A DNA stretch of 64,000 nt. Origin: Neophaeotheca triangularis. Its lineage: Eukaryota. Position 1 is the first letter of the stretch; each line of letters starts with the position of its first letter. Below, piece by piece: positions 1-64,000 of the stretch. Where the stretch lies: NCBI GenBank assembly GCA_054600435.1, contig BAAIJX010000032.1, positions 62,001-126,000 of the forward strand. Direction: 5' to 3'. A program made the position numbers and the translations under genes. The notes beneath the pieces were generated by a model, which saw nothing but the letters and a program-made list of their open reading frames with translations, had not been told where the DNA came from and did not search any database.

Positions 1-1599
1 AGGATCTTGTAGGATCCCGCCAAAATATTTCGCCAGCTCATTGAAGATCTTCATACTAGGGACGATGTCATTACGTGGGCTAACTAGTAGACTGTTATAG
101 AGAACAGGTAACTACTAGCGACACCTACCTATACCGCTAACTTGAGAGCCTTAGTACTATTAGTAAGCTTAAGCTCTTCTAGAGGTTAGCGCGCCGATCG
201 CATAGTCGACAACCTAAATAAGGTAGCTAAAGTCGATAGTACGGAACCTAAAGGTCGAGGAAATGAGTCTAGAACTAGAAAACGCAGCTAGGAGAAGCAG
301 GCTTAGGGTAAGAAGCATTAAGGAAGATAAAAGCGTTAAAGCTAAAGGCGCTAGACTCTAGCTCTAACCGTCGTCTCGGTATAGCTCACTATGTGAGCGT
401 AGATCCTTTTCCTTTTCCTTTTACTTTTACTCTTGCTTATAGGTAGTGGGTAGGGGATCGGGCTATATGCTCGAAATAGGGCTATAGCGTTTTAAAGGTA
501 TCTACCTTGAATAACCTTCTAGAGCTTGGTTAGGCCTCGTGGTCTACTTCGTAAATGTCTGCGTTTAGGGGTGTGAGCATGAACGGAACCCTATGAAAAC
601 AAAACTAAAACAAATTATAGCTAGCTCTAGGGCGGAAGTTGCTAGACACTCTAATAGTAAGTGGGATGAGTGTGAAAACTCGAAGTAATGGCGGAGGCAG
701 GAGGGTATAGGAGGGGGGGGTATGAGTAGGGATAGAACACAGCAAAAAAAAAAAAAAAAAAGGGAAAGACCACTCTTAGCTAGTAGGTAGAGGCTTTAGT
801 CGGTGACGCCGAATAGTGATGACTAGGAGGAGAGGCATAAGCTCCGGTGTAGGTAAGCGCGCGATATGGCAGCAAAAACAAGACAAAAACAGAATATAGG
901 TAGGGTATAGAGATAGCGATGGCTGCTTTAACGGGACCTTGCTTTCTAGGTAGGAAACAAAGTCGGGCGCGAGGGTGATATCTGAGATAGTAATGAAGGG
1001 CGTTAGTGGTTTAGTACGAAAAGGTCGGCCGCCTAGTGGCGAAGAGGAGGGAATTATGCTGTGAGTAAGGAGGCCTTGGGTCAAGTAGCCGTTATACGAG
1101 GGAAGAAGGAGTAAAGAGACACTACCTAGTGTAGCAGCAATCTACGGGTTTGCTACGAGCATAACAGAAGCCTAGAAGGTACGTTGTCGCTTATCTAGAG
1201 AGTTTCGAGCACTCACTAATACTTGTCATCTAGTAGGAATATTAACTACTCTACCTACTCGACAAATTAACTAGACTGGGGAGACTAAGCTCTCTTGAAG
1301 CACTTTTAGCTCTTTCCGACGCCTGCAGCTATAGACCGTAGATGCTCGTTACTAGGCCATCACGACTTAGTTGTTCCGAGCACTATTACCCGTGTGACAT
1401 CTTCACGTTAGAACAACAATTTGGCGGTACTAGTACTTAAGACAAGATATACTCGAGAGGTAAGCCGAACATTGTAACCTAGTGAGTAATCATTAAGCCA
1501 AGATCCTCGATGTCTCCTGCACTATACTCATATCGTGAAGCCGCTACCTTAAAACCCCCCCCCTACTCGACCCAAACCCCCTTAAAGCACCACCGTATC

Positions 1600-2559
1600 A
1601 TGGGCCCTACACGCTAGTTTTTCGGCACGCGCGCTAGCTACCCCTACGACTATGACCGCACTCCCTAACAGGCCTCTATAGCTACCGACCACTTCCGTAC
1701 CGACCGCACTAGCCCCCTCTACTAACCTAGCGTCGACGGCCTCAGCTTAACTCTCTAACAAGATCTCGACGAAGCTCGTAACGACGATAGCGAAACACTA
1801 GAATATAGTGCTTCCGCCTTTGTCCTTAACAGCAATGCTTTGGTCGAGCTTATCCCTCCCGTTATCGGTCCCTACGCTACTAGAGCTTAAAGCCTAGCAA
1901 CTCTATAGCTACTAAAGACCGGCCTAACCCTTCCTTAAGCTTTATCGCCTAGCTACAAACTCTCCTAAGCGTTATACTTTCGAACAGACGAGTTTTCATG
2001 ACATGCTGCGACATGGTAACACGATTACGATAAACACGAGCGTCAGCTTAGCGCTTCGAGCTAGCCGAGCCGTCTCACGAAGGCACTATCCGGCCTCTAA
2101 ACGGAACGACCTAGATCCGTTACGCTAGGGTAATACCTCACTACTTTTAGCTATACGAGCAATCTATCTCGCTAACCTAGCGGTAGCTAAATACTAAAAT
2201 ATCGCCTTAACCTCGTATTAAGGGCTACACCTAGCTAAGCTGTACTGTTAGTAACAGCATTCGAAAACCTTCAAGAAGCTTCTCGAGTCCTAGTATCGCT
2301 TATGGAAACTGAGCTTATGGCGTATTACTGACCTATAATCGCCATCATTCTATGTCGAGATCTCAAACATAGCTGTAGGCAGTTACAGGTTCCTTTAAAA
2401 GGCCTTTAAGTCAAGTAGCTCACATGCCTAGTGCTTCTCGCGCAATTCAGGGGGTAGGACACTAGAGGCTTTACCGCTACCCGAAGACCATACTAGGCTG
2501 CCTAGACTAGCCTTAGGTAGTTAGGAACAGGATCAGGTATGCAGAATATGTGCTAATAG
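1600..2559 (+). pseudogene. RIP-inactivated ORF of ~320 codons, unknown product
   Basis: ATG at 1600 opens a protein-like frame (MGPTR*FFGTRASYPYDYDRTP...AVLLVTAFENLQEASRVLVSLMETELM...) with stops mostly TAA/TAG plus two TGA, all explicable by C>T or G>A. True end uncertain. Confidence 0.5.
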
Positions 2560-2849
2560 GAGTGTAGGGAAGACAAGAGTCTAGAAAAGGTACTTTGCGC
2601 CATTAATAGCGCTATAGGTAGAAGGATCACGCTTAGTAGATAGTAGTAATTGATGAATAGTAGCAATTGATGATGAAAAATCAGCCCAAGTTCTCATAGA
2701 CTCTCTCTAATGTAATGCTTGTAAACATCGCTAATTTGTAGTATACAAATAACTACCCCCGGTCATAGCTTATAGATATAGTTAATGAGACGACCAATCT
2801 CACGTTGTGAAGCTAATCTATACAAGCGTAGAATCTAACTAACTATTTA

Positions 2850-4620
2850 CTGTAAATGCATAAGGTCTCCTTCTAATCTACACAGTGTTCACTTGCTCCC
2901 CGTTCTATCTCATAACTAATGAACCTCGGGTAGACCACATGTGTTACGCCTTAGTAGCGTGGCGGTCTCGCGAAGTAATAGCGTAACAACCGTTAACGGG
3001 CGTCTATCTTAGGTAGGAAATGGCACGACAGCTATCGCCTCTACGCTCTCTCGACAGAAAAGAGTATGCGTCGTAGTGTCCTGAAGTGTAAGGTGTAGTC
3101 GCTAGTTATGAACGCGTGCTATCGGTAGCTGTCTCGGACGACTTCGCCCGCTACCTCATAGATAAGCGATTTCGTTCTAGCTAACATCATCAACTATATG
3201 TGTATGATGAGCTAAGACTAAGTCACTAAGCACTAGTCGGTAGTCGGATCTGCTTGGAAAGGCGCTACTTTAGGAGCCTTAACATCTAGCCGGGTGCTAT
3301 AGACGGTAAGTCCCGATGACCTATAAGCTGTAAAGCAGGCACTTTCGTAGGTAGATAGAAAGTCGTAGCATAGGTTCGGCCTCTAATGTGCGTCTTAGAG
3401 AGAGAAGAATGACACCCACATACATGTGTACTACGCCGGAGAGTCACTTCGGTTATTAGTAAAGAGTGCTTCTAGCGGTAGGCCATGAAAGAAGGTGATA
3501 TGCTCCGTGACGAAAGAAACATAGGAAGTGTGAATTTGTCGTATCTTCTATCGTAACTCTAGTACGGTATACATTTCCTAGTGAACTGGCGTACCCGCCA
3601 TTAGTGAATTGGGTGCCTAGAGCGACGCGGTGCTAACATGTAGCAGCTTTAGCGTTTCTTCGTATACTTTCGAGCTCTACGGCTAAGCTTGATCTAGTAA
3701 TCTATCTGGCCGGTATCCCTAATGTGGAGGAGATAGTTACTAGGGCGTTTATTCGGGTTACGGTAGCACTACCTATACGGCAGTACTACTCTACGAGTGT
3801 AGAGAGGCACCTTTGTAGCGGGCCGGAGGGTTCCCGTACGACGTGAGTTGTTGTAGGTAGGTCTACTAGAGATACGCGCCGGATTACTTCGAGTGGCAAG
3901 ATCCCGACAAAGCTAGTGGTTAGATCGAGCATTGTGGCGAAAACCATGGCAATGCCTTACGCTGTCCTACTAGAGACATCACTAATAAGGGTTTGGCCTC
4001 GTCGATCTCGAAGGAAATGTAGTCCGTTAGCTGTGATCTTAATGTCGTAGTAGATTCTAATTGATACTCTAGATAGTGATGAATAAACCAATCGCGACGA
4101 CTAGGTAGTTAAGGTGTTTTACTAATGGTCTAGCATATGAGTCGTAGTGACTTCCTTGAAGATTACTAAGTGGTCGTCGCTCCTAAGGCCCGGGAAACAT
4201 TGATGCCCCACATAGCTCTAAGCCGGTTTGTAGGTCATCCTCGGAAACCCCCTCTAGGCTGATCTGTTTAAACATAACCCTATCCCCTACCCCTACCCCC
4301 CCCCCTCCTTATCTCTCTTCCCTAGGTAGGTTAGATGTTCCTTTCCTAGGATTACAGCCTTATCTATAACCCTCTCGACAAGATGTTCTGGAGCCTACCC
4401 CTTCTAGATCCGCGCATCTACTACCCATCTCCTAGTATAGGCAGCCTACTATCAAGTCGTCCTTTCGGTCGACGAGGTGGATACGACGGTTACTCTACTA
4501 GTATAGAGGTGCTCGTAGGTTGTATTCCTAGTGCTAACGTGCTCGTAGGTTACTTATCGGTTACGGAGGTAGATGCTATAGTTGCTATACCGGTGCAAAT
4601 GTGCGTGTTAGTTACTCTCT
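2850..4620 (-). pseudogene. RIP-inactivated gene relic, unknown product
   Basis: One minus frame reads as plausible protein when stops are read as Q/W (RRGGGRGRG...LRAMWGINVSRALG...RDWFIHHYLEYQLE...YEETLKLLH...IHTSYVSFVTEHITFFHGLPLEALF); possible short intron near 3383-3423. Boundaries approximate. Confidence 0.4.
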
Positions 4621-5003
4621 ATTAGTCATGTAAACGTTAGTTGCTTTACCGGTCGCGGAGGTAGATACCTTAGCTACTAAGTCGGTCGTAAAGATGAATC
4701 GCACGTTGGTTTCTCTTTCGGTGAAATGTAGGTAGATGCTACGGTCGCTCTATTAGTCGTAGAAGTAGATAGCATAGTTGCTTTGTTGATTAGATAGAGG
4801 TAGAACTCATAGTTTTTGATTGGTCGCGGAGGTAGATACCCTCCCTTAGTCGAGGGGGTAGATGGCATAGCTACTCCCTTCGCGGAGGTAGGTAGTATAG
4901 GAGTCCTATCGCTTACGGATGCCATGATTGCTTTGCCGGTCGAGTTGCTTTACTAGTCGCGGAGGTGCTCAATCGTTGCTCTATTAGTCGTAGAGGTAGG
5001 ATC
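4489..5003. repeat. Degenerate ~30-33 bp tandem/clustered repeat
   Basis: Recurring variants of GTTGCTTTACCGGTCGCGGAGGTAGAT near 4489, 4549, 4640, 4744, 4777, 4812, 4943 and 4975. Confidence 0.65.
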
Positions 5004-5659
5004 TAATGCCTATAGGGATGGTATCTACTACCGCCTCGCCTACCGTTTCGTCTTAGGCAATCTCTCTTTTCGGGAATCGTCCGCTAACCTACTATATCCC
5101 CTACCGACTCTACTATGACCCTAGACTCCGTCTCTATTAATGTAACCTCACCTACTATTAACTCTCACGTCTATATACCCCTCTAAGAAGAAGGGCCTTT
5201 CCTTTCCATAACGCTTTCGTCTCTACTAACTAGGCCACCACAAGAATACCTACTATCCCCTCGACTCCTATGGTATCCCTTCCCCCTTCTATCCCATTTC
5301 ATTCCCTAGGGTTCCTTAACCCCCCCCCCCCCCAAATTAATCCCCTCCCCTCCCTAGGCCATCCGACTAATCCTATTCCCTCCCCCTCCCCCGGTCTATT
5401 AAATTTACCCGCGCCCTCCTCTATCTAACCCCTCCCCCCCTCCCCTTACGCCTCTACGGCCCCTTCCTATTAGTCTTCCTGTCGGCGATATCTAATTCTA
5501 GAGTATCGTGCCGAAGTGCTTCAAACGCTTCGCAGCTTAGAGGAGGAGCCTGTTTAGTGGACCTAGTTCGAAGACAGTGGGATCTAACCTTCTTTAGGTA
5601 GTAAAGTCAAGCATGACTCCCCGCGCCACGCTGTGTAACAAGCCGAACCTGACGTGACA

Positions 5660-8600
5660 TTAGCTATTAAAACGGAATATTGTTAGCAAGAGGTAGTAAC
5701 CATTATATATGAAGCCCACTAGATTCGTTGATCTGTGCTAGTGACGATTAGGATCAGTCTAGCGGCAACTAGGGTATACCTGAGGAGCGAGCGCAGCTCC
5801 GGCTTGTGCTTTATCTAGAAGTTTGAAAGTATTACGCTGTATTCGCAATTCTTTCAACCATATAATGGCGGAATCGTTATAATGCCCGGCGTGTTACCTA
5901 GAATAATCCGTCTTGATGTGATAACATAACGTTTGAATCGTCAAGAATTACATGTACTTGAGATCCGCTTCTAGGGAGCGGTTACTACTATTAGTAGGGT
6001 AGAGTTTTTGCAACGTTAAGCTACTAGTGTGTCTATACATTAGACCAAGCGATCTCAACGAAAAACTGTACTAGGTAATATTATGCTAGTCGTCGTGTAT
6101 TCCCTAGTATACTAGCATATACTTACGAGGTAATATGGACTTGGGCACGACTGTTATGATATAGGCGTCCAGGTAAGGATAGAATTGGTCTATAAATGAG
6201 CCCTAGGAATCGTTGTCGGTAGTGATAGCGTCCTATCCGCACATCAAGAAGAGCACCTTAACCGGTCTCTACCTGTCACGAGAATACTTGACTAGATCTT
6301 CTAGTAACGCTAGCAGTAGGCCATCCCTCGCTTTACTCGGAAAACTGTCGTTACTCGTTCCCGGATGACGGATGTAAGGCATCTAGACAGGCCCTAGTGT
6401 TAGTAAAGCCGCGATGTTATCGGGATTATAAGATTAAGGATACAGTTCTCGACAATTAAAAGCCAAGTAGTGAGTGCGTATTAAGGTCTCAGCCCTCTTT
6501 TCAAGTTCTACGACGAGCTCATTCTTCTTATACTCTCTACTTGACCTCATGACTAGTATTGTGACATCGAAGTCTTTATTGATGTCGTTAGAGTCGAATA
6601 AGAGTGGGCCGGAGTCATTTCGCCTAAAAAGTGTGATTAGGGTAGAGGTATTATAGGCACGGCCGAAGCTATACGTCTGTTTAGAGCGAATGCCATATCG
6701 GTTACCATAAACTGGATCCTCAATTATCTTAAACGTGGGATCGCAACCGTCAAGTATAAGCTGTAGGGTTTCTCTTAGTTTAGGTAGCGCGTATAGACTA
6801 CTACTATAACTAGCCTATACAGCCTAATGTATCTCGTGTAGGCTGCTAGGGACATCATGTGACTTTAGAAAGTCGTAAATACGACTACGTATAAGGATCT
6901 TGCTTAGAGGCGATACTACATCACTATTACTAGTAGTACTAGGGGTCGTTCCTATCGTGGGAAGATTAGCTAGAGGCTTACTAACGACTAGCTCGTAAAA
7001 CTTCTAGAGCGACTACTATCTTAGTCGTTAGCCATGTTCGATAGGATTAGCTGCCTCGACGACTAGAGCGCCGGTTACGTGTTTCCTACAACTTTCCATG
7101 GTATACTAGCTAGAGTCCTTAGCGTTACTTTACTATAGACACGCTTTATTCAACACCTACTAGTTCACGCTTGACTAACCAAGACTCGATAGATTTGTAA
7201 GCGCTAAGACCTATGGGGGGACATCGTCCGGACCATATCTAGGGCTAGCGGAGTCGAATGCATAAAGCGAACTAATCTCATCATGAACGCTTATTGTCAT
7301 GTGGACCTAATGTGATGCTCCCTTGTTATAGATAACATGTAGATGAGTAAGACCTTATGGTAGGTTAAGCAGCTCAAGGCTAGCTTCTTATGATCTAGTA
7401 AACCATTCATGCCAAGATATAGGCATATAGCCTCGAGAGAACTCTGCCTAGAGTCGATTAATTACAGCCGGGTTTAGGAAGACGTCGTGACTAGGACGTA
7501 ACTACACGGATTCGCGGATCTAATTTAGGTGATACATGATAATAGTATCGTTAGCTTCACTCTCTAGATTGTTAGGCAGGACCACTACCATTTCAAGTAG
7601 CGAAGGTAGTGGTTAGTCCTCGCGGTCTACGAAATGTAGCGAAGTAGAGTTGTTATACCTAGACCTTACTAACTACGCTCTCGAGAGCTGCGTTTCTTAT
7701 AGTAGCGTATTGTAAGATCTCGAGAGCTCCTCGAAAGCCTTATTCTAAGGCGGGCTAGTGGTCTGCTCTTTAAGAGGATTATCACTTCCTAGAGTGTTCC
7801 TAATAGTAGGCCCTTTATTAGTAAGCTCCGCTACAACGCTAGTACGCGTTTGCTCGGCGGGTCTAGTCACGGCCCTAGGCGTATAAGATAGCTCGATGGG
7901 CGAATTAGCAATCCCTAAAGTGTTGCTATCCGTAGGCTCGTGGGTAGCACCTAACGCTATAATGATATCCCGTATTTGCTCGGGTATAATTGTCGCTCCG
8001 GGCGTATAGGACGCTTCAGATCCTTTCTACGTATCGCTTATTTAACGGCTTCTTGTCTCGTTCTCTATACCTATAACGCTAGCGCGCGTTTGCTCGGTAG
8101 GTCTAGTCACGGCCCTAGGCATGTAAGATGGCTCGATGGGCGAATTAGTAATCCCTAAAGTGTTGCTATCTGTAGGCTCGTGGGTAGTACCTAACGCTAT
8201 AATGATATCGCGTATTTGTTCAGGTGTAATTGTCGCTCCGGGCGCATAGGACGCTTTAGATCCTTTCTACGCATCGCTTATTTGACGGCTTCTTGTCTCG
8301 TTCTCCGTACCTATAGCTCTAACGCTAGCCTATGACTTCTCGGAGGGAATTGATCGCCTAGGAGAGCGCTCGCGGTTACGCTCTCGTCCACGTCTTTCTT
8401 TAGAGACGGCTCTTACGTTAGCGTGTACGTCGTTACCTTCCGGCTTGCCTTAGGTTACGAGGATGCTATTCGACACCCCGAGACGGCCTTATTAGTTCAT
8501 GATCTCCGTAGCGATAGTAGGAAAGCTAGTCTTAAGGGTACGTAACACTTACGCGGACGACGAGTTACGTAACGCGAACCTAACCTATACATTGTCTACC

Positions 8601-8760
8601 GAGTTCGGCATTACTCTAGCGCGGATACTCTACTTAATGCTTATAGAAAGCTTCCTAGACTTAGTGTGTTTACCTATCTTTCTTTGCAATGTGTTACCCA
8701 ATAAATTGAGGACAAGTATGCCGCAACGTACGCTCGCCGTAGCGAGTAAGACAGCGCTAA
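5660..8760 (-). pseudogene. RIP-inactivated ~1,000-codon multidomain gene: Ulp1/C48-like domain, winged-helix-like segment, resolvase-like domain, GATA-like C4 zinc finger
   Basis: Single frame without frameshift; all in-frame stops I read are TAA/TAG. Motifs: ANDTIIMYHLN (~7550), NKGASH(W)VH (His 7310-7312), LYAFDS (Asp 7253-7255), (QQ)SNAKDS(G) (Ser 7112-7114), TILVMRSS (6539-6562), PGTS..ARDGLLLALLEDL (6293-6364), VLFLMCG(W)DAITTD (~6215-6256), C-x2-C-x19-C-x2-C after de-RIP (5696-5776). Start codon uncertain. Confidence 0.7.
7835..8315. repeat. 240-bp direct tandem duplication (in-frame, 80 codons) inside the dead ORF
   Basis: 7835-8074 aligns without gaps to 8075-8314; by hand 20 differences, 19 of them transitions. 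Confidence 0.95.
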
Positions 8761-9388
8761 CGCTTAGGAGACCTAAGGCTAACGTGTCTAGAGGGGAGGA
8801 GAGGGGAGAGAGTGCGCGACGTACCTAGTAGCGGAATACTTCTTCTAGTTAGTAAGGAAAAGCGACAAGGCACACAATATAACGGCGACGAGGCCGAAGT
8901 ATGTAGCTAATGATGTTGTTGTCTTAGAACAATCATTGTGCCCTAGTCCCCGTGTATATTAGGGGATGAAGTCAACTAATTAGCGTGCTCCACTCTAACT
9001 TAACAGCGTTAAGAAGGTAGTTACGACTACCCTCTTTCTTCCTCTACTAGTCTCGTATACAAACAGAATGGACCGAGAGGTATACAACCTACCCTTATTA
9101 GTCGCACTTCAGCTCTCTACAATCAATCCATGCGAAATGTATTTTCGTTCGGTATCGATTAGTCGACTAGGAGAGATGCTAACTGTTATATGAAAACGAC
9201 GATTGTCTTCACGTACTTGCCTATTGAATTCATCAGATAATATGTGTTCCGTCGAGTCCGTCTGTTAATCGATCGTGACTTCCGTAGTAATGCCTTCCGC
9301 CTCTATCGTAGCCAGCCTACCTATCTCTTAATAGTGTTAGCTTCCCATTATAAGACCAAATCACTCGATCTAAACGGGTACATCACTA

Positions 9389-10215
9389 TCGACATAAGCT
9401 GGGAAGGCTCTTCCTCTTATATCCCTTATCGACATGAGCTAGGAAGGCTCTTCCTCTTCTTCTCGCGCGGCTATGTCGACATAAGCTAGGAAGGCTCTTC
9501 CTCTTACATCCCTTATCGACATGAGCTAGGAAGGCTCTTCTTCTTCTTCTCGCGCGGTTATGTCGAAACGAGCTAGGAAGGCTCTTCTTCTCGCGCAGTC
9601 ATGTCGAAACGAGCTAGGAAGGCTCTTCTTCTCGCGCGGTCATGTCGAAACGAGCTAGAAAGGCTCTTCTTCTCGCGCGGTCATGTCGAAACGAGCTAGA
9701 AAGGCTCTTCTTCTCGCGCGGTCATGTCGAAACGAGCTAGAAAGGCTCTTCTTCTCGCGCGGCCATGTCGAAACGAGCTGGAAAGGCTCTTCTTCCTCTT
9801 ATATCTATTGTCGACATGAGCTAGGAAGGCTCTTCTTTCCTCTCTTCCTCTCGCGCGGCTATGTCGAAACGAGCTAGAAAGGCTCTTCTTCCTCTTATAT
9901 CCGTTATCGACATGAGCTAGGAAGGCTCTTCTTTCCTCTCTTCCTCTCGCGTAGCCATGTCGAAACGAGCTAGGAAGGCTCTTCTTCTTACGACTATTAA
10001 TTGTCGACATGAGCTAGGAAGGCTCTTCTTTCCTCTCTTCCTCTCGCGCGGCCATGTCGAAACGAGCTAGGAAGGCTCTTCTTCTTACGACTATTAATTG
10101 TCGACATGAGCTAGGAAGGCTCTTCTTTCCTCTCTTCTTCTCGCGCGGCTATGTCGAAACGAGCTGGAAAGGCTCTTCCTCTCGCGACTATTATTAACAT
10201 GAGCTAGGAAGGCTC
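9389..10215. repeat. Higher-order tandem array, 19 copies of a ~25-bp core
   Basis: Core TCGA(CAT/AAC)GAGCT(A/G)G(G/A)AAGGCTCTTC; successive periods 40,47,40,47,41,41,41,41,41,43,53,43,53,44,53,44,53,40. Confidence 0.97.
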
Positions 10216-10687
10216 TCTCTCTCTCTCCGTCTATACGAGCACATCGATAGACACTAGTCTCTATTGTCGTTAAGGAAATGCTAGGTAGACTAAGGGAACT
10301 AGACAGCGTGACATGTTTGTATCTCCGCCCTTGGCCGTAGTAGGACGAACGAAACTACAAAGCTTCGTTAGAGCTAATCTTTCCTGAAAGAGAATGCGCA
10401 ATGTTACACTACTATCTATGACCTCTCCTCTATGCTAACATGAGCTCTTGAAGTACCATCGTATCGACTTATCATCGGCGTATAATCAATTCATTTAGTC
10501 GGCTAATGAGTGCGCGAAGGACGAGTTAGGTCTGTTTAGTGATGATGACCTCTCTACTTGCCTTAATAACACAGCTTATCAGGTCGGCAGTCGGCGCTTG
10601 AGAGCTCCGAAGGACAGTTTGGGACTTGTGGTCCAGCTTGACGACACGCGCTGCCATTGATGAAAGGACCTTGACACCAACCCACTC

Positions 10688-10716
10688 CCACCACCACCAC
10701 CACCACCACCACCACC
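10688..10716. repeat. (CCA)n microsatellite in the STT3 5' leader
   Basis: About 9 CCA units just upstream of ATG 10732. Confidence 0.9.
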
Positions 10717-10731
10717 CATTCCGCCGCCACT

Positions 10732-13271
10732 ATGGCTGCCGATACCAAATCCAAGAGCATCGGCGCTCCCTTTTTCGAGGGGGAGAGCGGACGAAACACC
10801 CGTGGTCTGCTACGCTTGATCATCTTGTGCACCATTGCTGGTGCTGCTGTAGCGAGCAGATTGTTCTCCGTTATCCGCTTCGAGAGTATTATCCACGAAT
10901 GTCGGTCATGCCCAATGCAATCACTACCAAGAATATGAACTGATGTGTTTGTTCAGTTGACCCCTGGTTCAACTTTCGAGCAACAAAATACCTGGTCAAC
11001 CATGGCTTCTACGACTTCTGGGATTGGTTCGACGACCGTACGTACACTCAATGGTTGTAAAGAGACAACGGAGGGAAAGACATACTAATACTGTGTCCCA
11101 CAGGAACATGGCATCCCCTTGGTCGCGTCACAGGAGGTACCCTCTACCCCGGCCTGATGGTCACCAGCGGTGTAATCTACCACGCCCTCCGATTCCTCAC
11201 CTTCCCCGTCGATATCCGCAACATTTGCGTACTTCTTGCGCCAGGCTTTTCCGGCTTCACCGCCGTAGCTTCCTACCTCTTTACCAGTGAGATGAGCGAC
11301 TCACCGAGCGCAGGTCTTCTCGCCGCAATCTTCATGGGCATCGCTCCCGGTTACATCAGCAGGTCTGTTGCTGGCAGCTACGACAACGAGGCGATTGCGA
11401 TCTTTTTGCTGGTCTTCACCTTCTACCTTTGGATCAAGAGCGTGAAAAATGGCAGTATGATGTGGGGTGCGCTCACGGCGCTCTTTTACGGCTACATGGT
11501 CAGCGCTTGGGGAGGTTACGTCTTCATTACGAACTTGCTGCCACTGCACGCTTTCGTGTTGATCTGCATGGGACGCTTCAGCCCGAGGCTGTACGTCAGC
11601 TACACGACGTGGTACGCACTGGGCACGTTAGCGAGCATGCAGATTCCTTTTGTTGGGTTCCTGCCAATCAGGAGTAGCGAGCACATGTCTGCCCTGGGTA
11701 TGTTGAAGTTCTTTCCGACTTGACCGAACGCAGCTACTAACACAGCTCAGGTGTCTTTGGGCTCATGCAGCTTGTCGGTTTCACGGAATATATCCGTGGC
11801 CAACTCCCCTCAAAGCAGTTCCAAACCTTGCTTTATGCCATGATTCTGACCGTGACCGGTGTGGCGTTCGGTGGGCTCGTCTTGCTCACTGTCTCTGGCA
11901 CTATCGCCCCCTGGACTGGTCGTTTCTACTCCCTATGGGACACCGGTTATGCCAAGATTCACATCCCAATCATTGCATCCGTCTCCGAGCACCAGCCAAC
12001 CGCCTGGCCAGCCTTCTTTTTCGACCTGAACATGCTGATTTGGTTGTTCCCAGCGGGCGTGTACATGTGCTTCCGCAGCTTGAAGGATGAGCAAGTCTTC
12101 ATCGTCATCTATGCCGTGCTCTCGTCCTACTTCGCCGGCGTCATGGTTCGCTTGATGCTGACCCTTACACCGGTTGTTTGTGTCTCTGCGGCTATCGCAC
12201 TGAGCCAAGTTCTCGACACTTTCCTTGTCGCCTCGACGCCGGACAGCGCCGCCGCCGAGGAGAACTCCAAAAAGTCTAATGGCAGCGCAAACGGCTCAAC
12301 AGACGTGCAGCAGAAGATCAAGGCTGTGATCCCGGACACCCTGCGCAGCACACGCACACCACTGGTCGGCATCTACTCGTACCTGTCCAAGTCCCTTATT
12401 GCTGGAGCCATCACATCCTACCTACTGCTGTTTGTGCTGCACTGCACATGGGTCACCAGTAACGCCTACAGCTCGCCTTCCGTGGTCTTGGCTTCACGCC
12501 TACCAGATGGCAGTCAACACATCATTGACGACTACCGTGAAGCATACTACTGGCTACGTCAAAACACCAAGCAAGACGCCAAGGTGATGTCGTGGTGGGA
12601 TTACGGCTACCAAATCGGTGGCATGGCAGACCGCCCAACTCTCGTTGACAACAACACCTGGAACAACACCCACATCGCCACTGTAGGCAAGGCCATGAGT
12701 AGCAGAGAGGAAGTCTCGTACCCAATCATGCGCCAGCACGAAGTCGACTACGTCCTTGTTGTCTTCGGTGGTCTCCTAGGATACAGCGGCGACGACATCA
12801 ACAAGTTCCTCTGGATGGTTCGTATCGCTGAAGGTAAGCACAACGAGATTTTCCGGCATCCCATCGATGAAAGAAGGATCCACTAACATTATAACTGCAG
12901 GCATCTGGCCCGATGAAGTCAAAGAGCGCAACTACTTCACCTCGCGCGGCGAGTATCGCGTGGATGACCAAGCCACCGAGACCATGCGCAACAGCCTCAT
13001 GTACAAGATGTCATACCACAACTACAACGCGCTTTTCCCGGCCGGCCAAGCCACCGACCGCGTCCGAGGCAGCCGCCTACCCGCCGAGGGCCCCGAGCTC
13101 AGCACTCTCGAGGAGGCTTTCACGAGCGAGAACTGGATCATCAGAATCTACAAGGTAAAGGACTTGGACAATTTGGGCCGGGAGCACGGCGCTGTTGCTG
13201 GCTTTGAGAAGGGGCAGAAGAAGAAGAAGGCGGGCAGGAGAAAGGGGGCGAGGGTTTTGAGGGTGGAGTAA
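10732..13271 (+). CDS. STT3: Oligosaccharyltransferase catalytic subunit STT3
   Basis: Exons 10732-10900, 10957-11037, 11104-11697, 11751-12833, 12901-13271 with GT-AG introns; motifs [45 protein letters not shown]. Confidence 0.98.
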
Positions 13272-13680
13272 GTGGTTGTTCAAAGAAATGAGGTAGATCG
13301 TTGTATCATAAGATGTCTAGCCTCTTAATGGGTTTGGTAACCGGTGGTTTTCAAGAGTGTTTGAACGCAATCCTAGTGAGCCGCCCAAGGAGTTCGTGCC
13401 GGATACTAGGCGAGTGGCCTTGTACTAACGTGGCGAATGATAGAGATCTATGGTCAACTTTATGTCACCTATGCCAGTAACAACGCCGCTCAATCGAAGA
13501 CTTGTAGGCCTTCTTCATCGCCTTCCCTTTTTCGCCTCCAGTAAACTTTTCAACAACTCGAAGCTCGACATCTGAACCCTTCTTCGTGCCGCTCACGAAC
13601 TACCCTACGTTCAATCCCTACTAAAAGGGCCTCCAGAGAGCCAGTCCACTGCTCAACGTTCAGCACAGCCCTAGGTCCAT

Positions 13681-14003
13681 CTCTGATTACTCAGGGCATA
13701 TCTCAACCTCGCCCACGAGGGCTGCCTATCAGCCACTTGAACCATTCGACGTCTAGTACCTCTGCAACCCCAACCTCTATCACCCTGGTCATACCTCAAC
13801 CTCGCCCGGTGAGGGCTGCCGTGAAGGCACTTTCCTACATTCAACCCTTGTGCAATCCCACTCTGATCATCCGGGCCATACCACCATGTCATCCGGGAGG
13901 GTCGCCTTTGATACACTTTAACCGCCTAACCCTTCCGCAATCCCACCTCAATTACTCAGGCTGCCGCAACCTCGTCCGGGAAATGTCTTCAAGGCATTTG
14001 GCC
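13681..14003. repeat. Four highly degenerate ~85-95 bp repeats, possibly part of a decayed gene
   Basis: Related units begin near 13681, 13775, 13861 and 13946 (CTCTGATTACTCAGGGCATATCTCAACCTCGCCC-like); on + they read PSLITQGISQPRP / PTSITLVIPQPRP / PTLIIRAIPPCHP. Confidence 0.45.
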
Positions 14004-15249
14004 TTTACTTTATCTGCACCAACTTTTCAACCTCCCTCCCCTCCCCTCAACATCTCGAACCTCATCACTGCTACGGATTCGAGTAATACTAACAGTCTTT
14101 GATGCACTCACTGCAAGATGCTGGGCTACAGGGCGGAGGAAAATCGAATTTACTAGATGTTTTATCGGCAGCGTTCGACTTTATTGGCCTATACAGACTC
14201 TCTGCCTTCGTTCGATACTACATCGATCAATCGAGGCCGTTCTCTTAGCGGCCTTGAATCGGAGTTTCCTTAAAACGTGCGATCATGCGACTCATTAACA
14301 AAGCGTGACTCGATGCAGATTCAATCGTTATGCAAGCCTTAGATTGGTCTTGATCTCGCCATCTGGAAAGGATCTACTAACTTCATTGAGAATCTTGCAT
14401 CTACGACGCGTTGAGCATTCTTCATCGGTCAGCTATGGTAGGGAAACCATCAAGGGTCACGGCCCGAGCGCCCTCTACAAGAGCCATTGAGTTTTACGTA
14501 TCTTTGAGGCCCTATCTTTCGACTCTCAGGGTACTGGAGACTCGGTACCACTACGCCTCCTTCGAAGACGCCTCGCATCACACCTACGCTCTCTCGCTAG
14601 ACCGTGAGTCTCGCTTCTTTGTCAAAGCAGGCCTAACCCGTATCACTCTTACGTCGCCATGGATCATTAAACGCGACAAGTAGCCGTGTGGTTACCAGGT
14701 CATCGGGGCTGTGCGCTGGCGAGCGAGCAGGTACTCGAACCCCGACTCTTCTCTCGGAGTGGGTGACTGTACTAATATGATCGAATTTGAAAGGCAAGCA
14801 TCGCAGCGCCGGGTCTTCAATTCTAGTCCGTGAGTGTTCTGGGCGCGAAAGCGCGATGAGATGATAAGTCAATCGCTCTTCGCGAAAGTATATCTTTGTG
14901 GTGGCGAAAGTTGCCGAGGACATAGTTCTCTGGTGCCACCGTGACTTGTTTAGAGATTTGATCGATTTTAGACAGTCGTGACTGCATGCATTCAATTCTA
15001 GAATTGAAACAAGTGCAGAAGAAAAACTTCCGTTGGAAGCCGATCTCGACAGTCTGTCCGTTTTCGGCCCATTACTAGCGCGAAGGGCATTGAGCCAATT
15101 GAAGTCGGAAGCTCTACCCCGGATTCCAGCTCCGCCAAGATTTCGACAACTTTCGCCTCCAACCTAAATCTCCAAAGTCTTCCTGATTCTCCCTCACTCA
15201 GTCATCCTTCCCTCACAAAAGAAGGACCAACCACGACAAATCCGCCGTC

Positions 15250-16092
15250 ATGCCTCAGAACGAGTACATCGAGCGCTTCCAAAAGCAACATGGCAAGCGC
15301 ATGGACCACGAAGAGCGGACCCGCAAGAAGGCCGCTCGTGAAAGCCACCATGCCAGCGAAAAGGCGCAAAATCTGCGTGGTCTGCGGGCCAAATTGCACC
15401 AGCAGAAGCGTCGCAAGGAGAAGATTCAGATGAAGAAGCAGATCCGCGCGCAGGAGCAAAAGAATGTCAAATCCTCGGAGCCCGCGCAACCCTCCAACAC
15501 GCCTTTGCCATCCTACTTGCTCGACCGTTCCAACACCACGAATGCGAAAGCGCTCAGTTCGGCGATTAAAAACAAGAGGGCGGAGAAGGCGGCCAAATTC
15601 TCGGTGCCTCTGCCCAAGGTCAAGGGGATTAGCGAGGAGGAGATGTTCAAGGTGGTCAAGACGGGCAAGAAGACTGCAAAGAAGAGCTGGAAGAGGATGA
15701 TCACGAAGCCGACGTTTGTCGGGCCTGATTTCACCAGGCGGCCGGTCAAATACGAGCGCTTCATCCGACCCATGGGTCTGCGTTACAAGAAGGCCAACGT
15801 GACGCACCCCGAGCTGGGTGTTACCGTGCAGCTACCGATCATTTCGGTCAAGAAGAACCCGCAAAACCCAATGTACACTCAGCTTGGTGTGCTTACCAAG
15901 GGTACGATTATTGAGGTCAACGTGAGCGAACTAGGAATGGTGACGGCTGGAGGCAAGGTAGTCTGGGGCAGATGGGCGCAAGTTACGAACAACTGTGAGA
16001 ACGACGGTTGTGTGAACGCGTAAGTCGAGTTATGCTCCTTCACTGATGAAAGAATTCGAACGCTAACACGGCCCAGGGTGCTGCTTGTTTGA
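15250..16092 (+). CDS. NSA2: 60S ribosome biogenesis protein Nsa2
   Basis: MPQNEYIE start, [55 protein letters not shown]; intron 16020-16076 then terminal AVLLV*. Confidence 0.98.
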
Positions 16093-19000
16093 GCAAATAT
16101 TTTCTGTTTACGATTTGTCTTCCATAGAGCAGAGCAGGTAGATAAGCCTGTAGCATAGCGATGGAGTTCGGACGGGACCACGACAGGCGTTGCTTGCAAG
16201 GGAAGATTAAGCTTCGCGAGGAATTTATTTCAGCGCTCTCGGGGTTTTCACATATATTGTAAAGCTCCAATGCCAAAAGTTGCTTGCACCGCATCCACAC
16301 CTCGGACGTGCCAGTATCTACGTCGGGCGATGCGACGTTTCGATGAAGAGACCGACCTTGGCAAGAGCACGACAGGTTTCTGGACGAGGAGTCAGAAGAG
16401 AATGGGCGCAGGAAGCAGAACCCGAACACCACAAAGCTCGCCTTCAGAGCGCTTAGGCGATAGGCCTACAACTAAGCATGCAAATGGGCGTGCTGAATAT
16501 AGCAGACATACTCCTATCATGTAAGCACACTGCGATTCGAAGATTCTCGAGCCGAGTATGAAATCTTTCTTGGACATAAACTCAGGTAGGAGGTTTGAAG
16601 GCAACGACAAGACAAGAAGCCAACCCTTTTAGTCGCGCTTTCCGCCGTCCAGCAAATTCGCTAACCAAAAGCAATCGGTTGGCTGAGAAGCTCCCATTTC
16701 AACAGACCTCTAACCCTCACCTTTGGGCAACAAGCCCGCCCATCAATCAAGCCATCACCTGCCATGGGTATCATTCATTTTTCGCCTCCTATTCCGACTG
16801 GCTCAGGTCTACTAAGAACAACATTTTACCCCAAGAGTCCATCACGCATGCCGATGGCCATGCCCATCAACCTAACCTAACTCTCGCGGCTGCAGCGCGA
16901 AACAACGCCACGTACAAAAGCAGCGCCGTTGCAGAGACAGCCAAAAGTCGCACAAGAGTCGTTCGGCTTGGGCTGCAATCATGTGTCGCCTACAAGACTG
17001 TGCGGTACATGCGTACACACTGTAACATACTAGGTACTAGTACTGTACACCTCTGCAGCCCGAAAGAGCGAGGGAAGCGGTCCTCATTCGGCAGCCTGTG
17101 GATCGCGAGGCTGTCGCGCACGTGGGACTGGTGATACTGTAGAGGAGGGGGAGGGGTGCAGGTTTGCTTTCCATTTGCTTTACTCGCTTGCTTTACTCGC
17201 TTGCTGCCCTGCTTTCCCTTGTTGTTATCGCTGCAGTATCTTTGATTCTTGCTTGCTTGCTTGCTTGCAGTCGCACCGCGAGGGTACCTAGGTACCCGGC
17301 CTCGGTAAGCAGAGTGTGTACGGGTGATTATTATTGTGTGAGGCGAGCGAGCGACGGGATCGAAGGGTCTGGCCTCTACAGCCTGTTGGGGTAACAGCAG
17401 CTGTTGCTGCATTCCGATGGTCTTCTGGGTATGAGAGTGGTCGTTGGTCAGGGGGGCCTCATTAGTTGGGCTCTCGTCGCTTTCCACCATTACCTCATTT
17501 GCAAGGCGAACACGGCTGGTAGCGACGGCACAGACTATTGTTGAGCCTCTCTCGCTTTCTCTTTGCCGTTCATTAACCGGACGTCAGGGTGGCCGGGACC
17601 ATCGCCGCGTGGCAGCGGCACGGTCAACGAGGGAAAGCTGACAGGCTGGTCGTACACGGATTGAAACAATTATTTGCCAGGCATGCAAAAAGGTCACGCT
17701 TCGGACGGTGCAACCTTCGTACAGCTCGAAAGGCAAAAGCAAATTGTGTTTCTGCCACAACATCTCATCATACTTGCGGTGAGCTGAATTGCAGCTGACG
17801 AACTTCCGGCCAAGTGTTTTACCCATCGACCCACGTCCAGGTTTTGAAGCAAAGAGGACGGGATCTGATAAGTTTGAAATAGAGTTGACGGGCGGTGGCC
17901 TACCGCTACTTTTGGCTTCTTCGACAGCCTATTCTAGGACCTGTCAATTAAGAGGGGCACCGCTATGCAGATCGTGGTGGAGGGTCATGGACCATGGTGG
18001 GGGACACGGGATCTGTCACGGTGGTGACGGCTCGGGCAGGCGGGTAGTAGTTGTATCATCAAACAACGACGAAGCGAGGCAGAGCCACAGCCAGTCTGCC
18101 TTTCCCTCTGATTCCTAAGCGAGGAGCACGACAGCAAGAGTCTAAGGTTAGGTAAAAGCTCGATGGCTTCAACTCCAGGTGAGTCAATCTCCCTTGAGGA
18201 TCAATCGGGGGAGATGCCAGCTTGCTCCAGGCATGATGATGTTGCTTTTTGGGCATAAATGAGACCGACCATGTCCTTTATTGAAGATGTATCATTGTAT
18301 CCGCCTGGCGCCATGATCCTTGTCAGCTCCCCCTCCAAGGTTCGGGCCATGGCTTGGGGCTCCCGCTTTCCCTCTATTATCTCTCACCAAATGCACCTAT
18401 CGGAACAGACAGTTTTGATGGGCAGGCAACTGACTGCGCGGGTGGTTAGACTGGCTCGCTCAAACCTACCAAACAACTGACCGACATTTGTAGACCTCAC
18501 CTCGAGAATCTACCTTGTTTTCCTGTAGTGAGTGCTTGCTCGATATGAGACTTTTGGGGTATCGCGCAAGTCGGGGCATCATGAGGTGTGTTTCCTTGAG
18601 ACAAGAGGCGTGATCGCTAGGTACTGTATCGTGTGTACCTTGGGCTCCCTCTACCACCAGTCCAGCATGCACTCGGCGGGACATCAAGAAGAAGAATAAT
18701 TGGACAGCTTGAGCGCTGCAGCAGTAGTCTCATGCATGCAAGCCCAATCTTCTGGTCGCGCGCCCTCTGCTTTGCTTGTCGGACTAGTATACTTACTACC
18801 TTGTAGGTACAGTAGGTATGTACATAGTATCTATCATGGCAGTGCCTGATGGAGAGATACTACTACTACTGTATCTACATACCTACTGTAGCCTTCCTAA
18901 AGCCTCCGGAATACTAGTACAGTACTTATCCCCAACCCCACTCGGGTGTGTCTTCCAGGCTTGAGGCTGTCTTTGGGCTTTAACTTAGTAGTCCAAGGAA

Positions 19001-19164
19001 GTCTTCAATCATTTTATTACCTTGGATCATTTACACCCCGAGACCTTGTTCCTTTCAACACCCGGCCTCGAAATAAAGCAAGCCACTCCCTGTCTTGCTA
19101 CTTTGCCACCGTCGTCGTGTTCATCTTTTTCCAAACACAGAGGAGCTCGACACACTACTACCGT

Positions 19165-19202
19165 ACTGACTGACTGACTGACTGACTGACTGATTGACTG
19201 AC
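19165..19202. repeat. (ACTG)n microsatellite
   Basis: About 9 ACTG units with one variant. Confidence 0.9.
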
Positions 19203-19658
19203 ACTTCCACTTCTTACCACCTCCACTTTTCTCCGCGTCCAACTCTGCGCGGACCGCTGCTGCCACTGCTCACACCCGGCTGCCCGCGTTCCTTGGTCCT
19301 TGGTCCGCCCTTGGTCCTCCGCTCCACTCCACGCTCCTCCTGCACCGAACGCCATATTTATTCGGACATTCACACGCCTTTAACAAACGCTCAGACTCCT
19401 GCCTGGTCTGGCCGAGGCTTTTGCGCCGAGAGTCGGTCACCATCGGTCGACGGTCACGAGCGAGTCTCGAGGCAAACGCCCGACCTGCCCATCGCATCTC
19501 GGCTGCCCGGCCAGGCTCTGATTGCACGCGCGGAAGCAGCCGCCGTCTACACCGCTCCCCCAAGCTCGCCAATCACCCTGCCTAGTACCTACTCTCACCA
19601 CACCGATACCCGCGCGTACACAAAGTTGCACCTCGCGCAGCAAAGCAAAACAACAACC

Positions 19659-21906
19659 ATGGCATATGCGCCTCCTCCTCCTCCTCCCCCTCCTCCTCGA
19701 TTTGGGTACCGCCAGCAAAGCATCTCTGATAACACCACGTCGCTCGACTCCAAACGCCAACCTCAACCCGCTTACTTCGAACCCGACTCTGCCGTATTAG
19801 ACCCGGCCATATTGGATGCTGACATCATGCAATCTCCAAACAACAACACTAACTTCCGCAAGGACTCTTTTGCCAACAGCAATGGAGTCCTGTCCCCGCC
19901 GGTCGAGAGTCAGCCCTGGAATCACCAATACGGGACAGGTTTGCCCCTGGACCCAACGGCCGTTGGAGCCGCAAATCCGTACGCACATGGCGAGAATCAC
20001 GGGCTCGTGAGGCCGAGCTCTTCGCTGCCTCCAGGACCCTATGCCCAGCAACAACAACAGCAGCAGCAGCAGCATCACCATCATCATCATCATCATTCGG
20101 GGCAGCAGCAAAGCTGGACTTTTGATCATCCTTCAGGCCACTGCACGCCTAGTACGGATGCACAATTCATGCCACCTCCACCACAACAATTCGAAGCGCC
20201 ACCATTTGACCATCGGCGAGCAGATAGCGCACATGGAAATTTCAGTCATGGCCCACCAGTGGCGCAATTTGTCGGTTCTCACGCAGAGAACGGCTTTATC
20301 CCCGCGCCACAGGTCCAGACTCCCATGTCGCCGCATTCTCACCAGGACTACATGGCCCTGGCGCATCAGGAGATGCTGGACAGGCCGATGCCGAAGCGAA
20401 TGAGGCCCAATAGCCCTTCGCAGACGTTTATCGGATTGGATCGAAGAGACGGCATTCGAAAAAAGAACGGCCGCATCGACATCCCCCAGGAGCGCAATAT
20501 TCACACGATTGACCAACTGATCGAGAGAACTACTGATGAAGATGCCCTGAGGGAGTTGAAGCAGCAGAAGAGGCTACTGAGGAATCGGGAAGCTGCGTAA
20601 GTATTTTCCCTACTGGCTCAAATCAGACATGGCTAACATTGGCAGTCTTGCGTCGAGACAACGGAAGAAGAAGCACACTGAAGACCTCGAGATCAAGGAA
20701 AAGGGATTTGCAACTCAGATCAATATGCTTGAGAAGGATCTTGCAAATTTGACCATCGAGCGGAACCAAATCGATCACGATTACCAGCTTCTCTACCACA
20801 AGCATCAAGAAGCGCAACGAACAATCGAAGTCATGCACGATGAGAAACGAGACTTGGTGATGAAGCACACCGAGGAGACCTCCAGTCTGCGCAAAAAGAT
20901 TCAAGTACTCTCTGATCAGCTAGATGCTGGTCCAGCACCCGCCATGTCAGCTGCTCCGAGCAGTACGGGCTTCACAGACTTTAACGCTGAAATGGAAGCT
21001 CTCAATATGGGCCCCCACGACTGGGACAACTTCATCTTCGTCAACGACTTGCAGAATGACTCGCCTCACGACTTTAGCTTCGATCCTCATTCAGAACCGA
21101 TCAAGCAAAGTCCAGCTTTGGAGAAGAAGACATCGAGTGCTACCGTGGTGCCAATTTGCACAAGCAAAAAGACCGACAACGCTACTGACCAACCTATCGC
21201 TTCTGGCTTGCTCTTCATGCTCCTCCTCTGCGGTGCATGGATGGCCTCCAAACCCATCAGTTCCGTACCCGCGGACTTGCCGCAAATGCCACCAGATGTA
21301 CGCGCCGCAGCACCAGCTGTCCTCAACAATCTTCTCTCCGAAGCAGGAGCCTCATCAGCAAACCAACGTCAACACCATCAACAACAGCATCCATCCCGCA
21401 GCGCAGGCTTCGCAGACCAAGAACCGACACTCTCCCACCCTCTCCCCACGCACTCTCGAGCAAACACCAACCGCATGGACCACATGCACTCGCGCCTTAC
21501 TGCCCAAACCCGACAACAAAAAATCGACGACGCCTTCAGCCTGACGCCTGCCCAGTACGCCTCGCTGACCGACACCTCCTACCCGCAGCAGCAACACTAC
21601 GATACTGGCAGCGGTGTCGAGCCTGCGGCATCCTCGCGGCCGCAGAGACGCAGCCTCGCTGAAGCTATCATGGCGGAGAATCAACACGGATCCGGGGCCG
21701 GGTCGGAGCAACAGCACAAGAGCAAAGCCGAGGTTTACACGCGCAGTTTGCTGTGGGATCAGATCCCGGAGCACGTAGTCAAGCAATTTAGGGAGTTGGT
21801 CAGGGATCGGGAGCAGTTGGAGGCGCGGCAACAACAGCAGCAACAGCCGCAAAGACACGTTCAGGGTCATGTGCCTGGCTTCAGCGGGTATAAGATTGAG
21901 TCGTAG
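19659..21906 (+). CDS. bZIP transcription factor with a downstream hydrophobic segment
   Basis: ATG 19659; intron 20597-20645 joins KRLLRNREA-ALASRQRKKKHTEDLE (basic region) followed by a heptad coiled coil; later ASGLLFMLLLCGAWMAS. Confidence 0.92.
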
Positions 21907-23701
21907 GGTACTAGCGAAGAATTGGCATCGAAAGGGCGACGGGGCGGAGAATAGGCGCTCTCGAATGCGGACGGGGGTGAAAAGACGATGAGAAAAGGAC
22001 ACGAAACTGAAACGACGACTGGACACGGAAAACCCAAAGACGAACGCCACGAGAACGAAGTCTACGACGAATGAGACGAGACGAGATAGATAACCCCGAA
22101 TCACGAAACGACTAATAGCACACGAGAACCCACGACAGGAAGAAACACCCAGACTCGGATTGCACCACCACAATACACCGTGGGGAAGCAAGCGACGCTG
22201 AAACGAAAACTCGCCCCTCTTCATATTTCCGGCCTTTATCTGCTTTCCTTTTTCTTCACGATTACGACTATAATGTCCCTTGTAAAAGGGCGGCTTACGA
22301 TTATTTTATTCTTTATTTTTATCTTCATATCTTGACTCGACGTAATGAACGACGGCCGACCCCGACCCACGACTTACTTATCTTGCCTAGCGACAGACAC
22401 GAGAGGAATGATTTCAAAGGCTCTACTCGAATTTCACGACGGCACGCGGATGGATGGATGGATGTATGAATGGAGGCAGGGATATGTATTTTCTTTTAAG
22501 TGATACCCACGACTTTTTTGGATACTTTTTAAATTTAGGGTGGGAGACTTGTGGGGACGGGTGGTGGAATGGTCTTTGTTTTGATCCGGATGGGATTGCC
22601 GGTAAGCGATAGTTGGGAGATCGGGGGGAAGGGGGCGCACACATACATAGGCTGCCTTGATGTGTCGGGGATGGCAAGGCTCGTTTCTTGGAATCGAGGT
22701 CGAGTGTGGTTTTTGTCCTCTTTTGTATTGGCTGGCTTGCTTGCTTGCTTGCTAGCTGGCTGGCTGGATGAAATGGTGGATTCGAAGGGATGGAAAGGAC
22801 GGGCAGCTTTGGTTCATTCGAGTCGCTAGAATTTTTTTTATTTTTTTTCCTTGTCTCCTTCTCATTCTGTTTTATGTATGTGAATATGAAATGCTACCTC
22901 GTCCGTTATTCCTATTACTTGCTTTCTCCCCCTTGTGCTATGCATAGTAAGAGTGGCGTGGACTTCGTAGCGAGCGCGGGTTTCTTGCTATGGGCTCCTC
23001 TCATCTCATCTCGCACACGTGGAATAGGGAAATCCCTACTGCAAATGGCTCCAGGAAAAGAACGAAAAGGAACAAAGACATCGCAGCCCGCTTTCTCCCC
23101 GGCTTTCATCCCGCCCCTCTCCTCTCCACCAATGCTTGCGCGCTCTTATCGCCCTCGATCGCGTTTGGAGCCTCTGTGCTTTTTCGCCCGCCATGCACGC
23201 GACCGGATAGCTAGCTGCTGATTCTCACTAGCAGGCGACTTTGCCTCGCCACCTCCCTCCCTCCCACGAATCAGGAACTCACAGCACCAAGCAAAAACGC
23301 AAACGAGCACTGTCTCCTCCTCCTTCTCCTCCTCCTCCTCCTCCCAGTCATACTGCCTTGGCCTTCCCGTCTACCCGCCAGCCAACCGAGCAATCAACCA
23401 ACCAACTCAATCAACCAGCCAGCTCAGCCAATCGACAGCCAATCCAACAGGCTAGCTGGCCAACCAACCTCCGCAGCTCACGGAACCAACCCACGTAACG
23501 CCCCAAGCGAGTCAGTGGATTCGACAAGCCCAGCCGCCGCCAAATCCGTTGAAAGTCTCAAAACCCGCTTCCTCGCTGAACCGGCGCAACCCAATCAATC
23601 AATCCCCTTTGGCCAGTCATCATCACTGGCAAGCCCCTCCATTGAGCCAAGCGCCTCACATTGTCCACTGTGATCGGAGTACCTTGGCGATTGCGTGGCG
23701 G

Positions 23702-25511
23702 TTACTTGGGATTGTACTTATCCTTCCAGATCCTGGCGTGAAAATTCACCGTCAGCTATGGTGCTGGGGTCGCTACTTACTGGGCTAGCGGAGCGAGCAG
23801 CCTGCAAGATCCACGCTTCCCCAGCCGGTTGAAAAGGCTGTCAATACGAGAGCTGGGGGAAAGCGGTTCGCAGCGATAAGAACCAGAGGCTTGCAGACCT
23901 TGATTACTGCAGGCTCTGCCGCGAGGACTGGGCTTTTGGGGGTCTTGTTGCTTTTTCTTTCTGCTGATTGTGAGACTTACCAACTGTTGCCGACATTGCG
24001 GCTGCCTTTTTGCTCGGCTAGGCGGAGGTATTGGGCAGCTTTGAACTGTTGGGCATGAGAGGGTCAGTTTTGGTTTTGGTTCGTTTGGTGTGATTCTACG
24101 AGGCGAATATTATGGAATGGCTCTGGTGTTGACATGGCTTTGGTTTGATTTGTGCTGCTGGGGTTTGGAGTCTCGGTTCTTGGGTTCCGATGCGAAGGAG
24201 TTCGGCTTCCTGGACGGCTGTTGGGACGGCCGAGGCTGCTAGAATTTTATGGGCCAGGAAGTTCGCTTTGATGTTCGTCTCGAGTGCATCTGTGTCAAAG
24301 CGATTTTCCAGGTAATCATATCGCCACCCCAGTCCCGGAAATGCGTTGAATAAAACACGCAAACTCACCTTATCCTTTGCACCCCCGAACCCCTCAAGCA
24401 AACACCAGGCCGCCTCCTCCAAAGCGTCAACATCGCCCAAGTTGGCCGCAGTCTCATAATACTGCCTAGCAGCGATGGGATCCCTCTTAACACCCCAGCC
24501 ATGCCGGAAACAATTCGCCAACTCGAAAATCGCCAGCACCAACTCCCCTTTGGCGGCGCCGCCCCTCTTGCCATCGGAAGCCTGCAGCGCGGCGGCCTCG
24601 ATGGAAGCGCTGTTGCTCGCGGCCAGGGAGAGGTAATGCAGCGCGGCTGGAGGGTCTGTAGCGATGCCCCAGCCGTGGCGGAGAGCTAGCCCGTAGAGTA
24701 CTTGGGCTAGGGCGTTGTTGGCGCCGGACGGGGAGGCGAGGGTCGCGAAAAGCTGTGTGCTCTTTTCTAGGTCGCCTTCCTCGTGCAGCCGAATCGCAGT
24801 TTGCATTGTTGTATCTTCTTCTTCTGGAGGGTTGGAGGACCCTGTTCGGTTGGAGGACTGGGAGTTTGCGGGTTTTGGATCAGACGAGTCTGGCAAGGTG
24901 TTCTGCATTTCGCGGAGGGGGTTGCCTTGGGCGAGGATCGTAGCTCGCTTCTCCCATTGCGCTTCGCGGTGGTCGGACGCTTCTTTTCCCTCGATGCCGC
25001 CTGGAGCTGTGGGTTCAGGAGCGTCGGGTAGATCTTGGGGGAGGTGTGCGCTTGTGGTTTGGCTGGAGGTGGAGGCTCTGCTGCTGCTTCTGTTTCGGCT
25101 GCCGATGTGAAGCCGCTCTGAAAGCCTTCTTTCCCCTCTGGGTCTCACTGGCAGCTGTCGTGGATCGTCTCGACCAGCGGGGCTTACCTCCCGACTTCGT
25201 GGTGTATCATCTTTCTTCGATGAGGTGTTTGAGAACCGTCTAAAGCTTAGCCGGCTCTTGCGTTCGCTGCCATCTTTGGACTTGTTCCCTTTTGGCGAGC
25301 TAGTGACAGTGCTGACGGTCCCCTCTTCGTCGCTTGAATACGTCGGCGGGGCTATTACCTCTTCGGACTCGGTGGTTGTTCTCTTGAAAGTAAATTCGGG
25401 TACTTGGGTGGTAGAGTAGGGCTGATTTGAGTGTTGGCTCGGCGGCTGGTTCTGCGTGTCTTGAGTTGCGAGCTTCTCCTTCTTCCTCAACAGGTCACGG
25501 AGGCCGTTCAT
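23702..25511 (-). CDS. Sel1-like repeat protein (Nif1/Dsf2-like)
   Basis: Exons 25511-24369, 24045-23981, 23732-23702; Sel1 motifs LYGLALRHGWG, ELANCFRHGWGV, AAWCLLEGFG; C-terminus FKAAQYLRLAEQKGSRNVGNSWIWKDKYNPK*. Confidence 0.88.
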
Positions 25512-26523
25512 AGTGAATGATTTGTATTCGCAGAGCTCGTTGGTACCTTAGTCCGTCTTTTTGGTCAGGGGTGGGGGGAAGGGGGTAGGGAGAGTGGGGG
25601 AGGGAGGGGAAATGAGATTGTTGGATCGAGTAAAGGCGCCGGCTACCAGTTGATATGTGAGTACGTTGGCTACGCATTAATGCAGTGCAGGCATCGCCGC
25701 CCACGGCATTGTGCTTATAATCACAAGCACTGAAGAGCAGTTGGCCTTCCTAATAATACTACCGTGGCTAGGTAGGTAGCGTAGCCTTGGTGATCAAACG
25801 AGGCAGAGGGGCTGTGTTGGTAGAACAAGGAGGGGGAATACCTTGGTCCATACTGGGCGTTGATTCGTCGTTGCGGCTGGTGCACTAGCGGTTGACCCGT
25901 TTTCCCACGCCGAGATGTGCTCACATCATCTTGTCCTGAACGTCGGGCGTGACATGGTGAAGTAGTGTTACAGCTACCTTCTCTTAGCCATATGTCTCAT
26001 CAATAAGCAAACATACCTAGGTAGTGTCGATTCGAATGACTTCCAACGTGACTTACTATTCGCCCTCAACGGCAACGGAGCCTCCATAATAGAAGGCGAA
26101 ATATGACAATGCAACTGGCTTGGGAGAACGGGGACGATCTGCTCACTGGTCTACGATATTCCTAATCAGACCATCTAGACTCTCTCTTTCGATCACGCAG
26201 GACACCGGAATCAGGCTGATCTAATGTCAAGTGTCAAGTATCGCTTCAGCTTTGCAGCCAAAGAGCAACTCTTGTCCACCATTCGAACCCCTTTCCACGT
26301 CAATGCCAGACGTCGGGTGCAATGAGAGTTTACAGAGTAACCATCGCCGTGTGGTATACACAAGAGAAAGTGAGAGCCACTTCTAGCAAGATAGTGTCGG
26401 ACCACAACGCACTAGAATCAGCCAACCATTGTAAGTGCCGGGAGTTGTTCGATAAAATCATCTCATCTCAAGATTTAACAACTCCGTCCTTTCCATCTTC
26501 TCATTCAAAGACCACTTGCCAGG

Positions 26524-27573
26524 ATGGAGCAAACGACGATGCCAGAACATAGCCGAACTCCACTCTCCACAATCATACAAGCACCGATGACCAACCAAAT
26601 CCAAGATCACCCGGTCGCTCAAGCCAACAAAGAGCGAAAAGAAGCACCCACAAGACCCCCAACACACGCCCCAACAGCCCCATCAGCCGCCCCCACCGCC
26701 TTCGACGAAGAAGAAACCGTCCCCCTCTGGCGCTTCCTCTCCCACGAACTCATAGCCGAACTCTCCCTCCTCCCCGAACCAACCCGTACCAAAACATGGG
26801 CAACAATCTGCTACCACACCGACCCCGAAACCCAAACGTCCCAAACCCGGCTCTGGAAAACGTACAAAACCACCTTCTCCAACCCGCACCAAGATCAACC
26901 CCAACCCCAAAACCCCCACCTCGACTTCCGCCCCTTCATCCACCTCCTAACCAAAATCTTCCCCACCACCAGCCTCCAAATCACCCCCATGGGAAAATTC
27001 ACAATCCAAGGCCTCGCCCCCCGCCGCCTACCCATCAGCCACTTCCCGCCGGACTACGAAACGACCCGTTTCGAAGCCACCATCGGGCGAGCCATGGCGC
27101 TACTGCAGCGGAAACACGTACCGTCCAGCGCGGCGGAGATTGTGCGTCTTGTGGCCGGGGTTTTGGGGGTTGGGGACCAGGAGGGGCCGCGTGTGGGGCC
27201 GGGGGAGGAGGAGTATCGCGGTACTGTGGGGGTTTTGGCTGAGTTGGTTAGCGGGAGTCGGTGTGAGGTTGGGAAGGTTTTGGGAGAGTTGGGGAGGAGG
27301 GTTGGCGTGGATTGTTTGAGGGCTGATGTTGTTTATGAGATGAGGAGGCGGGGGGAGGTGGGTGGTCGGGTGGCTGGGTTGGCTGGGTTGGCTGGGGGAA
27401 TTACTGAGAAGGGTCGCCAGGAGGCTCGGGGTTGGGGTGTGGGAGAGAAGCGAGAGGGGAGTGGTGAGACGGCGCTGGGCCCGGTGGATGGGATGGATCG
27501 AGGGGTTGATGGCGAGGGCCGGGCTAAGAGGCAAAAAGTAAGTTTGGGTCGTCGTGTCGGATGTAGAGAGTAA
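26524..27573 (+). CDS. Hypothetical protein, 349 aa
   Basis: ATG-to-stop ORF of 349 codons with a globular-looking middle; no family recognised. Confidence 0.55.
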   Translation: MEQTTMPEHSRTPLSTIIQAPMTNQIQDHPVAQANKERKEAPTRPPTHAPTAPSAAPTAFDEEETVPLWRFLSHELIAELSLLPEPTRTKTWATICYHTDPETQTSQTRLWKTYKTTFSNPHQDQPQPQNPHLDFRPFIHLLTKIFPTTSLQITPMGKFTIQGLAPRRLPISHFPPDYETTRFEATIGRAMALLQRKHVPSSAAEIVRLVAGVLGVGDQEGPRVGPGEEEYRGTVGVLAELVSGSRCEVGKVLGELGRRVGVDCLRADVVYEMRRRGEVGGRVAGLAGLAGGITEKGRQEARGWGVGEKREGSGETALGPVDGMDRGVDGEGRAKRQKVSLGRRVGCRE

Positions 27574-28370
27574 ATGGCGAGGGCATGTCGGCTTGGAGTG
27601 TCGTGGCATGACCACGTTGGGTGTACTAAGCACACCGGGGGACAACAGAACAAGGGGCGAGTGTAACCTGGCAAGCGATATATATACCACAGGGTCAGGG
27701 TTTGAGAAGTCACATGCCACAGTTGTGAGCCGTCAACGAACCGAATAGACATCGCATGTCCTCGAGCGCGGTACATGGCTGTTTCGTGCCGTAAGTAGGT
27801 GCTGGCTCGTCTCACATTCGGCATTGTGAGTCCTGCGGCATGCACATAAAGTGCGGCAATCTGACCCCTGTATTGTGTCAAAAGTCGATGGTATGCTCTC
27901 TGTCTACGACGCAAGGGACACTAGAAACGCTTGCTAGAGGTAACTGGATCGCCGGGTTGGTTGCTTGCAAGACTGGTAAGTGAGAGAGAAGCGAGAGGGA
28001 TGAATAGCCGCGTCCTCGATGGTCCAAGTCAAGCTCCATACCAAATTAGTACAAGGGCAAGGAAAGGAAAGGAAAGGAAATTAAAGTGTAGAAAAAAGCT
28101 CTGTTTGGATGTAATACAAGAAGACTCTATTTAACCACTCCAAACTCTTCCCCGCTGTCAAAAGCAACTAATGATACAAGCCTCGAGAGGCGAACAGAAA
28201 GAAACTAACTCCCCATTTTTACAATGCCTCCACACGGCTTTGACGAAAAAGAAAGAAAAGAACAGGAACCAACCGCCTCCGTCTCGAACAAACACCTCAA
28301 AACACCCACGAAGTTATCACGGAAACCCACTTGAACATGTCTTCGCTCTCACACTGCCGCCACACCTTCA

Positions 28371-31300
28371 CTAACGCTGATAGTGCCCCTCACCATGACC
28401 CATGGAGGGCCTTTGATTGTAACCTTGGTGCGAGGGCTCGTCGACAACTACCATCTGAAGGATACGGCCATACTGATCAATGTACTGCCGCGTGGGTGGT
28501 GGTGCATATTCCCGGGGTGGTGCGTACTGGCCCGGAGCCGCAGCAGGAGGGTGGCCGCCAGCATATTGTGGAGGCTGCTGAGACGCTGGGGACGCTGGAC
28601 GATAGCCTTGAGGCGGGGCTGGGGCGCCGTGTTGCGGTTGCGGTTGGTAGGCTGTGGAAGCTTCACGATAGCCTGTTGGTGGAGCCGGGCGGGGGGCGTA
28701 GGCTTGGGTGCCCGTGTTGTTGTCATAGGCGTGGGCGTTACGGGTGAGCGCTGCTGAGAGGTCTTGGCCGTATTGCTGCGGAGGCGGTTGGTACAGTTGC
28801 TGATACGACGGGGTCGCGGAAGCGTAGTTGCGCGCTTGCTCTCCGTAAGCAGGCTGCTGTGGCTGTTCGGGGTTGTAGCTGCCGTGGCTGGGTTGGTATC
28901 CTTGGGACTGTGATGGTGGCTCGTATCTCGTGGAGGCGCTATAGGCCGGCTGATATTGAGGCGGGGCTCGCGATTCGTACCGGCTGCTGGAGCGGTGCTG
29001 GTCGTAAACCTGGGGCGCAGGAGAGTCGCGTGCGTATGCTTGCAGAGGTGGCTGCTGCGCGAATCTGTGGTCGTGTGGGGTGTACTCGTGCATGCGGGAC
29101 ATCGGTCGTTCGTAGTTCTCGCGATACTGAGCAGCGCCCGGTGCTTGGCTTGCCGGCAAGGGCCCAGGCGCAGCAACCGGCATACCTTGGCCAGCTGCCT
29201 GCGGCTGACCGCCTTGTAACGACTTCAGGATGGCAGAGATATCCACAGGCGGAGTCGTAGTAGCACCAAGTGGGGTCACGCTGGCCGGAGGAGGAGCTCG
29301 GGGGGTCGGAGCCTGAAATGGTGCATGCAACGGTTCTGGATGACTTGGCGCCGCAGCAGATGCTCGGTCTGTCTGGTAATTCCCATTCCAGCTGTTGACA
29401 GGAGCAGGCTGCTGTGCTTGTGGCTGTGCTTGTGGGCCTAGCAAGTCGGCTAGTGCCTTCATGGTCTCAGAATTCAGCGAGTAAGGCAGCGCGTTCGGAT
29501 CCTGCGGCGCGGAAGAGGATGGAGCTGGCTTGCTCAAATCCGTGTCGAATTTGGCGGGATCAAACTCTTTTTCCTTCTCAGCAAGCACGGGGCGCCGTGG
29601 ATCGTACTCATCTTCGGCAGCACTTGGCAAAGGCTCTGATTCATCCCGTCCATCTCTGCGCTTTTGATGCTCTTCCTTCTTCTTGCTCTTGTGCTGATCC
29701 TTGGGCTTTTGCATGCGCTTCAGCAGCCGGTCAGCCAGCGTGGGCCCAGCTGACTGAGACTGAGACTGAGAGATGCGGATGAGCTCAGTCAAGCTAGGCA
29801 GCGGGTACGGAAACACGGAGTGGTAGGCATCCGCGATCAGGCCGAGCTTCGTGTCGTCCATACCCTTGGCCTTGATGAGGTCGTGTACTTGTTGGTCATC
29901 CGGCTGCTCGATCAATTGCGACACCCAATTTGTTGTAAGCGCCTCGCGGTTCATAGCAGACTGGATATGCATAATATCAAAGTGCACACAGAGCCGTTCG
30001 AACGACCACAATTTCTCGTCTTTGATGCGGGAGTAGTATGGCTCATCGCGTTTCCCTTGAGTGTTGTCGAGACAGCATCGGCAAACAAGTCCTTGCGCAA
30101 CTCTGATTGGCTTCATGCTATCGGACGTGATAGAGACATCGGTGAAAGCGCCGAACCGAAGTGTCTGGTGGAAAGTAGCATGGAACTGCTTCGCGGCGTG
30201 GTGTATCGCAGTTTGCACTCTTATAGGGACCGGCAGACCCTGAACACTGTCGAGCAAATCCCAGATGCGGCGGGCTTCGTTCGCGATGACTTGCTCGTGC
30301 GCCGCGCTGACCTTGTCCTGCTCTTCCTTCTTCTTTTGACCATTTGGCGCCTCGTTGGCAATGCGTGACAGGGTGTCTAGGCTGGCAGCGACATCGCCGT
30401 CACCCGCGTTGACCGAACCCTCTGACCTGAAAAACGGCGTCTCGGAAAGCATGAGCCCAGATGCTGGAGGCGCTGAAGCATAGTCGTGTCTTGCGCCGCG
30501 CTGCCCTTGGTGCTGTCCGTGCTGGTGCTGGTTGTTGCGCGAACGGCCATTGTACCTTCGATCTACTGGCGGTCTTTCTGCCTTCAGAAAACGGCTCGGC
30601 TCCGGGTCGAATGGCGGATCTGCTGGCCATTCTGCAGTCTGCCAGTGCACAACAATGTTGTCTTTGCTGAACTCGCCGTCTGCATGTTTGGCTCCGTAGT
30701 GTTGGATAAGGCTCTCGAGCGCGTACCATTTCTGCGGCGGCATTGAAGAGTCTTCTGCCTGACACCCAGCGCAAACGAAGAGGTCGTAGACATAGGGCTC
30801 CGTGAGCGGCCGAACCTTCTTATCGTGGACATACTTCATATTTTCGAGCGACAAGAATGGGTCCGGCTCGTGGTTTTTGGCTTTAGGGTGCCGGAAGGGG
30901 CGCTCACCCCTCGACTTTGCAGCCTCGTAGTCAAGATCATACTTTTGTTTGACGTGCTGCAAAACGTCAACAGCAAATATGGGACAACTTTCCTTGTTCA
31001 AACCACGGCCAGCGCCCCATTGACCATTGACCACGTCGTCGGCGTATTCGCAAAGCTTCCTCCTCAAAGTCTCCTGAGACTGCTCGTATTTATGTCCGTA
31101 TTCTTCTCGGGCGGGTTTGGAGACTCTGGCATGGTCTTGCTGTACCCTGGAAGCGGCTTCGAGAGCGGCGTACTGCATCGCCCTTTGGTGCTCAATGAGT
31201 TCGGCAGCTTCTCTTTGCGCCTCGAACTTTGGTTTGAGCACTTCCCACTGGGCCTCATTGACGGGCTGGACAATCTGCATAGCGTTCTGGAAAACTTCCA

Positions 31301-32954
31301 TATGTTGCAGAACATGGGGAGCAATAGGAGGTTCGAGTTGCATACAACGCTGCTCCAAGTCGGCTTTCCTGGCTTGACGCGCCCATTGAGCTTCCTCGGT
31401 ACTGCGCGCTTGTTTGGGGAATGACTGCTGCTGCTGACTTGGCGGATAATAGGATGCCGTGGAACCAGGCAGTCCGGGAGCTGCTTGCGAGTATGTAGGC
31501 GCTTCTATGCCATGTGTTAGATGTTGGGTTCCCAAAGCGAATTCCATATGAATATTCCCAGGCTTCATTTTCGTTGATCGTTGGGCTTTGACGTAGAGTA
31601 GTGCCTTTTTCATACATCCTCCTTTCAAATTCGTTTGTTTTTGGGGGCCGGCGAGGCGAGACAAACAAAGAATTAAACTTACCTTGGACAGCGTCGAGCA
31701 GCGTGCCGTTGGCAGTAGCAGACCTACCCGCAACTTCTGGAGCGTGCAATGGGGGCGTGGAGTCATACTCCCTAAGGACGGATGCAAGGTCTGCGCCAAG
31801 TGGGAGGGTTGCTTCCCATTTCTCCCAGCGGCCAGCATCAGCCAACAACGCATCGCCCATGCCCCTCAAGCCTTTCTGCCACTCCTCGACGGCGCCAGCG
31901 CCAAGGCTCTGGGCTTCTTCGAACTCGAGATAGAGGCTCTCGACGTCTTGTTGAAAGTATACTTTACCAGCGCGAAGGTTGCCCGGTATATTGTGTTGCT
32001 TCCGGATGGTGTTGGTGATCAAGTGAAACTCTGGCGTGAGAAATGCGAAGGGGAGTCCAGGTAACAAACTCTTGTACTTCGACTGAAAGAGCTCAATGTC
32101 CTTTGTGGTGATTTGCGCTAGGCAGGGCCCACAAGCACGCAAACCGTACGCAAATACGACGCGTACTCCGTCGGCTCCAGGTCCAGCTGTGTATTGAGTG
32201 ATTGGCACTTGAGGGGCCGACTGGGATGGCTTGTCACAGATCTCGCAATGACGCCCCCCGATCAAACGAATCATGGTGCGTTCGGTGCACTGCTTGAGGG
32301 GCTTCGGTAGCTGTGGAAAGAAGGCTTTCCTTGCGTCACCCCATAGGCTCTCGCTATCGCGAATTCGAACGGTCCTGGAGTCGGTGCTTTTTGACACCTT
32401 TGGACTCGGCTCGAGTTGAGAGAGAAACGCGTTGAGCACCCGGCTGACACGCAAGCCTCTGGCGAGCATAGCAGGGGGCAAGTAAGAAAAAACCTCTTGC
32501 CAGCATTCCGGTGAGAGCTTCTTAAGGTAGGGAATTCCATCGTCGACAGGAGGCGGAGGCACAAAGCGTGTTGCCAACCTGGGCCTCTTGGTGGCGTCGG
32601 CCGTCGACCCACCATTAACAGCGGCATCATCGCTCAGCTTGCGTTTTGCACCTGCAGTGGATGGCCAAGGGACTTGTGCTTGCCGTGGTCCTGGTGGTGG
32701 CGGGGTGGGCGAAGTATCCAAAGACAGGTCCATATCGGCGGAGCCATCGCTGTCATCGTCGACGAGGGTGTCATTCGTTGAGTGAGCGGCCGTTGTCGTG
32801 TCGTATTCGACGCTTGGGGTGGGGTCTGGTTGGAAAGAGGCATTGAAGGTCGTTCCTGCGCGAGGCGCAAAACATGGGCTGAGGGAATGGCGTGTCAGTT
32901 GCAACTTTGGCTAGTTGTGCGTCGTGTGGTTACTAACTCATCACCGCCCTCCAT
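28371..32954 (-). CDS. Large F-box domain protein with Cys/His motifs and a Pro/Gln-rich tail
   Basis: Exons 32954-32938, 32878-31683, 31504-28371 join the two track ORFs; F-box-like LSPECWQEVFSYLPPAMLARGLRVSR; CEIC...CGPC; CAGC...LIQHYGAKH; CRCC...LCVHFDIMH. Confidence 0.85.
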
Positions 32955-33969
32955 AGCGAATGAGTGGCTGTAGCCCAAGGCGACGTGGGTGGTGAGCCGG
33001 ATTCTGACACGTTAAAGCTCTTCTGCTGTAGGTTTGGAGGTTAGAAAAGGGTGAGGGCGCAAAGAAGACGGGCCGGCCTCGACAGCAAGCAAAACAGAAG
33101 AGTCAAGCTATCTGTACTTATGCTGCGGTAGGTGTAGTATTCACCACTGAAAGGGGGCTTGAGAGCGCGTGCTGTGCTGAGCGATTATGCGGCGACCATG
33201 CATGTGCGTGCGTTGGCTAGAGTGGTGAGGTTATAAGTCAGGGTGGAAGCAGAGAAGCCCAGCCGCATAAAGACAATAGAACCTTGAAGGTGAGGTGGGT
33301 GCGAATGGTTGTGGCGGCCGCCATGCGAGGAAGCTTAGCCGAGAACGAGGCTTTGTCAGCAAGGGCTGTCCGACAAACACGTGACCCTAGCAGACATGAT
33401 CTCGGGAGTTTAGCATTATAAGGTAAGGAAGGTAACCTGTTAGGACTTGGCAGATTAAGAGCATGAGCAGTGGCCAGAGAGATACTACTTGTAGTCAGGA
33501 GGTAGAAAATTACTTGGCCCCATTCTCGGATCCTCGCATTCGTACGCCTACCCAGTACTGTACCTACTAATAGCACCTTGGGTACGGTAAGGTACCTACT
33601 GTAGTAGTATACCTCGAGTATACCTAGGTAGGTAGTTTTCCTTGGCAAGACGTCAGCCCATTCGTTTCCAAGTACAGGTACCCTAGGTAGGTACCTACCT
33701 TACCTCAGCAACCAGCTTGTCTGTCCAGAACACGAGCTACCTACTACCTACTACCTACTACCTACTACCTACCTACTACCTACAACTACCTCCATTACCT
33801 GCTCTCCTCCCGTACTCGTCCTCTCCATTGCGATCGGCTAGCTCTATACAAGCTGGTGCTTCCTTCACAACAACTTCTCCTGCAACTGGAAGCAATAACG
33901 GAACTTGTGCCCTAATCTGATTGCCTGAATTCGTCCAGCGCCGGGTCCCTCCCATTATCGTAACCCATC

Positions 33970-36612
33970 ATGGCAACTCTCAACACATCCTCCAACGGGC
34001 CCTCCATAACACAGAGCTACCAAAAGGTAGTCCAGTCGCCCCCGTCCTCTGGCTCGGCTGCCTCTTCCTCAACCTACGGCCAATGGGCGCTATACAGCGT
34101 GCAAGCCCCTCTTGTCAGCGCCTTCCAGGCTGAATCTGGCAAGGAGAGTGTGCTCAAGGTTCAAACGACGGGCGAGGGCGAGCTCATTGATCTGATCGAA
34201 GATTTCTCCGATGGCCGCATCCAATTCGCCTTTGTCAAGGTCAAAGACAGCAATTCGGGCCTGCCCAAGAATGCCCTCATCTGCTGGTGCGGTGAAGGCG
34301 TTCCGGAAAGGACAAAAGGCTACTTCACCTCGCATATGACGGCCGTGGCTAAGCTCTTGCATGGCTATCACGTCCAAATCACTGCGAGAAGCTCTGAGCA
34401 CTTGACTCCCGAAGCCATTATGCAAAAAGTGGCAGACTCGAGTGGAAGCAAATATGGCGGCGGAAGCGATGAGGCCTCCGCACCTAGCGACGGCCCACCT
34501 CTCCCAGCTGCTTCCAAGCCAAAGCCGGCGATGCCAACCAAAACCTTCGGCGCGAGCGGTGGTGGTGGAATGTACTCGCTGGGCGGCAGAGCAGCTCGAT
34601 CGCAAAAACAGAGCTCTGACAATGACGGCTGGGGAGAGGACGCGCCTGAAGTTACACGGTCGCAGCTGGAGAAGGTGGCACCAGCATACCAGCCGACCAA
34701 GGTCAACATGTCCGAGCTTCAGTCCCAAAAGCAGACATCAAACTACCAGGCACCCGAGAGAGGCAATGGTGGAGCAGATGTAGTCAAAGGCGGCTACCAA
34801 CCCGTCGGCAAGGTCGACATCAACGCCATCCGACAGCAGGCGAAAGAGTCTGGAAACTTGCAGGATGACCGACCGACAACAGTGAAAGGCACGTATGAGC
34901 CGGTAGGGAAGGTGGACATCAACGCTATCAAAGCCAAAGCACAAGGCGCGCCTGCACAAGCCGAGCCTTCTCCCCCAGCGCAGGAAGAGGAACGCCCGCA
35001 GAGCCTTGCAGAACGCTCAGCTGCCTTTACTTCTACGGATGCGCCTTCTGAGCGTATGACCAGCATGCCAAAGCCAAAGGTCGCCAACCGTTTCGGATCG
35101 CAAACCAGCTCCTTTGCCGGCACCAAAGCACCCACCCCAGGTGGCTTTCCCGAATCCAAACCAGCCGCAACAGGTGCACCTCCAATTGGTGCCGCGAGTC
35201 GAACGTTCGCTGACGAAGGTGGAAAGACGCCTGCGCAAGTTTGGGCGGAGAAAAAGGCGCGCGAGCGTGGTGACAGCAACCCACCGGCGCCTCAGGTAGC
35301 ATCCAACACCGGGGCCTCGGGCACCGGGCCTGCCTCACCAATCGCAAGCCAGCAGAGTGGGCAATGGCAGTCTGGCTACGAGGGCAAGAAGTGGGGCGTT
35401 CAGATCCCCACCCGCACTGGCGGCAGCGGTGTCAGCGCGCAGAAGACCGGCCAAGACGAGCCACCGGCGCAAGACGAAGCTCAAGAAAACGAGCCCCCAA
35501 CAGGTGGCGTTGGCTCTATCCGCGACCGCTTCGCAGGCGCACCACCCATGGGCGCACCATCTCAAGCCCCAGCACCCTCGGCACCTTCGCCACCCGCTGC
35601 GCCCTCCGCGCCCTCCCCACCACCCCTCGACACAGCCTCGAAGCCCAACGCCGGCGCTCGCGGAGTACCTATGCCAGGCCTACCCCAGCGCCCCGCCGAG
35701 GACGAAGAGGAGGAGGAAGAAGAGCAGCAGCGCAACGTGCCCCGCGAACAGCACCAAGAGCTGCCCCCACCACCGCAACCCGCTCACCCCCGCGACGAGT
35801 CCCCCGACCAAGAAGACGAGCCCTACCCCCGCGGCTCCCCCATCCGCGTCGCCATGCCCGTCGCGCGCGACCCCTCTCCCGCGCCCCTCCCAGCTCCAGA
35901 AGCCGAAGGCCCCCGCTCCCCTCCTCCCATGCCCACTGACAGCATCAACGACGCCATCAGCGCAAACAAAGAAGCCGACATGGAGCCAGAGCCGCGCATC
36001 GAGGAAAACGATCCCGCCCGCGGCGCAGGCCAAGCGGCCGCCACAGGCAATTTCGGCCAAGCGCAAGATGTCCGTGGCCAAGGCAACGGCGGCGGAAAGT
36101 CAGCTGTCGCGCAGTACGACTACGAGAAGGCCGAGGACAACGAGCTGGAGCTGCGCGATGGCGAGAGGATCAGCAACATCGAGATGGTGGACGAGGACTG
36201 GTGGATGGGGCAGAACAGCCGGGGCGAGACGGGCTTGTTCCCTAGCAACTACGTGGAGCTCGTCGATGACAACGACGGTGGTGCTGGTGCTCCTGCATCT
36301 CAAGCCGCTGCTCCCACGCCTGCTGCGGCACCTGCTCCTGCTGCTGCCCCCGCCCCTCCTGCCGGGGGCAAAACGGCCGTCGCACAGTACGATTACGACG
36401 CCGCTGAGGACAATGAGTTGAGCTTCCCGGACGGTGCTACGATTACTGGTGTGGTGAGTTCAAACCCCTGACGTGTTTGATTACGACGAACAAAGGATTT
36501 TTGACTGATTGATGTGCGTTTATAGGAATTCCCAGACGACGACTGGTGGTTCGGCCAGTACAATGGCAAGAGCGGCTTGTTCCCTGCCAACTACGTCGAG
36601 TTGAACAGGTAG
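33970..36612 (+). CDS. ABP1: Actin-binding protein Abp1/App1 (ADF-H domain, Pro-rich linker, two SH3 domains)
   Basis: ADF-H (DFSDGRIQFAFVKVKD...WCGEGVPERTKG); SH3 AQYDYEKAEDNEL...DEDWW...GLFPSNYV; second SH3 completed by intron 36454-36525 (EFPDDDWW...LFPANYV). Confidence 0.93.
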
Positions 36613-36951
36613 ATGGTTTGCGTACTAGGACAAGGGGACGGAGGCTGGCTGGTCAAGGCAGATGCAGAACCCGACGAAGAAGACAAAAAGCGTGACAGTA
36701 TCTGTACATACGCAATTCCCTATTTCCATGCTTTGCTGTGAATTATAGCGATTGAACTCTTGGAGTAAGAAAGAGTCCATGAATAGAAAGTACTCCTGTC
36801 CTCGTGGCTGCTACCCTGTCGCGTCATCACAAGCCCAGACCAAAACAATCACCCCCGAACGCCAACGCTACGAAACACGCACTCATGAAAACACCGAGCA
36901 CCAGCACCACCACCACATTTTCGAAAAGTAGGCATCGCTACCACACAGAAC

Positions 36952-38216
36952 TCAAGCACGCTTCCTCAACACCCTGCCACTAGCAGCGGGCGCAACATTC
37001 TCCTTCTTCCCCGCAGTCCCCGCGGCCTTCTTGCCCTTATCCACCGCATCCCTCATCGCGGCCCTGACGCCTCCGGTCTTCTTGCCAGCACTACTAGCCG
37101 TCGCCGCAGCAGCCGCCGCTACGCCACCTGCCTTCTTCCCACTCGCCGACGGCGCAGTCGTGCGGTTGACGATCGTAGTTCCGACGGAAGTGTCGTCGCT
37201 TTCCCTACTTTGGCGACGTTCTTTCTCCGCATTCTTCTTCGCCGCGGCGGTCGTGCGAGCCGGCGCAGTGGGCTTGGTCTTGGTGGTAGTGCTGTTGACG
37301 GCTGTAGGACCTGCTTGGCGGCTCGTGGTGCGCGAGCGTGGGTTTGCGGCGGCATTGGCGTGTTGGGTGGACAGTTGGGGCGCGGCGGGTTTGGCGGGGC
37401 TGACGGCCGAGCGGGCGGCGGCAAAGGTTGCGTGGGAAAGGGGTTGAGGTTTCGACTTTTCGGGGGATTGCGAGGGGCCTGGGGCGGGGTTGGTTTGGGA
37501 GTTGTGGGAGCGGGGAGAGAGGACGCCGGCCGGGTTGATGGGTCGTGAGGGGGGCGGTGGCAATTTATTGGTGGTGGTGTTTTGGCGGGAGGTGGTGCGG
37601 GTTGCTTTTGTGTTGGCGGTCGTGGGTGCAGTGGTTATGGGTTGAGTCGCTTTGGTGGCGCGTTTCTTGGGGTTGGGGAGATCGTGAGGTTTCGTTTGCG
37701 AAGAGGATGTTTGGTTCTCTTGATCGACAGGAGGTTGTGGGCTGGGTGTCGAGTTAGGTTTCGTCGTTTTCGTCGTCTGTCCGATCTGATCATACCTCAT
37801 CTTGACTCTCTTGTTGGTGCCTTCTTCCTTGGCCCTCTCCTTCTCCGCATGCTCTTCTGCGAGATCACACATCTTCCTCTTGCGCAATGCCTGTGGAATG
37901 CGATTGACGCGCATCTCCAAGCGAGCCCTCAGTCCCTGGGCCTGCAACGCATACTGCGCGCGAAGTTTCCTGGCACGTTCGCTAACTATGGAAAAGTGGT
38001 TAGCAATCGACTTCATGAACTTCAATACTGCTAAGGTTGGACCTTACTTTCAAGTTGTAGATTATCGACCAACGCCTGTCGCTGCGCCGCTGTGATGCCG
38101 ACTGCGCGCTTCGAAGGGCTTTGCGCTGGCGTGCCGGTGGGAGTCGAGGGTTTCAAAGGGACCATGGCCGGCTGCTGAGTACTCTCCTGCTTCGAGGCTG
38201 CGCGTTTGGGTGGCAT
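36952..38216 (-). CDS. Borealin/Nbl1 N-terminal domain protein (chromosomal passenger complex)
   Basis: ATG 38216; intron 38047-37986 gives QRQALVDNLQLE-ISERARKLRAQY...LEMRVNRIPQALR; probable in-frame intron 37795-37742; basic disordered tail. Confidence 0.85.
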
Positions 38217-38571
38217 GTTGTCGTTGTCGTGCTTGTAGGCAATATTTCGTTTGTATGCTCTCTGTGTATTCAATGTTGACTGAAGCTCTCGGGTCGCGAT
38301 TGCAGCTGCCGCGAATCAAAACAAACGGCCCAGACGTACCCGCTCGGCTCCTCCCGCCGAGCCTCATACGGCTCACGTCCGTCACTTGTAGGTTAGGTGA
38401 GCTTCGTGCTCGTCCATCGGCTGTCGACCTCGCCATCGACAACACCTCTCCGCCGTACCACTTCATAATTGTCTACACTTTACTTCACTGCACTATCAAA
38501 CCTTTTGCTTCCAGCAAATATCCCGAACGAGACACAGAAACACCGCGCAGACCTCCACTAAAACCGCCAAG

Positions 38572-39635
38572 ATGGGCTTGGAGGCGACGATGATAGTGTA
38601 CGCTGTCACCATCTTGATCAATGCCCAACACTTACTGATGCTCTCCATGTAGTGTGGACAACTCGGAGTCCTCCCGTAACGGCGATTACCTACCCTCAAG
38701 ATGGGACGCCCAGTCCGACGCCGTCAACCTCATATTCCACTCCAAAACCCAAGCAAACCCCGAGAGCTCAGTCGGCTTGATGTCTATGGGTGGCAGCGGC
38801 CCTGAAGTCCTCACAACTCTCACTACCAACCCCGGCAAAGTTCTCGACGGCCTGCATAGAACAAAGATAAGAGGAGAGGGTCATCTCTACACCGGCATCA
38901 TGATTGCTTCGGTGAGTTCTAGCCACCGGGTCCCGCAAGACGAACCTTGACCTAAAGCAAATAACATCTACGCAGCTCGCTCTCAAGCACCGCCAGAACA
39001 AGTCCCAGCGCCAACGCATCATCGTCTTCACCTGCTCGCCCCTCACAGACTCCAGTTCGACCCTAACCAAACTCGCCAAACGCATGAAAAAGAACAACAC
39101 CAGCGTCGACATCGTAGCTTTCGGCGATCTTTCCGACGAGAACCTCGAAAAGCTCCGCGCTTTTAACGAAGCGGTTAAAGGTGGCGAAGGCTCGCACCTG
39201 GAAATCGTCCACCCAGGCCCAAACCTACTCTCGGACTCAATCGTCGCCTCACCGATTCTAGCGGGCGAGGGTGGTGCAGGCGCTGCGGCCGCAGCACAAG
39301 GCGGTGCTGGCGGTGAAGGCGGCCAAGGAGGCGGCGACTTTGAGTTTGGTGTCGACCCGAGCATGGACCCTGAGCTGGCACTTGCGCTGAGGATGAGTTT
39401 CGAGGAAGAGCGGAATCGGCAGGAAAAGGACAAGAGGGAGCAGGATGCCAAGGAGGGCAAGACGAGCTTGGAGGCTGTGCCCGAAGGCGAGGAGGCGGAT
39501 GCTTCGAAGCCGTTGTTGGATAGTAACGGCGAGCCTAGTGGCAGTGCCAGCCAGACTGTCGGGCAGGAGACGGAGGTTAAGAGGCCGGAGGACAAGAAGA
39601 AGGACGACGATGATGACAAAATGGATACCGCTTGA
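38572..39635 (+). CDS. RPN10: 26S proteasome ubiquitin receptor Rpn10
   Basis: Exons 38572-38597, 38653-38911, 38976-39635; vWA motifs LEATMIVVDNSESSRNGDY and LALKHRQ; UIM FGVDPSMDPELALALRMSFEEE. Confidence 0.97.
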
Positions 39636-40313
39636 GATAGAATAAACGTGGAGTCGGGTCGGGGACGGAGGAGATGGCTCAGAGTGCTTTGAGTTCCCGT
39701 CGTGGCTACCCAATTCAAGCGACAATTAGAGCGAATTGTAAGATGAGCAAAGTTACCTACGTTGACTCTGCCGCAACAGATCTTGCTTCTGTTTTGGAGG
39801 CCCGTCAGGACTGCATCACCCCATCAATCTCCAAGCGACCCAAGCTTGACGCGCACAGAGCAGTCTTTCCCTGACAAACATCGCACTTTCGGACCTCGCG
39901 AGCACAAGAGCCCCCCGAACCCTTCATAACTACAATGGTGTATCCAAGACGAGCTTGGCCAAGCCTTCAGCACCAAGCCCTCAACAATCCCCCGGCTACA
40001 TGTCGAGCCCCTTCCCCTTCCCCTTCCCTTTTCCGCGCCAAACGATCCGCAATCCAATCCCATATATCAGGTATACTTTGCCGGGGTGATGGAGCTCACT
40101 CACTCCGTAAGCAGCCGCAGCCAGTCAAGACCCAAAAAGAAAAAAAAGAAAAAAACCTACTTCCATAAATCGCCGCCCAACCAAGCAGGCCCCCAAACCT
40201 AGCAGCACAAAACAGCCATCTCCAAAAACAGCCATAATGTCGACCCCGCGCACCGACCGTACTGCCGCGCATGCCCGTTAGCCGTGCTCCAGACCAAAAC
40301 AGGACGAGAGAGA

Positions 40314-40343
40314 GAAGAAGAAGAAGAAGAAGAAGAAGAAGAA
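40314..40343. repeat. (GAA)n microsatellite
   Basis: About 10 GAA units. Confidence 0.9.
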
Positions 40344-40760
40344 AAAAAAGAGTGTAAAAGTCTGCCTCAAACATCTCTCGCCTTAACAGGTTTGCAAGTT
40401 TCTATGTAGGTTATTTTGCACGTCCAAGGCTGTGCTGCCGATCTACACGACCACAATTTGCAAAACACTTTGTACCCCGTGGACCGAAATTGCCTGTAAT
40501 ATGTTTTTGATTCTGTCGCTTCGAAAGAAAAAGGAAAAAAAGGAAGAAAAAGGGTGGGGTATCTCATACGACCAGAAAAGAAAGAAGAAAAAGAGAAAAA
40601 GAGAAGTTCAAAACACCGCCATCATCACGTCACACCAAACCAGATCAAACCACTGTATATCTTCCTCGGAACCCACGGGGATCCGCGAAACCGCTACCGC
40701 TACCGCCCTTTCCCATCTCCTTGCCCCCCTCATCCTCCACTTCCCCCAAGCAACCTAACC

Positions 40761-43427
40761 TCACTCGTTTCCCCAACCCTCAGCCCACCTCTCCTGCTCC
40801 CGCCTATACTCTTCCCGCGCCCGCGCATTCCCGGCCGCAGCCCCCGATTCCTCTGTCCACACTTCTCGCTCCATGGAAAGCCCCTCGCGACCAGGACCCG
40901 AGGGCGGTGGAAGCGGTGGAGGCCGTACTGGTATTTGGCTGGGACCTTTGCTCGATTCGGATTTCTCTGATCGCTGCTCTTCTTCGTCTTCTGGGAGCTT
41001 CTGAGGCGGTGCGGGGGTGGGACCGGACTGGGAGCGTGAGTGAGAGGGCGTGGGGTTTTCGTTGTAGGAAGAGGGGTGGGTGAGCGTGAATAGCGGGTCG
41101 GGGAAGTAGCGCTGTTGGAGAGTTTGCGCGGCCAAGTCGCGCTGCTTGTCTGTCGGCCCTTGCCCACCTTCCTCGGACTCCCCCTCAGCCTCCGCCTCCA
41201 CGTCTTCGCCCTCCCCTTGTTCACCCTCCACATCAGGCGTGTCGTACCCCGTACCCTCTGCTCCTTCCTCGCTGCCCTTACCCGTAGAACTGACGAAGCT
41301 CAACCCACTGCGCCGCGCGCCTCCTCCACCTCCACCTCCAACTCCACCTTCTCCTTCTCCTCCTTCTCCTTCGAGCCCTGCGCTTCCTCCTCTGCCTTCC
41401 GTTTCAGTGCGCTCTGCCTCTTTCTTAGCATGCACCTTCCTCAAGTTGTTGGCGGAGCTTACTGAGCGCATGTCCGGCCGACCGTCTTTGCGGATCAAAA
41501 TACCTTCGGCATTGCGAGTGGGCTTGGTGCGAGATTTTTTGCTTTCGGCGTGCGTCGTCTCGCCGCTGCTGCTTATGGTTGAGATGCGGAAGGCTTGGTT
41601 TGGGTGGACAGGGAGCATGGGAGTGTTGGGAGGGAGGACGCTTGTTGGGTCGAGAGGACGGTGCGTTTGTGATTCGTGGAGGTTCTGGGCTGGTGAATGC
41701 ATTGCTGCTGTGGGCTGGCGCATGTGATTTGTGCTGGGGGAGTAGAGGGGTAGGCCGGTGTAGTAGCCGTTTGGGGAGGTGCGGCTGCCAGTCCAGCCGG
41801 CGACTTTCTCCCACTCTGGTGTACTCGTACGTGGCCTTGTTTCGTCTTGGAGGCTGCTTTCATTGCCGCTGCCTCTGCTTCTACCTCTGCCACGACCGCG
41901 GCCCCTTGTGCGCACACGGCCGCCGCGGCTCCCGGGGCCATGAGCAGGCCGGATTTCTTGGGTATTTACGAGCTGCTGCTGCTCTGGCTCAGCCATCATC
42001 CATGGGCCTTGGTTTCCAACTTGTCCCATGGATGGAATAGAACGGTAGCTGCTGGTGGAAGCAGAAAGCCCCTGCGCTGATGGGATCGTGGAAGTGATTG
42101 TTGGATGAACTTGATGTGCGGATTCGCCCGAATATGGCCAATGTCGGGTTGTATGTGCAGGATCTGACGTGACCGTCGTCCCAGGGTTCAGTGGGTGATA
42201 TGGCGACTGCAAGGGCCCGTAGCTGTCCTCCTGGTGGCCGCTTCGGGGCATGATTGGTGCCAGCCGCGGCCGTTTCGGCGACCCGGGACTCTCCCCTGGC
42301 TGAAGTGGACGATCGTCAAAGGGTCTCTTGTGAGGCTGCGAGGCATTGACAGCTGCCCAGCCGCTGGCTTGGAGTTCTGTCGGGCTGCCATGTGTTGGCG
42401 CTGTTGGTGGAGGCGGCATCGATTGGGCGTGAACTGCCTGTGCTTGTCCCTCGGCCACTCGCCAGCCTGCCATCGCCGAAGGCGGAGGGAGAGGCTCATC
42501 GGGCCGGGGGTAAGCTGCGTGAGCTACGGAGGCGGAAGCGCTGGCGCTAGGATGTCCAGAGTGAGGAGCAGTCGGGTGCATGAACAAAGCCGATTCAGCC
42601 TGTGGGTCATGACCAACAGCATGGTGGTAGTTCTGCTGCCTAATCTCTGCTGATGAGGCCACAGATGCCGTTCGCATGGGTGGAAGCGCCTGGTGGTGCT
42701 GAAGGTGGGAATGCTGCTGTCTATGGTGCGTCGTCGGGGCTTGACCGGGGCCCGAAGACTCTCGACGGGCAGAGCCTGTAGCCTCCAATGGATGGCTTGC
42801 GGTAGAGGGTGAGCCCTGGTGCTCTAGATGTTTCATGCGTCGCTTCATCAGCTCTAACTGCATCTTGAGCCCGTCGACCTCATTCGCTTTGTCAGAAACA
42901 CTATCTAGCTGCTCGGCGATGACGTTAGAAACCCCTCGACCCCCTCGTCGCCGCTGAGCGTCGCCAGATCGCGGCCGGGACGGAAGGACGTTTAGTTCGG
43001 TGCGAATGTCGTTGAGAAGCGCCAGGACGTGGGCCATTTCCTGCTGCAGTCTGCCGACGGCATGCTCGACGCGCGAAACATCCCTCCGGTGAGCATCGAC
43101 CATGCTGGTATTGTAAGTGACCTGGGTCTGCAGACGTGATATGGCGCCGGACCAGACATCTTGGGGCGGCGGGTAAGATTGCAGGTGGTGATGAGGGTCG
43201 ACATGAACATGTTGCGGTGCTGGAGCCGAGTGCAATTGCGGGTTATCCGTGATTTGATTATTGTTATTATTATTGTTGTTGTTGCCGGCTTCATCACTGC
43301 TAAAAGTCCGAGAGGCGGCTTGCCTGATGGAGGCCTCTGAAGGCGGGGGGAGATCCATGCGATGTCGGGGTCCGGGTGTCGCTTCAGTCTTGATTACTAC
43401 CTCGACGTCGCCTTGCCCTTCCATCAT
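40761..43427 (-). CDS. Uncharacterised disordered protein with coiled coils and a basic motif
   Basis: Single long ORF, first ATG 43427 (MMEGQGD); coiled-coil segments; RGRGRGRGR; KKSRTKPTRNAEGILIRKDGRPDMRSVSSANNLRKVHAKKE. Confidence 0.8.
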   Translation of the reverse strand: MMEGQGDVEVVIKTEATPGPRHRMDLPPPSEASIRQAASRTFSSDEAGNNNNNNNNNQITDNPQLHSAPAPQHVHVDPHHHLQSYPPPQDVWSGAISRLQTQVTYNTSMVDAHRRDVSRVEHAVGRLQQEMAHVLALLNDIRTELNVLPSRPRSGDAQRRRGGRGVSNVIAEQLDSVSDKANEVDGLKMQLELMKRRMKHLEHQGSPSTASHPLEATGSARRESSGPGQAPTTHHRQQHSHLQHHQALPPMRTASVASSAEIRQQNYHHAVGHDPQAESALFMHPTAPHSGHPSASASASVAHAAYPRPDEPLPPPSAMAGWRVAEGQAQAVHAQSMPPPPTAPTHGSPTELQASGWAAVNASQPHKRPFDDRPLQPGESPGSPKRPRLAPIMPRSGHQEDSYGPLQSPYHPLNPGTTVTSDPAHTTRHWPYSGESAHQVHPTITSTIPSAQGLSASTSSYRSIPSMGQVGNQGPWMMAEPEQQQLVNTQEIRPAHGPGSRGGRVRTRGRGRGRGRSRGSGNESSLQDETRPRTSTPEWEKVAGWTGSRTSPNGYYTGLPLYSPSTNHMRQPTAAMHSPAQNLHESQTHRPLDPTSVLPPNTPMLPVHPNQAFRISTISSSGETTHAESKKSRTKPTRNAEGILIRKDGRPDMRSVSSANNLRKVHAKKEAERTETEGRGGSAGLEGEGGEGEGGVGGGGGGGARRSGLSFVSSTGKGSEEGAEGTGYDTPDVEGEQGEGEDVEAEAEGESEEGGQGPTDKQRDLAAQTLQQRYFPDPLFTLTHPSSYNENPTPSHSRSQSGPTPAPPQKLPEDEEEQRSEKSESSKGPSQIPVRPPPLPPPSGPGREGLSMEREVWTEESGAAAGNARAREEYRREQERWAEGWGNE

Positions 43428-46154
43428 CTGTCCCCCATGGTGAGCAAAAGTGGATGGCTGAGAGGCTCTGCTGCTGCTACTGGTAGGTAGGTAGGTAGGT
43501 AGTAGTCTCCGATGTCGGGACACTGCTGCCTGACGACAACAGGCCAGGTGAGTTGAGATTGGAAGACGACGGGAGGAAGGTCAGGTCATCCAAGTTACGA
43601 GAACGAGAACAAGAACAAGATCAAGGACAAGATCAAGGCAGGCACAGTCGTTGGAAGAGGAAGAAGGCGCGGATGGCTACCCAAGTTAGCTATAACGAGC
43701 AAAGCTTGGAAAACTATAGGTACCTTAGCTAAGGTACTACTACTTTTTAGTAGCTAAAGGTAAGGTACAAGTAGGTAGTACAGTACTAACAGTAGTAGTA
43801 AGCATGGCTCTGGCGCAAAGTAAGTTTGCAGTAATAATTAGGTCTTGACGACGACGGATTCTAGACCACCATTTACCTTAGTTTGCATGTGTGTGATGGG
43901 TGTGATGTGTGGAGCTGAAGCAGTCCTTAATTTCGCTCGAGTCAACAGGTTACAGGTTATAGCACTACTAATACTACTAACATGGCAACAGCAGGACAGG
44001 ATGAGTTAGTTAGGTAGAGCGCTGATGAGCTAAGGTAAGGTACGTGTAAGTTAAAGATCAGCGAGCGTTGGCCAGGTAGGTACTTAGTAGATACCTAGTA
44101 GGTAGTACCTCCTACCTTGAAAAAGCTTGTCAGGGGGCCATTGGCCAATTTGGCAGTATAAGGTACAAGCCGGCACCTAAATAATAATAATAATAATAAG
44201 AGTGAAGAAAGCTAGGGTCGTACGTTTTATTAGCCGTCTTAGCGCGGCGTGGTATTTGATTTGATCGATTTGATTAGGTAGGTAACATTACCTAGATATT
44301 GCACTAGATCCTGATTGAACCGCAGGACAACCTTGCCTTTTTTTCTATACTAACAGTACTAGTCCGCAAATTCATCCTTACCTTAAGGCACTTGTATAAA
44401 GTTTGCGACGAATCGCCAATTGGCGACCTAACGATCGTAGTGCATTTCCAATTCCCGGGTTTTGGATTTGATGAAAGATACTTGGAAGTGTACATAACTC
44501 ACTTACATTTGGCTTCATTAGGTAACAACCTGACAGGATTCCCATTGTCTTATCTGTCCGGGAGGGAAAACAGCCGTAGATCGATGTGCAGGGATTTGCA
44601 TCCTATAGGAGTCGCTTTTGGTTTGATTAAAGCTGAGGTGGTAGTAGTACACGTATAGGGTATTTATCGTATTTTTAATTATTGATTGTATATAATAGGT
44701 ACTAGGTAGATGACATGCAGAGATTGACCACTATCGAAATGGGCGTTAGGTGGGGTAACCCTGTAATAAGATGCTGTGCAGGGTCTATAACTTATCAGGA
44801 GGTACGAGGATCCATCAGCATATATAACTTAAAGGTTGTCAAAGAACTCCGAGCGCCTGTGTGACCAGCTAAAAGTTCCAGCCTAGCCGACCAGGTTTTA
44901 GCGTGTCATCGATACTACTACTACTACATACAGTAAGTAGTGAAATATTATATCTCGGCCTCGAACGTTATTTCGTCTAATTTCAGATTCATTTGCAAAG
45001 TGCACGCCTATCTGTGAAGCCTGCTTGTATCTTATGTCGTCGTAGCTACGAGACTGGTCGAGATAACACTTCATTACGCTTATACATGCACTATGCATGA
45101 CGCGGAATAGTCGCCGCTCGCGTCCGGGTTCTACGAAAGGGTGCCCAGATGAGCGATCAGATGCAGTACCGGTACTTATTAAGTACCTACTTGCACCAAA
45201 CTTGCCCGTGCTTCACTGCTCACTATTTGTGCTCTTTTCCGAAATCTGACAGCTCACTCTTGATCTGTCGCCCGTGAACGATATGGCGCAGGCTCGGCAT
45301 CGAAGTACGGCATGCAGCTTGTTGCGAAAGGGAGTGGAATGTCGGCACATGGCAGCAGGCTGTTGTGAGATGCCCGTCGTCTGTCACAGTCTCTATGCGA
45401 GCTCTGCTTTCGAACCGTGCCCGCTGAAAGAGAGTTCACTGGTGAGGCGGACGAACAGGCGGACGAACAGTCACACAAACGCCTGCCTCGGAGCTAGAAA
45501 CGCTGTCAAGCATTCGCTAACACCGCCGTCCTCGGTGATGTTTGCAATGTTGGTCTTGGATCGTGGGTGTAGACGCCCAGTAGCGTTTTGGACAAGTGTT
45601 CTCCAGCTACCTATACTTTCCATATAGAGTATGCCGCGATCAGAATGCCTTCTGGCGGCTGCTTCGGAGTGATTCTGTGCTTTGGCAACATCACACGTGC
45701 TGGCACATTTCGATTTACATATCTTGATGAAGACCATAGTGGCATGTAAGTTGGTCGAATCGTGAATCACCGAGAGTTGTGAATGAATAAACCTTGAAGG
45801 AACTGGATGTATCGTGGGCACGTGCCCTGATGTGGATGCTTACTTAAGCGTGTCGGGGAAGCGCGACACTTCACCGAGCGCGGCAGTCACAGTTGCAAGT
45901 TCACATGTTGCGTCAAGCTCGCAGCAGTCTGCTGCCTCATCCCATTCCAACACACGACCTCAAGGAGTTCGCCTACGACTGCGACGGCAAACAACTCTCC
46001 GTGAACTGCGACATCCGCAGACGCTACCCTCGATCCGTATTCGAAGCGACAACCTCACCGCATGAGCGCACACGACAGCGCATAAGTGAGCTCTAGGTGC
46101 GGAGGTCGAGAGACGGACAACGGACAACCTCTCCCACAGCACCAACTCACAACT

Positions 46155-49100
46155 ATGCCTCACTCTACCGAATCGACATGGCCAGGTCCTGATTCAGGCG
46201 GCGGCGGCGGGGACTATGGTGACATGGGCGACGACAGTGCTGCTGTCGGATTCGCCTTGGCCGCTGATGGTGGCCTTAACGATCTGAAGCTGGGCGACAC
46301 TGAGAGGGCCGATGATGCTGTTGATTACGAGGATATTAGCGATGATGACTTGCCGGAAGAAGAGGAGGCCACTGCGCAGGAGTCTGGCGATGGGAATGGT
46401 GAAGCAGATACTGGCGGAGACGGTCTCTTCGGCGATGACCAGCACATGGACAACTGCCAGGCGGAGGATGCTTTTCAGAATGGAGACTACTCTGGGGAGA
46501 TTAACGATCTTTTCGGCGACCCGGTCCCCATGGCTGTGGATGAGGACCAGAATGAGACGACGGCCGCCGCTCCTCCACCTGCCCGCCCAATTGGAATTGC
46601 GCTTCCCACCAAGGGCGGAGTCCTAGCGCCTCCTAGCGGTTACGCACCAGTCTTTCAAGCGCCTCGCCCTTCAGCCCAAGACAGCCCCAAGTCCATAAGT
46701 TCACCTGTTCTCGCACCCGATGCCGACACTCCTACTTCAGCCGCCGATGAGGATGAGGATGATGTCGACGATGCAGATCTGACTCCTGCGCAGCTCGAGC
46801 ACCGGAAGCAAGTTCGAGCACAAAGAGATCTTTTTGCCTTTCACAAGCGTCACGCTGTCTCAGCAGACGAACCTCTGCCCTCCGTTGAAGAGGATCTCAC
46901 CCAGTTCTGGTCCATGTTCCCAGAGTACGAGCCCGAGCAAAACCCACGATTCGTCGATCTATTCCCTGTCAGGCGTGGCCAATACAATGGCAGGCATCCT
47001 CTCAAGCCACCAAAAACTCTCTTAGCGACCAAGCCGCGCCTTGAGCTGGCCCCGGACCAAGAACGCCTCTTTATCACATCGAACAAGGCCGACCTCGAAT
47101 GCTCTGAGCCTCCGTCCGGGGTTGTTTTCACTGGTGTTGACAAGAATACCGACGAAGACGAGGATGCCGAGTCCGATGTAAGCTTTGGAGAAGATGACAG
47201 ACTTGTTGGTGGCCTTACGCTCCAAGATTTCAGCATGATCTGCGCCGATTGGGAAATGCCTGACTTCGACTCACTATCGGCGAAGGATGCGCCGCTGGAT
47301 CAAGAAGATGAGTTCGTCAGCACGGATCGTCAGCCAAGTAAGAGACGCAAAATTGCGACAGACCCCATCAGCTGGCTGCCCGGTCACGATCCCTACGCCG
47401 CTCTGGATCATCCAGAACGGGCTTTGAGGAACGTGGCAAAGCAGGTCACGCTCGATCTCAACGATCACCAGCTCCTCATCGACGAGCATGCTCCGCCGAC
47501 CAAACCAAACGTGAAGAAAGTCCCTGGAAGCTCCCTGCGCGATGCGGCAGCTCGGAGGGACCTGGCGAAACGTTACAACATTAGCAATGACGAAGCTTAC
47601 GATCTACTTAAGGAGAATCACCAACACAAGGTCCGCAGTACGCTTGGCAGTGTCGCCGTGGAGCACTCCATGCCTGCGACGAGGTTGCAGTGGCCATTCT
47701 ATCAACTTGCGCTTGACGCAAAGGCCACACGTGCATTCCATCGCCCAACCCTTGATCTGAACGCTCCAGTCGGCAGGGAATACAGGGTCACGAAGCCCAA
47801 AATGATCAAACGCAAGCACATTAGGGGCCGCGATACAAAGGATGTGTTCGCCAACGCCGAAGACTTGACAATTGGTGGCGACAACGCGACCGCTCTCCTT
47901 CTGGAGTACTCGGAAGAAGTTCCGACAATGCTCTCAAATCTCGGCATGGGCAGTCGCCTGATCAACTACTACAGAAAGCGCGACGCTGATGACAACGAAC
48001 GTCCCAAGCGCGAGCTTGGTGAGACACAAGTGCTACTAAACCAAGACAAAAGCCCCTTCTCCAACTTCGGCCATGTCGACGCTGGTGATACGGTTCCCAC
48101 GATTCAGAACGGACTGTATCGCGCGCCAATCTTTCAACATACTGCGAAACCGACAGACTTCCTTGTAACCACTACTCACACCTACGCATCGGGCAGGAAA
48201 TTTTACATACGCAATGTCGAGAATCTTCACGCAGTCGGGCAACAATTCCCGTTGCAGATGGTTCCCACCGAACATTCTCGCCGGGTCACCGATGCCGCAA
48301 AGAGACGTCTTCGCGCCATGGCCTTCCGCATCTGGGGAAAGGTCCAGGATCCGCGCAGACGAGGCGTCGTACTCGACAATGAAACCTTACTAAAACACAT
48401 TCCAGGCGGCGAGACCACTCAGCTGCGTGGCAAGATGCGCGAGTTCATGCAATTTGTGCGTGCACCAGGAGGTCGTGAATCAGGTACCTGGGCGCCCAAA
48501 GACGGTCACCCTGTACCGGACAACGAAACCATCCGGAGCTGGATCAGTCCTGAAGAGATCTGTCTGTTCGACTCGATGCAAATGGGTGTCCGTCATCTTC
48601 GCGACCTCGGCCTCTCGCTCGGCAAAGATGCGGAGAAGGATGCGGAGAACGACAAGGACTTGGACGAGGATGCCAACATTGAGCTGAAGCTCGCGCCTTG
48701 GTACACTACCAAGCATTTCATCAACGCCTGTCAAGGAAAGGCTATGCTCAAATTGCATGGCGAGGGAGATCCCACAGGTCAAGGTCTGGGGTTCAGCTTC
48801 ATCAAGACCTCTATGAAGGGTGGCTTTCAAGCTCTTGGTAGGTGCAAGTCGTGCCTGATTTGTACGTGTTCAAACGCTGACCATATTATTCACATAGGCG
48901 AAAGTGCCGCCGACAAAATTCTCGCGAAGAAGAGAAAAGAAGGCGGACACCATTACAACGTCGCCGAGCAGCAAAGGAAGTATGACGAAGACATTCGAAC
49001 CATCTGGCAAAAGCAGCGCGACACCTTGTCAAGCACGGTAGATCTCGCGGATGCTGAAGACGACGACGATGATGATATTCCGGAGAATACATTCGCGCAG

Positions 49101-50318
49101 AGCAGGGCTCCTACGCCGCGCACATCCTTTGCCACGCCGTCGGTGGTCGGTCGTCATGACGACGACAGCAAGAGCCAGTTCAGCAAGCATTCGTCGGACC
49201 GCGTCAATGACTCCAAGGTGCTTGTCATCACACGCAAAGTACGCAACCGCTTCGGGCAATTCGAAACCGAGAAGATTCGTGTCGACAACCCCAAAGTCAT
49301 CAAATTGTACAACAAGCGCAGTGCTGAAAAGCAGAGAGAGAAGCTTAGGTTAGTACTCAAAAACATGCCAGCCCCGAGCTGCGCTGACAACCATAAAAGT
49401 GAGGGAGAGGTAAATCTAGTTCCAACTGGCGACGCTGTGCGAGATGAGATGCACAGGCAAGCCCTTCAAGCCGAACTCGCCAGGCTCAACAAGAACCAGG
49501 ACCGCCGCCTTGCTCGTGAGAGGGCAAAGCAACGTGCTTCGGGCAATTTCCCAAGTGCTAGCGGCGCTGGTTCTCCTGCTGCTGCCGGCAGCCCTGCACC
49601 ATCCGATATCGAGGGCCCAGCTGCTGTGAACACTCCTGCTAACGGTACCCCAACCAATAAGAAGAAGAGCAAAGGTGGCGACGGCACCACCAAACGCAAA
49701 TGTGCGAACTGCGGCATCGAGGGTCACATCAAGACCAACAAAAAGTACGTGTTTAACAGGAGATTTCGTGTTTACTACTGCCTTGCTTGCGACACCTTCC
49801 ACCCTCAAACGGGAATGTCCAAGTGGGAGCAGGCTATCCAAGATAACGGTGGTTCCAGGCCCCCAGTGCCCGGCGAAGCTCGAAAGACTTCGCGAAAGGC
49901 AGGACGCGCCAAGTGCACAGCCGACCAAGATGGCGGTGCGATTGGCGTTTCCTCTCCGGCTACGACAAAGAACAAAAAGAAAACGGCGATTGAAGACCTT
50001 CACGGCTTGAGCTCGGCGATGTTCGCATCGCCCACCTTGAAGCTGTGAGGGTCCATGATCAATAGTGCCGTTATTCGACCCATAGCCCTTCTGCCACTCT
50101 TTCAGCAAGTATATCGTGGCTCCAACATGCCTTGGGTGTACTTGCAATCTCTTTCCCGAGTTTTGTATTCGTCGTCTTTTCTTACAGCGCTTGTTGGGCG
50201 GCTCGCTAACCATTTGAAAAGGCTCTGTCCACTCCTCAACGGCACCATGAAGCCCGAAGACGCGGGCAAGAACGGCGACAGCAGTTTCGGCGCTGTCCCT
50301 GCGCCTCTGACACTTTGA
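46155..50318 (+). CDS. TAF1: TFIID subunit Taf1
   Basis: ATG 46155; YNISNDEAYDLLK, LLEYSEEVP...GMGSRLINYYRK, LHGEGDPTGQGLGFSFIKTSMKGGF; in-frame introns 48838-48897 and 49349-49399; intron 49745-50221 completes zinc knuckle CANCGIEGHIKTNKKLCP. Confidence 0.96.
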
Positions 50319-51370
50319 GCTCGAAGCCCTGAAGCATAGACATCGAAGACCTATGAACACGACACCGCGGTTCACCCAAATATCCCTCGGAACATATCCT
50401 ATCGAACATTACTTTACGGAGCTCGCTATCTCCAAACAGCAGCACGATCTCTATTTAGCAATCCCCGAACGCGACATTAACGCGGGTCGCACTGGCCGCA
50501 ACTGGCCCGACTTTATGCGGCCGGAAACACCCATCTATCTCGAACACAAAACAGCGAAACAAAGAAAAGACGAGGATGCGGGCAGGTCGTGGACGCAACT
50601 ACGCGGCCGTTTTACGGAGGCAGCACCGTTGCAGACACTGCCTTCAGCTCGTCGTCAACCATGGCGATATGAGGACGGGAATGGGCAAAGGGGGAGGAGT
50701 GGTTTGGTTATTGGAATAGGGAGGCCAGAAGATAAAGCTACGAGGTGAAATTTGGGCTAGCCGAGCGAAGCAGATGGCGTTCAGATGAGACCATCAGTTG
50801 TGCGTCGCTGTAGTAGCTTTTATGAGAAAATGGTGTTGTCTAAGTTGTTCCTTTTCGTCTTCTGTGGTTCTGCAGGTAAGCATGATCTTTTCTCCTCGCA
50901 TAGATAATTCGGCACTTGAGCCGCTGTTTTCAAGACTCTCGCCCTTTGGAAGAAGCAGCTTACATCTTCTTTGGACTGCGGAGGCTTTCCTGGGTTATCA
51001 GTGACTTGCTGCTGGCTATTATCCACTACTCCCCAATGTCCGGAATGCGATTGTTTGCTGCTGGATCAGGTGAAGGCTCAACACTTTCATGGCGAAGATG
51101 ACGGGAAGGCGGGATTGACAAGAGCCATAGTGGGAGTATGATCTCGGCATTGAATACCTGCACATTAGATATCGGTGATGTTGACTGAGAACGGGTCGAA
51201 CAGCCGCGCGCATGGACCCGCGCCTTCCACGGGAGCGGCCGGCGCAGCTGCGAGATCCCGTCCCCATAAAGCTTGGGCCTGAATTGTAGATTTGAAGATT
51301 CGTTCTCGCGCTGCGGCTTCGCGTCCGCCTTGACCTTCACATAGCCACCAACCGAACAGCAACCGCAGCA

Positions 51371-53495
51371 ATGGCTTCCACGCTGGGCAAGAGATCGCGC
51401 TCTGACTCGCCAGAGCAGAAGGCCGAGGGTACGTCATCGGGAGCATCGTGTCTGTGTCTGTATCGCACGGCGCATGAACTAACCAATCTCCTATTCACCA
51501 GACTCCGCGCGCGCTGCCTCCCCCTCTGGAGCGCACCCCGAAACCAACGATGAGGAAGACGGTGGCGGCTGGGAGGTCGCTGGAGCCAAGAAGAAACGCA
51601 AGCAAGAGGCTAATTCCGCGCCTGGCATTTCGTTCGCAGGAGCCGGTATTGCTCGCTTGCAGAGCTACATCAAGATCGGAGACCTCCAGGAAATGGTTTT
51701 GTACGTCCTCGCTGACGGTACGGCCCCGCAGTGGTGTACAGTCAAGAATCGCGGCAACTTTGACAAGGTCGTGCTCTTGATGGTGCCAGGTCTTGAGGAG
51801 TGGATGTTTCAAAGCAAGATGGACATCGACAACGTGGAGCAGAAGCGTGCTTACAAAGACTTCGTTTCCAAAGGCCCGGATGACTGCCTGCCGACCATTC
51901 TCGACCCCCAGCGTATGCCTTCTCCAGTTCAGCCTTTGGCTGACATGTTCAAGCATGTGTGGACCGTCAAGACCCCTGGCGATAGCAGATTTGCTCGCAT
52001 GCATTCTCCCATGAACACTATGCTCTCTTCGAACATCCCCAAGCCTCAGGAATTCCGCAACATGAAGGGTCCCAAGCCTCCGGCTGAAAAGGCGAGGTGG
52101 GTGGACACGAGGACTCCCATTACCGAGTTTTTGGCGAGTGTGGACGAGCTCGCGAATGAGGGTTACCCTCTTCACCCTGCGCACTCGGATGTTATCGACG
52201 AGTCTCAAGAAGGTTTTGTCCATTCACGCAATATCACTACGCCAGAAGACGGTCAAGTCCCGGACGATCAAATCCAGAAAGGCTCACTCACAGCTGGTCG
52301 CACGATCTACGCCATCGACTGCGAGATGTGCATCACAAGCCCTGAGGGAGTGCTTCCGCCAGTCTCGAGCCTCACGCGTATTACGCTTGTAGATTGGGAG
52401 GGTAAGGTCGTGCTCGATGAGTTTGTGAAGCCCAAAGATCCCGTCACCGACTACTTGACTGCGTACTCCGGCGTCACTGCAGCCAAGCTCGAGGGTGTCA
52501 CAACAACCATGGAAGACATTCAGAAGAAGCTTCTCGAAATCATCACTCCGCAAACGATCTTGGTTGGACAGAGTCTGAACGGCGATCTCAAGGCTCTGCA
52601 ATTTACGCACCCTTTCATCATCGACACTGCCCTGGTTTTTCCCCATCCCAAGGGGCCACCACTCAAGAGCTCTCTCAAGTTCTTGGCGAAGAAGTACCTC
52701 GGACGCGACATTCAGCAGGGCCATGGAACGAGCGGTCACGACAGTGTTGAGGACGCTCGTGCTTGTCTCGACCTCGTCAAGCAAAAGTGCGAAAAAGGTC
52801 CTGCTTGGGGTACTCAAGAGGCTTCTAGTGAGAGCATCTTCAAGCGCCTCGGTCGTTTCCCGAGCAAAAAGGCTCGTCGTATCAATGCTGATGTCGCGGA
52901 CGAGCAGCTTGAGAAGAACAGAGGTGCCGTTGTCGACTGGGGCGAGCCCAAGTTTGGTCAGGGCAGCCAGGCAAAGGTCGCCATAGGTTGCGAGAGCGAT
53001 GATGACGTTGTCCGTGGCATCTCGCGCGCCCTCGGGACAGACGCGTCTTCGTCCATTGGCGACGATGGTGCATCTGCTTCATCGACAACGTCTCCTGGCA
53101 GCGTCGACTTCGTGTACGCGCGCCTTCGCGAGCTCGAAGCGAAGGTCGGCTGGTGGACTTCCTCCAAGTTTAACAGGCAGGAGCAACTCCGCCAGCAAGC
53201 CATGGACAAGACACATGACCTCTCACCAGGACAAGCCGTCGCCGAAACCGTGGCCAAGATCAAAGCCATTTACCACTCGCTTCCCGCGCGCACTGCTTTC
53301 ATCGTCTACTCCGGCTCTGGGGACCCACGTCCGCTTAAGCGCATGCAAGACATGCAGACCACTTTCAAGGAGGAGTACAAAACCAAGAAGTGGGACCAGC
53401 TCAGTGTCAAGTGGACGGACAACGAGGAGCAGGCGTTGCGTCAGGCTTGTGAGCAGGCGAGGATGGGGATGGCGTTGATTACGACAAAGAATTGA
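51371..53495 (+). CDS. DEDDh 3'-5' RNA exonuclease, Rex1/Rnh70 type
   Basis: Exons 51371-51428 and 51502-53495; ExoI AIDCEMC, ExoII LVGQSLNGDLKAL, ExoIII GHDSVEDARAC. Confidence 0.92.
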
Positions 53496-54515
53496 GCGGA
53501 GTAGGAGAAGGACAGATTTGTGCAAGTGAGGCGGCTATGATGCTGACTCTCTCGTCTGGGTTGGTGGGTATTGCCATGATACGAAGAATGTGCTATGTGT
53601 TTTTCAGGTGAGTGTGCGGAGAAGGTACATGCATTGCCGTTGCACCTTGACTCCAAGGTCATCGCGGAAGGGCTGCTCTCTCTGCCAGGGTAGGGACTTG
53701 CCAGGGCTGTCAGAAGAGGAGGATCAGTGGCTCTTTGTCAAGGGCTACTGGGCATTCTCTCTCTGTTCTACTATGTAGGTAAGTCCTGGTACTCTCCGTT
53801 GCAGAATACCAGAGCGCTTTACGCAAAGAAGTCGGTGGGTGGGTCTCCAGCATCAACTGCCAAGTGTTTCGCTTTGACTTCACCTCGTCCTTTTCTTGTT
53901 TTTCCTTTCACTTGGTGCCATCTCAGCACGACCAGGCTTTCGCATTATATCTTCCCCATCTCAATCTCCGATCTTACGTGTTGGACGATCGGACCATGGT
54001 TCCCTTGTTGCCATACGACGATCCTTTGGTCTAGCACTTGAAGACTGTTTGCCTTCGCAACAGATAGTATGCATCGCCTCGCCGTCTTCAATGATTCGCT
54101 TTGCCACGTGCAGCCCTGATTTCTTGGTCTGTATGAACGCTCCTTATCATTCACGTTCAGCTTTTAATGCTTATGAAGCTTCCCCTATTCATTCAAGAGG
54201 TTTGTAGTAGCATGTGGCTCTTACTCTGTATAGTTGTGAATGCCATTCACGAGCTATATTATCTTCTACAGTCACGAGCGACTAGACTTCTTCTGTGGCC
54301 TATATCTTTAGGTTGCCTTACGTTCTCGTACGTCGACTTTACAATTATCGACCCAATTGTTTGGAAGGAGCTGGACTACTACCGACCTCTAATAAACTTA
54401 AAAAGATACAGCTTCTTCATCAAACAGCTGTCGATAGCCTTGCGAACGACGACACACTTCTAGAGCTCTAGGTTTCACCTATAGTCCCTACAATTCCTCA
54501 ACTTCAGCCGCGAAC

Positions 54516-55517
54516 ATGGTTAAACACACATGGACGCCTGACGAGCGCCTGGCCATCCTTTGCATTTGCGATGTCTATGACAACTACGACCAAGACGCCG
54601 CCGCGCGCATCTTCAACCGGATGTACGGCACAGATCTTTCCAAGCAGACTGTCAAGATGCAGTACTCGGAGAGGACCCGCTTACATCGCAGCCCTTCTTG
54701 GACTGCTGTATGGACCCGTTTGGAGACAAATCAGGGAAAGAGGGACCGAGAGCTGATGGAGGGGAGAGTCCGTCAGGCTGCTGTTGCGCTAGGGATTCCG
54801 CCGCCAGCAATGGGCGCTGCTTCTTCTTCTTCGAGGGTTGCAAGCGCTCCCAGCGTGAATGGGCACAGCGCAAGCTCAAGCACCGACTACGCAGCTGGAA
54901 CACCATCCCCACCTCCCACCACCCAGGCTACCTCAACAACAAGGCAAAGCAAACCCCCATCCGCCGGAGAGCCTCTCACCAACTCCCGCGACCAAGCACC
55001 CCTCCATTTCCCAGCACTCTCAGCCACCATGCCGACCCCGACCACCGCCACAACCACCAGTTCCCTCCCCATGGTCCACCACACCCACTGCATCTGGCGC
55101 AACGACCGCTTCGCCTTCACCGACGCCTGGAACAGCACCATCCCCACGCACACGGACATCTACAAACACGGCGGACGCGTGCACGCGCTCACAACCCTCT
55201 CCACCTCCACCCCCTTGGACGCAATGATCTGCTCCCAAGACTTCTGCCCCGAGTGTCGTCGCCACAGCTCCTCTCACGCTTCCCCCGCCACTCCCAGCGA
55301 GACGGCCGGGAGACCTTTTGTGCATGCGGGGGATTTGAGGGTTTGCGGGGACGGGGGGGGTTATCGGTTTGAGCCGGAGAGGCCGCGGAGTCATAATTTG
55401 GGCATTGAGGGCGTCGGGGGGTTTGCCGTTGTTGGGTTTGGTGGCGGGGTGGAGACGGTTGTCGCGGTTTGTGCTAGGGGTTGTGGGGTTTGTGGTGGGG
55501 GGTTGAGGCGGGGTTGA
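54516..55517 (+). CDS. Hypothetical protein with an N-terminal Myb/HTH-like segment and two His/Cys modules
   Basis: 333-codon ORF; HTWTPDERLAIL...ARIFNRMY...VKMQY; PMVH...MICSQDFCPEC and PFVH...VCARGCGVC. Confidence 0.7.
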   Translation: MVKHTWTPDERLAILCICDVYDNYDQDAAARIFNRMYGTDLSKQTVKMQYSERTRLHRSPSWTAVWTRLETNQGKRDRELMEGRVRQAAVALGIPPPAMGAASSSSRVASAPSVNGHSASSSTDYAAGTPSPPPTTQATSTTRQSKPPSAGEPLTNSRDQAPLHFPALSATMPTPTTATTTSSLPMVHHTHCIWRNDRFAFTDAWNSTIPTHTDIYKHGGRVHALTTLSTSTPLDAMICSQDFCPECRRHSSSHASPATPSETAGRPFVHAGDLRVCGDGGGYRFEPERPRSHNLGIEGVGGFAVVGFGGGVETVVAVCARGCGVCGGGLRRG

Positions 55518-55753
55518 GGGGGGTTGCTAGGGGCTAGGGAGGAGTGAGGGGGGGCGAAAGGTGTGGAGCGCTGGGAGAGTTGTGTTGGAGGGATGTGGAG
55601 GCGGGCGGGCGGGGAGGGTTTCGAATGCTGTTGGCTTGGGTGTTGTGGCGTTGGGGTTTCCAGCTTTCTCGGTGAGAGAGCGAAGCATTGCGATTTTAAA
55701 CCAACCCCCTGAGCAAAGGCGTCTGGGCGTTTTGCGTCGGCCGATGCTAATCG

Positions 55754-55843
55754 CAGCAATGAGTTCAATCGTTGGCATCGAAGTATTATACTTGTTCACA
55801 GCAATGAGTTCAATCGTTGGCATCGAGGTATTATACTTGTTCA
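55754..55843. repeat. 45-bp direct tandem duplication
   Basis: CAGCAATGAGTTCAATCGTTGGCATCGARGTATTATACTTGTTCA twice, one A/G mismatch. Confidence 0.95.
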
Positions 55844-56482
55844 ATCTCGAATTGCTACGTCAAAGTTTCGAGAACTCTGTCCCTGAAGTTGATTGTCACG
55901 CTCCTGGCACCTGTTACGTGTGATCGTGTCTAGTCGCCTTGACAGCGCATGAATGCAACTGCGTTCATCCGGTGACCAGCTTGGAATATGGCTGCTCTTG
56001 GATAAAGAAGCAGGCGACGCCGAGAAGAAAGAGTTCCGGTTCCGTGGACCGTGGGCCACGAAGATCAACCTTTAATGGCTTTCGGGTTTCCAGTTGTATC
56101 CCTCCATACCGACTCTCAGGGCAAAACAACAGGTGTAAAGTTGCAAAGCGCTGCCAGTGCTAGGGAAGAGCGAGTATTCGCTGGGTGGGTAGAGTGCAAG
56201 TGGACAGGTTCTCATATCGTTTCGAGGATTGTTCGTGCTGGGAAATGTGGTTGTAAGATCCTTCGTGGCATTTGTCAAAGTTCTAGTATGGTAGGGTTTT
56301 CCTGACCGGGGAATCCGCACTCTCAATCTACTCAAAAAACCACTACCTTTCTCCTTATATACAATAAATGGCGCAAAAGCTCAACAAAAAATCCAACCCA
56401 ATCAAATCAGCGCTATCCAAACCTCCAGGAAAGAGAAGAAACAAAAACTTCCTCACATTCCTCTGTCCACCAACAACAACCC

Positions 56483-57541
56483 CTACCGCACCGGCTCCGA
56501 AACCTCCCTAGCAATGTCAAAAATCCCCTCTAACTGCTCCGGCGGCGTCCTACCATAACCACACTCGCTCGCGACGGCAAACTCCGGGGCAACCTTGCCA
56601 GCAGCCTCGATCCTACGCCTCGTGCCCTCGAGATCGCCATAATGCAGCAAACCCAAAACCAACTCACAACCGTGCGCCTTCAACTTGGGAACCAAGTCGG
56701 CCAGCGGAGCGAAATACTCGTCCAACCGGCCCTCGGCCGACAAAGGCACGGGTAAGTGGAAGAAGGAGACTGAATGTGGGCAGTCGTTTAGGATGCGTAA
56801 GCCGCGCTCGACGACGGCGGCCGTGGAAGCCGGCTCGTACCAGTGCTTGTGCTCCATGTCGCCGTAGCAGTTGTGGAAACCAAGTTCGACGTCGGGGTCG
56901 ACTTGGGCCGCTAGGCGGTTGATGCGGGTCATGACGCCGTCTTTGACGTCGTCGAACCAGGGGGCTAGGTACTGGCCTTCCCAGAAAGCTGTGTCGACTG
57001 CCAGGTCGAGTTGGATGGAGAGTTGGTCGTGGGGGATGGCGGCCTGGATGTTGCGCAGGGCTGTGAAGAGGGCGGATTCGTAGATTGGCTCGACGCGGGC
57101 GCGGAAGGCGGGTTGGACGAAGACGCCTATGATGTTGGGGGTTGTTGGGATGGAGACTTGGAAGCGGATCGAGGGGTCGAGGACGGCGGAGTCTTTGAGG
57201 GATTTGAAGGTTTGGTAGCTTTGGATCGCTGCCGTGTCGTAGCCGGTTTGGATGTTGGCGGCTTCGAGTTGAGCGACGCCTTGGTCGATTTCTTCCGGGG
57301 TGAAGTCTTTGGTGATGGGGGCTTTGTTGTTCATTTCGAAAAGGACCATTGTCTGTGGGGCGGCAGCGGCGAAGAGGGCGTATTGCCAAAAGGTGAAATT
57401 GATGCGTTGGCCGGTTTCGCCATCTGGAATGCGTTTGAGACGGTTGGCGAGGCCGGCGGAACATTGTCGAAAGACCGTCTCCTCGTCGGCCAGAGGGACG
57501 CTGCCGACGAGATGACAACCTTTGACGGTGGGAGGAGACAT
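56483..57541 (-). CDS. Single-domain UROD/MetE-like (cobalamin-independent methionine synthase-like) zinc enzyme
   Basis: Intronless 352 aa; HLVGSVP, RIPDGETG, putative Zn ligands GFHNCYGD and SECGYGR. Confidence 0.8.
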   Translation of the reverse strand: MSPPTVKGCHLVGSVPLADEETVFRQCSAGLANRLKRIPDGETGQRINFTFWQYALFAAAAPQTMVLFEMNNKAPITKDFTPEEIDQGVAQLEAANIQTGYDTAAIQSYQTFKSLKDSAVLDPSIRFQVSIPTTPNIIGVFVQPAFRARVEPIYESALFTALRNIQAAIPHDQLSIQLDLAVDTAFWEGQYLAPWFDDVKDGVMTRINRLAAQVDPDVELGFHNCYGDMEHKHWYEPASTAAVVERGLRILNDCPHSVSFFHLPVPLSAEGRLDEYFAPLADLVPKLKAHGCELVLGLLHYGDLEGTRRRIEAAGKVAPEFAVASECGYGRTPPEQLEGIFDIAREVSEPVR

Positions 57542-58086
57542 GGTTATAGTTCGTACTACCTAGGACGGGTATAGAGATGCAGTAGGATGTGTATGAGATA
57601 GATACTTAAGGTATATTATATACTTGTTATATACTTTATCCGTGGGGCAGACTAGGAGGTAGGTAGTAGACTAGTAGGTATGTAGTCTAGTACTGGCAGT
57701 GGAATGTGTCACGTGGCGAGCAGAGAGACTAGAGCCCTCGATCGACTATAATGAGTAGAAACAAACCTTCGGTACCTTCGGCAGATGGTTTAAAACTTGA
57801 GGTTGTTATTAGAGAAGGAGAATGATAATAATAGTAGTGATAACACGTGACGGAACAGTAAACGTTGGGCGGGCCGAGAGCAGGTAGTATACACCTTATA
57901 CCTTATTATTGTTACTGTTATAATAATAATACCTGGTGGTGAATTACTTACTACTTCTTACTACTTACCTACTTCAGCATTTGCCTGACTTCCTTCCTTC
58001 CTCCCTTCCTGACTTCCCGACTTCCCTTTCTTACCTCTCCACACCAAACCACTTCTCCTCTCTTCTCTCTTCTCTCTTCCTTCGCC

Positions 58087-59283
58087 ATGGAACCAGATCA
58101 TGATCATGAAGCCGACTCGGCTTTTGGTGGTGATCGGTGAGTCCCACCCACCCGGCCATGTTACAATATCCAATCCTCTTCATTCTCTCTGACAACCCGA
58201 ACCCGCACCCGCACCCAGTTCCTCGCTTGCCTCTTCTTCCACCTCTCTCCAATCCGCCGTCACGAGATACCAATTCGAACACGGACGTCGGTAGTAAGTA
58301 TATACATGCCTTGCTCCATCCTGCCTCCCATGCTAATCTCATACCCCTTTTCCACCACAGCCATGGCTACCAAGCCGGCAAATACAACTTTCCCAACGAT
58401 GACAAAGAACTCAACCGCATGGACATTGAACACCAAAACCAGCTCCTCCAACTCGACAACAAACTGCACCTCGCTCCTCTCCAAGACCCCAAAGCCATCC
58501 TAGACTTGGGAACCGGCACAGGTATCTGGGCGATCGAGGTGAGAACATTTCCCCAGGAGCACACACAAGACAGCTCATAGAACCATACAACTAACAACAC
58601 CCACCCAGATGGCCGACACCTACCCCGACTGTGAAGTCAAAGGCACAGACCTCTCGCCCGTCCAACCAACCTGGATCCCACCCAACTGCAATTTCGAAGT
58701 CGATGACTTTGAGCAAGACTGGACCTTTGGGGAATCACGCTTCGACATGGTCCACGGCCGCTTCCTTATGGGCTCCATCCAAGACCACGCCCAACTCTAC
58801 GCCAAAATCTACCGCTCGCTCAAACCCGGCGGCTGGTTCGAGATTTCCGAAATGGAATGCGGCACTTTCAGCGACGACGGCAGCGTCCCGCCCGACTCGC
58901 CCTCGGTACGTTGGTGGAGTTTGCTCGAAGAGGCTTTTGCGAAACTCGCCCGGCCTATCCTCAAAATCGACCAATACCCGGGCTTGTTCGAGCAAGCGGG
59001 CTTCGTAGACGTGCAGCACATGATGCTCAAGCGACCGACGAATGATTGGCCCAAGGACCCGCGTATGAAGGAGATTGGGCGGTATTCGTGTTTGAATTTT
59101 CTCGAGGGCTTGGCCGGGTTTAGTATGGCGCCTTTTACGCGCGTTTTGGGTTGGACGCCCGAGGAGGTCGAGGTCTTGCTTGCTGGGGTTAGGAAGGAGA
59201 CGACGAGACGGAAGGTGCATGGGTGGCAGAAGGGGGTCGTTTGTTTTGGGAGGAAACCTTTTCCTGGCGAGATGGCTGCGTGA
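58087..59283 (+). CDS. Class I SAM-dependent methyltransferase (LaeA-like/TAM family)
   Basis: Exons 58087-58136, 58219-58293, 58361-58538, 58609-59283; GRRYHGY...FPNDDKELNRMD, ILDLGTGTGIWA, GTDLSPVQP, LKPGGWFE. Confidence 0.93.
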
Positions 59284-59892
59284 TGGTCGGAATGACTGCC
59301 AGATGGAGGGAGGGAGGCGTACCTTGAGTCAGTGAGGTCGGAGTGGAAATGATGCATTTCAGGCGCGTGCAGCGATATTACGACAGGGACGAGCAATGTA
59401 ACAATACCCTTGCCATTCTCGGACGGTGTTAGGAGCTCCTGTTTTTGCAAGAAGCCGCATGTTGCTTTCCGGGCCGCTCGATTGCGCTTCCTCAATGATT
59501 GTAAATATAATACAAATCAGCTCTTGCCACACTTTCAAGCGAATCGAGAACACCCATTCCAGCCATAATTCGCAACAACGAGGAAGAAAGCGTTTGAAAC
59601 CCCTTTCTTTCACTCTCGCCCGTCCACCCAACAACCAAGAAATCCATCACGCACGACTTCGACGACCTCTCCTGCGCCCACACACACCCGCTTGGAGAGG
59701 CTTCGACGTCATGAAACCCCTGTCTAACAAGGGAGTAGAAGCAGGTCCATCCCTCACAAGACACGAAGCGGGAAGAAAAAAAAACAGAAAAACCTTTCCC
59801 CTCTGCCTCTCTCCCCGACCACACCGCCCCCCCACCCCTCCATCAATCTCACCCTCACTCTCAAGCCATCCCCCCTAACACCAAAAGCTCAA

Positions 59893-61662
59893 TCACCACC
59901 CATCCCCCCACATCTCCCCCTCGCCAACCACAGCATCCTCCTCGGCAATGGCCGCGCCCCGCCCCACCCTCTCTTCCCGCTCCCTCTGCCTCCTCTCCGC
60001 CCGACTCGCCAGCCGCGGTGTCACGGGCGTCAGCGGCGTGAAGGGCATGTAAGGGCTGTATGGCGTTTGGGAGCCGTTGTTGATACCGTTGTTGGGGAAA
60101 CGGTGGGCGGTGGGGGAGAGGAAGGTTGTTTTGGTCGCGGTTTGCGGGAGGGGGTGGGGGGTTCTTGGGTAGAAGGGCGGGGAGAGTTGGGTTGGGGTTT
60201 GGGTTTGGGTTTGTTGGGTTTGCGCTGCTGCTAGTTGGCGGAAGGGGAGAGGGTTGTTGAGGGCGCCGGCGTTTTGGTGCGGGGGAGGGGGTTTGAGGGG
60301 TTTGGGGGATGAGGGGAGGCCTGGGCTTTGGGGGTCGCGGCGGGTTGAGGCGTGGTCGGTTAGGGTTTGGGCTTCGTTTGTGTAGTTGTAGTTGTTGACG
60401 TTGTTGTTGTTGTTGTTGTTGGAGGGGATGCGATGGGGAACGGGGTGGATTTGATCGGGGTTTTTGGTGTTTAGGGCGGCTTGAGACTCGTTGTTGCTGG
60501 GCCAAGGGTCGTTGTCATTGCCGCTGCCGCTGTCGGCCGTACGGGTCGTGTCGGTGGTATTGGCTGTGGGAGGCTCAGGTGGGACGCCGGGGTCTGCGTA
60601 GAAGCGTGGCGAGAGTGGTGTTCTTGCGCCGTCGGAGTTGTCGTCTGCGGGTAGGGGCGAGGAGATTTTGAGATGGCGCAACGATTTGCGGAATTTGCCC
60701 TTTTTGCCATTCGTTGTCGAATTGGAAGTCACAGTTCTACCACTGCCGACACTGGGAGCGCGCTCAATGGGCCTTGTAGACTCTTGTCGGGGCTGTTGGT
60801 TATAGCTTGGTGACAATGGAGTCGATGGATACTCTGCGTTGACCGGACTGATTGGTGAACAGGGGGCCTCTGGCGCAGCACCGTCAGGAGGATAGATAGC
60901 TCTGTATGGACTCCTCGGCGCATCATTGTTTATCGGACTTGCATGATTCGATGAACGAGGCTGCAGATGCTTCAATCCAGGTGCGTCAGTAATAAGCCTT
61001 GGAGGCTTTTTGCGGGAGTGTCCTGGCGGAGAAGTGTCCTGGGCATTCTCCGAGGGAGTTTCAGCGGCCACTTCTGTTGCAGTTGCCGTGGCCTTGCCGT
61101 CCTTGCGATCATCCTGCGCCATGACTGCGGCATATAATCGCTCCATCTCATCTTGTCGCTTCAATCGGTCGTTCTCGATGACGCTCGGGTCAAAGGATAG
61201 GATTGAGTCCATGCCCGGGCTGGCGGGGTTGCTCGTCACAGATCGCAGACTCGTCGGACCCGTCTTCTTCTTGCCTAAACGGCGGGGACTATACCAGCTC
61301 CTGTTGCTCGTCGCGGGCGACACAGGACTGGGATCGAAATGGCGCACAGTCGGCTTCACCATTTCGGTAGCTCTCGCTCCCGCCATCGTTTGCGCTTTGA
61401 TTCGCGAGCGCCTCCCCACCGTCAAGAGTAAAAGGCCTATGATCAGTACGGTGCCGAAGTAAGATCCTACGATTCCAACGATTTGATAGGGCAGAAGTGA
61501 TCGATCTCGTGAAGCGTTGGCGGAGAGTGGAGGGCCGTCTTCTGGTGCCGGCGCTGGACCCAAATCGATCGAGACGTCCCAGATTCCCGCGTAGACTTGC
61601 GATGCGCTTGCAAGTAATACCGTCGCCGTGTAGCTCAGGTATATAGATCCTCCGCGACCCAT
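59893..61662 (-). CDS. Uncharacterised single-pass membrane protein with a Pro/Ser-rich tail
   Basis: Likely ATG 61662 with signal-peptide-like YTATVLLASASQVYA; TM IVGIVGSYFGTVLIIGLLLLTVG followed by RRSR; long S/T-P-rich tail ending MWGDGW. Confidence 0.8.
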   Translation of the reverse strand: MGRGGSIYLSYTATVLLASASQVYAGIWDVSIDLGPAPAPEDGPPLSANASRDRSLLPYQIVGIVGSYFGTVLIIGLLLLTVGRRSRIKAQTMAGARATEMVKPTVRHFDPSPVSPATSNRSWYSPRRLGKKKTGPTSLRSVTSNPASPGMDSILSFDPSVIENDRLKRQDEMERLYAAVMAQDDRKDGKATATATEVAAETPSENAQDTSPPGHSRKKPPRLITDAPGLKHLQPRSSNHASPINNDAPRSPYRAIYPPDGAAPEAPCSPISPVNAEYPSTPLSPSYNQQPRQESTRPIERAPSVGSGRTVTSNSTTNGKKGKFRKSLRHLKISSPLPADDNSDGARTPLSPRFYADPGVPPEPPTANTTDTTRTADSGSGNDNDPWPSNNESQAALNTKNPDQIHPVPHRIPSNNNNNNNVNNYNYTNEAQTLTDHASTRRDPQSPGLPSSPKPLKPPPPHQNAGALNNPLPFRQLAAAQTQQTQTQTPTQLSPPFYPRTPHPLPQTATKTTFLSPTAHRFPNNGINNGSQTPYSPYMPFTPLTPVTPRLASRAERRQREREERVGRGAAIAEEDAVVGEGEMWGDGW

Positions 61663-62219
61663 GGTATATGGTCGCTTTCGCAGAGACTGTGAAGCTCTGG
61701 ACAAATGTCTGAAACGGAATGGGAAAGTGATTGCAGAGCGGAGGAACTTACAGGGAAATCTATAAGGAGGGCGGTAGGCGCACATGTAAGGTGATGGATT
61801 CTTACCGCTCATCATCGCCTACTCGACTCTCGTCACCGAGATTCGCCTCGCATGGTGGTATGATTGCCAATGGAAGAGGTGTTGTAGAAGATGGTTGGAT
61901 GAAGTTAGGCGCCGCCAAGCCTCGCTAATGTGACCTTAAACTTGAGCGCTTGCAGGACTTGGGGTTTCCTTGAGACTTCAGCTGGGTAAGGTTGAAGGTG
62001 AATAACAGATTGATCGTACTGAACGTGGCACACTTTCGCCAGCATAGTTTCTCGAACATTTATCGAAAGTGGTATAGGTCTTTGATGGTCGCGGTCACAT
62101 CGCCACTCTAGCGCGTCGGTAACTCGGCGTACCTGAAGCACACCTTGGGCACACCTCCAGCCGCGCGATGAGACTGCGGCATGAAGAGCTCTTCATACCG
62201 TTGAAGTCGCTCGTTGAGT

Positions 62220-64000
62220 CTATCCTTGATTATCCGGTGGCGCCCAGCCGTGTAGATACACGACGATTCTTGGTCTCTCCCCGTCATACCCATCTGGTAG
62301 CATCATCAACATGCTCTCGTTCCGTAAGATGCGTCCACCAAAGAGCTCAAGAAATTGTGCACTCCAACCTGTCATCCAATGGGTTCCGGCGAGAGCGCTC
62401 GAAGAAGCAGTGATGGCGTGATCAACCAGTTCCATCAGCTCTTGCCCTTTCTCGCCCGCCACGCCTTGCAAACCATGATCCGGGTCGCCGTAGTCGAGCA
62501 CCAGCTCTTCGATCCAGCGGCTCAGCACCCCCTTCTGATTGATTTTCGACTTGTAGATGTAGCAGATTGCCAGCACCCAGATATCTTCTTCCCACCCTGC
62601 AGCTATGAGCTGCATGGCATCGTCTGTGCCTACGTTGCGGGCGATGCACTCCATGAACTCTTCGTACGTGTCGGGGCCTACTTGCGCCCATGTTGCGAGC
62701 AAGTCCTCTAAAGTTACAAGACCTGATGCTTTGGCTAATGTGTCCGATTCAGGTCTCAGGCTACGTGTAAAGGTCTTCAGCCCGTTGATGGCAGTGTGCA
62801 GAATCTTGATTTGGCCATCGCGGTATATCTTCGCTTGCTGTTGCCTCTCGTTTTGTGGTTCAAAGGAAGGGTGTGTGGCATTGAGCTTCGCGAGTTTCGG
62901 CATCAGCGATTCGACAAGCATACGCGCCAAGAATGGCTGGTAGCGTGGCCGTCCTTCTTTGTCCGGCGAGGTGATGTATCCGACAGGGTTTTCGATGAAT
63001 CTAAACTCGTATCCCCGCTCATGACGAAGGTAGTAGATCAAGAGTTCGAGCAGGGGTCCAGGGAGCTGCTCGAAGATGCTCTCTGCGGTGAAGTCGGCGA
63101 TGATCGGACCGAACACGCGGAATGTTGCTTTGTCGCTCTTCCATTGACATTCTGGGGAGAAATACCCAGGGTGGACTTCCATCAATCGCTCTTGTAAACC
63201 TTCAGGTGGAGGTTTGAGTGTGAGTAAGATCCGGTCGTTTCTATTATCCGGAATGCAAAAGCCGTAACCCAGCAGAAATTCGTCGTTTCCTTTGGCGCCA
63301 TAGTTGTTGTACACTTCGTTGCCCGGTTCAAGCGACTGGTTGGTCGACAAGCTGAAACGACCAGGATCGAAAGACCAGTCGACGTGAGCATTATTTCGGT
63401 GATTGGGCACGTCCAGCACAGGGAAAAGCACCGGAAAGTCAAGGTCATCCGCCGGCACATGGGAAAAGTCCAGAAGTACCGCCTCTCTGCGTCCTGCGTT
63501 GCCAGTCTTGTAGGCTGCCCAGTACTTGCTATCCGGACGCAAAGCTCGAGACGAGAAAGAGCGAGACGTGAACATTGTGACGGCCCAACGAAAAAGATCC
63601 CTGTTCGAGGGTATCAAAATTTATGCACTTACCTGCTTATGTATATTCGAGACTTACCAGGTATAGGGGGCAGTATCGATGCCGGCAGATTGAAGAACAG
63701 ATATCCCAGCCTCGTAGTACTCTCGGTAGATGGCATTACGCTTGACCGCAGTGTGAGAGACATCCGTAGTCTCTAACCACGCAAAGTCTTCGTCAGAGTC
63801 CAAAAACAAAGGGGTCGAGTGACCGTGCTCAGGTCTCGGCAGGCAGTCGAAGTAGGGCTTCCAGAAAGAGGTCTCCTTGTTGACGTACTGAACGGCGAGA
63901 TACCAGAAGCCAATGTTCTCGATCTTCAGCTTGCTGCGGCTGGCTTTGAAGATGGGCCATTTCTCATCGACAAGGGCATTGATATAGGAAAGGGTCAGGC
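62220..64000 (-). CDS. SET-domain protein lysine methyltransferase (Rkm/SETD3-SETD6 type), 5' end outside the window
   Basis: FWKPYFDCLP, intron 63657-63601, WAVTMFTSRSF, LFPVLDVPNH, EVYNNYGAKGNDEFLLGYGF. Confidence 0.9.

Follow-up and report, generated by a model that had tools for sequence, protein, structure and literature searches.

A RIP-killed relic of an undescribed gene family in a strain-polymorphic block upstream of STT3, possibly the end portion of a fungal DNA mobile element

What kind of DNA breaks off shortly before the start of the oligosaccharyltransferase gene STT3 in this fungal genome? The window, i.e. the whole 64-kb stretch that was analysed, opens with a RIP-mutated block, which the original prediction took for one end of a new class of fungal mobile element, with a terminal repeat array followed by a lead gene for a serine-recombinase-like multidomain protein. 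To our knowledge, every well-documented fungal element that carries cargo or moves by cut-and-paste relies on a DDE, tyrosine-recombinase, Helitron or reverse-transcriptase enzyme, and we know of serine-recombinase transposition in eukaryotes only from a few IS607-like elements with an ordinary bacterial-type TnpA. The features of the locus are collected in Table 1.

Table 1. Coordinates of the features at the locus, numbered from the first position of the window.
Feature	Coordinates	Strand	Basis
RIP-mutated block	1..10598	.	RIP indices; right edge set by the breakpoint against isolate X2; left side open at the window edge
Resolvase-fold alpha/beta domain (predicted), long helix and degraded Cys4 motif	5762..6670	-	alignment, model, fold comparison, codons
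Dead coding frame, multidomain protein	5762..9040	-	start at about 9040 placed by N-terminal alignment; TGA-free down to 5168
Winged-helix segment	6692..6904	-	fold match on relative P0008, mapped to the window by alignment
Ulp1-like (Peptidase_C48) region	6896..7609	-	BLASTP to P0002; Pfam C48 in relatives; codons
Tandem duplication, 2 x 240 bp (2 x 80 codons)	7831..8310	-	in the low-complexity N-terminal part
Array, 19 direct units, about 820 bp	9397..10215	-	motif matching, period analysis
Spacer, 383 bp, breakpoint to array	10216..10598	-	sequence reading; RIP bins
STT3 (oligosaccharyltransferase), flanking host gene	10732..12886	+	ORF list; Pfam STT3 E 6.6e-62 and 8.1e-35

The block bears the marks by which RIP was recognised, namely a high TpA/ApT ratio, a low (CpA+TpG)/(ApC+GpT) ratio and decay almost wholly by transitions. 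In 500-bp bins, the composite RIP index was above zero in 21/21 between 1 and 10,500 (0.40 to 1.98), and below zero in 10 of the next 11 bins beyond 10,500, the odd bin scoring 0.06. The GC content was 0.43-0.49 left of 11,000 and mostly 0.51-0.62 on the right side. A contig of X2, a second isolate of the same organism, matches window positions 10599-18000 and diverges exactly at 10598/10599, i.e. 134 bp upstream of the probable STT3 ATG at 10732. The original prediction of a RIP block was thus borne out, and its boundary at about 10,565 is indeed where the RIP signs end, but the breakpoint lies 33 bp further on (the two edges fall within about 35-100 bp of each other). Since RIP runs across the whole block and stops near the breakpoint, the block was once repeated, and since the divergence from X2 is sharp, it is polymorphic between the two isolates.

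Past the breakpoint the X2 contig continues with 40 nt unlike the window, and a 17-nt piece of this loose end has no match anywhere in the window when as many as two mismatches are allowed. When window positions 1-10,598 were compared with the X2 contigs only a poly-C run was matched, and the X3 contigs gave no match, neither of which proves the block to be absent from X2 or X3. In X1, the source run, the contig covering 1-9450 measures 13,833 nt, so that about 4.4 kb of it extend beyond the left edge of the window; the word depth was flat at 135.6 across 601-9000 (a single contig), compared with 127.7 on the STT3 side. No second copy of the block at a likeness of at least 85% was found among the X1 contigs, no likeness was found between the block and the rest of the window, and Rfam and tRNA scans of positions 1-16,000 gave no match.

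On the minus strand, the frame 8932..5168 runs through 1255 codons without TGA, a length reached in 0/300 dinucleotide shuffles (542 +/- 113, maximum 941), and 56 of the 58 stops in 5500-9100 on that strand are TAA or TAG, in line with the long frame with RIP-made stops that had been predicted. The frame is collinear with residues 498-991 of an intact relative, P0002 (BLASTP, E 2e-24), homology to the relatives being firm across 7609-5762, and in 9 of the 12 alignment columns where most relatives have Trp the window copy reads TAG. The copies of the 240-bp duplication differ at 21 sites, 20 of them by transitions. The frame is a relic of an undescribed gene family, killed by RIP. A word-indexed protein search with residues 440-1130 of the window translation scored 0/7999 candidates. 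The further dead genes expected behind the frame did not appear: no Pfam domain was matched in the six frames of 1-5600 with stops read as X, and the other TGA-free runs there, of up to 663 codons, were equalled in 47/300 shuffles and lie within chance. Little weight can be placed on this Pfam result, since the genuine Ulp1 domain of the RIP-mutated gene frame likewise escaped Pfam.

With the RIP-degraded query, nine intact relatives were recovered among 1.84 billion representatives (best E 1.5e-16). P0002, from Hortaea werneckii, is annotated as a hypothetical protein; its small cluster counts three sequences and four contigs. A word-indexed search with its residues 900-1260 matched P0002 alone, a search with alignment A3 restricted to proteins of 3272-5000 residues gave no match, and metagenome scans for the loci of the relatives gave 177 (alignment A4) and 394 (alignment A6) pattern matches with 0 confirmed. 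No published description of the family was found, and the original prediction likewise knew of no described fungal element with this architecture. The relatives have in common the order disordered N-terminus, Ulp1-like protease, winged helix, unnamed alpha/beta domain and Cys4 motif; their C-terminal zinc fingers differ, being GATA-like, C2H2 or none, with Zn2Cys6 in some, and a patchwork of zinc-finger ends is common among transposon proteins. None of the nine has a known transposase or tyrosine-recombinase domain in Pfam, and on this ground the identities DDE, KDZ, Zisupton, Ginger, MULE, Crypton and Starship captain were rejected.

The Ulp1-like domain and the winged helix are confirmed for the family. 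Peptidase_C48 was matched in 4/9 relatives at E<=0.01 and in 6/9 at E<=10, and P0002 (27.2 bits) and P0010 (24.5 bits) exceed its gathering cut-off of 20.7 bits. The relatives keep the residues H-W, D-S and Q-x-N-x-x-D-C-G. The window's own translation gave no Pfam match to Peptidase_C48 and aligns to the C48 region of P0002; this copy retains the His and the Asp, the Gln codon reads TAA and the position of the catalytic Cys is TCT (Ser). The winged helix precedes the alpha/beta domain, which matches the IS607-type order of DNA-binding domain, then catalytic domain. The Cys4 motif is conserved in the relatives and degraded in the window copy.

Is the alpha/beta domain a resolvase? Profile comparisons did not connect the two. 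The Pfam Resolvase model (PF00239) was matched in 0/9 relatives at E<=10 and not in the window translation at E<=1, Recombinase and Zn_ribbon_recom were matched in 0/9 relatives, the family domain reached a probability of 0.09% (E 0.58) when hhalign compared it with 27 real serine recombinases, and the family profile searched against all PDB sequences brought up no recombinase and only weak Ulp/SENP rows. A model of the domain (pLDDT 72, pTM 0.77, built from only 9 sequences) has as its closest solved folds the catalytic domains of serine recombinases, including that of an IS607-like TnpA. An R-x-S motif (window codons at 6539-6547) and an Asp after strand 3 (6230-6232) are invariant in 10/10 aligned rows including the window copy, and the R-x-S sits 0-2 residues after strand 1 of the model. 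The range offsets (e.g. model 34 corresponding to gamma-delta residue 1, model 32 to phiC31 residue 1) would place R41/S43 on the catalytic Arg/Ser, a register taken from the aligned-range offsets of several hits and not from a residue-level alignment; S12 of phiC31 is named in a structure entry title. In the fold comparison, the long helix (model 264-293) falls on the E-helix region of the large serine recombinases. After the invariant Asp the relatives read G-L/I-T/S-T, and the Arg residues of resolvases are absent there (in gamma-delta resolvase presumably R68 and R71, following D67). Other invariant Arg residues are present elsewhere in the domain.

At the level of fold and motif the modeled domain looks resolvase-like, and serine-recombinase chemistry is possible. 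We give not much less than an even chance to the alternative that the domain is a generic three-layer alpha/beta fold, P-loop-like or other, that does not derive from a recombinase, has another activity or none and carries the R-x-S by coincidence. The null results of hhalign and Pfam fit such an origin, and Foldseek, with no match at E<=0.001, listed KaiC, FtsY and SRP54 as the best rows for the domain. However, the Walker A motif (GxxxxGK[ST]) is absent from the family alignment, serine recombinases, with their tiny share of the PDB, occupy 10 of the best 26 rows of the fold comparison while the numerous P-loop proteins score lower, and the register of the invariant Ser is consistent across several independent fold matches. 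ESM Atlas gave no usable match for the domain of P0008 or P0002. Of the domain order originally predicted, the Ulp1-like part (Pfam, relatives), the winged helix (fold) and the Cys4 motif (relatives) held; the serine-recombinase-like part has some support in the predicted fold and the R-x-S register but none in PF00239 similarity or the Arg residues after strand 3.

Between the gene and the breakpoint lie the array and the spacer. With at most one mismatch allowed, the motif GAGCCTTYCYAGCT occurs 19 times in the 64 kb of the window, each time on the minus strand and inside 9397-10215; 0.09 occurrences were expected by chance, and 19 were reached in 0/100 shuffles. Each unit consists of a core of 18-22 nt, then TCGACATG or its reverse complement CATGTCGA. 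There are 11 units of type A and 8 of type B, in three sub-arrays with periods of 87, 41 and 97 bp, and a protein-coding role of the array was rejected because these periods are not all multiples of three. Both the 19-copy direct-repeat array and the spacer of about 350 bp (10,216 to about 10,565) had been predicted correctly.

The reading that we favour, though it is somewhat short of probable, takes the RIP-inactivated, strain-polymorphic block of at least 10.6 kb for the end portion of a DNA mobile element, one that would belong to an undescribed family of Pezizomycotina. That the block belongs to a mobile element is plausible, mobility itself being what we infer. Inward from 10598, the spacer, the 820-bp array of 19 direct units and one large gene follow each other, and the gene product would consist of a disordered N-terminus, an Ulp1-like protease, a winged helix, a resolvase-like alpha/beta domain with R-x-S...D, a long helix and Cys4. 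The repeated units would be bound by the winged helix and/or the zinc modules, many protomers may load on the subterminal array in the way that IS607 TnpA loads on short direct repeats, and the conserved serine of the alpha/beta domain would cut and rejoin the DNA; the array would be a binding platform. We consider it unlikely that the block is the RIP-killed end of an unrecognised superfamily of fungal DNA transposons, in which a highly diverged transposase with a serine-recombinase fold, fused to an Ulp1-like protease and to a winged helix of the forkhead type, would assemble on the long array near the end. The mobile-element class is put forward as a hypothesis, because no PF00239 similarity, no Arg after strand 3, no second X1 copy at a likeness of at least 85%, no other end or empty site and no cargo were found.

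The element might also have been moved by an enzyme coded outside the window, such as the tyrosine-recombinase captain of a Starship, sitting at the far end, or a DDE transposase, with the Ulp1/winged-helix/alpha-beta gene as accessory or cargo (a DNA-binding regulator or SUMO-pathway protease) and the array as its promoter or a subterminal repeat. This we regard as somewhat unlikely. The window contains just one end of the block and the X1 contig extends further left, RIP and the polymorphic breakpoint fit an origin as a repeat or mobile sequence, the match to resolvases is weak and lacks the Arg pair, and several transposon superfamilies carry Ulp1 domains as accessory modules. However, counted inward from the edge this gene comes first, directly behind the array, the usual place of a mobility gene, and none of the relatives carries a known transposase or tyrosine-recombinase domain; the Pfam null in 1-5600 argues in the same direction, though the genuine Ulp1 domain, too, was masked by RIP in the Pfam search. 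We hold it to be quite unlikely that the block is not mobile at all, i.e. that it is an old segmental duplicate or host-gene paralogue killed by RIP, with an ordinary upstream minisatellite as the array and a deletion or rearrangement as the X2 difference. RIP that spans at least 10.6 kb and has a sharp edge calls for a long duplicated partner, the X2 breakpoint lies within about 35 bp of the RIP edge close to the start of an essential gene, and the few relatives with their varied zinc-finger ends are more what one expects of a selfish gene than of a conserved host gene. What speaks for a non-mobile block is that no second copy at a likeness of at least 85% turned up among the X1 contigs, that no ends, TIRs or TSDs were seen in the window and nothing is common to the block and the rest of the window, and that P0002 is annotated as a plain hypothetical protein in a small cluster.

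The mobile-element reading invites comparison with known systems. Large serine recombinases (the Bxb1, phiC31 and TP901-1 integrases; TnpX) have a layout that includes a zinc-ribbon domain. The family resembles them in the R-x-S in register after strand 1, in the predicted long helix after the core and in a Cys4 module downstream, but differs in the missing Arg residues after strand 3, in the missing Pfam domains Resolvase, Recombinase and Zn_ribbon_recom and in big insertions that separate helix A from strand 2 and precede the long helix. Ulp1 (C48) domains are fused to or ride with the mobility protein in Ginger1, Zisupton/KDZ and plant MULEs, and the Ginger paper reportedly includes Ulp1. 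The family likewise has an Ulp1-like protease in the same protein, but these transposons have Pfam-recognised DDE or RNase H-fold transposases and the nine intact relatives have none.

According to PMC6188088, IS607 has short direct repeats at its ends and the DNA-binding domain of TnpA lies N-terminal to the catalytic domain. The family shares with IS607 TnpA (solved catalytic domains 6dgb, 6dgc) a DNA-binding domain N-terminal to a catalytic-like domain, and the locus shares with the element short directly repeated motifs near a putative end, here 19 units at 383 bp from the breakpoint with one end in the window. In contrast, the family has no sequence or profile similarity to IS607 TnpA, its protein is 5-8 times longer and has in addition the Ulp1-like protease, a Cys-rich insertion and the Cys4 motif, and its winged helix is of the forkhead type whereas that of TnpA is MerR/RacA-like; the array, with 19 units in 820 bp, is far larger, and no TnpB/Fanzor partner was seen here. 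According to PMC3627910, the published eukaryotic IS607-like elements come from amoebae, algae and giant viruses and have an ordinary TnpA, while the host here is a fungus. Starships share with this locus a Pezizomycotina host and a first gene that reads inward from one end, and are strain-polymorphic insertions that are often RIP-mutated. Unlike theirs, the first gene here does not encode a DUF3435 tyrosine-recombinase captain (DUF3435 in 0/9 relatives), although a captain at the far end is possible; the Starship papers found do not mention Ulp1.

Even if the recombinase reading fails, the analysis defines an unannotated, rare multidomain gene family and records, at a distance of 134 bp upstream of STT3, an insertion or rearrangement that is polymorphic. 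If that reading is true, a fungal family with a resolvase-fold core and an architecture of its own would add a mobility mechanism to eukaryotic genomes, and would yield a new protein domain not yet covered by Pfam, from which site-specific recombinases adapted to eukaryotes might be drawn. Should the superfamily be real, it would be a eukaryote-evolved counterpart of the IS607 and Tn4451-type serine transposons.

The RIP-mutated DNA takes up the leftmost 10.6 kb of the window. The composite RIP index was above zero in all 21 bins (500 bp each) up to position 10,500; of the 11 bins that follow, 10 were below zero and one had a value of 0.06. The GC content was 0.43-0.49 on the left side versus mostly 0.51-0.62 on the right side. 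The block edge lies 33 bp past the last signs of RIP and 134 bp before the start codon of the host gene STT3, and blastn found nothing in common between the block and the remainder of the window. Small islands richer in AT, with dinucleotide indices resembling those of RIP, occur amid normal DNA (see the table); these have no blastn similarity to the block. A (CCA)n microsatellite precedes the probable start codon of STT3 by 16 bp, and the Logan contigs of X1, a public sequencing run of the same organism and probably the source of the window, break there.

Positions in the window of the block, its contents and the flanking features
Feature	Position	Strand	Remark
RIP-mutated block	1-10598		open at the left edge
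Low-complexity segment	5168-5500		rich in G/C homopolymers
Poly-C	5320-5354
Dead gene, TGA-free frame	8932..5168	-	1255 codons
Asp codon	6230-6232	-	retained
R-x-S codons	6539-6547	-	retained
Repeat array	9397-10215	-	19 matches
(CCA)n microsatellite	10688-10716		9.7 copies
STT3, probable ATG	10732	+	right of block
STT3, ORF end	12886	+
Second difference from X2	14090-14507		right flank
AT-richer island	33501-34000		composite 1.83
AT-richer island	43501-44500		composite 1.34/0.72
AT-richer island	57501-58000		composite 1.11

The original prediction of a frame broken by TAA and TAG stops was supported by two counts. In dinucleotide-preserving shuffles of the block the longest TGA-free run was 542 +/- 113 codons (maximum 941), and the length of the dead gene's frame was not reached in any of 300 shuffles. 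Furthermore, 56 of the 58 stops on the minus strand of 5500-9100 (X-read) were TAA or TAG. Neither Pfam nor a word-indexed protein search found a match for the dead-gene translation. A full HMMER scan of 1.84 billion representatives gave nine relatives at E<=0.001, of which two were at E<=1e-10 (best 1.5e-16). BLASTP aligned residues 498-991 of the window frame with residues 533-1092 of P0002, a hypothetical protein of Hortaea werneckii, in a single frame (E 2e-24), and the 10-row alignment extends the homology to approximately residue 1113 of the window translation. When the relatives were compared with the whole window by tblastn, matches were confined to 7609-6119. RIP changes TGG to TAG, and among the 885 columns having at least six relatives the window has TAG at 9 of the 12 in which Trp is the majority residue. 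Two 240-bp copies in the N-terminal region of the dead gene differ at 21 sites, 20 of which are transitions. We consider it nearly certain that this is a real gene family and a real RIP relic.

The lengths of the relatives span 647-1869 residues, and all share a common order: a variable low-complexity N-terminus, a helical region, Peptidase_C48, a Zn2Cys6-like cluster (in some), a winged helix, a conserved region of ~300 residues without a Pfam model, a CxxC...C motif and variable zinc fingers. The expected Peptidase_C48 domain was recovered in four of the nine at E<=0.01 and in six at E<=10, and in P0002 and P0010 it scores above the gathering threshold. In the corresponding Ulp1 region of the dead gene His and Asp are retained, the Gln codon has become TAA, and the Cys position is occupied by Ser. 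The GATA-like finger that had been anticipated at the C-terminus was found as a weak match in one relative only, while three carry C2H2 fingers and others none. The Zn2Cys6-like Cys cluster, located between the Ulp1 and winged-helix regions, is present in P0002, P0004, P0007 and P0008 (Pfam Zn_clus in P0008, E 4.6e-6) and absent from the window copy and P0005. Residues invariant in all ten rows include D937, R950, S952, R967, S1016, D1059, K1199, R1235 and N1236 (P0002 numbering).

The array of 19 direct repeats originally noted was reproduced. With at most one mismatch, GAGCCTTYCYAGCT has 19 matches across the 64-kb window, every one of them on the minus strand inside the array, as compared with a chance expectation of 0.09 and with none of 100 shuffles reaching 19. 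Tandem Repeats Finder and a repeat finder divided the array into three sub-arrays, whose periods are 87, 41 and 97 bp, and since these are not multiples of three the array is non-coding. Two types of unit emerge when the array is cut at the core. In eleven units GTT-TCGACATG and a CCGCGCGAGA tail come after the core; in the other eight the core leads into CATGTCGA, which is the reverse complement of the TCGACATG octamer, and then an AT-rich tail. The spacer between the array and the block edge is 383 bp, and its final 33 bp are without signs of RIP.

Region 167-525, folded alone (pLDDT 72.2, pTM 0.77), was modeled as a beta-alpha-beta domain with strands at 35-41, 96-102, 140-147 and 169-178, a hairpin to 195-201, a poorly modeled Cys-rich stretch and a 30-residue helix (264-293). 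When this alpha/beta domain was compared with 48,161 representative chains by VIA-align, serine-recombinase catalytic domains came out on top, with 10 of the best 26 rows by title; including 3lhk and 3g13, which we take to be family members, the count would be 12. The aligned ranges begin at model residues 32-35 and chain residues 1-5, and by simple offsets Arg41 and Ser43, both invariant in the domain, would therefore coincide with the Arg and Ser of the catalytic site. That Ser is S10 in gamma-delta and Bxb1, S9 in Sin and S15 in TnpX, and S12 of phiC31 is named in the title of its structure entry. We infer this register from the range offsets. The invariant Asp comes after strand 3, the place of the Asp-Arg of resolvases, and the long helix was aligned with the E-helix region of large serine recombinases. 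As modeled, the domain appears to resemble the serine-recombinase fold most, with its serine rightly placed. On the other hand, Pfam Resolvase was found in none of the nine relatives at E<=10, a comparison by hhalign with 27 aligned genuine serine recombinases gave a probability of 0.09%, the family profile found no recombinase among PDB sequences, and the invariant Asp is followed by Gly-Leu/Ile-Thr-Thr and not by Arg, so that the domain fails sequence membership of PF00239. The proposed resolvase-like domain stands as a likeness of fold and motif and not of sequence. Foldseek gave no match at E<=0.001, its first rows being KaiC and FtsY. We judge the chances of a derivation from the resolvase fold to be even, a non-recombinase to be a serious possibility, and the putative serine-recombinase chemistry to be doubtful.

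X1 contains the whole stretch, and a single contig covers 1-9450 with a word depth of 135.6 versus 127.7 on the STT3 side. X2, a second run of the same organism, matches the window from 10599 to 18000 at 95-99%. Its contig extends a further 40 nt to the left of 10599, and this stretch is GC-rich and unlike the window (a 17-nt piece of it occurs nowhere in the window); this divergence makes the block a structural polymorphism. The only part of the block matched by X2 contigs is the low-complexity segment directly behind the dead gene, the matches being short poly-C. A second structural difference lies past the STT3 ORF, where X2 has 139 other letters replacing 416 bp. The extent of RIP, at least 10.6 kb, implies that a duplicate once existed, and in X1 no second contig with at least 85% likeness was found for 601-9000. 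That the block is a host paralogue mutated by RIP, with the array as a minisatellite, is in our view improbable; that the block is, or once was, mobile is somewhat probable. The dead gene may also have been an accessory gene in an element whose mobility depended on something outside the window, at whose left edge the block is open, which we consider unlikely. The further dead genes predicted behind the lead gene are unconfirmed, because a Pfam search of 1-5600 found no other gene and the long TGA-free runs there fall within chance.

Short direct repeats lie near the ends of IS607 elements, and in their TnpA the DNA-binding domain is N-terminal (PMC6188088). Eukaryotic IS607-like elements with an ordinary TnpA have been reported from amoebae, algae and giant viruses (PMC3627910). 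A full-text search, which had subscription journals and Repbase outside its scope, returned no description of a fungal element or protein with the Ulp1/winged-helix/alpha-beta architecture, and the papers it gave on Starships and their captains contained no mention of Ulp1. The most likely reading, held tentatively, is that the block represents one end, killed by RIP, of a mobile element belonging to a family not yet described. In such an element the array would serve as a subterminal platform for binding, and the mobility protein, with a diverged serine-recombinase fold as its core, would be the product of the first gene.
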